Under the pieces are notes generated by a model. The model was not told the DNA's origin. It ran no database searches and saw only the letters and a list, made by a program, of their open reading frames with translations. The translations under genes were made by a program, and so were the position numbers. A stretch of DNA of 60,177 nt, filler included, from Hausera hauseri (lineage: Eukaryota), in the NCBI GenBank assembly GCA_046269625.1. It is 12 parts of 12 records of this genome, joined end to end, with 100 filler letters (N's around TTAATTAATTAA, not from the genome) between each part and the next. Parts side by side here need not be neighbours in the genome. Positions count along the whole stretch, not along the records: positions 54,781 to 60,177 come from JBJURY010262510.1; 11 more parts are not named here. One strand, 5' to 3'. This document shows, one piece after another, positions 1 through 60,177 of this stretch. Position 1 is the first letter of the stretch, and each line of letters starts with the position of its first letter.

Positions 1-480
1 GACGGCTCTGGATAAATTAGCCGAACTGGCAGATAAAACATATGAAGTTTTGAACCTAGACGCACAGCCCATCATTTCTGCAGCTGCTGGCAACAATAAT
101 TCTGCATTAGAACAACAATTAAATCAATTAAGGCCCGAAAATGCGACATTACAGACACCAGTTAATAATATTAATAACAGATGAAATGAAATTTCATTGA
201 CACAATGAAGTGGCCAATCACCTTCAACTGTACGATCACTGATTTGCTATTATCACGATAAGTTTGATAATAAAGCACGACAGTGCCATTTAGGGTGCAA
301 ATTTTATATCCAGAAATATCGTACAGAAAACATCGTTTGCACATATGATGCAAAATTTAGACATAATGCACGCAGATGCATTGCAGGTTGCACTTTTGAA
401 AACAAACCCTATCATGCAAATGACGTGCGCAACCCTCCCTTCTAACAGTCGCCCTGGTTCTCCTCTTTCAAAAAACTAAC
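1..480 (+). pseudogene. gag: Gypsy gag C-terminal remnant
   Basis: ALDKLAELADK motif shared with the gag at 28766-29251; Cys/His knuckle-like remnant near 325-395. Confidence 0.75.
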
Positions 481-556
481 TTCGCTGCCAGAGCTTTTAG
501 CAAGCACTGGCGAAGGCCACTCTTCACTTTTTAATAGCCGAAAAATTTCTTTCGCT

Positions 557-3500
557 GTGTTCACGTTAAAAGCTTCTACCATCGCACCGACGCCTCAACA
601 TATAAACTTCCTTGTCAACACAGGCGCAGTGATATCGCTCCTACCGCTCACCTTTCCCATTCAAAACGTTACATCTAAAGTAAAATCTCTTTTTACAACT
701 TCCGGACAACCGTTGCATGTTTCCGGAACTTCTACACTTTACTTCACCTTACCAAACTTCTCTGAATTTCGTTGGACATTTACAGTCGCAAATGTCCAGA
801 CGGCCATTTTTGGGTCCGATTTTCTGTCGCACTACAATCTTCTGGTGGATTGTAAACAACGTTGTTTGAAAAGTACCTTCAGTAAAATTCAAACCAAACT
901 GATGAATAGCGTCTCAACCGCAGCACGGATGAGTATCGCACGGAAGTCGGTTTTGAAAGTACCAGCTAATAAACCAGTTATTTCCCATAATTATGATATA
1001 TTTCGTAAATTAATAAAATACGATATCGACAACGAAGCAAGATTAAACATGGACAAGCGTGATTTCGTCACCATAGCATAAACATAGGACAGAATCACTA
1101 CCTCAGATACATTTTCCAATACATTCAGTCTACCTCAAAACTTTCCAGATGTTGAGCCATTGAGTAACTTTCAAATTTCAATTATTAATGACAACGTCAT
1201 TTGACTCCCGCCTGGTCTTTCACAATTGCCGAAAAATCTGCAACAGTACCTTAATACGTCATGTAGTCGCGTACTTAAAAAGGATAGATCTTTCACACCA
1301 AAAATGGCAGTTTACACCACATTATTACACAACACCAAAGACCCATTCGTCAAAAGGTACGACCATTATCATCCAGACAGACAGGCAGTTGAAGCTGAAT
1401 TCGCAGACTTTGAACGCTCCGGGATTGTACGCCGTTCGAAATCGCCTTGGTCTTTTTCTTTACATGTCGTGCAAAAAAGGCCGGATCGTGGCGACAATGT
1501 GGTGATTATCGGCAGCTAACCTCTTTGACTATAATGGACGCTTATCCCTTACCATTGATAAAAGACATATTATATCGTCTCAATTCCACCACTGTCAATT
1601 CCATTATTGACTTGGCCAAGGATTATCACCAAATCCCGGTGGCACCCAAAGATGTCGAAAAAAGAGCCATTACTACACCTGTCGACGTTTACAAATATTT
1701 ATATATGCCTTTTGGCCTACGGAATGCCGCACAAACTTTCCAGCGTCACATGGATGCAATTCTTTCTGATCTCCTTTATGCTCATCCTTACGTTGATGAT
1801 ATTCTAGTTGTTTCTTCATGCATTAAACATCATGAGAAACATCTACGATCCATCTTTCACCGTTTACATCAATGCAACCTGCAGATAAAGTTTACAAAAT
1901 GTGATTTCTTTAAACGATGCATAAATTTCCTCGGACACGTTATCTCTCCTGAAGGGCATTCTCCTCAGCCTGACCGTGTCGAAGCCCTCAAAAACGTACA
2001 ATTATCGCTTACAACCACTGAAATGAGGAACTTCCTGGGTATATTGCACTTCGTCCACAAGTATGTTCCATATTGCTGGAGTTCTTTTCACGCAAACTAT
2101 TACCTCCTGAAACCAGATACTCCACGTTCGACCGAGAACTCCTAGCGATAGTTCTCGCCTTAAAACATTTTTCACATTTGCTTACTGATCAGCGTTTCAC
2201 CATACAAACTGACCATAAACCCCTAATAAACATCATGGCGATGAAACATCCTTCTATTCAACAGGAACGGTAGATTTCGTACTTGTCGACATTTAATTTC
2301 GAAATCAAACATATCAACGGAGTTAACAACTTGGTCGCTGACTTTTTATTTCGGTCAGTAAGCTCAATTAACTTTAGGCCTATTTTCACTCAAAACCAGC
2401 TTCAGGAAAACCAACCATCACAAGACATCCTTAAATCTTTTACTTCCTGCAATATCATTGACTGCGTGGCTCTCGACACGTCCAGACAAGGAGAGCCTAA
2501 AATAATCTTAGCTCGTGCCTTGCAAAAACCGGCATTCAACAGTATACATTCCCTACATCACTCTGGTGATATAGCCACTTTTTGCTTGCTCCACCGACAG
2601 GTAATTTGGCCGTCTATGCGTTCTCATGTGCAAGTGTGGGTTAAGGAATGTGTGGCCTGCAAGAAATTTAAAACCATCAAACATTTGAAGCCACCAATAT
2701 GTCATTTTTATTGCAAATCGCGTTTCAAGTCCGTACACAGATCTTGTTGGTCCGCTTCTTCCTGACAACGATCATCGGTTCATTTTGACCATGATGGACC
2801 GTTCTTCCCGATGGCCAGAAGCTGTCCCTTTGCGGAGCTCTAACACGGATAAAATAGCCGACGTTTTCATACGCACTTGGATCAGCAGGTTTGGATCCCC
2901 TAGGTTCATTATTACGGACCAAGGTACTTAGTTTGAGTCCAAATTGTTTAAATCACTCGTTAACTGATTAGGAATCAGCCATATACACACAACACCATAT
3001 CATCCCCAATCGAATGGCCTTTTAGAGAGATTCCACAGAACACTGAAAACGTCACTGAGAATACTCGCTGAACCCAATAGCAGTTGGACTGCTTTTCTTC
3101 CGTTAGTTCTACTGGGTTGGCGAAACACTCCTTCCACTTCTACAGGTAGTTCACCTACGGAAACCCTATTCGGAGCACCTGTCCGTTCATTATTTGAGCT
3201 AACTGTCTTGGAAGATACACCTACAGACGAAGCTATCCAAACGGACAGGACTACTTTGTCGCAGTCAGTAAAAATTCATTCTGCAGAATACTACATAACA
3301 ATAAAACATACCTACCGAGGATTTATATTCTGCAGTTTGTCTGGGTGAGAAACCAGACGCCGTACGGTTTTCAACCGCGTTATTTGGGGCCCTACAAACT
3401 TGTTCAATTGCACTCTCACAATGCCATTATTTTTAAAGACGGTAAGGAATTAGCGGTGCATATCAACAACGTCAAGCCTGCCTTTTTCGTAGATGAAACC

Positions 3501-3600
3501 CCCCAATATGAATCTTCTACCCCCTTTCTAACTCCTTCACCTATCCCTTTTTTGGTCTCTACGCCCCTGTACCTTTTCCCATTCTGATCCATACTTCTAC
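557..3600 (+). pseudogene. pol: Gypsy pol (PR-RT-RNase H-integrase), fragmented, with an internal deletion near 2075 between RT and RNase H
   Basis: ORF fragments 557-1081, 1447-2145, 2073-2273, 2283-2765 and 3345-3587 carry the standard motifs; the connection region present in the copy at 26700-26900 is missing. Confidence 0.93.
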
Positions 3601-3940
3601 TCCCTTCCCTGAACCTGCTGCAAACTCCCCTTCTACAAACCCAACATCCTTTACTTTCTTTTCTCCTGCATCTCCTTCTCCAAATCCTTATTCGTCCTTG
3701 ACCGACACAGCACCTTACACGACATAATTCGACATTGTTTTACCTCAATCATCTTAGCAATCAGATACAAAGACATCGAAAAATCGCAAATCAGTCACAT
3801 TTAGTACCTACAGTAGGGAATTAAACACTGAAGGGATACAGCGTCTTATACATACGAAGACCACTTAGGTAGTCCACACTGTTCCGTTTTTGCGTTTGCT
3901 TTCTTACTTCATTCTATTTTTATAGTTTACACTTTGCCAC

Positions 3941-4481
3941 GGGGGGTGATGTTGTGCCCAACAAGAGCTGTGCTCTTTGGTCTCCTTTTCCTTTTAGAAA
4001 TATATAGAAATAGTATAAACAACAATAAATGGAAATGTAATAATATATAAATAATATTTAATTGCCGACGATTTTATGTGCTGTTGTCTTTTTTGTCCCA
4101 TCGTGTTAGAAGATAAGTAAATGTAGTTATAAGGTTTGTAATTATGAAATAAAGAATATTAATTTAAAGTTCAATAAATATTTGTAGTAATTAGTGGCTT
4201 TAGTTTGTTGTTTCATTTTGGATATTTTTGATCAAAATTTGGTATGCGACTCAGTGTACAACAGAAACTGCAGTGGGCTCGCCGTTTAGTCGGACATATA
4301 AAATCGATGTAGCCTTAATTTCCTTGGATAACAAAATTGACGCTGTCACATTCAAACATATTTTGCAATGATCGTCTAAATCAGGCGTCAGAAAATTACG
4401 ACCTGCGACTTGGTTTTTCTGGTCCGCACTAAGTTTCAAGTGTACTATTATAATTTGGACCGCAAGCCTTATTTTGCATTT
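3941..4481 (+). repeat. Polypurine tract (3941-3949) followed by 3' LTR starting TGTTGTG at 3950; truncated by contig end
   Basis: TTGCCACGGGGGG..GA|TG matches the PPT/LTR junction of the related copy at 50186-50203. Confidence 0.8.
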
Positions 4482-4581
4482 NNNNNNNNNNNNNNNNNNN
4501 NNNNNNNNNNNNNNNNNNNNNNNNNTTAATTAATTAANNNNNNNNNNNNNNNNNNNNNNNNNNNNNNNNNNNNNNNNNNNN
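4482..4581. other. Artificial contig-joining linker N44-TTAATTAATTAA-N44; identical copies at 10360-10459, 16313-16412, 21083-21182, 25480-25579, 30610-30709, 35385-35484, 40729-40828, 45720-45819, 49831-49930, 54681-54780
   Basis: Identical 100-nt spacer 11 times, with a core that puts stops in all six frames; the sequence on either side is unrelated. Confidence 0.98.
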
Positions 4582-4583
4582 AA

Positions 4584-4859
4584 GAATATCAAGAACAGTT
4601 TAAAAAGCAACATGACAAAAAGGCAAAACCGTAGGATTTAGAACTAGGAAACTGGGTTCATGTACACTATCCAGTAGCCAGGAAAGGCACCTCACTGAAA
4701 TTGACACGTACAGGCAGAGGACCGTACGAAGTTACCAGAGTTACGCCAACCACAGTATACATCAACAAAAATGGAAAGGAAGAAGTCGTGTCGGTACAGA
4801 GAGTTGTTAAGACAGAGATACGGCCAATAAACGTTATTATTTACGCCAACGCGAGATGA
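4584..4859 (+). pseudogene. Gypsy integrase C-terminal GPY/F domain
   Basis: KKQHDKKAKP*..GNWVHVHYP..KLTRTGRGPYEV..VSVQRV; one in-frame stop. Confidence 0.85.
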
Positions 4860-7800
4860 AAACTTCCTCAATAACTGCTAGACCAATATCATACGTTCAG
4901 ATAGTTTTAGCATTATTGTTGATCGCTTCTTATATTAGGAGGGTACAGACTCAATGGCGGCACGACGAATCTACGCTAGGAGATATATATGGAATTCGGA
5001 AGAGTGGATCAAGATCGGAACCTATTAAAACGAAAAAGAAACCAACAGCCAAAGATATTCAAAGACAATAAGATACTAAATTGTTGCAATCAATGACAAT
5101 TCATTATTACTCGCCAAACGCCGTATGTGTTGGATTAAATGCTTGTAGACCACACAACGATTTCGGAATATTTCAAATTGTCTTAGATGATGTAACAACA
5201 AAAGAAGCAAAGAATTGTGATTTTAAACCTGGTGAATATACGCAATGTTGCGACATAGATTTTTGGATGCACTTATAATCTCACTTACCGTTTATATCTA
5301 CCGGACTCATCTGAAGCTTCTATTGAATCCAAACCACAATTCCAATTAGTTATCCCTGCATGGAACAGACATCATGGGATAAAACCTACCGATATGCTAC
5401 GATCCACTGACCATGATATAAAACTATTATACGAAAATATCCAGAGAATCTCTGTAAACAAGCAAAAACAATGAATCCAAGTAGACGCCCGGACAGAGCT
5501 AACTGTCAGCCGAGAAATTAGTATCACATTCCAAGCGGTAATCGGACCAACCCCGAAAATAGGATATTGTTTTATTCGCTCAGGTGTACAATACCCCTGT
5601 TGCAAACTGCATGTGAACCAGGAGTTTAAAATAAAATTTGACTTATACGAGGTACGACCTAATAAACCAAGTATACAATTACGAACCTATTATCCAGAAA
5701 ATAGAATATGGAAGATTTTAATGAGAACTATGACCAGAGAGTCAACTACTAAGGCTAGTTCTACTAACCGAACTGTTGCAGCAAGTAACATACCTAAAGC
5801 AGAATTGGAAAGCGTACCTATTAGATATTCGGTGCACCAATTTAAAATCGTGTTTTAGTAGAAAGGAAGCAAAACTACGATATACACATAAGTTGTCGAA
5901 CAATACATAATAATCCATTTGTAACCTTATTCAAAAATAATCATCAAACAGAATGCAACATGCTAATACCACAATCCGAATATAAAGTACAAGTATATGC
6001 AGAGAATGAGCAAAACCAAACAGTTACATTACGTACCTTAGACGAAATTCGTATAGAACCCCACTTATGAAAATAGAGATGATGAAACTACGTCTCTAGT
6101 TACTACTCAAACACCATTATGATTAACCACCTTACCTATCGTATCCATTGTAGTACTGTCAACGTTTGTTCTCATTTGTTTCATCGCGATTTTTTGATTA
6201 GTTGCCAAAAATCATTATTATAAGCGTTCTAGAAATTTAGAATGGAAATTAAGGGAATTGGGAAACCCTATAGACCCGTATGATAAAATAACCTGACAAT
6301 TACAGATTAGATTATTCTGTCACCAAACAAAGGATTGGTTTTGGGTTAAAACCACACTTTGTTTTATGATTAACCTTTATGCTTTTTTCAGATTGGTAAG
6401 TAATCAGATCGAAATAAACACGAGCCGACTTAGTATCGACGGATTTTTGCAACGATATGTGTCCGTCCGGATCCCAAATTCCAAATCTATTTACAGGCAG
6501 ATCAACACGGAACTACAAGGGAAAACCTTCATTCAATATGAGAAAGTCAATAACATTCCTGATAGCCTTAAACGGACCACGGAAGAAGCCAGGACAACTT
6601 AATTATATGTATGGTGAGAAGATAGAGATGCGAAGGCATATAATCTACAGCAGATAGCCCATTACGAGATTGACAAAGAACAAAAAATATTCGTATACAT
6701 GGCCGACGGAGAAATTTATTATCGGTTGAAGGACCAAAAATAGGATTCGTTTCAAGGGCGACAAAGTAGATATAGCACCTTTGCATTTAATAGCAAGGAT
6801 TTCCGCGGCCACAACTATGAGTTGGAATTTCGCATAGCTGCATTACCAGTGAAACTAATGGTTGAAATAACCGAATAGGAAACAACAAAGACTTCATTGC
6901 CGCCCTTAGAATTCAGACAAAGGCCCACTGAAGAAGAACAAGACGCACACCTACACTCATTTAGACTAGTAACAGATGACAGGAATATCAAAATTGTCGC
7001 GAGAAATTATGGGGAAGGAGACGAAGGAAATTATATTCCAATTGAAATATCTACAAGATAGGTAAACGGGGCCGAGGTCTATTCGAAAATCATTAATCCA
7101 AGAAAGAAAGTTCAGGAAACCTATGCAGAAGTAACCGGACTAAAAAGGGAACAGTTAATCCATGGAAAAGATTCAAGATTAGTGCAAGAAGAAGCAGAAC
7201 ACTGTCTATACGGTTACGTCATAATGTGGTATTAAGTAGAGAGAATGATAGAGAAATTAAAGATACCAGTAACACACATAGCCGGGATAAGAGAGATAGA
7301 GCCCCACCCAACTGTGATGGAACAAATGGAAATCAAAGTCAAGGAGAAAAAAGGTCATCTACCGCCGACCGTGGATGGCCGATTTAAATCAATGATAAAA
7401 GCAATGAGTGGAGGACACATTAAAATAAGCCGACTGTTGACCGCCAGTCAACGATCCCAGTATCTAAGAGACATAAGTGCTGGATTAAAGTGGGAACATG
7501 AATGGATTCCCAGTAATCCCGGGAAGAACCTACGGAGTTTTCCAAAACTTGAAGGAATCAGTACACGATATAGAAAACATTTCCGTCAATACTCTCCGCC
7601 GAGGAATGTTGAGATTACGCCGAAGTGGAATTATCATATAACTATCCCAGGATTAAAATCCAAAAGAACGGAAGATAAACTTCAAACAGACGAGAAGCCT
7701 GGTACTAGTTTTGCAACCAAGCCGGTTGAAAACCGTAACGAGTTCAAGATACCAGAAATTACGAAAAAGCGCATTAAAAAGGAAAAAACCAAAGGAGATG

Positions 7801-7934
7801 AAATCGAGAAAACGATAAAAAAACTTCCGACTTCTATAATCTATTCAGGAAAAAGAGTAAAGAAAGAGAGAGGGACCAAGAACAAGATTGTGAATACAAA
7901 AGTAAGAAGCCAACCTGCAAAGCGGAAGGACTAA
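4856..7934 (+). pseudogene. Decayed accessory ORF in the env position: signal-like peptide, Cys/FN3-like ectodomain, TM (~6125-6205), DEDDh-exonuclease-like fold (~6985-7480), Lys-rich tail
   Basis: Hydrophobic N-terminus IVLALLLIA; C-x9/10-CC motifs; LIPQSEYKVQVYAEN (FN3-like end); TM; VNGAEVYSKIINPRKKV..YAEVTGLK matches the 919-aa ORF at 13523-16282. Confidence 0.7.
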
Positions 7935-8519
7935 GTAATCAAGAGGAGCACACAACTAATCAACGAAGAACAAAGCAAACTAAAGAAACACCGGATAAAA
8001 CCAAGTAGCGAATAACGGAAATAAATATATTGCGGAATAAAAATTCCACGGACAATATACATTACGCCATTACGGAGAACTACCCTAGAATGTTGGTAAC
8101 GACAGAATGCTATAGTCAGCAAAAGATAAAAGAAGCAATGTTTTTTGTCAAGACTACACCCGCAAGACAAGTTTACGAAAATACCTACGTCTGGGAGAAT
8201 CCAAAAATATGACAATATATCAGCCCAATCTTTCAATCTAAAAGAAATGGAAAACTTATAGTTCCGGTGGATAAATCTGTAAAATTGCTACTCAAGGAAC
8301 AAAATCAAAAATACCGATCGACTGCTGAAATTCCCGATTTAGATCGAGATACTATCAGCGATTGGACCTTAGTATCCGTGATCCCAAAAAAAGTTCAATT
8401 AATATGAAACAAAAAAGAATATATGGTTATCTATATCAGGATGAAGATGGTCTAGTGATAGAACCCATTGAAATTATGATAAGAGTCTATTTGGATGATG
8501 AAAACATGGCAAAGGAGGA

Positions 8520-8680
8520 AAAAGAATGTCCAGTATGCGAAGCTAATCTCAAACAATACTGTGATTTTGGACAATCAGGACAGTCGACATAAATACTGTT
8601 AGGATTGCTTGGAAAAATGGACACTAGATAACGGCAAAAGTACATGTCCAGTCTGTAGAGCAGAAGCTACAGACCTGAAA
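8520..8680 (+). pseudogene. RING-HC zinc-finger remnant upstream of the PPT
   Basis: ECPVC ... (frameshift) RHKYC*DCLEKW ... TCPVCR. Confidence 0.75.
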
Positions 8681-8887
8681 TATTTTCCAATGGGAGCTAT
8701 ACCAGAGTAGTCAAAATAAAACCGTACCACAGTTACGAATTGGAAACGAATTCCAGAGAGCAACAAGCGAGTAAAAGCTTCGAACCCAGTTTAAGACAAC
8801 GGATGGACTTATTAAGATTGCCGCGTTCAGGCGTCACCTCTCCTGACGCAAAGGGCACATCCGAGGGTGCCACTCATGTAGGAGAAA

Positions 8888-9626
8888 TGTTGTAGTATAG
8901 ATGAGAGATGTTGTGGTACAACTGAAACGAGCATATAAGCAAATCTAAAGGCATTGTATATTTACTGAATTAGTGTACATAATTAGTTGTATGTACAGAA
9001 TATGATATTATATTTATTGAATAGAAAATTGAATGTATTAAATTAATAGAATTAATCGTAGGCTGTAGCTTATAATAATTAATAATAATGTGTAAAAAAA
9101 CAAAACCGTATTATGAATAACAAAATTGAATGGAGTTTTGAAAAATTTAATTATCGAAGACGAGACTATATAAGCATGGGAAGAGTTGAGTAGTTTGTAG
9201 TGTTGAAAAGTCGATAGACGACGAAATTAGAGAAGACTCAAGTTATTGCTCGAATATTGAACTGTGAAAGCAATTAAAGAGACAAATTGATACTGTGATT
9301 GATAATTCTTTTGGGGTAATTGTTGTTGAATATATTTCTTATTTGTGTCAAATTTTCTCATAGTTTTGCATCGCTTCTTAAAAGCGATTGGACTATCCTA
9401 AGGTTAAAATCTTCACTGTAAAATTATATAGACAAGAGGAGACTTAATCAACCATATTCGTACAGGACCGCAAGCGAGTACCCGCACTACTGAAAAAACT
9501 AATTGTTATAAGGTACATTCTATCTATTCGATAACGGTAGAACTTACCTACACTAAGGTACCTAAAACTTTAAGTGTAATCATTGTTATATAGTGAGAGT
9601 TGAATAGGGCCACCCAATATATAACA
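8888..9626 (+). repeat. 3' LTR (~740 bp)
   Basis: Follows AGGAGAAA purine tract; TGTTGTA...TATAACA imperfect inverted termini; TATATAA near 9167 and AATTAAA near 9272. Confidence 0.7.
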
Positions 9627-10605
9627 TATATATCAATTTTTGGACCGTGGGAAAGTTTTTATATTATCGATAAATTTTTTTCTTTAGTAGCTAAAATTTT
9701 TTGAAGGACCCACCTTGTGCAGAATGTCATTCTGCGTCGAATGGTGTATAAATCAACTCCATATGACGTTTCCCTGTTGTGCTATAGCACAAAATTGTAC
9801 TAATTTTGCATGTTTCTTCATAATATATCTAAAATTTTTTTGAAAGTTGTATCTTAAAGAGTTTAATTCTGCATCGAAATAGTCAGAAAGACGTGCAAAA
9901 TTTAATAATGATTAATAAAAAAATTGCCAAGTAAGTCAAAATAACGCAATTGGAGTTTTAAATGTAACAGCAGTTCGCTCTTGTTCAAGTATCTCCAATT
10001 ACTTTAATATCTTCCATATATGTCATATTTTGGAAACTTCTTACTTCCGCATCGAGAAAACTAACAGAAATAGTTCCATTTAGTCCTATTCAATTTTTAG
10101 CAAAATTTTACACTCTTGTGAGGATTTAGACCAGGCGTGGGAAAACTTTCCCATGAGCAGGTAACATGAAGAATTTATAATCAACGCGCAGGCTATACTA
10201 CAAATTTTAAGTTTCCTCGGATAAAGTAAACACGTCAAATTTTATAATGACATTTTTCCTTCAAGAAAACCAAGAACATTCCGTGTGATACAAATAGAAA
10301 CAGTGCATATTTATTGAAGACTGTTAATGAGAAACTGTTGGTGAATTTCCAACACACGTNNNNNNNNNNNNNNNNNNNNNNNNNNNNNNNNNNNNNNNNN
10401 NNNTTAATTAATTAANNNNNNNNNNNNNNNNNNNNNNNNNNNNNNNNNNNNNNNNNNNNACTTGTTATATTAATAAATATTTTGTGCAGAATTCTTTGTC
10501 TTCTGTTTTGTCTTAGTGTAAATTATTTTGTTGTTTTATTAAGTGACAAATTATTAAGTGTCAATGTTATTAAGTGACAATGGTATTAAGTTTGTAAAAC
10601 AAACG

Positions 10606-10766
10606 TGGGGTGGGAATAATGAAACCAAACCAATCAATATTGGGGGTGGGAATAGTGAAACCACAATCAAACCAATCAATATTGGGGGTGGGAATAGTGA
10701 AACCACGATCAAACCAATCAATATTGGGGGTGGGAATAATGAAACCACGATCAAACCAATCAATAT
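10606..10766. repeat. 42-bp minisatellite, ~3.5-4 copies
   Basis: Unit CCAATCAATATTGGGGGTGGGAATAGTGAAACCACAATCAAA repeated directly with no spacers. Confidence 0.92.
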
Positions 10767-11370
10767 ATTGATTATTGATTATTAATTTGTATATTTCCAT
10801 ATAAAATTCCCATACAATATTGATTATCGATCCTGGGGGGGGGGGTTGGTTTGGTGTGCTCACTTCCCCCTACTCACAATGATTAAAACTGAATAAATTC
10901 CAGCTTGCTGAATAGCTATAGTCAACAAAGAATAAAAATGAAGATAAAATTCCAATATGGAGACACGAAAAATCAAAAATCAAAATTCAATTCAAAAAGG
11001 CCCAGTCACGGGTGTACTTTATTTTGCTAAAACAAACTTCCCATTTTTGTGTTTAAATTGAATAAAAATCCGGAAAAGTCTGAACATGAAATATTGAATC
11101 CGTTAAAATTGCCACACGGACATTGTTCAACAAACCATGACGCACACTAATCGATTACATTATGCGTTGATTGGTTAAGCCTGTCTGTAAAAGCTCATCG
11201 AAATTTCGGCAACTGTTGGAGAATTATAAACATTCATATATCAATAGCACATTCCATGGTGACGTAATGAATGTTTATTAGCCTTGTTTTATGACCATCG
11301 TGGATGCTGCTGATGCTATATGTGCGTGTTGTCTCTAAATAAGTCGCAGTGGGTTGAAGTTCATTCGTGC

Positions 11371-12390
11371 TGTGGTCACATCCTACTGACTACACGTAAA
11401 TTTGTTAAATGAATTTTAATATTCGAAAATGTACAAAGAATTCAAGCAAAACAACAAAAACAAAGAGCAAATTCAAATAAAACAAGTAATATTGTTCACA
11501 GCTTGGTGTCTCCCGTTTTGTGGAATAACTAAAGTTTTTAAATCATGTGCAACTGTTAATTTGATCATTTCGCACAGGAGTATAACGACAATGTAAACCG
11601 GTGCTATAAATGATAGGATATAGCTTGCTGAATATACATTGCGCTGGAGCAGTGGTTCCTGTACTAATTTATAATCAGTAACAGATGAATTTGAGCATAT
11701 AGTTATTTCGAACGAAACCAAATTTGGTGGGTAAATCGGACGATTTTCTATTTTGATATTTTGTAAGTCCTGCATGGAATTCGACTTGAAATGAACAACA
11801 TAAATAGTAGTATGAAAAAATCTGAAATACACGGATAATGACTCAGAGGAATTTAAATAGATTAAAACAATGTCTAAAGAATACTCAGTCGATTGTTTGC
11901 AACCTAAATGACCGTTCAACTGACGAGTGGAGTTTGATTGTGAACGTTAAAATACATTTGAGAAAACGTTTCTGAGTGCAACGAAAGTCTTCTAGAAAAT
12001 CTGCTGTACACTGAAAAACGCAAAATTCGATTTGTAGATGGATGACAAATTCTGTAATGTTTGAAACAGTATGCTGAAAAATTCTGAATATTATATTTTT
12101 TTACGGAATCTCGGTAATCTCTACAGTACTGTTTTGCTTCAAAAATTTTGACACTTCTACGCTATTTTTCTGACGTGACTGTCAAGAAAGGTCTTTTTAA
12201 AGTTTGGAACTGTATCTTTTCATTTTATTCGACTAATTTCTTTGGCACACCAATCTGTGCGTTGACAACCTTTAAAATTGTTTCTCCGAGAGCGAATAAC
12301 GGGCCCAACTATGGGTTCGACGTGGCGGCAACGGAAACCCGGCCGCGCCCAACCAAATGGACCAGGGGCGCCGGTCGCTGGGTGACCACA
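11371..12390 (-). mobile_element. Solo-LTR-like element (~1 kb) with the conserved GC-rich LTR head at its right end
   Basis: Perfect 9-bp inverted termini TGTGGTCAC...GTGACCACA; 12300-12390 is homologous to the LTR head at 50095-50186; no target-site duplication seen. Confidence 0.55.
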
Positions 12391-12477
12391 CAGGGTATTC
12401 ATGGAAATCGCAATAAAAGCAATTTAGCTACAGCAGATTTTCCGTAAAATAGTTGTGGATTATTGCCAACTTTGTGT

Positions 12478-13558
12478 TGTAACGGTGCGAACACTGTTTT
12501 TCTATACCATTTACCTCAGTTTCTCATTTTAAACTTTTATAGTACAAAATCCATTTAAATAGTACGCCTTCAATCAAAGATACTAGAATAGAAAACAAAA
12601 CAACAACTGCTAACCAAAGCCTACGGATTGAGCTGGAACTGCATCTGTTTCATATTAACCCCGCTAACCTTACATTAATATAACGAAAATATCAAATCTG
12701 ACTTTACAACAATTAACAGAAAACAAAAACATGATTAAGCGAAAAGCCGAATGTTCAAAGTACATTCTCAATAAAACTCTTGAACAACAGAACTGTTAAG
12801 TTTATGGGTTATGAAAGAAGCTTGGGTTTCACAACCCTAAGCTTAACTTACTTATTTTAAGAAAAGTCTAGGGTTTCTCCTTCCCACTAGACTTACGGGT
12901 TAATATATTTATTCTTAAAAGCAGCCTGTGGGGTCTGCTTAGATTATTTGCCCTTATGGTGGGTTCGGTCAGGAGGTACACTGGCCGAAGGAAGACCCCT
13001 TAATTACAAAAGTTTATAAGTTACCCGACAATTACAGGTCGGGAGAAAAGAAGGGTTTTTAAGTTAATTTCTTTAGTTAGTCAATATAACTCTTATTTAA
13101 TGTAACTCGAAAGAATAACAAAAACAAAACAATTATGAAAATTTAATGATAGCTAGAAAATCTTAAACAATTATATAAATTAAAAATATCAACATACAAA
13201 TAGTGTAACGAAAATGGGTAATAAATAAGAACTTACATGAATCGTAAAATAACGTCATTAACAACAAGTTTTTATTGAATTGTTCTAAGAAATAAACCAG
13301 TATTTATAGTCCACAAAGAATGTAGGAATTCAATAGAAATTAGAGAAAATTGCAATCACAATAAAATGAATTAGAGTTAAATGTGAGAGAATTAAAATTT
13401 ATAAACAAGTGTCTGGTCTAGATCAGATCACAATAATAAAAATGCTAACACACGTAAAATCAAATGTCGATATTTCGAACAAGGTTACAAATATTATTGT
13501 CTTAAATTTTAAATGTCACTGATTAAATGTCACTGATTTGTTTGACACCTCCCTTTCC
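12478..13558 (-). repeat. PPT (GGAAAGGGAGG, 13548-13558) and 3' LTR starting TGTCAAAC at 13547; far end near 12478 is tentative
   Basis: PPT directly followed by TG; TATAAATA near 13301-13308 and AATAAA near 13271-13276 on the minus strand. Confidence 0.65.
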
Positions 13559-16312
13559 AGATGAAGGCGTCCGCGGCTTCAGAGTTCGAGTTTCGATTGA
13601 TCCATCTGGGTAAAGATAATTGGCGGGGACTAGAATTCCCCATTGGCCTTCACGTTTAACACGTTTTCTTATAGTAATTGTTTGTTTCGCTGAACCTGGT
13701 CGTTTTGTTGGTTTGGTTAGATCAATATAGGTAGTAAGATCCTCAGACTGATCAGAAGTTGTATGGGGTAGGGGAATCGATTCGACAGAGTTGTCTTTAT
13801 TTACTTTTCTCTGAAAAGATGACTGTTCGGATGGAAAGGCGAATGTTTGTTCGGAATTTAAACTCGTAGTCGTTGGGATTAGGCTTTTATCAGCATTTTC
13901 TTGTACACTTAAAGGATTTTCAATTTCCATGGGCAAGGTTGAAACATTCGTTTTTATTTGATTTTGATATTCTTTCGTTAATTTATAAATTTCTAATATA
14001 ACTTTAGCTTTGCTTCTTGATCTTTGGGGATAGATGCCACCATTATACTTGCTAAGCAAACTTTTGGCTGTAGCTTCTTGTTTAGGGTTTATTGTTTTGT
14101 TATATAACAAATCACAAAATCCTAACACTTTCTGATAATCCTGTATAAGGATATTTTCAAATGTTTGGTATAAATCTAGTCCCACAATATGTTTTCCAAC
14201 TAGATGTTTCTTAATGGTTGAGCGTATTAGGATTAAGTCTTCTTTACCAACAATATCCGGTTCCTTTAGGCCGGTAAAATGGCTATTATAATTGTCCACC
14301 CTGTCACGAGGGCAGATTATTTTATCCATTACTTCTTTACCATTAATATCCATGATGGTAATTTCTACTAGAGCCATTTCTTTTCTAATAGGGCTCATTA
14401 GATATACGAAATTCACTGCTAATATTATAACGTCCTCACCAGATATAGTATGTGATCGTATAAACGATGTGCCTTTTTCCATTACGGATACATTCGGAGC
14501 TGTTATCGGATATGTCGGAACTTCTATATCCAATCGGGGTACGAATTCACTTCTCATCGCTTCAATATATATGATTGGACAAGGCCCTCCATAAGTTCTA
14601 AGAAGAAAACTGGCGTTATTAAGGAATCTTTCATCAATTCTTATTGTATTGAGCATTGAAATTTCTATGGAATCTGATATGCCATTGGTGTTTGCCTTGC
14701 TTTTTATTAGAACACTTTCTTTAGTTACCGATATATATAGGGCCATTGTATTGTTCGAGATGGTTATTAGGTCGTTTAGGTTCGTAGATAAACTTTGTAA
14801 TTTTATGATGAGGCCTGTCCGCTGATTGACCGAATGTCCTTTTAAGTTATTAGGGATAAGGGAGGCTTTACCATAGTAAGCATAGTCTCGGTTGTTGGTT
14901 GCCATAAGGTTGGCAGTTATGTTGTAATAAAATGATTTCGGCCGCTGGACTGATTCTGAGCCTTCTTTGACTATAAATAAACATATCAATGGCAGCCAAA
15001 ATAGTTTAGGAATATATATAATTTTGTTTTTAATTTGTTTATTATAGGTTGAGAGGAATTTGGCGGCCTCATTTTGTATATGGGTGCATAGACATAGGGT
15101 AATGTCTTTTAACAATCGGTTATACCGTTTAGGGTCGGTTTGCTTATTAGCTCGCCATTCTTTATCAATATCTTTATACAGTCGGATTGACTGTTCAAAA
15201 TCAGTAGATTTTTCACCCTGTCGTTGAATATCCATAACATTTTTGTTTGAGTCGTTATTCCACTCATCTTGTGAGTTTTCCTGTAATACTTTTAATTGGC
15301 GCAACATCTTTTTAGCTTTAATTCTCCTACTTCTTATTTTCAGACAGACAATTAAGGGTGGTATTAAAATGACCGTTAATATTAAAAAAATACATAAGGT
15401 AACAATTATTACTAAATACGTATACTCCAAATTTTGGAGTTTGAGTAATACAGTAGGTTTTACGCTAATTTTTGTAGTAGTAGTTACTGATTTTAAGGTT
15501 TTCTCTATTTTCTTTCTAATTTGTAAAGTCTGCCCATCTTCATCTAATTCCGTCATAACAACCTCATAGTTTGTATCAGCTTTCAAAGGTATACAAACTG
15601 ATGTTGGTTCTTCCGGAGTTAAAACTCCTTCGCTGATCATTTTATGATTGAGATAACACTCAAATTTTACGTTTGTATTCCTTAAATTTGACACAGTGAT
15701 GATGAGAGAGTATGGCGTGGACTGTACAGTTACGTCTAATTCTCTAATTATGTTCATAACTCTAGTCGATTTCTGAGTCATTATATTCATGGTAGAGGTC
15801 ATTGTTACATTGGTAGAAATCATTATTATTTGTGGGGATTTCACGATTACTTCTGGACCTATTAATCCATCCGACCATTTCCAACCGCCATTCGTTTTCA
15901 ATCCTGTCCAGTACCATATCATATATTCCTTATCAAAGGATATGGGACAACATAGATAAGGATTTTGATAGAAAGGTCTACACTCTATCGTATCGGTTTT
16001 ATTGAATATTGTATATTTAATTGTTCGATATCTATTTATTGGAGAATCTGGTTCAGCTGTTACGCATGGTCCGTTCTTCATGATTTTTGTATGGAATGTT
16101 ACAAGAAAATCTGGTTTACTAAAATAGTATATTACACCCGGAAACGAGTAATACGATGTGTACCATTTCCCGTCTATTATTTTTGTAAGGGCATATTGAA
16201 TTCTATATGACACCCCATATGATAAACCACAACAGATGTGATTAGAACGTCCTGCATACAAGTCACAAGATTCAGTGATCACTTGTCGTGATGTAGATAC
16301 TTTTGATATATA
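13523..16312 (-). CDS. Retrotransposon accessory type-I membrane protein, >919 aa, 5'-truncated: Cys/FN3-like ectodomain repeats, TM (~15340-15420), inactive REX4/ISG20-like DEDDh exonuclease fold (~13980-14440)
   Basis: Uninterrupted ORF open to the contig end that runs through the PPT into the LTR; TM YLVIIVTLCIFLILTVILIPPLIVCL followed by a basic stop-transfer; EITIMDINGKEVMDKIICPRDRVDNYNSHFTGLKEPDI..LVGKHIVG resembles the REX4 core. Confidence 0.8.
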   Translation of the reverse strand, partial: YISKVSTSRQVITESCDLYAGRSNHICCGLSYGVSYRIQYALTKIIDGKWYTSYYSFPGVIYYFSKPDFLVTFHTKIMKNGPCVTAEPDSPINRYRTIKYTIFNKTDTIECRPFYQNPYLCCPISFDKEYMIWYWTGLKTNGGWKWSDGLIGPEVIVKSPQIIMISTNVTMTSTMNIMTQKSTRVMNIIRELDVTVQSTPYSLIITVSNLRNTNVKFECYLNHKMISEGVLTPEEPTSVCIPLKADTNYEVVMTELDEDGQTLQIRKKIEKTLKSVTTTTKISVKPTVLLKLQNLEYTYLVIIVTLCIFLILTVILIPPLIVCLKIRSRRIKAKKMLRQLKVLQENSQDEWNNDSNKNVMDIQRQGEKSTDFEQSIRLYKDIDKEWRANKQTDPKRYNRLLKDITLCLCTHIQNEAAKFLSTYNKQIKNKIIYIPKLFWLPLICLFIVKEGSESVQRPKSFYYNITANLMATNNRDYAYYGKASLIPNNLKGHSVNQRTGLIIKLQSLSTNLNDLITISNNTMALYISVTKESVLIKSKANTNGISDSIEISMLNTIRIDERFLNNASFLLRTYGGPCPIIYIEAMRSEFVPRLDIEVPTYPITAPNVSVMEKGTSFIRSHTISGEDVIILAVNFVYLMSPIRKEMALVEITIMDINGKEVMDKIICPRDRVDNYNSHFTGLKEPDIVGKEDLILIRSTIKKHLVGKHIVGLDLYQTFENILIQDYQKVLGFCDLLYNKTINPKQEATAKSLLSKYNGGIYPQRSRSKAKVILEIYKLTKEYQNQIKTNVSTLPMEIENPLSVQENADKSLIPTTTSLNSEQTFAFPSEQSSFQRKVNKDNSVESIPLPHTTSDQSEDLTTYIDLTKPTKRPGSAKQTITIRKRVKREGQWGILVPANYLYPDGSIETRTLKPRTPSSGKGGVKQISDI

Positions 16313-16599
16313 NNNNNNNNNNNNNNNNNNNNNNNNNNNNNNNNNNNNNNNNNNNNTTAATTAATTAANNNNNNNNNNNNNNNNNNNNNNNNNNNNNNNN
16401 NNNNNNNNNNNNTAATCGAACAACAAACGGATGACTCTATTTCAGTTGCTGTTCAATCTACGCTCCTAAAATTTTACAGTATGATTACTATGAAACTCTG
16501 CAGGTCTAACACGAACAAATTTTTAAAATTTTAGCTTGTAGAGGGTGGTGAGAGCAAATATAGGAGTTCCGACGTTAACAATTTGTAATTTGAAATAAT

Positions 16600-18060
16600 G
16601 CTGTTACTACATTATGGTGTTCCATTTCCGTTGGGTTTACCAGACAGTGAGAAATAAGCCATTAAAGTTATTGAAAACGAAAATAATGTTTTTATTAAAG
16701 CGAAATTGGCATATTAAAACGATAAGATTGTAGAAAATAATTCTGACATCAATTTTTTGGCCCCCGTAACTTAAGTCTTATACGTCATTGAGTAAACGAA
16801 ATACGCCAAATGGGCGATGGAAACAATAATGAATGTGCCGATGAATTTAAAGAAGGAAAGCTTTGTTTTGAAATATAATGCGAAACAATACAATTTGTAT
16901 CGACGGTGGTTAATATCGCGCCAATTACTGTAACCGAAGCACCAAATGTTGCGCTATTTCAAAGAAAAATACCGATGATTAAATATAAAATATGGAAATT
17001 CCACAATTGATTTTTGTGAAATAACGCCAACTCCTGGCACCCGATACCTCGATCACGTGACTACGCTGTATTAAATATAAATGATATCACAATTGGCGAC
17101 ATATGGTTTGATGGCAGATGATGGGGAATTACCTTTTACTTCTTATTTAATAATTTCCTCGACAGTAATTAATAATTTAATTGCATGAAGAAAGTAAGAA
17201 ACGTTTCCTACGCCAAAATGGAATATTAAAAGGATAAGATTGTTAAGAAGAACTCTGACATCAATTATTTTTAGCTCCAGTGATTTAAAATGCGTATACG
17301 TCATTGAGTAAGAGATGCTCTAAATTGGCGGTGAATACAATAATTAATGCGGTGATGATTTGAAATGTAATTTTAAATTAACCAGTTAGGATGCCACAAA
17401 TGGAAAATAACGCGGCAATTATGGTAACTGAATGAGTAATCCTCGAGGTAATCATATAGTTGAAACATCGATGGTTAAAACTACAGTCTGCGGGTTTAAT
17501 AATGAAGTTGCGTGAAACAGCGCCAACTGTTGACCGTTAAAAAGTAGCACCAACTTCTGGTAGTAATGCGTCAATTACGATAACCGAGTGTTTACTCCTC
17601 GCGCTATTTATACAATTGGAACACCAATGGTTAAAATTTTATTTCTCTAGCATTGATAATACAGGTATTTTATAAAAAATCGCCAACTGCTGGGGGTAGT
17701 AAATGAATGATAACGCGTTAATTATGGTACCCGAAAGATTTATCGTCGGCTTAAGTATTATACAAATAAAATACCGCGGATTAAATATGAAGTCTGTGGG
17801 GTATATATTGAGGTTGCGTGGAATAGCGCTAACTGCTGCACGGTTATGAAGGTAAACTGAAATGCCGGCAGTAATGAGTGGAAAATAATGCGCCAGTTAT
17901 GTTCACAAAATGATTAATCCTCGCGTTAAATATTCAATTAAAATACCGATGGGTGAGATTTTACTTCTCTGTGGTTGATATGAAATATTACGTTATAAAG
18001 AATCGCCAACTACTGGCAGTAACAGACGCTAAATATTGCATCAATTATGATAAACGAATA
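16600..18060. repeat. Diverged tandem satellite-like array (units roughly 120-190 bp)
   Basis: Recurrent motifs CGCG(T/C)CAATTA..(G/A)TAACCGA, AAATACCGATG..TAAA and CGCCAACT. Confidence 0.75.
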
Positions 18061-18166
18061 ACGCCCCTTCTCCCGTATTCCGTATTGGATTTCTGATATT
18101 TTTTTTGTTATTAAAAGAAGACCACGTGTAAGGAAAAAAAAGACTTGGTTGAAATTTCCTTCCTTA

Positions 18167-18195
18167 CCCGTGCAACGCCGGGACACGCTGCTAGT
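18167..18195 (+). mobile_element. Helitron 3' terminus
   Basis: GC hairpin CCCGTGCAACGCCGGG, 8 nt, then CTAG followed by T. Confidence 0.75.
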
Positions 18196-21182
18196 TTTAT
18201 ATATAAATCTCCTAAAATGAATTCATATTTTTCTTGATTTAATTTTCAAGGTACACATATTGTAGAAGTGGATTTAGCCAACATATTTGACCTTATCATA
18301 ATTTGCTTCTTAAAAACAACAGTCAAAATGCACTACAGCACTATATCCATGTTTATTATACCTATTATTAACACTATTAATTAAAAACATTGTGCATAGG
18401 GAGATTGAATTTATCAAAAGTCTTTTGATGTTAAAAAAAATGTATAATAGATGTAGTTTGGTTTGTTACTCTATGGGTCTTTTTCAGCACATGAAGGCTA
18501 TGTGGACCAGAACCCAGGGGGACATGTACCTCCCCCCAAAAAAATTCTGAATCTGTGCCTGCTGGGACCAATTACTTAAAGTGGAATTTGGATCACTATA
18601 AATATCCATCCCTGCACTGAAATCAGAAACTAGTAGAGCCTATTGTAGAGTTTTTATTTTTTCATTTGTTTATTTTAAAAGATTACATTTTCACAGTGCT
18701 TTGAAATTGGGGAATAAAAGAAAAATTTTAAGTGAACTTCAAGGCTCTTCTGAAAAGTGAAATATCCGAGTGAGGTATCCATGTATTTTTACTTGATGTC
18801 CAAAAGAAAACACTCAGATGAACTGTGTAAGTAATTAATTATACAGAATCAATTCACAAAAAAAAAAAAAAACTCCATTGTTTATTCCCCATTCAATTAT
18901 GGACTAAAGCCAAAAACTTTCAATTTCATTATTTATGTTAAGGATTAAAGTGTGTGTATACATTTCAATTTGGCTGTTTGTCTGGTTATTCGGAAGGAGC
19001 AGCTTAATGACAATGAGTTGTTATAGAGCTATGCTTCCCCCAAGAGTGAGAAACACTAATTTTTTCCGTGAGAACTGGAAAACCAATCATTACCATAAAT
19101 TCATAGCAACACTCGAGTGGACCAAACAAGATATCCACAACAAGTGATTTGATGCCTAACCAGCTTGTGGTATGACCGATACACCAAGGAGAGTGAAACT
19201 GGAATGGAGAAGGCGAGAGAACAGAAGGATCACTGTGCCCGATGTAAAAATTAAATAACTATTTAATTTTTATATAATCTTGAAGACCTCAGCTCACACA
19301 AGTGTTGTCTACTAAAGCAAGATAGATGGGAATCTCCCTATATGTAATGATTTCTCCATCAATCCACTATGTTCAGAGAAATTTTGCAATCCTCCTTCGT
19401 CTAGGAAATATGCATTATTGCTGTTTTATGTTTGCAAAATCAGATTCAAATTCAATTCTGATCCAGTTGTTTCCTGGATGTGCCTCCTAATACAAAAGAG
19501 AGTGGTATGATAAGAATTTTTGTGTATGTGCGTACTTATTGTAGGGTGTTGAAGAGCACAGCCAGCATAGGCACCAACTTAGGGGAGAAGGTCCTACCCC
19601 CCCCAATTTATTAAATTTTTACTATATTCGCTATGAGACTGAAATCTCATAGCAAATCCCCTCCCCCTCAATATATCAATATATTTTAGCAGTCTGTGCC
19701 TATGACAGCCAGAATTTTTTTTACATGGGGGGGGGCAAAATTAAAGCATCAAATTAGCAGCAGTAATATTACTTTTTTTACCAAAATGACATTTTGCTGC
19801 TAAAATCAGGATGTGACTTTTTTATTCAAAAAAATATATATAAAAAGATGATGTTTGTCTGTCTGTGATATGTTTCTTTACTTCTGGACCAATTTCTGCA
19901 CAATTATTAATAATTCTACATATTTTTAACAAATTGAATCAGCTGCAGTGAAAAAGTATCACATTTGCAGGAATAAATTAATTCTTTACTTTATGTTTAA
20001 AGTTATCGACATATTTTAGTATATTTAGAAAAGCTTGTTTACCCATAAAATTTATACATATATTATCCAGGGGGTGATATACACATGGTCTTGTGACCAT
20101 ATAGTTCATCACCAGGGGAAATTAAATTGTGCCTCCTTCTTGGGCCAGGGAGTCTGTGCCCTGGGTTGTAATGCAGGAGAATCTATTCCCAGCTGTGTTG
20201 CTCCAAACTGAGCTTTTGATCGGTGAGCAAGTCTGTTTCTGGGTTTTCAATATACACATACTATATCACTATTTTCTAAATATATAAAGTGAATATTTTT
20301 AATAATGGAACGCTGGCTCTATAAATTTATATGTGCCTAATAAGAAAATTCCATTGAAGGAAAATTTTTCTTAAAAGTGTAATCTGAGATGAAGATAACA
20401 ACAGGATTAGAAATCTGAAAACACAGTACAATCACAATACAATGTAAGATTTTGTTCATATTATCAAATACATTATTGATTAAAAATTCTTTTCAACCAT
20501 ATTATTGATTTAAAAAAAAATATCTTGGAAACTATACAGTGAATCAAATTTGCTTCCTCTGGGTCTTTCTTTCAATGCACTGAAAACTTGCAGGGAAATA
20601 CACATAGCAGTTCGTACTTTAAACAAGCTACTAAATGAAGTTTCCCAACGAGTTATTTTTAATAGTGCAATTTTAATTCAAATGGAAATGGCAACTTTCA
20701 TCAAAATCTGGAAGAAAAAAAAAAAATATATATGTTAAATATTTTTAATACTATGCTAAATATTCTAAATTCAAGTGGTCTGAAACATTAATTCTTTTCT
20801 TAAAATCCTATTCCAAAGCATTTAACTTTTAAATTACCAGTTTCAATTAAATACAAGCCCTTTTTCATTTTTAATTCAATATAATCCCTTTTTCGATTTT
20901 CCCCTCTTCAATACATTTCTGTTTTTGGAAGTCCATTCTAGCTTGATTACAGCTAAATTATCAACGCAATGTAAGAATGTTTCGATTTCCAAGTCGTGTG
21001 CGACGGACTGTCTGGCACCTATCTTGGCTTGAACCTGCGATGCCATTTTAAAAGCATTATCAATAAATCTCACTTTTGTTTTNNNNNNNNNNNNNNNNNN
21101 NNNNNNNNNNNNNNNNNNNNNNNNNNTTAATTAATTAANNNNNNNNNNNNNNNNNNNNNNNNNNNNNNNNNNNNNNNNNNNN

Positions 21183-21720
21183 AATAGTTGTGTGGTGTGG
21201 AAATTTATAAAAGGGATTTGTGTTGAGATTGATACCTGAAATTTCGATATCATGTTCTAAGAATTGAGCGATAAATGGATCGAGTAAAAATACATAGGAA
21301 GTTTCTAATATAGTCATCTCCTGATAACTAGGAACATGAAGGAACATATTGGGTTCCCAAATAATAGTATTCGTATCATTAGCTCTCAATATCGCATAAT
21401 AGGTGTACGTCATTATGTAAGTAACGGGACAGCATACTTTGTTATGCATCTCCATGATCGTACAAACGAAGGAGATGTTGTGTTTTGATATAAAGGCGAA
21501 ATCGACAGCGTGGTGTAGCATTACCCGTGTGTGTGTCCGGAGGCAAATACTGAGTTTATGTTTGTCAATTCTGGTGATTGTAGCACGTTCGATTAATTCA
21601 GTGTTGGTCGCAGGTGTTTTGTAGCCATGGGTGTCCGTAATAGGTAATAAGATTGCCATAAAATGAATAGAATGATGCCCAAGTATTTATTCAAGTTGAG
21701 ATAAACTGGGTAACGCTTTG
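21183..21720 (-). CDS. N-terminal part of the accessory Cys-rich ectodomain ORF downstream of integrase (truncated by contig end)
   Basis: Directly downstream of the integrase GPY module; contains VCTIMEMHNKVCCPV, the same C-x9-CC motif as the other two accessory ORFs. Confidence 0.55.
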
Positions 21721-24700
21721 AGGTACCCATGAGGTGAGTTTTAAGCAAAGCTAATATTTTAGGTTCCTCAGTTTAAGATGTTCCCAATTCTGTCACTCGT
21801 ATAAATTCGTTGTATAAAATCGGTGCTCCAGTTACACGTTCAGCGGACGTGGCTTCATGCATACCGGGTCCTTTCTGAATAAAAAGTGTTTGCGGGCGCA
21901 CAGCAACACCTTTGTACGGTCCTTGACCCGTTCGTGTTCATTTTAACGATTTGCCTTTCATTACAGTGAAGTAGTTTATCATTATGTAATCTGCGATCTT
22001 ATAAGTATGCGGTCGATCCTTTTTATTGAATTGCTTTTTATATCCAGCTCTATATTTTTCTTCAAACTCTTTTGCTTCTCGTTGAAAGTACTCGAGGAGT
22101 TCTAGCAGAATGTGTTATTGTTCATCCATGTGATCACTTGTCAGCAAGGATGATAATAGTAACTCAGTGTCTAAGAGTAATAATAGCAATCGTCCGAACA
22201 TTAATTCAAAAGGAGAATGATTAGTACTTTAGATTGGTGTAGTAATGATTGCAAAGGCCGTGGCTTTTAAGTGAGCATCCCAATCCTTTTGATCATGTGC
22301 TACCTTTGTAGAAAGAATACCCTGAACGATGCGGTTCATCCTTTCGACCACACCATTACACTGTGGATGGTAAGATGTTGTTAGGAGATGTTTACATTGA
22401 ATGATATTCGATAATTTTTTGAAAAATTGGCTGATAAAATATGGTGCATGACCTGTAAGTAATTGTTTCGGAGTGCCTAATACTGCTACAACTTCATCGG
22501 AAAAGGCTTCTGCCACAATACTACTAGTCATGTTTCTCAGTGGTACTAGTACAACGTAACGAGAAAAATAATCAACAAGTGACAGTATGTATTTGTACCC
22601 TGAGTCAGAAGCTAGGAATGGTTCATGGATATTCATTGAACACACTTCCATTGGTTTCCTAGCTTCAGGTAAACTTCCCCAAAAGGGTTTTATTCAAAAC
22701 CCTCTGTCTTTTCTTGTAGCATACATTTTTATGAACGTACCCATCCCTCAATATGTTTATATATTTGAGGCCAATAATATTTTGCGGTTATACGCTTTAA
22801 TGTCTTATTCATAGACAGATGATCGGCCAAGTGAGAATCATGCTCCTGTGGCATAACCGCCTTAATTGCCGATGTGGGTACAATAATTAAACCTTGCTCA
22901 CCAACTTTTAGTCTTAAAATACCATTTTCAATTTCTAAATTATCTTTATTTTTGTCATAAAATTTTTGAATGTGGTTTGACACTGGGTCAACTATCTGCC
23001 CGTTAATCAAGTGTTTAACTTGTCTAATAAATGCATCCTGATTTTGTAAAGTCTCGATATTTTGAACTTGGTTTAATCGTTGTTCTTGTAACATATCGTT
23101 AATAATTTTCTCATTCAGTATTTTGTTGTTTCTGTTAACTAATGATTTATGAACCGCGGCTACCCTTCTTGCTTATAATATTCTAGAAAGCGCATCTGCG
23201 TCTACATTCTTTTTACCTGGGCGATATCGATATTCAAGGTAATAATTTAGAAGTTCCAATTTCCATCTTTGCAGTCAACTTAATACGTGTCTGTTGTTGG
23301 AACGTAAAGACTTTATGGCCATAAACATAATACTCATAATGTCGTAGTCAATCTCGAATTGCTAAGAGCTCTAGTTTAGTGGTTCAGTATTTCCGTTCAG
23401 CTTTATTTAAACTTCGTCCTCCATAGGCGACCACGTGCTCTGTTGTTTCATCTTAATTTTGCTGAGCTAATATATAACTAATAGCTTTGCTACTAGCGTC
23501 GGTTTTCAGAATAAATGGTAATGAAAAATCTGGGTATCTCAATATTGATGCTGACACCATTCGTCTATTTATCTCGTCAAAGACATTTTGGTTCTCATCA
23601 GTCCATTCCTATTTTGGTCCTTTCGTAATAACTTGTATTGTGGATGGTTAATTTCAGCAAAGTCACGTATGAAAGTAGCATAAAATCCTCCCAATCCTAA
23701 CCAGGCTTTCATTTCATGCACATTGGTTGCAGAGGTTTGTTCCAATATTTTGGCTACAAAATCGGGGCTGGTTGATATCCATTTACTCGAAACGACAAAT
23801 CCCAGGTATCTAACCTCCTTCTTACACCATTCACATTTTTGGGGTTTAATTTCAATTTAGCAAGTCTGATCCGATCAAATACTTCCTTTAATTCCGCTAA
23901 ATGTGCAGATCATGTCTTGGATGCTATGAGGATGTCGTCAATGTACTATAGCTCCGCACTGCTTTTAGTACTAAACGAATAAATTCTTGGAAGAAAGTAT
24001 GTGTCGTTTTTAAACCATATGGCATGCGTGTGAATTGATAGACTGCTGTATGGATTTTGAACGCAGTTTTCCACCGATCCTCTTTGGCTACAGGGATTTG
24101 CCAAAACCCACTTTACAAATCTAATATGGTCAAATATTTACAATCTTTAATTCATTAATGATGCCTCGTATTCGAGGAATTGGATAAGCGTGATTCACTA
24201 AGTGTTTATTTAAGGTAACGTAATTTACACACATGCACTGTTTAGTCGTATTAGTTTTCTTGACCATAACTATGGGAGAGGGCCATGGTGATTCACTTGG
24301 TTCTATGATACCTTTATCGAACATTGCTTGAATTTGTTCCTCAACTTCCTTTCGGAGGAGGATACCATTTGATATTCGTTGTTGTAATAAATCTACCTCT
24401 TTTCCGGTTGTGGGATCGACCATAAATGATAATCTAAGTTCGAATAAATCTGTTCGTCCGATATCCGTATCGTTTATGGCAAAAATATCAAGGTACTCAC
24501 GAATGAGATCTGAGAAATTCCCTAAAAATTTATTTGATAAAATTTTCTAGGCTTTAGCAAGAACGACATTAAATGTGTCTTCAACATTTTCTTGTTCCGC
24601 AGTTGAGATCATTGTAACTTTGTTGTCGTATTTCTCATGGCGTGTAGTTTCAAGGGATTGTCCAATTTTTGTTTTAGTGAATTTCGTGACACATTTTGGA

Positions 24701-25479
24701 GCGGTATTTAGAACTTCTACCAAAACCGTTCTCGCAATTACCTTAATGCAATAATGTGGTAATATTAATCCATTTCGAAGAGTTTTTGGTATAGACTCAA
24801 TTACACTATTGTCTGTGTATACCGTCCGTGCATGTATAACAAACATGGAATTGGGTGGTATTTTCTCAACATGTCCTACTCAAATATCTGCTTTGTTATA
24901 TTTAAGGGGGATATCTTCGCTGTTTGGACAAACTGATCACGATTGTAAATTTATGTGTACACCTTCTAGTTTTCGTAACACGTTCATACCTAAAATACAT
25001 CTTGGATCTAAGGTAGTCATTACATAGAAAGTTATTTTAATTCTTTGTCCGCAAATCCACGGTTCACATTTCCAATATCCATAAGGCTTGCTGCACTGTT
25101 GGAAGGCAGAAGTCGAACCAGGCGAGTCTTTAGTAGCCAATTTTATCTGAGATTGTAAGTCTTCCGGAATTGCATGTTTTGCTATTAATGCAACGTTAGC
25201 TCCGTTGTCGGCCAAGGCATTCAGGTCAAAACTATCAAAGTGAACTACTGTGTGCGGTCGATTATCCCGCAACAGCTCAAGAAACGTTAATACATCGTTA
25301 TAATTATCTATATGTGGTTCCATCAAGCTGTAACTAGCTGAACTATATCGGGTAGTGCTGCTTGATAATATGACCGTTAAACTTTCCAAAGATTCAGTAT
25401 TGTTTTCCGATCTTTTCACTCCCTCTTTGAGTTCAGCCAGGTCTGGATAGCAACTTACACGTTGCAATGTTGCGTTTTG
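21183..25479 (-). mobile_element. Degenerate Ty3/Gypsy element (PR-RT-RH-IN plus start of accessory ORF); second family, related to the contigs at 4582 and 59410
   Basis: PR LNALADNGAN (~25200), RT SPWPSPIVMVKK and MPYGLK, RH FILKTDASS, IN zinc finger and YHPQCNGVVERMNR, GQGPY. Confidence 0.93.
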
Positions 25480-25579
25480 NNNNNNNNNNNNNNNNNNNNN
25501 NNNNNNNNNNNNNNNNNNNNNNNTTAATTAATTAANNNNNNNNNNNNNNNNNNNNNNNNNNNNNNNNNNNNNNNNNNNN

Positions 25580-38329: not shown

Positions 38330-40728
38330 AATGCCGCAGATATGTTATTGATGCAACTGGTCAAACAACTCACCAAGATTTCCTCATATACACAAAGGAC
38401 GAGACAGGGAATTCTTCAAGACAACATGGCTGAGCTCAAAGCCCTTAAGGTCAGTATGAAACTGGAGGCCACATATATCAATGTTGATGGCGAAGAATTC
38501 AATAGGGCCTTCAAGACCAAAAATAGGTCCATATTAGAAAACACTAGTATAGCAAAATGGCTGCAAGCGCACGAGAAGCTCATCCGTGAATACGGGAATA
38601 GCCTGGATAAGAAAAGCGGATGGACTCTGGAAACCATCAAGAGATTGCTTGTGTATGTTAACAAATACCTTCCCAAGCGGAGCTGTTCATATATTCAGCT
38701 CCATGAATGGATCGCTAATAAAAAGCATGTCAATGTCCATAATAACGACAACATGTTTCATGTATACCATCCTATCAAAACTCGTAATGGATCAAAATCA
38801 TGCATCACAACTTTGGCTATATAAGTATGTGCAGCACAACTACGACTTCAAATGTATCAAGTTCCCTCCATCCATAGACGAAGTCAAAAAGTTCGGGTTA
38901 ATCAACATGTCCACCAATGTCTTGGGATTTGATGAGGACACATTCTATCCCCTGGAAATATGCGATGCTCAATTGGAAGATCACATGGATCTGCTCCTAC
39001 CAGACATGGAGAAAAGAAACATTATGTTTGGATCAAAGACTTTGAGTGGCTAGTCAGATCACAAATTAAGAAACATCGTGGACAAATAGAAATATGTAAA
39101 CGAATATTATTCCATTTCAGCGACAATGTAGTTGTATTAAAGCTGAAAGAGCACAAAATGTACTGCAACAATAATTATTGTACAAGGCCAGATTTTCACA
39201 AGAACTACGCCGAATTCAAGGAGTTCGAGAAGATCAAGACCCCAATAGTTATCTATTAAGACTTTGAAGCGATCCCGCGTCCAGTTCAGAGTTGCGGTCC
39301 TAATCCACAACACAGAAGCACAACAGCATACCAATATCATGAGCTCTCATCATATTGCATGTATGCCAAAAAACTGGACAGTGAACCACATCTATTCAAG
39401 GGACCAGGCGAGCAGCTCATTTCATGAAAGGACTTGAACATATGGTTCATAGGATAGAAAATATGCTGCAGCAACATAAGGACAACATGAGCATGTCGAA
39501 GAAGAAAGCAGAAGAATGGCGCAAGGCAACAGATCTTACTTGTGCGACAAGTCCTTCAAAAACGAGATTCATAAAGTCAAAAATCATTGCCATTTTACAG
39601 GTGCATATCGAAGGGCAGCATGCAATAACTGCAATTTTCGCTGCAAAACATGCACATATGTGCCTGTAGTGTTCTATAATCTCAGTGGATATGATTCCCA
39701 CTTCATTGTTCGGGAACTGGAAAACATTGAAGGAAATATTGAGGTGGTCCCCAACAGTGAGAAGTATATCACCTTTACGACAGTTTCCGTTTCATGTCGT
39801 CTTCACTTGACACTAGTGAAGAACCTCCCTGCACAAGAACTCAAGGAGACAAAGCGGTTCTTCCCCACTACATTTGACCTCGCAAAGAAGAAAAGCGTGT
39901 TTCCCTATGACTACATAACCTCATGGAAAACACTGCATGAGACCTCATGGCCGGCCAAGAAAGACTGATTGTGATATCAGTAATATGGACTACCAGCATG
40001 CTCAGAACGTATGGCATGCATTCTAATGCCGAACATTAGGGGAATACAGCGACATATACCTCAAGACGAACGTTCTGCTGCTGACAGTTGCCTTTGAGAG
40101 TTTCAGGGATGTCACAATGAAGAGCCATGCTTTGGATCAGGCTCATTTCTTTACAGCACCAGGGATGACCTGGGCAGAAATGCTGAGATATACAGATGTC
40201 CGACTGCAGATTATAAAGGACTAAGACATGATCCTTATAATTGAGAGAGACATTAGAGGTGGAATATATCAGACCATCCACCGGTATACCGAGGCCAGCA
40301 ACAAATATATGGCCCAGTATAATCCATCCAAAGAATCCTCATATATATAATACCTGGATGCCAAAAACCGGTATGGTTGTGCAATGAGCGCCCCATTGCC
40401 ATATGATAACTTCATATGGGTCGAGAATCCTGAAAACATCCCTATACTGGACCTGGATCCCACTGGAGATATGGGAAACATGCTTGAGGTGTATGTAGAG
40501 AATCCGGCTTCTATTCACAGAAGACAACAACAGCTGCCTTTCTTCCCTGAAAGCAAGCCTCCGCCCCATGGAAAGCACAAAATCCATAGAAAGCATAGAA
40601 GATCCATCGAGCCCTTAGTTCAGCCAGTTCAACTGGCTGCAGCCCTACATAGACCTCAATACGAAGCTGCGGACAAATGCCAAGAACGATTGTGAGACGG
40701 AGCAGTTCAAGTTGTAAAACAACAGCGT
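38330..40728 (+). pseudogene. Protein-primed family-B DNA polymerase (Polinton/adintovirus-like), decayed and 3'-truncated
   Basis: SGWTLE, HYVWIKDF, IY.DFEA, C..C..VKNHCHFTG.YR..CN, FYNLSGYDSHF, KSVFPYDY, YLDAKN.YG.AM. Confidence 0.9.
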
Positions 40729-42245
40729 NNNNNNNNNNNNNNNNNNNNNNNNNNNNNNNNNNNNNNNNNNNNTTAATTAATTAANNNNNNNNNNNNNNNN
40801 NNNNNNNNNNNNNNNNNNNNNNNNNNNNAAAGTGTTTCAGTAGGTTTGAAGTTGTATTTTTCATTTTATTGCAATAAAATGTTTCTTTTAGCAGATTAGA
40901 AAGGAATGAAAGGAAAAAAAACATATTGCACCTGATATCATCGCAATATTTACTAATATTATCGCCCTAATGCAAAGTAGACCTAAAGAAAAACATCAAT
41001 CCAGGCCTGACTTTGTCAAAAATACATAGAAAGATTTGCATTTTGTTCTGCTCTCTGGGCTTCTGTCCAAACCTGATTATCTGAAAAAACAGCAGAAACA
41101 GCTGCAGACGCATTAAAAACATCAAACTGGTTAAAACCTCTCTGAACTTCTGAAGCTCATTTTAGTTTCCCAGGGTCTGACATCTGGTTCAGTTTGTTCC
41201 TACATTGTTTGTGTTTTCCTTTTGTTAATAGAGTCCTGGACTTCTCAGTTCACTGTACTTAGTAGGTTCACCGATTATTTATCATGAGACCAAATTACAC
41301 TGCAGTGCTGTTTAATTGTACCAATTCTTAGTGCAACCGACTTCTACATTGAGTGCCCGTGAACGTAAAACCGGTAGGTGAATGAACTGGCTTTTCGGGG
41401 GAGGGGTTTAACCGTTTACAGTATAAGGCTACAGGCAAAGGATAACCAGATGCTTGTCGAATGCTAACGGTGAACACCTGAGTCAACAGGTGTTAATGTA
41501 AGCAACTGAAATTTGACTTTAAAAGTTCAAACAGCCACGAAACCTGGCTACCTACGGCTAAAGCATATCGTCTTCTACCAAAATGTATGGTCAAAAAAGT
41601 ATTTATATTTCCTAAGCAATTTTTTTAATCTACAGCAAAGCTATTTCTAAGAATTAAAAAACAATCTGCAAGCTTTACTTTTTGATCTCATTTTTATCCA
41701 TTCCTTTACTTTGCTTCTTCACCAACTCCAAAGATTTATCGAGTGCGCTATGACGCAAAATGTTTCAATGTTATTCAATCAAGAGTCCATTCGTAAAAAT
41801 TCCACCATTTCCCGTTTACGTCCAGCAGAGCTCAACTAGACAGATCCTCTAATGACGTGTATGTATGCATATCATATTTAACTATATACATGCAAAATTA
41901 AGCAAAATTTGTGTTCCTTTTTGCTTGACTGGCACAGAATTCTTCCTGGCTTCATTACTGACTAAACGCATTTCCTGATGACATTATCGACGTATATGAA
42001 CATTTTAACGTTTGTAAGTTGATCACTACAATGATGATTACCCTATAAGACGTACAATTAACATGCGCTTTCTATATGCACATGCAAATTTACCTAACAC
42101 TGCATTTTTGACAATTTTCAGTATTTGTTTAATCCCGACTTCCATACTGAATTTTATGCATGCGATTATCTGATTAAACAATGTTTACTGTATTTGCTAC
42201 ATTAATAAACTTCTATTCCATTTTTATTGTTAATTTTTTCGTCAG

Positions 42246-42880
42246 AAACCAAATGATGCGTTGGTATTGAAGTTCAAGAATTTAAACGAGAAACTAGAAC
42301 TTCAACAAATGTTTGGACCTGAAGCTGTATCAACGGCCACTCAAAATTTACCTACGAATCGAGGTAGAAACAACCAATTGCAAACCTTACGCTTCACTTT
42401 CGGTAAAAGGGATCCAACTTGGCCTAGTATTTCTCCTAATAAAATTGGTTTAACAATGGAACTGGTTGATGACGATGGTGAATGCAAATGGTGCGTTGTA
42501 AGATGCTCCGAAGAATATTTGAAAGGTGAAAAGGATTTGAAAAAAGCCATGAGATTTGGAAATTATCAAGATCATTTGAAAGTCTGGCCGTATCACATTA
42601 ATTCACTGTTGCAGTTGTCAGTGTTATTGGTGAATCGAGATTTTTCCATGGCGGCTGATCTTTGGAGAAGAATTTTTTATGTATACGAGACGATTACTCC
42701 AATGGGTTTATCGATTCTTCGTCCATCAAGTGCTGGTTATTTATTCAAGTCTAGTATTTCTTTGGATTATCGATATCGTATGAATCGGGGCATCTTTGTT
42801 GCTTTGATTCAGTGGGTTTTCTACCTTTGCCAGAAATCATGTTTCAATACTGCTCTCGAATATTGCAAAGTACTTCTAGG
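42246..42880 (+). CDS. TCF25: TCF25/Rqc1-like exon
   Basis: LNEKLELQQMFG, PYHINSLLQLS, LDYRYRMNRG.F, CFNTALEYCKVLL; in-frame AG acceptor at 42244-42245 and GT donor at 42881. Confidence 0.8.
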
Positions 42881-44645
42881 GTAAATGACACTGGAATTTT
42901 TATTTTATTTTTATTTCTAATGAACTATACTTATTAAATAGTGATTAAGTATCAAAAATTAATGTCTTTGAAAACCAGATTACTTGGGCAGACACTTGAG
43001 GAAGAATAGGTAAAATTAGTAATTTTTGAGTGGAAGAAAGATTCAAAGCATATCTATTTATTTAAAGAAAATACACCAAAATACATGTACAATACTCATC
43101 TTTAATTCTGAAGATTTACACAAATCGTACCAGTAGTACTGGAATCCATCTGATCCGTCGAGGTTTCACTTTTTCTCATCAGCAAAATGACACTTATCAC
43201 CATAAGACATGTACTTTATTGCAAATTGCAATGTGCTTCTTTGTGACATGGGGTAATTTTTGGTTTTCCTCGACGTTTCACTCATTCAAAATTCGGATTC
43301 TCTTTCAAAATGTTCCGGACATCTAGCAGTGCCTTTCTGAAAATCACGGGTCTATCATCTTTCAGTGATTTTTTGTGGACGGCCTTGGGTGTATTTTTGC
43401 TGTGTCGTCCAATTTTATAAAGTTATCTTGCACAGTTGATGAGAGATCTATTAATTTTTGCAATTTTCTTCTTTGACTTTACCTTCATGAAATATGAGAA
43501 AAATATATTTTCCGAATAATTTTAAAATTATTATTATTCAATTCATATAAATTATTACATTTTATACATTTTCTGTAATCCATTTTTGTAAAGGAATTTA
43601 ATAACACTTGCATGTTTCTTTTCAAAACACACATGGGCCCACTTGACCCGTAAAATTATGTGATGGAAGGTGTAATTCACCATATTTAGTTTTCAAGAAT
43701 TTTGGTAAATATTTTGCTATATTACCAGTTGATTTTTGAATGTCACCACCTTGTTTTCCATTTTTTAAGTAAATATTTTAATTATCTAATTATCTGATTT
43801 GATAATAATTAAATTTTACAATCTGTAGTGTTAGCAGACATAACAATTTACCATGTTCTACATGTCGCCTGTGTGTGTTTATCCAGGCTGCAAAGTGGCA
43901 TGACGTAAATCACGGCCACATTAGTGACATTTGTTAAATAGTTTGTTTTAAAGACTACATAAATAGTTAGTATGCCATTTTATCTATGTTAACATGGAAA
44001 CTTGTGACTGGGTAATTATTATTTTTTATGGTAATTGAAGGAGCGAAATCCAGACGTTGCTCTGTTCCTTTCTACACTAAAAATAAATCGAATGTGCATA
44101 ACCTACCTCCGAACGAATTTGTCGCGATTAAAATTGTCTTTTTATTTTAGATTCGATTACCAAAAACATTGAGATTTGCGGAATTTGAGAGCAGAATAAA
44201 TGATCTGAAATTTCCGTTATTTTGTAACTGTGCTCGTAATGAATGAGTCGACTACGTAAAATCCTAGTAAAGATTGAAATATGATTAAACACAGAATCTT
44301 TGAAATTGAAAAGAAAATAAATTGTTCAAAATGGGGTATGAAGATTCAAATTTGCACTACAAACTTTTTATTATTAAAACAATTTTTTTAAACATCTATT
44401 AAGAGGTCATAACAAATGTCGTTTAAAAAGGGCCAACGAATCCGGCAACAAACAAATATGACAAATGAAGAAATTACGTTGGAGAAACATGGAAAGCGAA
44501 TTAATAACGTGTCCAATAACTTTTAACAACCATTTGAAATTTGATCAGCAGAGATTGCTTTTAAATTAAAATAATGAATTTCAGCAGGACCATCTGAAAT
44601 GTGCATTTGTATTAATTGAACTTGTGGAAGAGGAATCTTACAACT

Positions 44646-45719
44646 TTATGGAATTTCTCGGCAGGAAACATTTTTGAATCTTTGTATTAATTCTGCACGG
44701 TTATCTGAAGCTGTTTGTATATGAAAAATAATGGGACTGTATTCTGCGAATGCTCCGCGTAATTTTTTTAGCCATTTCTTTACAAAATCTTGCTTGGACG
44801 TAAAGCATTGAAAATTCTGATTTGATAGATACAAGTTATCTGATTCTAAACAACGTTCATTATTCGGAGGCAACGGTGTATTATGAAATGATATTGTATG
44901 AGTGTTGAGTTTTTTGGTAAATGTTAGAGGTTCATGATTGTGATAAATCGAATTTTGATTAGGTGTTACAGGTTTGGTTTTTACAGACGCAATTTGGTTT
45001 GGCGGTGATATCAACGTATCTGTAGTATGATGTGGTTGAATCTTGATTGTACTTGTTGACTAAACATGATTGGTAGTTATCGGAATTTTCTGAAATGGAA
45101 CTGGAGGTGGAGGCACCAACGGCATTGTCAATTGTTTTGACTTTGAGATGTATTACCTAAGATGAAACGTGAATAATTCGATGAATCAGGTATCGACAAC
45201 ATTGTGATGATACTTGGGCCTTGCATAACCCGAATTCTGATAAGGCTCTGGGTTCCCATTACTTGAGCTTCTAACCTGATCAATGTATACAACGTCGGTA
45301 ATATTTCAGAGGAACATTCAATCAGTTTGGTACAGATGATGGAATTGATCTCTGATAAACCGTATACAGCTTCTAAGGCAAGGACAACTAAATATAAATA
45401 ATGTACAATTAAGTTGGAAAAATAGGATGTAAGTAATGACTTTGTAAGACTGATAGAAAGTGCAATTTATCATCGGACTGTAAAAGCAAACTTTTCTGTT
45501 GTGGACATACTTTTCGTATCATCGTTGTTTGAGTAAAAGTCGCGGATTTTATTCATTTCTGATTTCATAAGATTTGGAACGTGTTTATAAATGGCCTTTT
45601 GTAGGACGAAATCTGATTTTGTACAATTTTTATTCAATTGAGTTTCTTGAACTAAATACTGACAGAGCGGACAATAACGGTTGCTTTCGATGTACTAATA
45701 AATGCAACTTTTACAGAAT
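44646..45719 (-). pseudogene. Possible Gypsy gag N-terminal remnant
   Basis: Pro/Thr/His-rich tract and F..KKWLKKL segment loosely resemble the gag leader at 29393-29653. Confidence 0.3.
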
Positions 45720-45820
45720 NNNNNNNNNNNNNNNNNNNNNNNNNNNNNNNNNNNNNNNNNNNNTTAATTAATTAANNNNNNNNNNNNNNNNNNNNNNNNN
45801 NNNNNNNNNNNNNNNNNNNT

Positions 45821-45935
45821 AAGTAACTACCGTGTAGGATAAGGCCAACTAATTTCATAACACATTTCGTAAGAAAATAACCTTGACCTAACGCTAAACA
45901 TTTTTATATTCACAATGTAAACTATGTTCACGATA
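45821..45935 (+). repeat. Direct repeat copy A flanking the PolB unit
   Basis: AAGTAACTAC...TAACGCTAAACA..CACAATGTAAAC.ATGTTCACGATAA recurs at 49709-49830. Confidence 0.85.
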
Positions 45936-46399
45936 AATACATATATGTTCTTTGGTATAGCTACCAATTTACTGCATTCATATGCACATACTTGTAATTC
46001 TGGAAATGTGTTATTAAATATCTTCTTTCGTCCATCAGCATGATCCTTGACATAGAACGTGGCCTTATGTATATCACATATAGTGTCAATGTTTTGCATG
46101 AGGCAATCTTTTCAAAACTGGGTATTATATTCTTCCCACGTCAGTTTGTGATGATGTTTCGTCAAATAGACATCATTAACATCATTAGAGTCACTTCGCA
46201 TCAAAGTCAAAGAAGACTATCTTCAATGCGCGACATAATCTTGATGCATCTGCTTCGTAGCATGTTTCAGTAGCTGCAGCAGCAGCTGTGAAGCATATTA
46301 GATAAATTAAACGCGCAGCAGCATCAGGCGCAGCGGCTCCACCAAAAAGCCAAGGCAATGGCCAGTTGATGCTGCAGCATTAAAACGAAAAGTTCGCGG

Positions 46400-49300
46400 C
46401 TATGTTATTGACGCAACAGACCAAACAACGTTTCATGAGTTTCAACAGAGTGAATTCTCCAGGACAACAAGTCCTTAAAGCGAGTATGAAACTGGAGGTC
46501 ACATGCATCAGTGTCGATGGCGAAGAATCCAATAGGACCTTCAAGGCCAAAATAGGTCAATATGGAAAACACTAATATTTTAGAATGGCTGCATGAGGAA
46601 CATAGGAAGCTGATCCATGAAGCCGAGGAGAGCCAGGAGAAAAAGAGCGGCTTGACTTTGCCAACATTAAAGATATTGCGTGTGCATGTGTACAAATACT
46701 CTCCAATGCGTGGCAGTTCCTATATTCAGCTTCAGGAATGGATCGTAAGGAAAAAGGCATGCATCAATGTCCTTAATGATGACAACAAGTGTTTCATGTA
46801 TGCCATTCTATGTAAACTCGTACGGGATCAACATAATGCTTCACGAGTTTGGCTATACAAGGATGTGCAGCACAACTATGACTTCCGATGTATTACATTC
46901 CCGCCATCCATAGATGAAGTCAAAATTAGGGAGACTCAACAATATATCAATCAATATCTTGGGATTTAATGAGGAAGACAAATTTTATCCGCTGCCTGCA
47001 TGCGATGCTGAATTGGAAGACCATAGGGATCTGCTCCTGCTAGATGATGGTGAACAGAGGCATTTCATCTGGATAAAGAACTTTGAACGTCTATAGTCAG
47101 ATCCCAAATAACAAAGCATGAGCACGGAATCGAAATATACAAAAGATGTTTGTCCCATTTCAATGGTAAGTTAGCCGTGCAGAAGCTGAAGGAGCACAAG
47201 AATATTGTTGTATCCAGCCAGAATTCTACAAGCAGGACTACATCGGATTCAAAGAGTTCTAGAAGATCAAGGTCTCAATAAGTATCTATTGCGACTTTGA
47301 AGCGATACTGCGTCCAGTACCGTTGCGGCTCCAATCCCCAACATAGCAGCATAAAGGCATACCAATATAGTGAACTTTCATCATATTGTATGTATGCCAA
47401 AAGACCGGTCAGTGAACCATATCTATTCAGGGTCCAAATGCAGCAGCACATTTTATGAAGCTACTTGAAGACATGGCTCATATGATTGAAGATATGTTGT
47501 AGCAGAATAAGAATAAAATGAGCATATCGAAGAAGCAAGAAGAATGGTGGAAGGCAATAGCATGTTACTTGTGCGACAAGTCCTTCACCATGGAGAATTA
47601 GAAAGTCAAGGATCACTGTCATTTGACAGGCAAATATCGAGGCTGAGCCAGCAACAACTGCAATCTACGCTGCAGAACATGCGTGCAGTGTTCCACAATC
47701 TCAGTAGCTATGATTCCTATTTCATAGTTCTAGAATTGGGAAACATTGAAGGGAATATTGAAGTGATCCTTCACAGTAAAGAAAAATATATAACTTTTAC
47801 AAAACATGTCGGCAAAGTCCGAATTCGTTTCGTAGAGAGCTTCCGCTTTATGTCGTCTTCACTTAGCAGCCTTGTGAAGAACCTCTCTGCAGAAGAACTC
47901 AAGGAGACGAATCGATTTTTCCCCACTACATTTGACCTACTCAAAAGGATAGGAGTGTTTCCCTACGATTACATCACATCATGTGAAACACTGGATGAGA
48001 CCTCATTGCCAGCCAAGAACATCTGGCATGCATTCCAATGCTGAACGTTAGAAGAATACAGCAGTATATACCTCAAGACTGACGTGCTCCTGCTGGCGGA
48101 TGTCTTTGAGAGTTTTAGGGATGTTACGATGAAGAGCCATGTTTTGGATCCAGCTCATTTCTTCACGGCTCCAGGGATGAGTTGGACAGTAATGCTGCGC
48201 TATACAGGTGCCCGGCTGCAGATCATAAAGGATTACTACATGATCTTCATGATCGAGAGAGGCATTAGAGACGGAATATGCCAGGCCATTCACCGGTATA
48301 GCGAGGCCAACATGTATATGGCCCAATACGATCCAGCAAAGGCATTCCTGTATATATATCATACGTAGATGCCAATAACATATATGGATAGGCAATGAAC
48401 GCCCTATTGCCATATGATAACTTCAAATGGGCCGAGCATCCTGAAAACATCACTATACTGGACGTGGATCCCAGTGGAGATACGAGGTACATACTGGAGG
48501 TGGATATGGAATATCGGGCTTCTATGCACACAGGGCATCAACGGCTGCCTTTTCTCCCTGACAGCAAAGCTGCGCCCTATGGGAAGCATGGAAAGCTGCT
48601 CTGCCATGGGGTAGTAGGGATAGATATGTAGTCCACTAAGTAAATATTCAACAAGCTGTCAGGAATGGACTCCTCATTACGACGATCTATCGGGCCTGGC
48701 AGTTCATATAGTCCTACTGGCTGCACCCATATATAGATCTTAATACCAAGCTACAGACCAGTGCTAAGAATGACTTTTAGAAGGACCAGATCAAGCTTTA
48801 GAACAACAATAGCGTTTTTGGCAAGACTATGGAGAATAACCGCAACAGGATCAACATCGAACTGGTCTGAGTGGAAAAGGGTAAAGAAGCTCATTTCCAA
48901 GCCCAATTTCTATAGCAGCACAATATATATGCGGAGAACTTGGTCAGCATTCATTTGCTGAAAACATCGTTTGATATCAACAAGCCAATATATGTTGGTA
49001 TGGCAATACGGGACCTGTCAAAGACCCTAATGTACAACTTCCACTACGACATCATAGTCTCCGCACTCAAGTGCATACAGTTGATGCACATGTATACTGA
49101 TAGTTTCATCTATCTGATCCATACGGAGGATATTTTTGAAGACTTAGCTAAGTTGGCTCAGTATATGGATACGTCTGATTATCCGAAGTACCATCCCAAC
49201 CATTCAATTACCAACAAGAAAGTCCTTGATAAAATCAATGACGAGGTGAATGGGGCAATCATTGCGAGATATGTGTCTCTTAGGTTCGAAATGTATGCGA

Positions 49301-49563
49301 TTGATATATGTGGCCAAGTAAAGAAGTGTGCTAAAGGGGTTCAAAGGGTGACCTTAACCAAGAAGATTGGCTTCAATGACTGTGTGAGAGTTATGCAGGA
49401 GCAGACTCACATCATATCCAAAATGCGAAGGATCGAGTCTATGGTTCATAACATTGAGGCAGTAACATTACGGAAGAAGAGCTCAGTTTGGATGGACGAC
49501 AAGAGGCAGATCCTGAATGATGGAATAAGCACATTACCTCACGGGTATACTGCATTAATGTAA
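46400..49563 (+). pseudogene. Near full-length protein-primed PolB (Polinton/adintovirus-like), decayed
   Basis: GSSYIQL.EWI..KKACINV.NDDNKCF, IYCDFEA, FHNLSSYD, GVFPYDY, LKTDVLLLADVFESFR, DANNIYG.AM, NSVFGK, KPIYVGM, YTDSF, AKGV, DDKRQI. Confidence 0.93.
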
Positions 49564-49708
49564 ATATCTTTGTATTTGTTATGACGTGTTGTATTCAAGT
49601 ATTGTATTAATGAATGTGTATAGTATTAATTTAGTGTTGTATTAATAATAAATCATATAAAAATATCGTGTTGTCTTGATCAAGTAATGTGGGATATAGG
49701 ACAAGTCC

Positions 49709-49830
49709 AAGTAACTACAATATAGAATAAAATTAACTATTTTTAATAACACCTTTATTTCGCAACAACATAACTTTGACATAACGCTAAACACTTTTTA
49801 TAAGCACAATGTAAACCATGTTCACGATAA
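49709..49830 (+). repeat. Direct repeat copy B flanking the PolB unit
   Basis: Diverged copy of 45821-45935, offset 3888 bp. Confidence 0.85.
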
Positions 49831-49930
49831 NNNNNNNNNNNNNNNNNNNNNNNNNNNNNNNNNNNNNNNNNNNNTTAATTAATTAANNNNNNNNNNNNNN
49901 NNNNNNNNNNNNNNNNNNNNNNNNNNNNNN

Positions 49931-52900
49931 AACTCTGCAAATGGACTTGATAATAGATTTCTCTGGAACATTGAATTGAAAAGGTGTCACAAACATAATT
50001 GATCATTTCGTCGTCGTACATCGGCAATTAATAATTATAATGTTCGGAATTTTCTCGTTCAATCCGACGGATGAGATTCTTCAAACGGGGAGTCGGATCC
50101 GATTATTGATCCGCCGCGGCGACAGCGGAAGCCCGGCCGCGCCTAACCGAATGGGACAAAGGGCACTGACCGCCGTGTGCACCACATCATACCCCCCGTG
50201 GCAAAATAAAAACTATAAAGAGTAAAACAGACGGAAAGAAAATCGCCAAACGAAAAGTGTATGTGTCAGTTGGTCTTAGTGTGATCAAGACGTTGGATAT
50301 CTTATACTGATTTTTCCCTGCTATACTTGCTAAATGTGACTCTGCGTGTTTTTTCTGTATTCGGTGTGTTTGCTTGCAGAGGTTGAAGTTGGGGAAAAAA
50401 TTGTAAGATTTTGTTGTGAGTGTTGTGTCGTGCAACGACGAGTCAGAAGGAAGAGAAGAAGAAGGTGAAGAATGGAGAGTGATTGTTGGAGACGGATGGT
50501 TAAAGGCATTCTCGAGAGATTGTTAGAAGTCGAAGGAGTGACAAAAGTTGAAGTAGCGGATGACGGAAGAGAGACGAAAATTAAAGTAGAAATTGGAATT
50601 GTCTTAGGCGAAGGAGTAGATGTAGAAAGTGAGGCTAAAGGAGTGGTAGAGAAAGGAAGAGAGATAGGAATGGAAGTAGAAGGTGTGTAGAATGATGAAA
50701 CAGAATTAGAAGCAGAAAGAGGAGGTGAAACTACTGTAGAAACAGATAAATGAACAGCAGGGAGTGTAGGAGTGAGAAAAGAGGTGGACGTGTCGATTTG
50801 TGAAGTGTCATCGACAAAAAAGGTGGGCTTTAAGTTGGTAATATGTATTGTAAGTTCTTTGCCGTTTTTAGAGATAATAGTATTATGCGAATGCAGTTGT
50901 ATCAGTTTATAGGGCTCCAGATACCGCGGCTGAAAACCGCGCAGCGTCTGATTTTTTAGCCATACGAATTTTGCCGAATACAAGTCTTCGGGTAAATATG
51001 TTTTATCTCTGTGAAGTATCCTGCAAAACGAATCTTTGCTGACCGTAAAGAAGTGATTTTGCGCCGTCCTTATTGTTTCATCTGTAGGAATGTCGTCTAG
51101 GGCAGTTAGATCGAACAATTGTAGTACAGGAGTTCCGAATGAGGTTTCGGTAGGTGAGCGTCCCGTAGAAGTAGATGGAGTGTTCTGCTAGCCAAGCAGA
51201 ACAAACGGAAGAAGATTCGTCAAACTAGTGTTGAACTCTGCAAGGATTCTTAGTGACGTTTTCAATGTTCGATTGAAGCGTTCTAGGAAGCCATTCGACT
51301 GGGGATGGTAACGTGTAGTATGTATGTGATGGATCCCCAATCGATTAACAAGGGATTCAAACGGGTTGGATTCAAACTGTGGACCCTGGTCCGTGATGAT
51401 GAAGTAAGGCGATCCAAACCTGCTAATCCACGTACGAATGAAAACATCAGCTATAGTGTATGTGTTTGTGCTCCGCATAGCGATGGCTTCTGGTCATCGC
51501 GAGGAACGGTCCATCATGGTGGGAATGAATTGATGACCGTTATCTGGAGGAAGAGGTCCAGCGATTTCGATATGCATGGATTCAAAACGCGATGTGCAGG
51601 GAAAGTTGAATAGTAGTGGCTTTAAATGCTTGGTTGTTTTGTATTTTTGGCAAGCCACACACTGCTTTACTCGTGCCTGCAAATTAGAACGCATTGACGG
51701 CCATATTACTTGTCGATGGAGTAAACGAAAAGTGGCTTTAGCACCAGGGTGGTGTAGCAAATGTACGCTATTAAATACTTGCATTTGCAATGATATTCGA
51801 GGATTATTACAGAATGACCTGGTTTGGAAGTGTCTAAAGCCACGCCGTCAACGATTGTGCAAGACTTAAAAGAATTAAGCATGTCTTGAGATGGCTGGTT
51901 CTGTTGAAGTTGAGCTTGCGTAAAAATCGGTAAAAAATTAATCGAACTAACCATCCTAGATAATAAATCGGCGACTAAATTATTAACTCCATCAACATGT
52001 TTTATGTCGAAGTTAAATGTCGTTAAGTATGATATCTGTCGTTCTTGGAGTGAGGAAGGGTGTTTCATAGCCACGATATTAAGTAAAGGTTTATGATCGG
52101 TTTGTATAGTAAAATGGCGAGCGACAAGTAGGTTGGAGAAATGCTTTAGAGCAAGGACGATGGCCAGTAACTCAATCGAACGTTAAATATCTGGTTTCAT
52201 GGGAAGTTAGATTGCGAGAGAAAAATTCTAGCGGTTGATTTTCACCTTTGTAGATTTGGTAAAGCACAGGACCTACTGCAGTGATTCATGCGTCTGTAGT
52301 AAGGATGAGTTCCGCATCAGGCTTGGGGAAAGCGAGAATGTCGACAGTCTTAATTCCTTCGTGCAACTTATCAAATTTGTCTACCAACTCAGGTGTCCAC
52401 TGGATTGGTTGATGTTTTTGGCCACCTCTTAATTGTGCAAATGGTACTGTCAAATCAGACCAATATGGTACATATTCATGTACAAATTGTAGTGTACCAA
52501 GGAAGCTAAATATTTCGGTGGTCGTACGTGGTAACTGAATATTCTTAACTGCTTCAACTCTGTCTGGTTGAGGAGAGTGGCCGTCTAGTGAAATAATGTG
52601 CTTAAAAGTAGATGCGCTTTTTGAAGAAATGGCATTTGTCGAAATTGACTTGAAGATTATGGTGGTTAAGGCGTTGGAATATTGCGCGAAGATGTTCCTC
52701 GTGTTATTTGCCGAAGACGAAACGATCAGGATATCATTTATGTAAGGGTCTGCAAACGGAAAATCTGCGAGAATCGAATCAATATGTCGCTGAAAGATCT
52801 GTTAGGCATTTCGCAAACCGAAAAGCATAAACATGTATTCATAGAGGCCAAAAGGAGTAGTTGCTGCAATTTTTTCCATGTCTTCGGGTGCCACCGGTAT

Positions 52901-53053
52901 GTGGTGGTATGCTTTGGCCAAATCGATGGTGGAATAAATGGTAGTTGAATTAAGGCGATGCAGGATGTACTTGATGAGTAGTAAGGGGTAGGAATCCATG
53001 ATGGTCAAGTTGTTCAACTGTCAGTAGTCACGGCATGTTCTAAAAGTATCGTC
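49931..53053 (-). mobile_element. Degenerate Ty3/Gypsy element (RT-RH-IN, S/T/P-rich tail, PPT, 3' LTR from 50186), same family as 1-4481; RT interrupted at 53054
   Basis: IDLAKAYH, FGLRNA, TDHKPL, YHPQSNG.LERFNRTLK, QPRYLEPY; GCCACGGGGGGTATGA|TGTGGTG junction. Confidence 0.93.
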
Positions 53054-53150
53054 TGTGGTGCCCGCGTTGACAGTCGCCCTCTGGTCCATTCGGTTGGGCA
53101 CGGTCGGCTTCCGCTACCGTAACGTCGGACACATAGGCAGGCCCGATTTT
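53054..53150 (+). mobile_element. LTR 5' head of a nested, opposite-orientation insertion in the Gypsy RT
   Basis: TGTGGTG..GTCCATTCGGTTGGGCACGGTCGGCTTCCGCT matches the LTR start at 50186 (minus) and 12390 (minus); RT sequence stops exactly here. Confidence 0.75.
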
Positions 53151-53284
53151 CTGCCTTGAAAACTAAAATAAATCAATAGAAAGGATGTCTCTATATTATA
53201 TTGTTAATTGTTCAACATCTCTCCAAACAAATCCAAATATCGTTCATATTTAATAAAGAATACTGTCTACCATATGTGACTTTA

Positions 53285-53599
53285 ATGCCAGAACCCTTAG
53301 TCGATATCAAAGATTTGGACCAGTGGATTGATCATTTATATGAAAACAAACAATTACATGAATCAAAAGTTAAAATATTATGCGATGCAGCAAAAGAATC
53401 GTTGTCCCGAGAAGCGAATGTTCAACCAGTTAAGTGCCCAGTTACAGTTTGTGGTGACGTGCATGGTCAGTTTCACGATCTTATGGAACTGTTTCAAATA
53501 GGCCGGAAACTTCCAGATACAAATTATTTATTTATGGAGGATTACGTGGATAGAGGTTATTACTCTGTTGAAACTGTAACGCTTTTGGTTGCCTTAAAG
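53285..53599 (+). pseudogene. PPP2CA: PP2A catalytic subunit N-terminal fragment, intronless, fused to unrelated sequence
   Basis: [55 protein letters not shown]; GDYVDRG changed to EDYVDRG; similarity ends at ALK. Confidence 0.9.
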
Positions 53600-54780
53600 T
53601 CCAAATTTGTCAGTATCCGAAATCTCGCTTTATTTCGAGGTCTTGATGTGGCGCTGCGGCTTCAGGTGCTACCCCTATTCACGACAGGTTACAATTTGGT
53701 GCCACTAAGCCAGCACGATTTTCGGTCTGCTCTTTGCCCTTTTGGTCCTTGTTCGGCTTGCGGTCGAACAATCATTTATCAAATGCAGTATTACTGAAAG
53801 TTTTTTCATAAACATCAAGTAAGAAGAGAAATTGCCGATACAGTTCATGCCCAGTAAACCTGAAAGAGGTGCATGCAGACTAATGAGATTTGCAGAAGCC
53901 AAAATTATTAACATAAAAATTTATGTTCTAGGTATCAGTCCGCCTAATTATTTGACGTCGAATATTTCTGTCAATAAATTATAATCTTGTGAAACTGCTG
54001 CTTCTTCTTTAATTCCTGTGAATTTGAATTTAGTGCCCTTTGCTATCTTAACTTAGATTTCTCAGATACAAGCTTTCAACGTTAAAACCACGACGAACAA
54101 ATCTCACCTCAATAACGACTTCATATCGACGAAATAAATTGTGATTCCAATATTCCTAAAATTGGCAGCTACAATTTTTACTTGTCGTAGAGACCAATAT
54201 TGTCAGATGCAGTTTTACACTTGTCGATCAATTGTTTTTGTGAATAAGTTAACCGATGTGAACTAGTGCAAGGATTATCTCCATCATATTTTATTTAACA
54301 ATTTGTAATTTGTTTGAAATAAATTGATTTTTTTGCCCATATTGAATTTTAGCCATTTAGTCCTTTCAGTTTTAAATCTTATTTTGGAATTGCAGTATTT
54401 ATTCTTTTTAGACTGTGAGATATTTATCGTCGATATTTATTTGTGATTAAATTTTAATTCGTTCTCGAATCGCTATATTCTCGGATAATTTTATCATCAT
54501 TACACAGACAGCATACGTGAAACCAAAAGAATATGACAAAAGACCGTTCATACACAACAGTGGAAGAGAATATCCCAAAAAATAAAGGTCTGAAACAAGG
54601 TCGATGAACAACAACATTGCTCAGGACCAGAAACCACATGCCAGTTTGATCGCAGATAGGCGAAGACAGGCTCCAACTCANNNNNNNNNNNNNNNNNNNN
54701 NNNNNNNNNNNNNNNNNNNNNNNNTTAATTAATTAANNNNNNNNNNNNNNNNNNNNNNNNNNNNNNNNNNNNNNNNNNNN

Positions 54781-57700
54781 TCTACAAGAAAGGACAGTGT
54801 TGTTTGCACTCAATGTACCTATGGGGATTGATTTTGATGGAATCATAAGATCGCCTGACACGTTAGCTCCATTCATGATACCAGTCACTCCAGAAAACAG
54901 AACACCAAAAACAACGAGGGAATTAACATCATCTTTTGTTGAAAAATCGATAAAAAAATCAGGGAAAATATTTGACCGAAGGGATGCTACACTGAGACCA
55001 GTGAAATTAGGAAACACTGTGATATAGGTATTATCCTTTATAAATGTCTGAAACTCTTCTGTCTTAATTTTCCCACTTTTCATGTCTATTTTAAGGGCCA
55101 GTAGTAGTGTAAACGTAACTTTATCGGCTTCATATAATCCACGGACCGCATATTTCCAAACTACAAAAGTCATATACTCAATAATATTCATAATTCTTTT
55201 CTGAGTTACGAGAGATTTCTGAGATCTCTGCATAGATAAGTCAAACAGTCCCGAAAACTGACGCAAGGAAGTCTGATACATGCTATTAACAATGCTCATT
55301 TCTACGATAAGAAAGTATAAAATTGATCCTCGAGTTGCCACAGGTCGGTATTCCTCTCGAGCGGAGTTAATTTTAATTTCAGTATCGGATGCTATCTGAA
55401 GTTTTTGACTGACATCAGCAGCAATTACTTTTGTTATTTTCAATGTTTTGATGAGGTCTTCGTCATCGACAAGGGAGCCTTTAACACTGGTCAGCCTGAA
55501 TAGCAAATTTTCTTCTAATTCTTTCATTTTTGTTTTATTCGACTGCACGTCTTCCATTAACTGCAGTCTCTGTGATTCTAACTCTTGTTTTTCAGTTTGA
55601 ATGACAAGTCCTAACAGCTGATCTTCCAGACCTTTTATGGTTACAGTAAAATCAATAATAGATGTTCTTGCAAAAATTTCTGGCGTATAACTCGGGTTCG
55701 GCAGTTTTGTCGTTATGTATAGATAAAATCCTTTCATAACATCGATTTCTTTGTCACCAACTTTAACTTGGAATGATGATCCCTGTTTAATAAAGTTCTT
55801 TTCTAAAACGTTGTCCAATGCTGGATCCAATTCTTCCGATACATCTTCGATTAGAAGAGGTCTTCCCAAAGACAAAGCATCCTCAAGATGTTGTCGGAAA
55901 TATTTATGAATCAATGATGTGATTCGCAGTTCATTTCGACCTTCTCTATTTTTTATCCAAATTTTACCTTGACCCTGTGGGTCAATCAACAGCGGATATC
56001 TACTAGCTTTTGTGACGATAATTCCGTTTTGAACAGACAACTCATCGTTCGGTAAACCTTGAAGATTCCATTCACCAAGCGTAGTTGGATCAGTTAGTAT
56101 GTCGATCAAGTTAAGCGTTGAGGTAAACGGTATTTTTCGAGTCTTAAGTTCCTTTTGCCAACTTGAATTGAGTAGATTTCTAAATTCTTGATTGAACGGA
56201 CCGCAGTAAGACAGAAAAGCTGTTGCCGACAAAACATCCCCAACAAGTCTTTCGATTTGTGTCTTAAATTCACTGCTTTGATTTGTCCATCTTTCTTTCT
56301 CACCAGCAAGTCCTTCGATTAACTCAGTGGCGGCAAACATTTTACGTCTACACGTTTCAGCGTCTTCCAGTAGAGCTTGCTTTTTCCGAAGTGTATCATC
56401 ATAAAGAGCTTGAACCTTCGCCAATTCTCGTTGTTTCTCGTCGAGTATGGCCTGAGCTGCATTTAGGTCTTCCATTAAGAATGCATCTATAATAAAGGCC
56501 AATACAATATTCCTAACCAGTAAAACACAGACCCAATGAATAAGAACAAAAAACAGTCTCGCAACCTTATTTGTTGTGAATACAGCTCCAAGTAGAAGAA
56601 TATGCCAATTGTTTGAAACAGTCAATATGACCATCAGAAGAAAACCGTCCAGTCCAGAATTAAAATTTAAAATACAGTAATGGGCTTTTACAAAATCAGA
56701 ATTAGTTAAATATTTATTACCACAATCAACAGTGTCATTCGAATCAGGATATTGATATACCAAATTCTTTGGAATAGAATATCTATTACCGAAAAATTCA
56801 ATACCAAGGCAAACGAATATATAGTAAATTGAAAGTTGGATGGCAGCGTAAGAAAACAACGAAGGTAATAATACAATAATGCAATGGGCAATTAACCTGA
56901 AAACACGAATTAGGGTTATTACTTTTATTAGTCTTAGAAGTCGAAGAGCAAGTAAAAAACTCAAGTATTGATTTGAGAATGCTATATGAAGCATTTTATA
57001 TATTTCAGTGATAATTAAACTCACAAGCGCAGCCATTATAATTACAAAGTCAAAAATATTCCACGTGTCCTTGAAATAAAGATTGACACCGGCTGCAAAC
57101 ATTCTTATCATAAGTTCACAAACGAAAATAATCGTAAAAGCCCATTCGAAAGTCGCTTCAAAAGTCGTTCCATCAAATGCGATCATTAATATTGCGTTCA
57201 GTAAAACAAGAAATTCAAAAAACAATTTCGTGTATGTAGAACGAATTATCGGAATTAGAAATTGATTTGGTCTCGACATATAACAGCTATAAAATGATGG
57301 CAATGATTTTTCAAAATATTTCCTCGTCATGGGTATTTCTTCAAATCTCAAATAAATATATTCTGTTAACCTGGTAAATTGGTCAGGTGATAAATCACCA
57401 GACTTATCGGTATCCAATAATCGAAAGTACATTTCAAGTTTAGCTTCACTACTCGTTGGCGATACTTTTTTCATAACATTTATAAATGTAACATAATCCA
57501 TCCTATCCTTTTCTGGATTTCGAAGCATTTGAAATGCAGTTTTCAGACGTTGCTTTTTACACTTTACATTTTTTATTACATCGAGACCAAGATGCGTTTT
57601 ATAAGCATTATAAACACTGGCAACTACTATACCCATAAATATCCAATTACAGATTATTGTAACTCCCAAATAAATCAGTATATATAATCGACTATTTTCA

Positions 57701-58662
57701 TATCCTGGAATAATAACATCCGGGGAATTTGATGTTGTTACCAAAACATAAAGGTCAAAAATCGAATCAAAGTAATTGCTAAAATACGGATCAATCAATT
57801 CCACAGTTTCCTCATTGATCATGTATTTTGGAAAGTTTACGAGGTTGTTCAAAAATCCTTGATTTGACATCAGTTTTAATGATTCACTCTCGTCACCCAC
57901 ACAACACTGTAATACATTCGTGGTCTCGTGTGCTTTTGCCATTATTTTCTGCCAACTTTTATCGATATTACTAAATCGTTTTGCTTCTTTCGGTAACTGT
58001 TTTGCAATGTAATTACCTAAGAACCTTTGTAGAGGTAACTTGATGATATCTCTATCGGAAAATAAATTTCTTAAAAAGTTATAAACATCTTCAACTTTTT
58101 CAGGTCCGCCCATATTCATCATCAAAATACCTGTTTTTGGCTCATTGTATGTTGAATAATATTTTATTAAATGTTGTCGAAAAATGCAATTCTTTCCCAA
58201 ATAACTTATGACATTAATTTTCTTTTTTCGCAATACTATATTCAAACTGTATTCAACGCAGACAAAATTCAGCAATTTGTTTGTATATTTATAAATTTTA
58301 ACGACATAGAAAAAACCGCGTGGAGTTCTATAAACAAAAACAGGACTCACCGAGCTATTCCGATAAAGCATTGACATAATGTCGAAAGTTTGAAAAAAAC
58401 TGGCACAATATGCAAAATGTATTGCCGAGACTGGACATCGTGGAGGAGCAAAGTTCTGACACCAATTGTTGATTTCAGCGGCCGAAGAGTTCTTAAAATT
58501 ATTAGCGAAAAGTATCATAATGTCAGGTTTAACCTGCATTTTTGGGTGCATGGAAAACGACTTTGATATTTCCAGAGGCACCAATTGCATAGCATAAAAT
58601 TTCTGTATAATAGCCGGAATACATTGTATTTTAAAAACTAGTTTCAATTTTCGTCTACCCAT
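54781..58662 (-). CDS. Chimeric intronless ORF (~1294 aa, 3'-truncated): unknown N-terminus + ferrochelatase + dynein + dynein + two-pore channel + dynein + SLC12A9
   Basis: Single stop-free frame containing recognisable blocks from four unrelated genes. Confidence 0.88.
54805..55035 (-). pseudogene. SLC12A9: Cation-chloride cotransporter (SLC12A9-like) fragment within the chimera
   Basis: NFTGLS...[35 protein letters not shown]. Confidence 0.8.
55036..56475 (-). pseudogene. DNAH5: Axonemal dynein heavy chain (DNAH5/8-like) fragment, stalk return and AAA5 region, within the chimera
   Basis: [72 protein letters not shown]. Confidence 0.92.
56470..57790 (-). pseudogene. TPCN: Two-pore channel fragment (pore I to S6 of domain II) within the chimera
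   Basis: [19 protein letters not shown]-hand-like [46 protein letters not shown]. Confidence 0.88.
57781..58008 (-). pseudogene. DNAH5: Two short axonemal dynein heavy chain (DNAH5/8-like) fragments: linker region, then stalk region
   Basis: [29 protein letters not shown] then [30 protein letters not shown]. Confidence 0.85.
58000..58140 (-). pseudogene. FECH: Ferrochelatase N-terminal fragment within the chimera
   Basis: [40 protein letters not shown]. Confidence 0.9.
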
Positions 58663-59409
58663 TTGGTCAAAATCGTAAAAAACAAAACTGCTTTCGAGTG
58701 AAGTAACAATCTATTTTAAACTTCAAAAAATTACAATCTTTCTATTTCGCGTTACCGCGATATTAAAACAAAACACATAACTCTATATATATATATGCAC
58801 AGTAAAAAAGGGTGAATCCGGTCCTCGCCTACAGAACTCCACACGATCATAATTTATGTCATACCATACAATTACAGAAACTCTAGTAGAATGTACTACA
58901 CATTTATCAATTTCCCCAACAATAAACAACACAGCAAAGTTATCTGTGAAATTTTATCTTTATTTGGCCAACCATTAAACATTTCTATGGATAAACAATT
59001 ACCAGTGATCATGCAGAATATGTTAAATTTACCTACTTCATGCGACTTCAATTCTATGGCACTAGATCTTATCATGGATTTAATTTTGGATAATTTCTTG
59101 TTCAATGTCCCACAAGTTCGTAGCTTCTTTGAAAACCCCCTCCTCACGGCACAAGGTCAATCCCATTGTAAACAAGGCAACACGAACCATACAGAATACA
59201 AATACTTGGTTTTGAGGCAGGTAGAAATAGGTAGAGATAACGCATTTCAACTATTTGATAATCAGCTGCTCAGCGAACTCCACAATACGACAAATTTCCA
59301 GGCAAACATCGCCATAATAAAAAATTCATTGGGAAATGTAGTCTACTCAGTTGTCGATAGCCAATATGAGTGTGATAAATTCTGTTGAGCACTACAGTAT
59401 GGAACTACA

Positions 59410-60177
59410 GAATCAAAAAATTAAGACATTGGTTAGGCCTATGCGGGTATTATGCCACTTACGTACCAGACAACTCGAAAATTAACGCACCACTATATCG
59501 CCTACTCAAAAAAGGAACTAAGTGGAGATGGACAGGAATGGAACAAAATGTATTCGATGAAATGAAGAAAGTTCTGACAAGCGAACCAGTTTTAAGATAC
59601 CCGGATTTTAACCTACCATTCGTCATTAAAACAGATCCAAGTAAAAAAGGCATAGGATACGAATTAGCTCAAAAACGAGAAGTCTAAGAATTAGAACATC
59701 CAATAGCTTATGGTGGACGCTAATTAAATAAAGCATAAAAGAATTATTCGGTTACCGAATTAGAAACGTTAGCCGTAAAAGAAGCACTACGACATTTTAA
59801 TGTCTACATTTACCGACAAACGATTATCATTGTGACTGACTACAAAGCAGTTACGACATTAAAAGGACGAGCTAACAACCCAACATGTAGATTAAACCGT
59901 TGGATTGAGGAAATTTCAAGATATAATATTGAATTCCAATACAAACTCGGTAACAAACACGTGGATGCCGACGCATTATCAAGATTAAAGACAAAAACGA
60001 GTTCAATCATCACACTAAAGAAACCACAACTTGAACAGTTGATCGAACGGCGAAGAACTTTAATATGGGATAAGACAATTAGAATTACAGCGGAGCAAGC
60101 TAAAGATATGGTTATTCAACAGATTATCGAGTTCGTACAAAACGACAAAATACCAAAAGGACGGCAACTGAAAAAGC
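59410..60177 (+). pseudogene. pol: Gypsy RT C-terminus and RNase H fragment
   Basis: LRHWLGLCGYY..PLYRLLKK..PVLRYPDFNLPFVIKTD..NYSVTELE.LA..TDYKA..NKHVDADALSR. Confidence 0.92.

What the first reader, a model, noticed from the sequence alone, without database searches (positions are those of the whole stretch)
4856..7934. Same accessory architecture in three highly diverged elements
Seen: the C-x(9-10)-CC motif occurs in 13523-16312 (CDLYAGRSNHICC, CRPFYQNPYLCC), here (CDFKPGEYTQCC, CFIRSGVQYPCC) and in 21183-21720 (CTIMEMHNKVCC). This copy and the one at 21183 lie directly downstream of a Gypsy integrase, and this copy also has the TM and non-catalytic exonuclease fold. Inference: an old, vertically maintained module of a distinct Gypsy clade rather than a one-off capture.
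Basis: partly seen in the sequence, partly recalled or inferred. Interest (0 to 1): 0.7.

Follow-up and report, generated by a model that had tools for sequence, protein, structure and literature searches.

The report
Retrotransposon receptor-like gene with dead enzymes
A family of animal LTR retrotransposons carries, where an envelope gene normally sits, a gene for a receptor-like membrane protein joined to two disabled nucleic-acid enzyme folds, a cargo combination that may show a new way such elements handle their host cells.

Summary
The window is 12 unlinked contigs. The finding (4856-7934) is a decayed accessory ORF directly behind a Ty3/Gypsy integrase. It encodes a signal peptide, three FN3-like Cys repeats, a TM helix, an AlkB/2OG-oxygenase fold without the metal triad, an ISG20/REXO4-type exonuclease without DEDDh, and a basic tail. 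A broken RING gene and a PPT|LTR junction follow.

It is clearly homologous to the intact 929-codon ORF at 13523-16312 (a profile built without window sequences scores E 6e-28 and 3e-44). That contig holds no pol. The third copy is cut after one repeat, so only a weak repeat match and the integrase (39%, E 6e-15) link it.

Twenty-five database relatives share the exonuclease, most also the AlkB fold; 13 of 16 tested keep DEDDh. Six of 11 metagenome loci share the same PPT|LTR motif. In one locus an FN3-TM gene and an active AlkB-exonuclease gene are separate, so the window form looks like a fusion with inactivation.

A distinct lineage is supported; vertical descent is untested. Most likely role: a non-fusogenic, membrane-anchored RNA-binding adaptor or decoy. 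Seven literature searches found no such combination.

The parts
4584..4859 (+). C-terminal end of a Gypsy integrase (GPY-type motif); stop TGA 4857-4859 overlaps the next ATG (ATGA)
   Evidence: 39% over 80 aa to the integrase end at 22057-21818, E 6e-15; overlap seen in sequence
4856..7934 (+). Decayed accessory ORF, about 1020 codons; 13 premature stops and 3 frame changes (near 5270, 5865, 6060)
   Evidence: the frame changes are my reading of the three frames
4856..4950 (+). Signal-peptide-like N-terminus
   Evidence: hydropathy 1.82 over aa 6-24; no signal-peptide predictor available
5093..5370 (+). FN3-like Cys repeat 1 (motif 5216-5251); limits approximate
   Evidence: leave-element-out profile: 4 of 500 Cys-fixed shuffles as high
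5475..5700 (+). FN3-like Cys repeat 2 (motif 5568-5603); limits approximate
   Evidence: 46 of 500 shuffles as high, weak
5800..6060 (+). FN3-like repeat 3 (C...C-x-L-x-P-x-x-x-Y corner)
   Evidence: Pfam fn3 E 0.0052, below cut-off; 0 of 500 shuffles against a profile from the other elements
6147..6203 (+). Transmembrane helix followed by basic residues
   Evidence: hydropathy 3.02
6345..6401 (+). Second, weaker hydrophobic stretch before the AlkB-fold domain
   Evidence: hydropathy 1.24; counterpart 1.94 in the intact ORF and 1.83 in P0002
6480..6902 (+). AlkB/2OG-Fe(II) oxygenase-fold (DSBH) domain without HxD..H
   Evidence: family profile E 3e-8; fold from the homologous domain of the intact ORF, Z 11.2 to ALKBH6; residues
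6981..7334 (+). ISG20/ISG20L2/REXO4-type DEDDh exonuclease domain, catalytic residues lost
   Evidence: family profile E 1.5e-18; family vs ISG20L2 E 1e-24; residues
7500..7934 (+). Basic, probably disordered tail (39 K+R of 144 aa) and stop
8015..8707 (+). Second broken accessory gene ending in a C3HC4 RING finger (first CxxC at 8527 in another frame); 8015-8401 has no family
   Evidence: Pfam zf-C3HC4 25.5 bits, cut-off 21, on 8573-8707
8881..8890 (+). Polypurine tract | LTR start, GGAGAAA|TGT; putative 3' LTR from 8888 (AT-rich)
   Evidence: only exact match in the window; same junction in 6 of 11 related loci; 15 of 5000 shuffles
13523..16312 (-). Intact homologous ORF (929 codons, 5' end cut by the contig): FN3-like repeats, TM 15418-15362, AlkB fold 14947-14579, pseudo-exonuclease 14437-13982
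   Evidence: multicopy with third-position bias in public runs
21183..21730 (-). Start of a third accessory ORF: signal-like stretch, frame change, one Cys repeat (21464-21429), then contig end
   Evidence: 6 of 500 shuffles as high, 53 of 500 with Cys masked
21770..25479 (-). Decayed Ty3/Gypsy pol, order protease-RT-RNase H-integrase
   Evidence: RVP and rve, Integrase_H2C2, best PDB match Ty3 RT E 1e-13; RNase H read from sequence

Best explanation
It is the 3' accessory cassette of a distinct Ty3/Gypsy LTR lineage in an animal genome.

Shown: the position behind the integrase; the two enzyme folds and the loss of their catalytic residues; homology of two full copies; a wider family whose members end in the same PPT|LTR junction.

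Inferred: the ORF makes a type I membrane protein with three disulfide-bonded FN3-like domains outside, and an AlkB-fold plus ISG20-fold pseudo-enzyme pair and basic tail inside. It arose by fusing an FN3-TM gene to an originally active AlkB-fold/DEDDh nuclease gene, with loss of catalysis.

Most likely working mode: a non-fusogenic adaptor. The dead nuclease and AlkB folds bind RNA (as Maelstrom/EXD1 do) and hold or shield the element's RNA/RNP at a membrane, while the FN3 domains act as an adhesion or attachment surface. The ATGA overlap suggests translation could be coupled to the end of pol. This copy is a dead remnant.

Odds: identity and anatomy about 0.8; this mechanism about 0.35.
For: 1. 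A profile from 16 relatives, with no window sequence, hits only this ORF (E 6e-28) and the intact ORF (2.6e-44) among 72 reading frames.
2. The AF2 model of the N domain has pLDDT 78; best matches are AlkB/2OG oxygenases, Z 11.2, rmsd 3.1, 133 aligned, with the same result.
3. The exonuclease is nearest ISG20L2/ISG20. DEDDh is intact in 13 of 18 family rows and lost in 5, all with Asp1->Ala.
4. ESM Atlas: the 10 best named hits for the ectodomain share the fn3 family or clan, top score 0.90.
5. L001 has signal-FN3-like x3-TM, two coiled-coil ORFs, then the active gene.
6. Shared junction motif.
7. The intact ORF is repeated in run X1, and listed variants favour third positions: 15 of 23, P 0.002; 12 synonymous, P 0.015.
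8. PMC5408684 notes that inactive DEDD derivatives keep RNA binding.
Against: 1. There is no functional data, and no listed run is on record as RNA.
2. FN3 is not proven: Pfam is below cut-off, the single-sequence fold failed (pLDDT 35), and PDB sequence searches gave no FN3.
3. A second hydrophobic stretch could flip or release the enzyme folds.
4. A stop at 6294 lies between TM and AlkB fold, so this copy alone could be two genes (same frame, though).
5. The intact ORF has no pol or junction motif on its contig.
6. No RT or integrase in 11 related loci; only L010 has a retroviral-type protease. The loci come from two assemblies and include near-duplicates.
7. The pseudo-enzyme clade is weak: 40/90 for five rows, 89/90 for three, with long branches.
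8. The variant test used 40 of 661 rows chosen by the tool.
Confidence: 0.6

Rival explanations
1. Counter-defence kit, like large DNA viruses. The FN3 ectodomain is a decoy receptor, the dead ISG20-like and AlkB-like folds titrate host restriction or silencing factors, and the RING protein marks host factors for degradation.
For: RING gene in the same cassette. ISG20 is the close structural relative. The vaccinia C16 N-terminal domain is among the fold matches, Z 8.3; that it is an inactive oxygenase used against the host is recalled. Burro elements carry apoptosis and ubiquitin domains (PMC6431247 passages).
Against: No partner is known; RING seen in one copy only and in none of 11 loci; C16 is not the best match.
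Confidence: 0.3
2. An unusual envelope or attachment protein that gives the element an extracellular stage.
For: Env position, signal peptide, TM, N-glycosylation sequons; the ectodomain part has the highest summed depth along the ORF in run X1.
Against: No match to any viral fusion family in Pfam; the cytoplasmic part is about 600 aa; FN3 domains are not known fusogens (established knowledge).
Confidence: 0.12
3. A polyprotein or two genes. The second hydrophobic stretch is a signal or second TM, so the enzyme folds go to the lumen or are released, which would explain the loss of catalysis.
For: Hydrophobic stretch before the AlkB fold in the intact ORF, this copy and P0002, all catalytically dead; none of that kind before the AlkB fold in P0003 or P0006.
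Against: Weak in this copy (1.24); absent at the N-termini of the dead P0004 and P0015 as called; basic tails fit cytosol or nucleus.
Confidence: 0.15
4. Passively captured host exons, or for the intact copy a host gene, without a role for the element.
For: All domains have host relatives; this copy is heavily decayed; the intact ORF lacks linked pol.
Against: Same order in copies about 26% identical; 929 open codons without introns; multicopy with synonymous bias; no cellular protein with this pair among 23 phmmer hits.
Confidence: 0.1

Closest known systems
Bdelloid Juno/Vesta LTR elements with DEDDy ORF3 (Rodriguez et al. 2017, PMC5408684; parts 1-3 of 5 read)
   Same: A DnaQ-like 3'-5' exonuclease gene downstream of pol in Gypsy-like elements; third acidic residue often E (DEED there, DEEH-D in 11 of 13 active relatives here).
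   Different: Theirs is RNase D-like DEDDy, catalytically intact, with no TM or coiled coil. Here it is ISG20/REXO4-like DEDDh, always behind an AlkB fold where the protein is long enough to tell, and in the window dead and joined to a membrane protein.
Phalaenopsis Gypsy elements with an ALKBH5-like ORF (PMC9289625; passages read)
   Same: AlkB-type domain as extra cargo of a Ty3/Gypsy element.
   Different: Theirs is a recent capture described as a functional m6A demethylase. Here the fold has 4-12% identity to solved oxygenases, no Pfam match and no HxD..H triad.
Planarian Burro/GYPSM1 giant Gypsy elements (PMC6431247; passages read)
   Same: Many accessory domains, including RING-related and regulatory ones; domains occur as separate ORFs or fused.
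   Different: Burro cargo lies in a huge ORF1 between gag and pol and includes a true env; no FN3 or AlkB-exonuclease in the passages seen.
Errantivirus env (Drosophila gypsy, baculovirus F-derived)
   Same: Position after pol, signal peptide, Cys-containing ectodomain, TM.
   Different: No sequence match; FN3-like repeats; very long enzyme-fold tail.
ISG20L2/ISG20/REXO4 exonucleases; Maelstrom/EXD1 pseudo-nucleases
   Same: Domain homology (E 1e-24); inactive DEDD folds used for RNA binding (PMC5408684 discussion).
   Different: Host single genes, not membrane-anchored and not paired with an AlkB fold (recalled).

Membership tests
Ty3/Gypsy LTR retrotransposon | pol order PR-RT-RH-IN | tested here: met
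   contig 21183-25479; only the integrase end is present for the finding's contig; none for the 13523 contig
Ty3/Gypsy LTR retrotransposon | RT of Ty3/Gypsy type | tested here: met
   best PDB match Ty3 RT, E 1.1e-13, ahead of MMLV 4.8e-11; no tree with reference clades
Ty3/Gypsy LTR retrotransposon | PPT followed by a TG-starting LTR | tested here: met
   8881-8890, shared with 6 of 11 loci
Ty3/Gypsy LTR retrotransposon | paired LTRs, PBS, target-site duplication | not testable with these tools
   contigs of 4-6 kb; no genome held
Named Gypsy clade (GyDB/Repbase) | RT tree placement | not testable with these tools
   no reference RT set available; distinct from the three other Gypsy copies in the window
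Errantivirus/viral env fusogen | homology to a viral fusion protein | tested here: inconclusive
   no Pfam match, but no confident ectodomain model; furin site and fusion peptide not formally tested
DEDDh exonuclease (ISG20/REXO4) | domain homology | tested here: met
DEDDh exonuclease (ISG20/REXO4) | D-E-D-H-D catalytic set | tested here: not met
   lost in both window copies; present in 13 of 16 relatives
Bdelloid DEDDy ORF3 | DEDDy, RNase D-like, no TM | tested here: not met
   family has His (DEDDh) and the window ORFs have a TM
AlkB/2OG-Fe(II) dioxygenase | DSBH fold | tested here: met
   Z 11.2, rmsd 3.1, 133 aligned; Foldseek E 5e-4
AlkB/2OG-Fe(II) dioxygenase | HxD/E..H triad and C-terminal Arg pair | tested here: not met
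   not conserved in 23 rows, judged by sequence position. A different His is kept in 87% of rows but is Tyr in the intact window ORF, P0002 and this copy
Fibronectin type III | profile or structural match | tested here: inconclusive
   ESM 0.90 with 157 shared features, under the 170 typical of true members; fn3 17.4 bits, cut-off 25
C3HC4 RING | Pfam score above cut-off | tested here: met
   25.5 vs 21; the finger is split over two frames

The most novel reading that the evidence does not exclude
An undescribed virus-like LTR lineage of animals that carries a poxvirus-style host-control kit instead of env: an FN3 decoy or signalling receptor, a new AlkB-fold/ISG20 nuclease family and a RING ligase. 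One branch fused receptor and dead enzymes into a single-pass protein that links an outside cue to control of the element's RNA.
Probability: 0.22. Interest if true: 0.85.

Novelty: new variant of a known kind. Interest (0 to 1): 0.62.

Why it matters
Genes in the env position of Gypsy elements are often labelled env on the strength of a signal peptide and a TM. This one is probably not a fusogen. It defines an unnamed protein family (AlkB fold plus ISG20-type nuclease) with both active and dead natural members. It also shows a receptor-like protein being built by fusion inside a mobile element. Having active and dead members side by side makes the open question of what retroelement exonucleases do directly testable.

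Tried and rejected
- Word-based homologue search with the intact ORF: nothing. ESM Atlas on the whole protein: no usable hit. L001 membrane ORF: only itself. Single-sequence AF2: pLDDT 35, not used.
- Pairwise frameshift-aware alignment found the Cys regions not significant (z 0.4-1.2) and the exonuclease significant (z 10.7).
- The motif alone was rejected as evidence (7 of 12 hits elsewhere). The per-ORF P values and the anchored pair z-scores are inflated because the motif was chosen after the fact.
- Six scans of viral contigs and two of genome contigs: no relatives.
- Rows dropped: L012 (27% match among bacterial-type genes, read as a DnaQ-like protein) and P0022 (repeat, spurious). P0013, P0019, P0020 and P0024 were read as cellular REXO4-like and used as outgroup.
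- No RNA holder listed. No tRNA genes. Extended junction motif with 3 mismatches: one chance-level hit. No earlier scan findings.
- The RT-versus-accessory tree could not be built: only one copy has both genes.

Full report
Setting. The 60-kb window is 12 contigs of 4-6 kb joined by N44-TTAATTAATTAA-N44 spacers, so neighbours across spacers are unlinked. No genome is held. Dynein, ion-channel and TCF25 fragments and several retroelements point to an AT-rich eukaryote, probably an animal (inference). The three ORFs lie on contigs 4582-10359, 10460-16312 and 21183-25479.

Observation. All five motifs are present. C-x9-10-CC occurs 12 times in six frames (mean 2.5 in 30 base shuffles), and 7 of these are outside the three ORFs, so it is a pointer, not proof. 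The finding is an ORF of about 1020 codons with 13 premature stops and three frame changes. Its ATG at 4856 overlaps the integrase stop (ATGA). The 13523-16312 ORF is open for 929 codons and is cut at its 5' end. The third ORF starts near 21730 behind a decayed PR-RT-RH-IN pol whose best PDB match is Ty3 RT; it is cut after about 180 codons.

C-terminal half. phmmer of the intact ORF over 1.84 billion representatives gave 23 hits. I read 18 as one family, 4 as cellular REXO4-like proteins and 1 as spurious; a profile search added 7 more. None of those whose clusters were looked up is named (10 of 10). A profile from 16 of these 25, with no window sequence, hits two of 72 reading frames: the intact ORF (E 2.6e-44) and the finding (E 6e-28). 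Both domains score separately (N domain 1.5e-13 and 3e-8; exonuclease 1.7e-27 and 1.5e-18); the next hit is at 0.04.

The exonuclease. It is nearest ISG20L2 and ISG20 (E 1e-24 and 3e-15). The DEDDh set is intact in 13 of 18 family rows and lost in five (both window copies, P0002, P0004, P0015), each with Ala at the first Asp. In the tree these five group weakly (40/90). The two window copies plus P0002 get 89/90, all on long branches.

The domain before it. It has no Pfam match. Folded with 23 rows it reached pLDDT 78 and matched AlkB/2OG-Fe(II) oxygenases: ALKBH6 Z 11.2, rmsd 3.1, 133 aligned; Ofd2 Z 10.9. Foldseek agreed against PDB and viral models. The HxD..H triad and terminal arginines are not conserved, judged by sequence position. 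A different His is kept in 87% of rows but is Tyr in the intact ORF, in P0002 and in this copy.

N-terminal half. Both complete ORFs have a strong TM (hydropathy 3.0 and 3.2), and the finding has a signal-like start. The Cys motifs precede the pattern of an FN3 tyrosine corner (my reading), and each ORF has a third repeat with two Cys. The ESM Atlas returned FN3 clusters, top score 0.90, with 10 of the 10 best named hits in one family or clan; the tool notes a third of shuffled proteins also get 10 of 10. Pfam fn3 hit repeat 3 of the finding at E 0.005, below cut-off. PDB sequence searches found no FN3. With each element left out in turn, repeat profiles beat Cys-fixed shuffles in 500, 500, 496, 494 and 454 of 500 cases and beat all 7 decoy motif sites. 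With Cys masked, 1 to 53 of 500 shuffles reach the score. Whole-ectodomain hhalign was not significant (E 0.03-0.11 among window copies). Homology of the repeats is likely but modest, and it is all that ties in the third ORF itself.

Lineage. The integrase ends of the finding's contig and the third contig are 39% identical (E 6e-15); other Gypsy copies in the window score E 0.12 or worse. After the ORF come a broken gene with a C3HC4 RING and GGAGAAA|TGT at 8881. A metagenome scan gave 12 loci from 107 candidates; 11 are family members from two assemblies, some near-duplicates. Six of the 11 carry the same or a near-identical junction downstream of the gene on the same strand, followed by AT-rich DNA; the other five end within 532 bases of the gene. 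The exact decamer is unique in the window (13 of 100 whole-window shuffles have one) and arose in 15 of 5000 shuffles of the downstream region. The looser pattern also hit once inside L008 on the other strand and once at window 49265.

Gene order in relatives. L001 has signal-three FN3-like repeats-TM, two coiled-coil ORFs, and then the active AlkB-exonuclease gene as separate ORFs. L009/L010 have a different membrane ORF, fused in L010 to a retroviral-type protease. No RT, integrase or RING was found in the 11 loci, or on the intact ORF's contig.

Copies and selection. Four of five listed runs were laid on the intact ORF's contig. In X1 the summed depth is 3200-6700 over the ectodomain, 40-640 over the rest of the ORF and 20-100 over 11048-12223. 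The tool warns that this is not a copy number, but many variant contigs are counted. Of 40 variant rows shown (661 in all), 23 fall in the ORF: 15 at third positions (P 0.002) and 12 synonymous against 29% expected (P 0.015). This fits a repeated coding sequence under purifying selection.

Mechanism. Shown: anatomy, homology and loss of catalysis. Inferred: an active AlkB-fold/DEDDh gene and an FN3-TM gene travelled in one cassette, and in this branch they fused and the nuclease died. A dead nuclease with a basic tail on a membrane anchor is best read as an RNA-binding adaptor that holds or shields the element's RNP at a membrane (about 0.35). A decoy or counter-defence role is close behind (0.3). 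An env-like role, a cleaved or lumenal form and passive cargo are less likely. The stop at 6294 and the second hydrophobic stretch leave fusion and topology open in this copy.

Comparison with the literature. Exonuclease ORF3s are known in bdelloid elements but are DEDDy, intact and TM-less (PMC5408684, parts 1-3 of 5 read). An active AlkB ORF is known in orchid Gypsy elements (PMC9289625, passages). Burro elements carry many host-control domains (PMC6431247, passages). PMC6338049 (part 1 of 4) lists DnaQ-like exonuclease as a known accessory domain. Seven searches listed no paper describing FN3-TM, AlkB-fold plus ISG20-type, or their fusion in an LTR element; I saw only listings for the other papers. 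Supplements, Repbase, Dfam and most subscription papers were not seen and could hold a prior description.

Verdict. A distinct lineage is supported; vertical descent is untested. New variant of a known kind; interest 0.62.

Noticed in passing
window 54781-58710 (-): A stop-free frame of about 1310 codons mixing ferrochelatase, dynein (DHC_N2, stalk, AAA_9), EF-hand and ion-channel pieces: a gene-fragment chimera or an assembly artefact.
   Followed up: no
window 38300-40600 and 46360-48600: Two copies about 80% alike on separate contigs; one contains a FHNLSGYDSHF-like motif that I recall from Polinton-type DNA polymerases.
   Followed up: no
window 446-3950, 25580-29400, 50300-53050: Three related Gypsy pol copies (57-73% identical) of another lineage; I recall the type as CsRn1-like.
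   Followed up: partly
window 30710-35384: A contig of 61% GC in a 33-41% GC window, with long overlapping ORFs on both strands without Pfam match and 13-bp tandem repeats.
   Followed up: no
window 12300-12360 and 50094-50154: A shared GC-rich 61-bp repeat, with raised depth in run X1; possibly a SINE-like element.
   Followed up: no
window 10600-10850: A 42-bp tandem repeat with very high depth in public runs.
   Followed up: no
L010 3-1679: Retroviral-type aspartic protease fused in frame to TM-Cys-rich ectodomain-TM, directly followed by the AlkB-exonuclease gene, with no RT between.
   Followed up: partly
L004 2761-2780, L005, L006, L011: A conserved inverted repeat just upstream of the PPT in four loci; no match in viral contigs.
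   Followed up: partly
L001 1773-2204 and 2669-3058: Two duplicated coiled-coil ORFs between the membrane gene and the nuclease gene.
   Followed up: no

What the first reader, a model, noticed from the sequence alone, without database searches (positions are those of the whole stretch)
54781..58662. Stop-free ~1.3k-aa ORF stitched from four unrelated host genes
Seen: one reading frame contains, in order, ferrochelatase, two dynein heavy chain pieces, ~440 aa of a two-pore channel, ~480 aa of dynein and SLC12A9. All pieces are sense, in frame and intronless, and the ORF lies next to a Gypsy RT fragment. Known: LTR retroelements can capture mRNAs by reverse-transcriptase template switching. Inference: this is a multiply chimeric retrocopy. 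Five junctions all in frame would be about (1/3)^5 if frames were random, which suggests selection for an open frame (translation, or escape from nonsense-mediated decay). The source may be a retroelement-driven mRNA-shuffling system.
Basis: partly seen in the sequence, partly recalled or inferred. Interest (0 to 1): 0.92.

Follow-up and report, generated by a model that had tools for sequence, protein, structure and literature searches.

The report
In-frame mosaic retrocopy of host genes
A flatworm-like animal genome carries a young, several-copy, intron-less patchwork of four host genes joined at short shared motifs, which is the known product of reverse-transcriptase template switching and shows no sign of being a working protein.

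Summary
On the minus strand, 58662..54781 is a stop-free 1294-codon frame, cut by the contig end. It is built of seven blocks: 116 aa from a high-copy ~530-nt repeat, then ferrochelatase, two DNAH5-like dynein pieces, 435 aa of a two-pore channel, 480 aa of the same dynein, and an SLC12-family piece.

Contigs from independent public runs bridge the ferrochelatase/dynein and dynein/dynein joints. They show a roughly 8-20-fold more abundant form that lacks the channel block, in which the dynein is contiguous. They also show a low-depth ferrochelatase contig with a 40-nt GT..AG intron that the mosaic lacks.

Four of the six joints lie on 2-9 residues shared by donor and acceptor. This matches microsimilarity-guided template switching with repeated rounds of retroposition (Tan et al. 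2016; maize Bs1).

Copies differ by about 0.9%, with a neutral synonymous share (4 of 15), so the protein is not conserved. Selection for an open frame remains possible but is not shown. The carrier element is unidentified, and the channel, SLC12 and repeat joints lack independent read support.

The parts
54781..58662 (-). Stop-free mosaic ORF of 1294 codons. ATG at 58662; the 3' end is cut off by the contig edge.
58317..58845 (-). High-copy ~530-nt element bounded by imperfect inverted repeats (58317-58351 / 58811-58845; the terminal 11-13 nt are nearly perfect). It holds a TA-run at 58784-58796 and the ORF's ATG with its first ~116 codons. Its type (solo LTR or MITE-like) is unresolved.
   Evidence: inverted repeat I1; depth 670-3065 against 113-158 for the mosaic; coding-like codon use in the ORF frame only; no relative found
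57997..58316 (-). Ferrochelatase block, aa ~117-222: a presumed presequence plus the first ~50 residues of the mature enzyme. The parental-type contig has a 40-nt GT..AG intron between 58025 and 58024 that is absent here.
   Evidence: (table 5c)
57880..58023 (-). Dynein piece 1, aa 214-261, equal to DNAH5 1639-1684 (DHC_N2). It overlaps the ferrochelatase homology over 'FLGNYIAKQ'.
   Evidence: The joint is bridged by X2 contig 57940-58127 (table 8).
57781..57888 (-). Dynein piece 2, aa 259-294, from the microtubule-binding domain ('ESLKLMS...[13 protein letters not shown]'). It is joined to piece 1 on the shared '(D)ES' motif.
   Evidence: The joint is bridged by X1 contig 57781-58010, depth 113.
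56477..57780 (-). Two-pore-channel block of 1304 nt, aa 295-729 (homology runs 291-731), equal to TPC3 232-671. It replaces exactly 161 nt of dynein. It enters on the shared 'PYF' and leaves on the shared 'L(M/V)E'.
   Evidence: In one search the contigs break at 57781 and 56476, and a depth-143 contig joins 56476 to 57781 without the block.
55038..56476 (-). Dynein piece 3, aa 729-1208, equal to DNAH5 3437-3923 (stalk CC2 and AAA5). It is collinear and has no intron.
54781..55037 (-). SLC12-family (cation-chloride cotransporter) piece, aa 1209-1294. It belongs to a more numerous repeat (depth 378). A related contig shows an intron-acceptor-like end at 54855|54854.
   Evidence: (tables 3, 7, 8)
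59379..60176 (+). Decayed LTR-retroelement pol fragment (RT_RNaseH_2 / RT_RNaseH) with stops at 59685, 59721 and 59736. It is a neighbour on the opposite strand and is not shown to be part of the mosaic.
   Evidence: (depth 11000-35000)

Best explanation
This is one copy of a young, several-copy family of chimeric retrocopies in an AT-rich, flatworm-like animal genome.

Inferred mechanism: a reverse transcriptase copying one RNA jumped to other, co-present mRNAs at short stretches of similar sequence. That stitched sense pieces of spliced ferrochelatase, DNAH5-type dynein and SLC12 messages behind the start of a repeat-borne ORF. The product was copied to roughly 8-20 copies. In a later round, one copy acquired 1304 nt of two-pore-channel mRNA by two further switches, out at 'L(M/V)E' and back at 'PYF', replacing 161 nt of dynein.

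Why the frame is open: the copies are young (about 0.9% apart), and switches guided by similarity between coding RNAs tend to land in the same frame. The encoded protein is not conserved. It is most likely a transcribed or silent passenger and not a working gene.

Shown: the mosaic anatomy; intron loss at one site, with a hint at a second; two joints bridged in independent runs; a more abundant form without the channel block; neutral differences between copies.

Inferred: template switching itself; the order of the steps; retroposition as the means of amplification; which element supplied the RT.
For: - Seven blocks, all sense and in one frame.
- Each block, scored with a codon model trained on the other blocks, prefers the ORF frame, so all share one codon usage.
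- Intron loss: a contig of run X1 at depth 7.7 matches both sides of 58025|58024 but carries 40 extra nt that read GT...AG on the ORF strand. A second contig ends ...CAG| at 54855|54854.
- The dynein block matches DNAH5 3437-3923 without gaps.
- Donor and acceptor homology overlap at four of the six joints: FLGNYIAKQ (aa 214-222), (D)ES (259-261), DPYF(S) (291-295), ME (730-731).
- Independent contigs bridge two joints: X2 57940-58127 and X1 57781-58010 (table 8).
- A 487-nt X1 contig (depth 143) and a 633-nt X2 contig follow the window up to exactly 56476 and then leave it. The X1 contig rejoins at 57781 with 161 nt between. That is exactly the 53 2/3 codons separating those points in orthologous dyneins.
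- Contig depths: mosaic 113-158, channel block 15-38, intron-bearing ferrochelatase contig 7.7.
- Window versus abundant form: 12 differences in 1411 nt. Of 15 listed substitutions in host-derived blocks, 4 are synonymous, against a neutral expectation of 0.26.
- Published precedent covers microsimilarity, partial mRNAs, multi-parent chimeras and secondary retroposition (PMC5131818) and a hybrid ORF from three host genes in maize Bs1 (PMC13317346).
Against: - No LTR pair, primer-binding site, poly(A) tail or target-site duplication could be seen. The 3' end lies beyond the contig, and the 5' repeat could not be typed.
- The only recognisable RT is on the other strand.
- The spacer 58899-59228 upstream of the ORF has the same depth as the mosaic, so the amplified unit is wider than the ORF. 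Amplification could therefore be DNA-level duplication.
- The channel, SLC12 and repeat joints are not bridged by any contig that the tool listed.
- Six in-frame joints still have only about 0.3-5% probability under my own null, so something more than chance may be acting.
Confidence: 0.6

Rival explanations
1. Same origin, but the open frame is maintained by selection. The family spreads through an RNA whose survival or use depends on an uninterrupted ORF, for example by escaping nonsense-mediated decay or by translation-coupled reverse transcription. Only in-frame captures then leave descendants. The element would act as a frame-preserving exon shuffler.
For: - Six of six joints are in frame, with probability about 0.3-5% under the measured in-frame share of 0.42-0.6.
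- Captures are nested by abundance: repeat > SLC12 piece > ferrochelatase-dynein > channel block. Each layer keeps the frame.
- The channel block adds exactly 381 codons net.
- The two length differences seen between copies in host-derived blocks are 3 nt and 15 nt (table 4).
- The ORF starts at the first ATG downstream of a TA-run inside the repeat.
Against: - This is a single locus, and it was picked out because its frame is long, so ascertainment is strong.
- Absence of stops is expected at this age, P about 0.2-0.4.
- No RNA run holds the stretch, and no expression data exist.
- No sibling mosaic protein is in the databases.
Confidence: 0.2
2. Some of the joints are assembly or library chimeras in a short (5.4 kb) repeat-rich contig: channel block/dynein, dynein/SLC12 and repeat/ferrochelatase. 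Only the ferrochelatase-dynein core would then be real.
For: - The listed contigs of all four runs stop exactly at 57781, 56476, 55037 and ~58310-58324.
- None listed bridges these joints by 31 nt or more (table 8).
- The abundant form lacks the channel block.
Against: - Contigs of a de Bruijn graph must break at such branch points even if the joints are real.
- The channel block is present in X1 without a mismatch over 1269 nt, at a single-copy-like depth.
- It replaces dynein sequence with both ends in frame and on shared motifs. Random mis-joins would not do this, and a k-mer assembler cannot join on fewer than ~20 shared bases.
Confidence: 0.1
3. DNA-level shuffling, either replication-based template switching (MMBIR/FoSTeS) or capture by a DNA transposon (Pack-TIR-like), acted among pre-existing retrocopies. 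Amplification was by segmental duplication.
For: - An inverted-repeat-bounded repeat sits at the 5' end.
- The co-amplified upstream spacer suggests a unit wider than a transcript.
- Microhomology joints also mark MMBIR and Pack-TIR capture (PMC8277862, listed).
Against: - All pieces are sense and spliced.
- The inverted repeats enclose only 58317-58845, not the host pieces.
- Strand uniformity at six joints is expected for RNA templates and not for DNA breaks.
Confidence: 0.07
4. It is a functional new chimeric protein-coding gene.
For: A long open frame with an ATG behind a TA-run, and coding-like codon use throughout.
Against: - Differences between copies are neutral, 4 synonymous of 15. 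Both the window and the abundant form changed conserved dynein residues, and the abundant form lost a codon in the conserved 'KASRYPLL' motif.
- The blocks are fragments that cannot fold as their parents do: half a channel, and a stalk without a motor.
- The N-terminus has no confident fold (pLDDT 46).
Confidence: 0.03

Closest known systems
LTR-mediated retroposition by microsimilarity-dependent template switching (Tan et al. 2016, Genome Res, PMC5131818)
   Same: Partial, spliced, sense mRNA pieces. Joints on short shared sequence. [quoted passage not shown] Products behave as non-autonomous elements that go through further rounds. Young copies keep the parental frame.
   Different: There are more parts here: four host genes, seven blocks and six joints. 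Every joint is in frame. Flanking LTR-retrotransposon sequence in the same orientation is not demonstrated. The host is a flatworm-like animal, a group not covered there.
Maize Bs1 (Jin & Bennetzen 1994; Elrouby & Bureau 2001, 2010; as reviewed in PMC13317346)
   Same: A hybrid open reading frame built from segments of several cellular genes inside a low-copy retroelement.
   Different: Bs1 has defined LTRs and is expressed as a protein. Here no LTR pair and no expression are shown, and the copies evolve neutrally.
L1/LINE template-switch chimeric retrogenes (bipartite and tripartite chimeras such as U6-mRNA; recalled from the literature, cited within PMC5470649, listed)
   Same: RT jumps between RNAs give same-sense, intron-less multi-part copies.
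   Different: Those carry a 3' poly(A) and target-site duplications, often have a small nuclear RNA as the 5' part, and are not in frame. No RNA family was found here, and the 3' end is not visible.
Retroviral oncogene transduction (Gag-onc fusions)
   Same: A host mRNA piece fused in frame behind the start of an element-borne ORF by non-homologous RT recombination.
   Different: There the frame is kept by strong selection on the fusion protein. Here the protein shows no constraint, and the N-terminal repeat ORF is not recognisable as Gag.

Membership tests
Template-switch (LTR-mediated) chimeric retrocopy | Host pieces lack the introns of their parental genes | tested here: met
   A 40-nt GT..AG segment is present in an X1 contig and absent from the window at 58025|58024. 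An acceptor-like loose end lies at 54855|54854. The dynein block is collinear with 484 aa of DNAH5. The parental loci themselves were not seen.
Template-switch (LTR-mediated) chimeric retrocopy | Partial mRNA pieces, all in sense, from two or more parental genes | tested here: met
   Ferrochelatase, DNAH5-type dynein (three pieces), two-pore channel and an SLC12 member, on one strand and in one frame.
Template-switch (LTR-mediated) chimeric retrocopy | Microsimilarity between donor and acceptor at the switch points | tested here: inconclusive
   Homology to donor and acceptor overlaps by 2-9 residues at four joints.
Template-switch (LTR-mediated) chimeric retrocopy | Flanked on both sides by sequence of one LTR retrotransposon in the same orientation, with both LTRs | tested here: inconclusive
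   On the 5' side there is a 530-nt high-copy element in the ORF's orientation with terminal inverted repeats and a TA-run, but no primer-binding site follows it. The 3' side is cut by the contig end. The RT/RNase H fragment is on the other strand.
Template-switch (LTR-mediated) chimeric retrocopy | Secondary rounds: several copies sharing the same joints | tested here: met
   Contigs bridging the dynein/dynein joint have depth 113, against 15 for the channel block and 7.7 for the intron-bearing ferrochelatase contig. The same pieces occur in four studies. Whether the copies arose by retroposition is not shown.
LINE-type chimeric retrogene | 3' poly(A) tract and target-site duplications | not testable with these tools
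Pack-TIR / Pack-MULE transduplicate | Captured host fragments lie between the terminal inverted repeats and keep their introns | tested here: not met
   The inverted repeats enclose only 58317-58845, and the host blocks lie outside them. At least one intron is lost.
Functional chimeric gene | Purifying selection on the encoded protein | tested here: not met
   4 synonymous of 15 differences, against a neutral expectation of 0.26 (binomial p = 1). Conserved dynein residues are changed in both forms.

The most novel reading that the evidence does not exclude
The family is a non-autonomous retroelement lineage whose spread depends on an unbroken reading frame, through escape from nonsense-mediated decay or translation-coupled reverse transcription. 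It would then accrete host mRNA pieces only in frame, acting as a natural in-frame domain shuffler in a flatworm genome.
Probability: 0.12. Interest if true: 0.8.

Novelty: new member of a known kind. Interest (0 to 1): 0.42.

Why it matters
The locus is an unusually rich example of RNA-mediated exon shuffling: four host genes, seven blocks and six joints. An intermediate stage is still present in the same genome, because the abundant form lacks the channel block. The order of captures can therefore be read directly.

It also gives a concrete and cheap test. A genome-wide count of in-frame versus out-of-frame joints, set against the 0.42-0.6 null measured here, would show whether retroposition filters chimeras for an open frame.

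If there is no such filter, this is an ordinary decaying passenger of retroelement activity. Its main practical relevance is as a trap for gene predictors, which would annotate it as a giant dynein/channel fusion protein.

Tried and rejected
- The look-up of sequencing runs and read laying allow one call each. Contigs bridging the channel, SLC12 and repeat joints were not among the 32 pieces listed, and I could not ask again.
- Three word-index protein searches (whole ORF, aa 1-300, aa 285-740) found only ordinary dyneins, ferrochelatases and flatworm two-pore channels. No sibling mosaic turned up.
- The N-terminal 116-120 aa gave nothing usable:
  - no Pfam hit and no PDB hit;
  - no usable Atlas hit;
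  - AlphaFold pLDDT of 46;
  - HMMER over 1.84 billion representatives gave three hits, which I reject because their scores are inflated by tandem repeats (FAM75-like, seven identical 31-aa matches).
- No Rfam family was found, no tRNA gene and no tandem repeat of note.
- Two exact 34-mers, one at the dynein/dynein joint and one at the ORF start, were absent from the metagenome contigs.
- I considered dicyemid, orthonectid and rotifer hosts because of the 40-nt intron. I dropped them when the channel block's nearest relatives proved to be flatworm proteins and Rotaria dynein was only 66% identical.
- I considered the abundant dynein-like contigs to be the real DNAH5 gene. I rejected this because one of them spans the dynein 1684 to ~3340 joint, and another has lost a codon in a conserved motif.
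Full report
**What is there**

The piece 54781-60177 carries, on the minus strand, an ATG at 58662 followed by 1294 codons without a stop, running to the contig edge at 54781. In the same stretches the other five frames hold 20-43 stops per large block, and the sequence is 35% G+C, so the open frame is not chance.

Pfam finds these domains:
- Ferrochelatase (aa 176-230)
- DHC_N2 (214-262)
- EF-hands (371-432)
- Ion_trans (476-728)
- the dynein stalk (731-836)
- AAA_9 (864-1084)

Alignments to solved structures and to 209 fetched homologues fix seven blocks:

| Block | aa | Identity |
|---|---|---|
| 1 | 1-~116 | no relative found |
| 2 | ~117-222 | ferrochelatase N-terminus |
| 3 | 214-261 | DNAH5 1639-1684 |
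| 4 | 259-294 | dynein microtubule-binding domain |
| 5 | 291-731 | zebrafish TPC3 232-671 (E 1e-68) |
| 6 | 729-1208 | DNAH5 3437-3923, collinear, no gap |
| 7 | 1209-1294 | SLC12-family transmembrane segment (E 2e-6; the family is shown, SLC12A9 is not) |

**Host**

The channel block's nearest relatives are flatworm two-pore channels, 40-44% identical, plus one unnamed entry at 60%. The dynein block is 69-76% identical to mollusc and flatworm DNAH5 and 66% to a rotifer's. Each block, scored with a codon model trained on the other blocks, prefers the ORF frame. All blocks therefore share one codon usage and come from one AT-rich animal genome, probably a platyhelminth.

**Reality and copy number**

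Four public runs from four studies hold parts of the stretch. I laid their contigs on it once.
- An X2 contig (57940-58127, 2 mismatches) bridges the ferrochelatase/dynein joint.
- An X1 contig (57781-58010, depth 113) bridges the dynein 1684 to ~3340 joint. This core is therefore not an artefact of one assembly.
- Contigs of the ferrochelatase-dynein part and of the spacer 58899-59228 have depth 113-158.
- The channel block has depth 38 (56474-56805) and 15.3 (56810-57746), with no mismatch in 1269 nt.
- A contig of the intron-bearing ferrochelatase form has depth 7.7.

Taking 8-15 as the single-copy depth, the mosaic without the channel block is present about 8-20 times. The tool warns that summed depths are not copy numbers, so I use the depths of single contigs only and treat the ratio as rough.

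A 487-nt X1 contig (depth 143) and a 633-nt X2 contig follow the window to exactly 56476 and then leave it. The X1 contig comes back at 57781 with 161 bases between. In orthologous dyneins the two points are 53 2/3 codons apart, which is 161 nt. The abundant form therefore holds contiguous dynein. The window's copy has 1304 nt of channel in place of those 161 nt, a net gain of 381 codons.

**RNA origin**

The X1 contig of depth 7.7 matches both sides of 58025|58024 but has 40 extra bases. Exactly one of the six equivalent placements reads GT...AG on the ORF strand, with exon flanks AAG|G. This is a short intron of the parental ferrochelatase gene, missing from the mosaic. A second contig leaves the window at 54857 with ...ATCACAG| just upstream of the match, which looks like an intron acceptor in the SLC12 parent. 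Together with 480 collinear dynein residues, this supports spliced mRNA as the source. The parental loci themselves were not available.

**The joints**

Homology to donor and acceptor overlaps at four joints:
- FLGNYIAKQ, where ferrochelatase has ..FIAKRL and dynein has F.G.DIAKQLP
- (D)ES
- DPYF, where dynein has L.PYF and TPC3 has SPYF
- L(M/V)E

This is the signature of microsimilarity-guided template switching. Tan et al. describe it for retroviruses, for yeast Ty1 and for LTR-mediated retrocopies of flies, mosquitoes, fish, birds and mammals (PMC5131818). Their account includes partial mRNAs, chimeras of several parents and further retroposition rounds of the products. Maize Bs1 is a hybrid ORF built from three host genes. 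The nested abundances fit stepwise accretion over such rounds: 5' repeat 670-3065, SLC12 piece 378, ferrochelatase-dynein 113-158, channel block 15-38. That is inference, not demonstration.

**Why is it in frame?**

Between the coding blocks of this ORF, the in-frame shares are:
- exact shared 6- to 10-mers: 42-48%
- longer imperfect matches, 11 of 12 bases or 13 of 15: 59-60%, from small counts of 13/22 and 6/10

Six in-frame joints then have a probability of roughly 0.3-5%. The locus was also selected for attention because its frame is long.

Within the frame, the window differs from the abundant form by 12 of 1411 bases. Of 15 listed substitutions in host-derived blocks, 4 are synonymous, which is exactly the neutral share of 0.26. 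At some conserved dynein positions the window has the derived residue, and at others the abundant form does. The abundant form has also lost a codon in the conserved KASRYPLL motif. At 0.5-1% divergence, 0.8-1.7 new stops are expected, so the probability of seeing none is 0.2-0.4.

The protein is therefore not under constraint, and the absence of stops is explained by youth. A filter for open frames at the RNA level remains possible. The two length differences between copies are 3 and 15 nt, and every layer of capture keeps the frame. I give this reading about 0.2.

**The 5' end**

The ATG and the first ~116 codons lie in a ~530-nt element (58317-58845) of much higher depth. It is bounded by an imperfect 35-nt inverted repeat whose outer 11-13 nt are nearly perfect (CG(T/C)GTGGAGTTCT... 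on the ORF strand). It contains a TA-run at 58784-58796, about 125 nt upstream of the ATG. Its ORF frame has coding-like codon use, while the other two frames and the flanking non-coding DNA do not.

Nothing recognises the peptide. Pfam, PDB, the Atlas and a full HMMER scan all fail, and the three HMMER hits are repeat-inflated. The fold model has pLDDT 46. I cannot say whether the element is a solo LTR or a MITE-like element. No primer-binding site follows it.

The spacer upstream (58899-59228) shares the mosaic's depth. The amplified unit is therefore wider than the ORF, which leaves DNA-level duplication open as the means of amplification.

**The neighbour**

59379-60176 on the plus strand is a decayed LTR-retroelement RT-RNase H fragment with three stops. 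It belongs to a repeat with contig depths of 11000-35000. It is on the opposite strand and in a different abundance class from the mosaic. Its proximity is no evidence that it was the carrier.

**Limits**

The joints of the channel block, of the SLC12 piece and of the 5' repeat are not bridged by any contig the tool listed. Graph contigs have to break at such branch points, so this is neutral evidence. A mis-join is unlikely for the channel block, because both of its ends are in frame on shared motifs and the block is present in the reads at single-copy-like depth. Direct proof is still missing.

**Verdict**

This is a real multi-parent chimeric retrocopy family, a new and unusually elaborate member of a known kind. 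It is most likely a neutral passenger of retroelement activity. The in-frame property is largely, and perhaps wholly, explained by similarity-guided switching between coding RNAs, by youth, and by the way the locus was noticed.

Noticed in passing
window 58891-59388 (+): A 165-codon open frame lies on the plus strand between the repeat and the RT fragment, in the same depth class (158-200) as the mosaic. It has no Pfam or PDB hit. The Atlas gives only weak HEAT/ARM-repeat leads (score 0.87). Codon use is mildly coding-like (p about 0.02). It may be another captured host fragment.
   Followed up: partly
window 56806-56809: Contig depth in X1 steps from 37.9 (56474-56805) to 15.3 (56810-57746) inside the channel block. 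Either a second copy shares only the 3' third of the block, or a parental exon ends here. This is unresolved.
   Followed up: no
window 54862-55037: The SLC12-like piece has depth 378 in X1 and carries the same five differences from the window in all four runs. The contigs of X2-X4 all end at 55037, and X3's version lacks 15 nt. The piece belongs to a repeat more numerous than the ferrochelatase-dynein mosaic.
   Followed up: partly
window 59379-60176 (+): An RT_RNaseH_2 / RT_RNaseH fragment of an LTR retroelement, with stops at 59685, 59721 and 59736. Its family is extremely abundant: contig depths are 11000-35000 against about 15 for single-copy sequence. Many internally deleted variants appear as joints.
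   Followed up: partly
window 55787-55827 and 57044-57078: Runs X2-X4 hold G+C-richer contigs that match only 34-40 nt of conserved dynein or ion-channel motifs and then run on as unlike sequence. Those runs therefore contain other organisms, and the flatworm-like genome is a minor or low-coverage part of them.
   Followed up: no
window 58025|58024: The parental-type ferrochelatase intron is only 40 nt long (GTATTC...TTAAG). This points to a genome with very short introns.
   Followed up: yes

Follow-up and report, generated by a model that had tools for sequence, protein, structure and literature searches.

Retroposition mediated by LTR retrotransposons involves template switches that depend on microsimilarity, with a median of 6 bp shared at the switch points (Tan et al. 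2016, Genome Res, PMC5131818, where work on yeast Ty1 is cited). Its products are partial intron-free mRNA copies, which may result from more than two switches, combine several parental genes, have retrotransposon sequence alongside and give rise to secondary copies of the whole chimera; typically, the retrocopy lies between parts of one LTR element, in the same sense and with both LTRs. The same paper cites maize Bs1 (Elrouby and Bureau 2001, 2010), an LTR element with a hybrid open reading frame composed of three transduced host gene fragments. LINEs, too, give rise to bipartite and tripartite chimeric retrogenes, such as those of the U6-L1 type or a tripartite pseudogene of Magnaporthe (PMC2104539), and in retroviruses copy-choice and the patch insertion or transduction of host sequences occur through switching between co-packaged RNAs.

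Here we describe a mosaic locus in a flatworm-like genome. The window, meaning the whole stretch of DNA analysed, comprises 60,177 nt of the Hausera hauseri assembly GCA_046269625.1, and the mosaic lies in positions 54,781-60,177, which represent the 5.4-kb record JBJURY010262510.1. On the minus strand, an open reading frame (ORF) runs from 58662 to 54781 over 1,294 codons without interruption, in which intron-free pieces of four or more unrelated genes are stitched together. We consider it probable that this mosaic is a real genomic pseudogene, in which spliced RNAs were joined by microhomology-guided template switching of a reverse transcriptase, and it is best read as a case of the known LTR-mediated retroposition type.

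With the products described by Tan et al. the locus shares partial intron-free mRNA copies, more than two switches, several parental genes in one product and retrotransposon sequence alongside; short shared bases at the switch points and secondary copies of the whole chimera would be further properties in common. It differs in that one donor was entered three times in order, over at least six joints, that one overlap is just 3 nt long, that the host belongs to a group outside that paper, and that the sole retrotransposon remnant in view is on the opposite strand, with no LTRs seen. As in Bs1, going by the account in PMC5131818, unrelated host fragments are fused in frame in a long ORF in or beside a retroelement and apparently exist in more than one copy; unlike Bs1, which is expressed and argued to be functional according to that account, the locus shows neutral divergence, and its domains are cut mid-fold. 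LINE-driven chimeras likewise are DNA copies of different cellular RNAs fused in the same sense by template jumps, but they end in a LINE 3' part or in poly(A) with target-site duplications and usually contain whole small RNAs, whereas the pieces here are internal mRNA segments and neither end of the mosaic is within view. With retroviral recombination the locus has in common the donor-acceptor-donor switching at short homologies and the foreign patch in a colinear template, except that no viral genome is seen and that the resident template would be a host-derived retro-sequence. The mosaic is a clean, young and unusually rich example, and would show reverse transcriptases shuffling coding sequence in an animal group for which this has not been described before.

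Results and Discussion

Composition of the mosaic

Read directly in the 5' to 3' direction, the ORF consists of a repeat-derived start, the N-terminal part of a ferrochelatase (FECH), two dynein pieces (a and b), a two-pore channel block, a third dynein piece (c) and an SLC12 fragment (Table 1). In the 1294-aa translation, Pfam recognizes Ferrochelatase at residues 176-230, DHC_N2 at 214-262, EF-hand and Ion_trans at 371-728, the dynein MT stalk at 731-836 and AAA_9 at 864-1084, followed by a C-terminal SLC12/AA_permease fragment. The channel is incomplete: it starts at the domain-I pore loop and stops where IIS6 ends. Its best named matches are cestode TPC, at 43%. For annotation the mosaic is a warning, as its long, domain-rich ORF is not a gene. 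Rfam, tRNA and tandem-repeat scans of the 5.4-kb piece were blank or trivial.

Table 1. Features of the mosaic and its flanks, in window coordinates.
Feature	Position	Strand	Evidence
SLC12 (Na-K-Cl / K-Cl cotransporter) fragment	54781..55037	-	PDB NKCC1 469-525, Pfam AA_permease; reaches piece edge
Junction dynein c / SLC12	55035..55038	-	Codons AAG GAT; run contig ends
Dynein piece c = DNAH5 3441-3923 (stalk end, AAA5 region)	55038..56476	-	PDB 8j07 DNAH5 E 4e-245; Pfam MT, AAA_9
Junction channel / dynein c	56474..56476	-	3-nt overlap, AAT on coding strand; X1 and X2 contigs
Two-pore calcium channel block, 1304 nt	56477..57780	-	Pfam Ion_trans, EF-hand
Junction dynein b / channel	57781..57789	-	Codons for PYF; X1 contigs and family conservation
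Dynein piece b = DNAH5 3352-3387 (stalk)	57781..57885	-	PDB alignment
Internal junction dynein a / b	57886..57888	-	Two DNAH5 stretches meet, GDE-S-ESL
Dynein piece a = DNAH5 1639-1684 (linker)	57889..58010	-	Pfam DHC_N2; PDB alignment
Junction ferrochelatase / dynein a, at IAK	58000..58010	-	X1 contig end; X2 bridging contig
Ferrochelatase N-terminal piece (presequence region to LG.xIAK), spliced	58011..58316	-	Pfam PF00762 positions 1-58
High-copy 0.53-kb block	58317..58845	.	Imperfect inverted ends; X1 depth
190-codon open frame, origin not assigned to any family	58816..59385	+	No family match; X1 depth
Decayed Ty3/gypsy-type RT thumb / RNase H remnant	59395..60177	+	Pfam RT_RNaseH_2, RT_RNaseH

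Joints between the pieces

For comparison, we used contigs from four public runs, including two from different studies, here called X1 and X2. The original prediction, made by reading the sequence, had named four junctions that fall on residues shared by both donors, and Pfam, protein alignments and the ends of run contigs locate all four where it had put them. The IAK at 58000-58008 is common to FECH relatives (LG.xIAKRR) and dyneins (GGDIAKQLP); at the junction from dynein to channel, the window reads IDPYFSNY, where dyneins have L.PYF and the nearest two-pore-channel relative PYFRNY; at the junction back to dynein, it reads AFLMEDL, where two-pore channels have AFLIE and DNAH5 has AMQDL; and the dynein/SLC12 junction, marked by run contig ends, falls where DNAH5 continues from FIK with G. 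The dynein pieces had further been predicted to be colinear with the dynein protein. Their order is indeed kept in DNAH5, but an additional internal junction between a and b, apparent from the PDB alignment, had been missed: the first dynein stretch consists of two pieces, with about 1,670 aa skipped between them.

The overlap of the channel/dynein c joint, the sole one bounded on both sides, is 3 nt: dynein-type contigs of X1 and X2 match the window through 56476 and then diverge, while the X1 channel contig starts at 56474. On its own, a single overlap of this kind has a 5-8% chance. The remaining overlaps are upper bounds, each set on one side by protein families only. They amount to at most 11 nt for FECH/dynein a (X1 contig end at 58010, families on the FECH side), at most 9 nt for dynein b/channel (X1 contigs match down to 57781, families on the channel side) and at most about 3-4 nt for dynein/SLC12 (contigs match from 55037, dynein side inferred), where a loose end in X1 shows the SLC12-type continuation CCAGAG/GATAAT. 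Direct repeats touching a joint (55032-55047 with 57474-57489) are at chance level for AT-rich DNA.

Two of the joints recur in run contigs that are not identical to the window. FECH/dynein a is bridged by an X2 contig matching 57940-58127 with 2 differences, and a single 230-nt X1 contig (57781-58010) spans dynein a/b with 5 differences, all of them in piece b. At the dynein b/channel joint, an excess of about 1,050 depth-letters in the X1 bin 57661-57840 may stem from a bridging contig. For channel/dynein c and dynein c/SLC12, there was no bridging run contig among the matches listed; in the bin 56401-56580, at the former joint, the depths of the two contigs on either side add up exactly to the X1 total. 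Among the protein matches, a few that at first looked as if they covered a/b (P0090, P0191, P0201 and P0223) are plain dynein fragments and were rejected. Exact-pattern scans of JGI metagenome contigs for the a/b joint and for the dynein side of the channel/dynein joint returned nothing, and protein word-index searches together with a full scan of cluster representatives found neither parents nor further copies of the mosaic; what these protein searches returned were normal dyneins, ferrochelatases and two-pore channels from other species, the best of them 60-83% identical.

It is against this background that an artefact, be it a misassembly or a chimeric library molecule (through in-vitro template switching, amplification chimeras or cDNA contamination), has to be weighed. 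The contig is short, at 5.4 kb, and its sequence repeat-rich, two joints are known from the window only, run contigs end exactly at joints, and no second copy turned up in the protein and metagenome searches. However, shared sequence of 3 nt at one joint, and of no more than 11 nt at any joint, is far below any assembly k and cannot yield a de Bruijn misjoin, as the original prediction had held. Moreover, the FECH/a and a/b joints recur in two other studies, and the pieces differ by 0-4% from run contigs, with private changes at conserved residues, so that they are not re-used reads. The in-frame re-entry into the same template 54 codons on is likewise unlike a random library chimera. We therefore give an artefact a small chance.

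Spliced origin of the pieces

In the window, the FECH stretch lacks a 40-nt GT..AG insert that is present in an X1 contig at 58023-58027; this intron site lies 15-25 nt from the FECH/dynein joint. In another X1 contig, 54857 is followed directly by the SLC12-type sequence at 55020, so that 162 nt are skipped, with CAG on either side of the gap. This would place an exon edge 20 nt within the SLC12 piece, away from the joint. SLC12-type contigs of all four runs match the window from 54862 or 54871 to 55037, stop there and then differ; within the match, all of them depart from the window in the same 5-6 letters. The missing insert and the presumed exon edge support a derivation of the pieces from spliced RNA, for which the one indication in the case of dynein and channel is their uninterrupted coding stretches of 1.3-1.4 kb.

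Flatworms trans-splice, and it is therefore conceivable that several pre-mRNAs were fused by trans-splicing or read-through splicing before being reverse transcribed. All pieces have the same sense and frame, and the exact end of the X1 channel contig, at 56474, could be an exon edge. Yet the FECH/a joint lies downstream of the FECH intron site and the SLC12 joint upstream of the presumed exon edge, and the joints TTAAT/GGAA and AAAG/GAT are shared bases without donor/acceptor logic. Since the step between dynein 1684 and 3352 would additionally require the skipping of about 5 kb of exons, we consider a chimera made by splicing very improbable. Replication-based template switching of DNA (FoSTeS/MMBIR type), or the capture of genomic fragments by transposons, is extremely improbable: such processes also leave templated patches and microhomology at the joints and lead back to the first template, but genomic DNA would be copied with its introns, whereas here the long coding stretches are unbroken and the FECH intron is absent.

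The channel patch and the proposed route of a reverse transcriptase

According to the preferred reading, a reverse transcriptase copying one RNA would have slipped repeatedly, at few shared bases, to another RNA and back. The cDNA path (sense 3' to 5') would begin on SLC12 mRNA, proceed on dynein from about codon 3923 back to 3441, continue on two-pore-channel mRNA from the end of IIS6 back to the domain-I pore, re-enter dynein from 3387 back to 3352 and again from 1684 back to 1639, and finally lead from about codon 60 of ferrochelatase toward its 5' end. As the dynein coordinates fall monotonically along this path, a dynein-derived RNA would have been the resident template and the other genes patches.

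The channel block had been predicted to replace about 55 aa of the dynein stalk, in good agreement with a DNAH5 gap of 53 aa (3388-3440) and with run contig sequence of about 161 letters at this place, one letter short of 54 codons. An X1 contig without the patch matches 56181-56476, continues with these other letters and then matches 57781-57810. This patch-free stalk is the abundant form in X1; the depth of the channel block is lower, with X1 contigs 56474-56805 and 56810-57746, both identical to the window channel, at depths of 38 and 15. The existence of an uninterrupted-stalk version supports that the channel block is really a patch, after which the same template is taken up again 54 codons further along. 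The predicted switching away from and back onto one template is partly supported, by the short joints, the spliced sources, the recurrence of two joints and the uninterrupted-stalk version. Going by the depths, and by the decay seen in the abundant run contigs, the 'same template' would rather have been a retro-sequence that was chimeric and multi-copy already than the dynein mRNA itself. The abundant dynein-type contigs of X1 were also considered as a working parental gene and rejected, since they carry Y at the invariant N879, have lost one codon in KASRYP and contain the a/b joint.

The run data suggest at least two rounds of reverse transcription. A first round may have produced the core of FECH, dynein a and the b-stalk-c sequence, present in several copies, and a later round would have put the channel block in place of 161 nt of the stalk, marking a subset of copies that includes the one in the window. 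Such a core with a patched subset would be expected of a non-autonomous retro-element after further cycles of reverse transcription. If the patch and patch-free forms are indeed successive states, the locus records template switching stepwise.

The same picture would, however, be expected if channel cDNA had been captured at a chromosome break inside the retro-sequence. Here, a dynein retrocopy would have broken in the stalk, lost 161 nt and been end-joined to channel cDNA through 3-9 nt of microhomology; the remaining joints could share that origin. The abundance of the form with the 161 letters and no channel block, together with the lower depth of the latter, accords with such an event, an insertion with a small deletion and short overlaps is its typical outcome, and the colinear 'return' would need no special cause. 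On the other hand, the same sense and the in-frame fit at both ends are unexpected for a loose fragment, and at least six joints in one locus would require repeated breaks. Capture during break repair thus has a modest chance at best, although the present data do not separate it from a second round of reverse transcription.

Divergence and reading frame

Between the window and the run contigs, we counted 12 non-synonymous and 3 synonymous differences, corresponding to a pN/pS of 1.11; omega values of 0.2 or below are rejected (p = 0.003). In the window, the invariant N918 is replaced by I, T1080 by I and D280 by Y. Divergence is very uneven among the blocks, a point against the preferred reading, ranging from none in 1,269 nt of the channel to 4.3% in piece b (chi-square p = 4e-10), with 0-1.6% in piece c. 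By pN/pS and the altered invariant residues, there is no purifying selection on the reading frame. The mosaic product is drifting as a pseudogene, and the hybrid ORF is intact through the youth of the copy, not through conservation.

What could nevertheless speak for a working hybrid gene under selection is the ORF itself, with a start codon and at least 1,294 codons in frame across six joints, for which the hybrid ORF of Bs1, as cited in PMC5131818, would be a precedent. The neutral ratio, the changes to invariant dynein residues in both lineages, the lost KASRYP codon and the domain structure, with a channel block that begins halfway through a pore domain and a dynein that lacks AAA1-4, make such a gene extremely improbable.

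The frame itself is striking: every block has 0 stop codons in the frame of the ORF and 1-43 in each other frame, and the chance of all six joints being in frame is about 0.004, with the in-frame bias of shared k-mers allowed for. Plain template switching leaves this without explanation, which raises the question whether frame continuity is favoured when chimeras form or when they spread. One conceivable, if distinctly improbable, answer is that the locus is a member of a self-propagating flatworm mosaic retro-element, in which patches of host mRNA would be added or swapped in each round and copies with a long frame would persist, for example because translation makes an RNA more stable or improves its packaging. 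Such persistence of open-frame copies would yield six in-frame joints without selection on the protein.

Copy number and flanking sequence

In X1, the FECH piece has a depth of about 129, a/b of 113, c of 121-143 and the 190-codon plus-strand frame of 158-200, similar to the dynein pieces; in X2, all are at about 4-6. These like depths in both runs point to the FECH, a/b and c pieces and the 190-codon frame being one physical entity. Against the core depth of 113-158 in X1 stand depths of 7.7 in the intron-bearing FECH contig and of 3.4 in the window-type SLC12 letters, and structural variants with and without the channel block exist among the run contigs. If the depths, which come from runs recorded without a DNA or RNA type, reflect copy number, they suggest a small repeat family, some members of which are distinguished by the channel patch.

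The sole retrotransposon sequence in view is the Ty3/gypsy remnant. It lies 0.7 kb from the mosaic ORF on the opposite strand, contains in-frame stops and a frame change, and reaches X1 depths of 1e4-3.5e4. In the piece, there is no sign of an LTR, of poly(A) or of a target-site duplication, and at its 3' end the mosaic extends past 54781. The strand of the remnant and the lack of visible element ends count against the preferred reading. The first 115 codons of the ORF and the 190-codon frame have no match in Pfam, NCBIfam or the ESM Atlas. The start of the ORF sits in a high-copy block and not in a gene: the 0.53-kb block, bounded by an inverted repeat (58317-58351 and 58811-58845), holds the ATG (58660-58662) and about the first 115 codons. 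Its X1 depth is 670-3065, compared to 113-158 beside it, and run contigs differ from it by 0.4-10%.

Results

The mosaic piece (54781-60177) holds a single minus-strand open reading frame, which runs from an ATG at 58662 to the piece edge over 1,294 codons without a stop; each of the other two frames has 1-43 stops per block. Its dynein part is DNAH5-like (8j07 chain n0, E 4e-245), and piece-wise alignment to DNAH5 resolves it into three blocks, not two, here called a, b and c, which follow one another in DNAH5 order, as the original prediction of colinear dynein pieces had proposed. Apart from the start of the frame, the remainder derives from ferrochelatase (FECH), an SLC12 transporter and a two-pore calcium channel (TPC). 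The 1,304-nt channel block begins at the domain-I pore loop (PYF.NY), stops where IIS6 ends (AFLxE), and is therefore an incomplete channel. Its best named relatives are cestode TPCs, with 43% identity, compared to 30-34% for molluscs and fish, a resemblance that points to a flatworm-like source. Searches of protein libraries and JGI metagenomes for the parental genes turned up nothing from the source organism.

Features of the mosaic piece and matches of its open reading frame (ORF)
Feature	Position	Strand	Remarks
Ferrochelatase (Pfam)	ORF residues 176-230		profile positions 1-58
DHC_N2 (Pfam)	ORF residues 214-262		
EF-hand and Ion_trans (Pfam)	ORF residues 371-728		
Dynein MT stalk (Pfam)	ORF residues 731-836		
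AAA_9 (Pfam)	ORF residues 864-1084		
SLC12 fragment	last ~65 ORF residues		matches NKCC1 469-525 and Pfam AA_permease
Dynein block a	DNAH5 1639-1684		
Dynein block b	DNAH5 3352-3387		
Dynein block c	DNAH5 3441-3923		
High-copy 0.53-kb block	58317-58845		imperfect inverted ends 58317-58351 and 58811-58845
190-codon open frame	58816-59385	+	35% G+C DNA
Decayed Ty3/gypsy RT-thumb/RNase H remnant	59395-60177	+	in-frame stops, frame change

All four junctions predicted to fall on residues shared by both donors were found in their places; the prediction had missed another, between a and b (GDE-S-ESL, 57886-57888), where about 1,670 dynein residues are skipped. At the FECH-a joint, FECH relatives read LG.xIAKRR and dyneins GGDIAKQLP, beside ten residues in the window; at b-channel, dyneins have L.PYF, the closest channel relative PYFRNY and the window IDPYFSNY; at channel-c, the respective motifs are AFLIE in channels, AMQDL in DNAH5 and AFLMEDL in the window. 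The stalk absent between b and c amounts to 53 residues (DNAH5 3388-3440), close to the ~55 of the original prediction.

We compared the piece with four public sequencing runs (X1-X4) from four studies with four organism labels, each of which holds parts of it as contigs. At channel-c, contigs continuing as dynein match to 56476 in X1 and X2 and an X1 channel contig starts at 56474, an overlap of 3 nt (AAT, coding strand). For b-channel, dynein-type contigs stop at 57781, where the F of PYF has its last base, and for FECH-a at 58010, two bases ahead of IAK; for c-SLC12, contigs continuing as SLC12 match from 55037 in all four runs and diverge beyond, with ..CCAGAG/GAT.. at a loose end in X1 versus ..ATAAAG/GAT.. 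in the window. These limits place upper bounds of 9, 11 and ~4 nt, respectively, on the overlaps. All lie far below any assembly k, ruling out a k-mer misjoin, as had been expected.

A library artefact is unlikely, as two joints recur in diverged copies, but channel-c and c-SLC12 are known from the window alone. FECH-a is spanned by an X2 contig with two differences from the window, and a-b by a 230-nt X1 contig with five, all in b. No spanning contig was seen for channel-c in the run comparison, where the depth of bin 56401-56580 is the exact sum of the two flanking contigs, nor for c-SLC12 among the contigs shown. Judging by depth, a contig across b-channel may account for an excess of ~1,050 depth-letters in bin 57661-57840. 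In X2, X3 and X4, some contigs align over just 35-40 nt where the dynein or channel coding sequence is conserved (55787-55827, 57044-57078) and are G+C-rich on both sides; they come from other organisms within the runs, making the run labels little guide to the source of the window.

One X1 contig, at depth 143, is identical to the window over 56181-56476, continues with ~161 different letters and matches again at 57781-57810. The intervening stretch corresponds to 54 codons minus one base, and its size and phase fit the missing stalk; a native b-to-c form thus exists, and the channel block is a patch standing in for 161 nt of stalk. X1 channel contigs cover 56474-56805 at depth 38 and 56810-57746 at depth 15, a 2.5-fold difference across a 4-nt gap, and the bin holding 56806-56809 has extra depth; these positions are probably a polymorphic site cluster among channel-bearing copies.

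In X1, depths are ~129 for the FECH piece, 113 for a-b, 121-143 for c and 158-200 for the neighbouring plus-strand frame; in X2, all four lie at 4-6. That pieces of unrelated genes are so similar in depth in two runs argues for a single molecule carrying them all. Since it is as deep as the dynein pieces in X1 and X2, the 190-codon frame may be part of one repeated unit with them despite its opposite strand; it has no match in Pfam, NCBIfam or ESM Atlas. Lower X1 depths are found for an intron-bearing FECH contig (7.7), window-type SLC12 letters (3.4) and the channel block (15-38), higher ones for SLC12-type contigs (378), the 0.53-kb block (670-3065) and the RT remnant (1e4-3.5e4). X1 comprises 15.5 million contigs totalling 1.2 Gb. 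We infer that it is low-coverage DNA, that the core mosaic is a family with perhaps tens of members, and that the channel patch marks a subset. SLC12-type contigs reach ~3x the dynein-piece depth in both X1 and X2, and this stretch may be a repeated fragment rather than a single working gene; those at 54862-55037 differ from the window by a shared set of five or six changes in 4/4 runs.

The ORF has its ATG and opening ~115 codons in the 0.53-kb block. X1 covers this block 5-25x as deeply as its flanks, and its relatives in three other runs differ by 0.4-10%. It has no protein family match and no obvious target-site duplication, and resembles a short, high-copy element ending in inverted termini, which supplies the start codon. 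Sequences of the RT-remnant family are extremely abundant in the runs, and the copy in the window departs from their majority letters at many positions. The piece shows no tRNA, Rfam family, LTR or poly(A).

When the listed window-contig differences were placed on codons and compared with dynein alignments, the window proved derived at N918 (invariant; now I), T1080 (I), Q913 (R) and D280 (Y), and the abundant X1 contig at invariant N879 (Y), with one codon gone from KASRYP. With 12 non-synonymous and 3 synonymous changes, pN/pS is 1.11 (1,248 compared sites; omega <=0.2 rejected, p = 0.003). By these codons, both lineages are drifting. The abundant X1 form is therefore not a working dynein gene, a possibility we also reject on account of its a-b joint. 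Divergence is uneven between blocks: b differs by 4.3% and SLC12 by 3.4%, against none in a or across 1,269 nt of channel (chi-square p = 4e-10).

Discussion

On balance, we favour the view that the locus is a genuine mosaic pseudogene, derived from the RNAs of several donors. The intron-bearing FECH contig carries 40 additional letters at 58023-58027, missing from the window, which on the coding strand (AAAG/GTATTC...TTAAG/GTTC) form a GT..AG mini-intron; introns of this size are known for flatworm genomes. The FECH-a joint lies 15-25 nt beyond this site, off the exon edge. Another X1 contig fuses 54857 to SLC12-type sequence at 55020; it leaves out 162 nt (54 codons), with CAG at either edge, and represents either SLC12 with an exon skipped or a copy with a deletion. 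We read its structure as placing an exon edge 20 nt into the SLC12 piece, away from the joint. A chimera made by splicing is unlikely with two joints 15-25 nt off exon edges, and so is template switching at the DNA level, since introns are missing from the copied stretches.

Intron-free internal mRNA segments in one sense, few-base joints and a patch re-entering one template suggest copy choice, in which reverse transcriptase would hop between mRNAs at few shared bases during LTR-mediated retroposition. As described, such retroposition has a median microsimilarity of 6 bp, draws on several parental genes through more than two switches, and includes renewed retroposition of the chimera (PMC5131818); the mosaic likewise combines several donors and multiple switches, and is probably a further example of this known type of chimeric retrocopy. 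Read as minus-strand synthesis, dynein coordinates fall monotonically (3923 to 3441, 3387 to 3352, 1684 to 1639), making dynein-derived RNA the resident template. The forms with and without patch suggest at least two rounds. Microhomology-guided switching, as originally predicted, is partly supported, in that a template appears to have been left and re-entered at short overlaps; a channel cDNA captured where an older retrocopy had broken, a less probable reading, would give the same picture.

The frame is kept at all six joints. Donor-shared k-mers lie in the same frame in 36% (k = 3) to 46% (k = 8) of cases, so that the chance of six in-frame joints is ~0.004. Protein-level selection is ruled out by the pN/pS of 1.1, leaving as candidates ascertainment by the scan, or an advantage of a long open frame at RNA formation or spread; maize Bs1 provides a precedent for an in-frame hybrid ORF (cited in PMC5131818).
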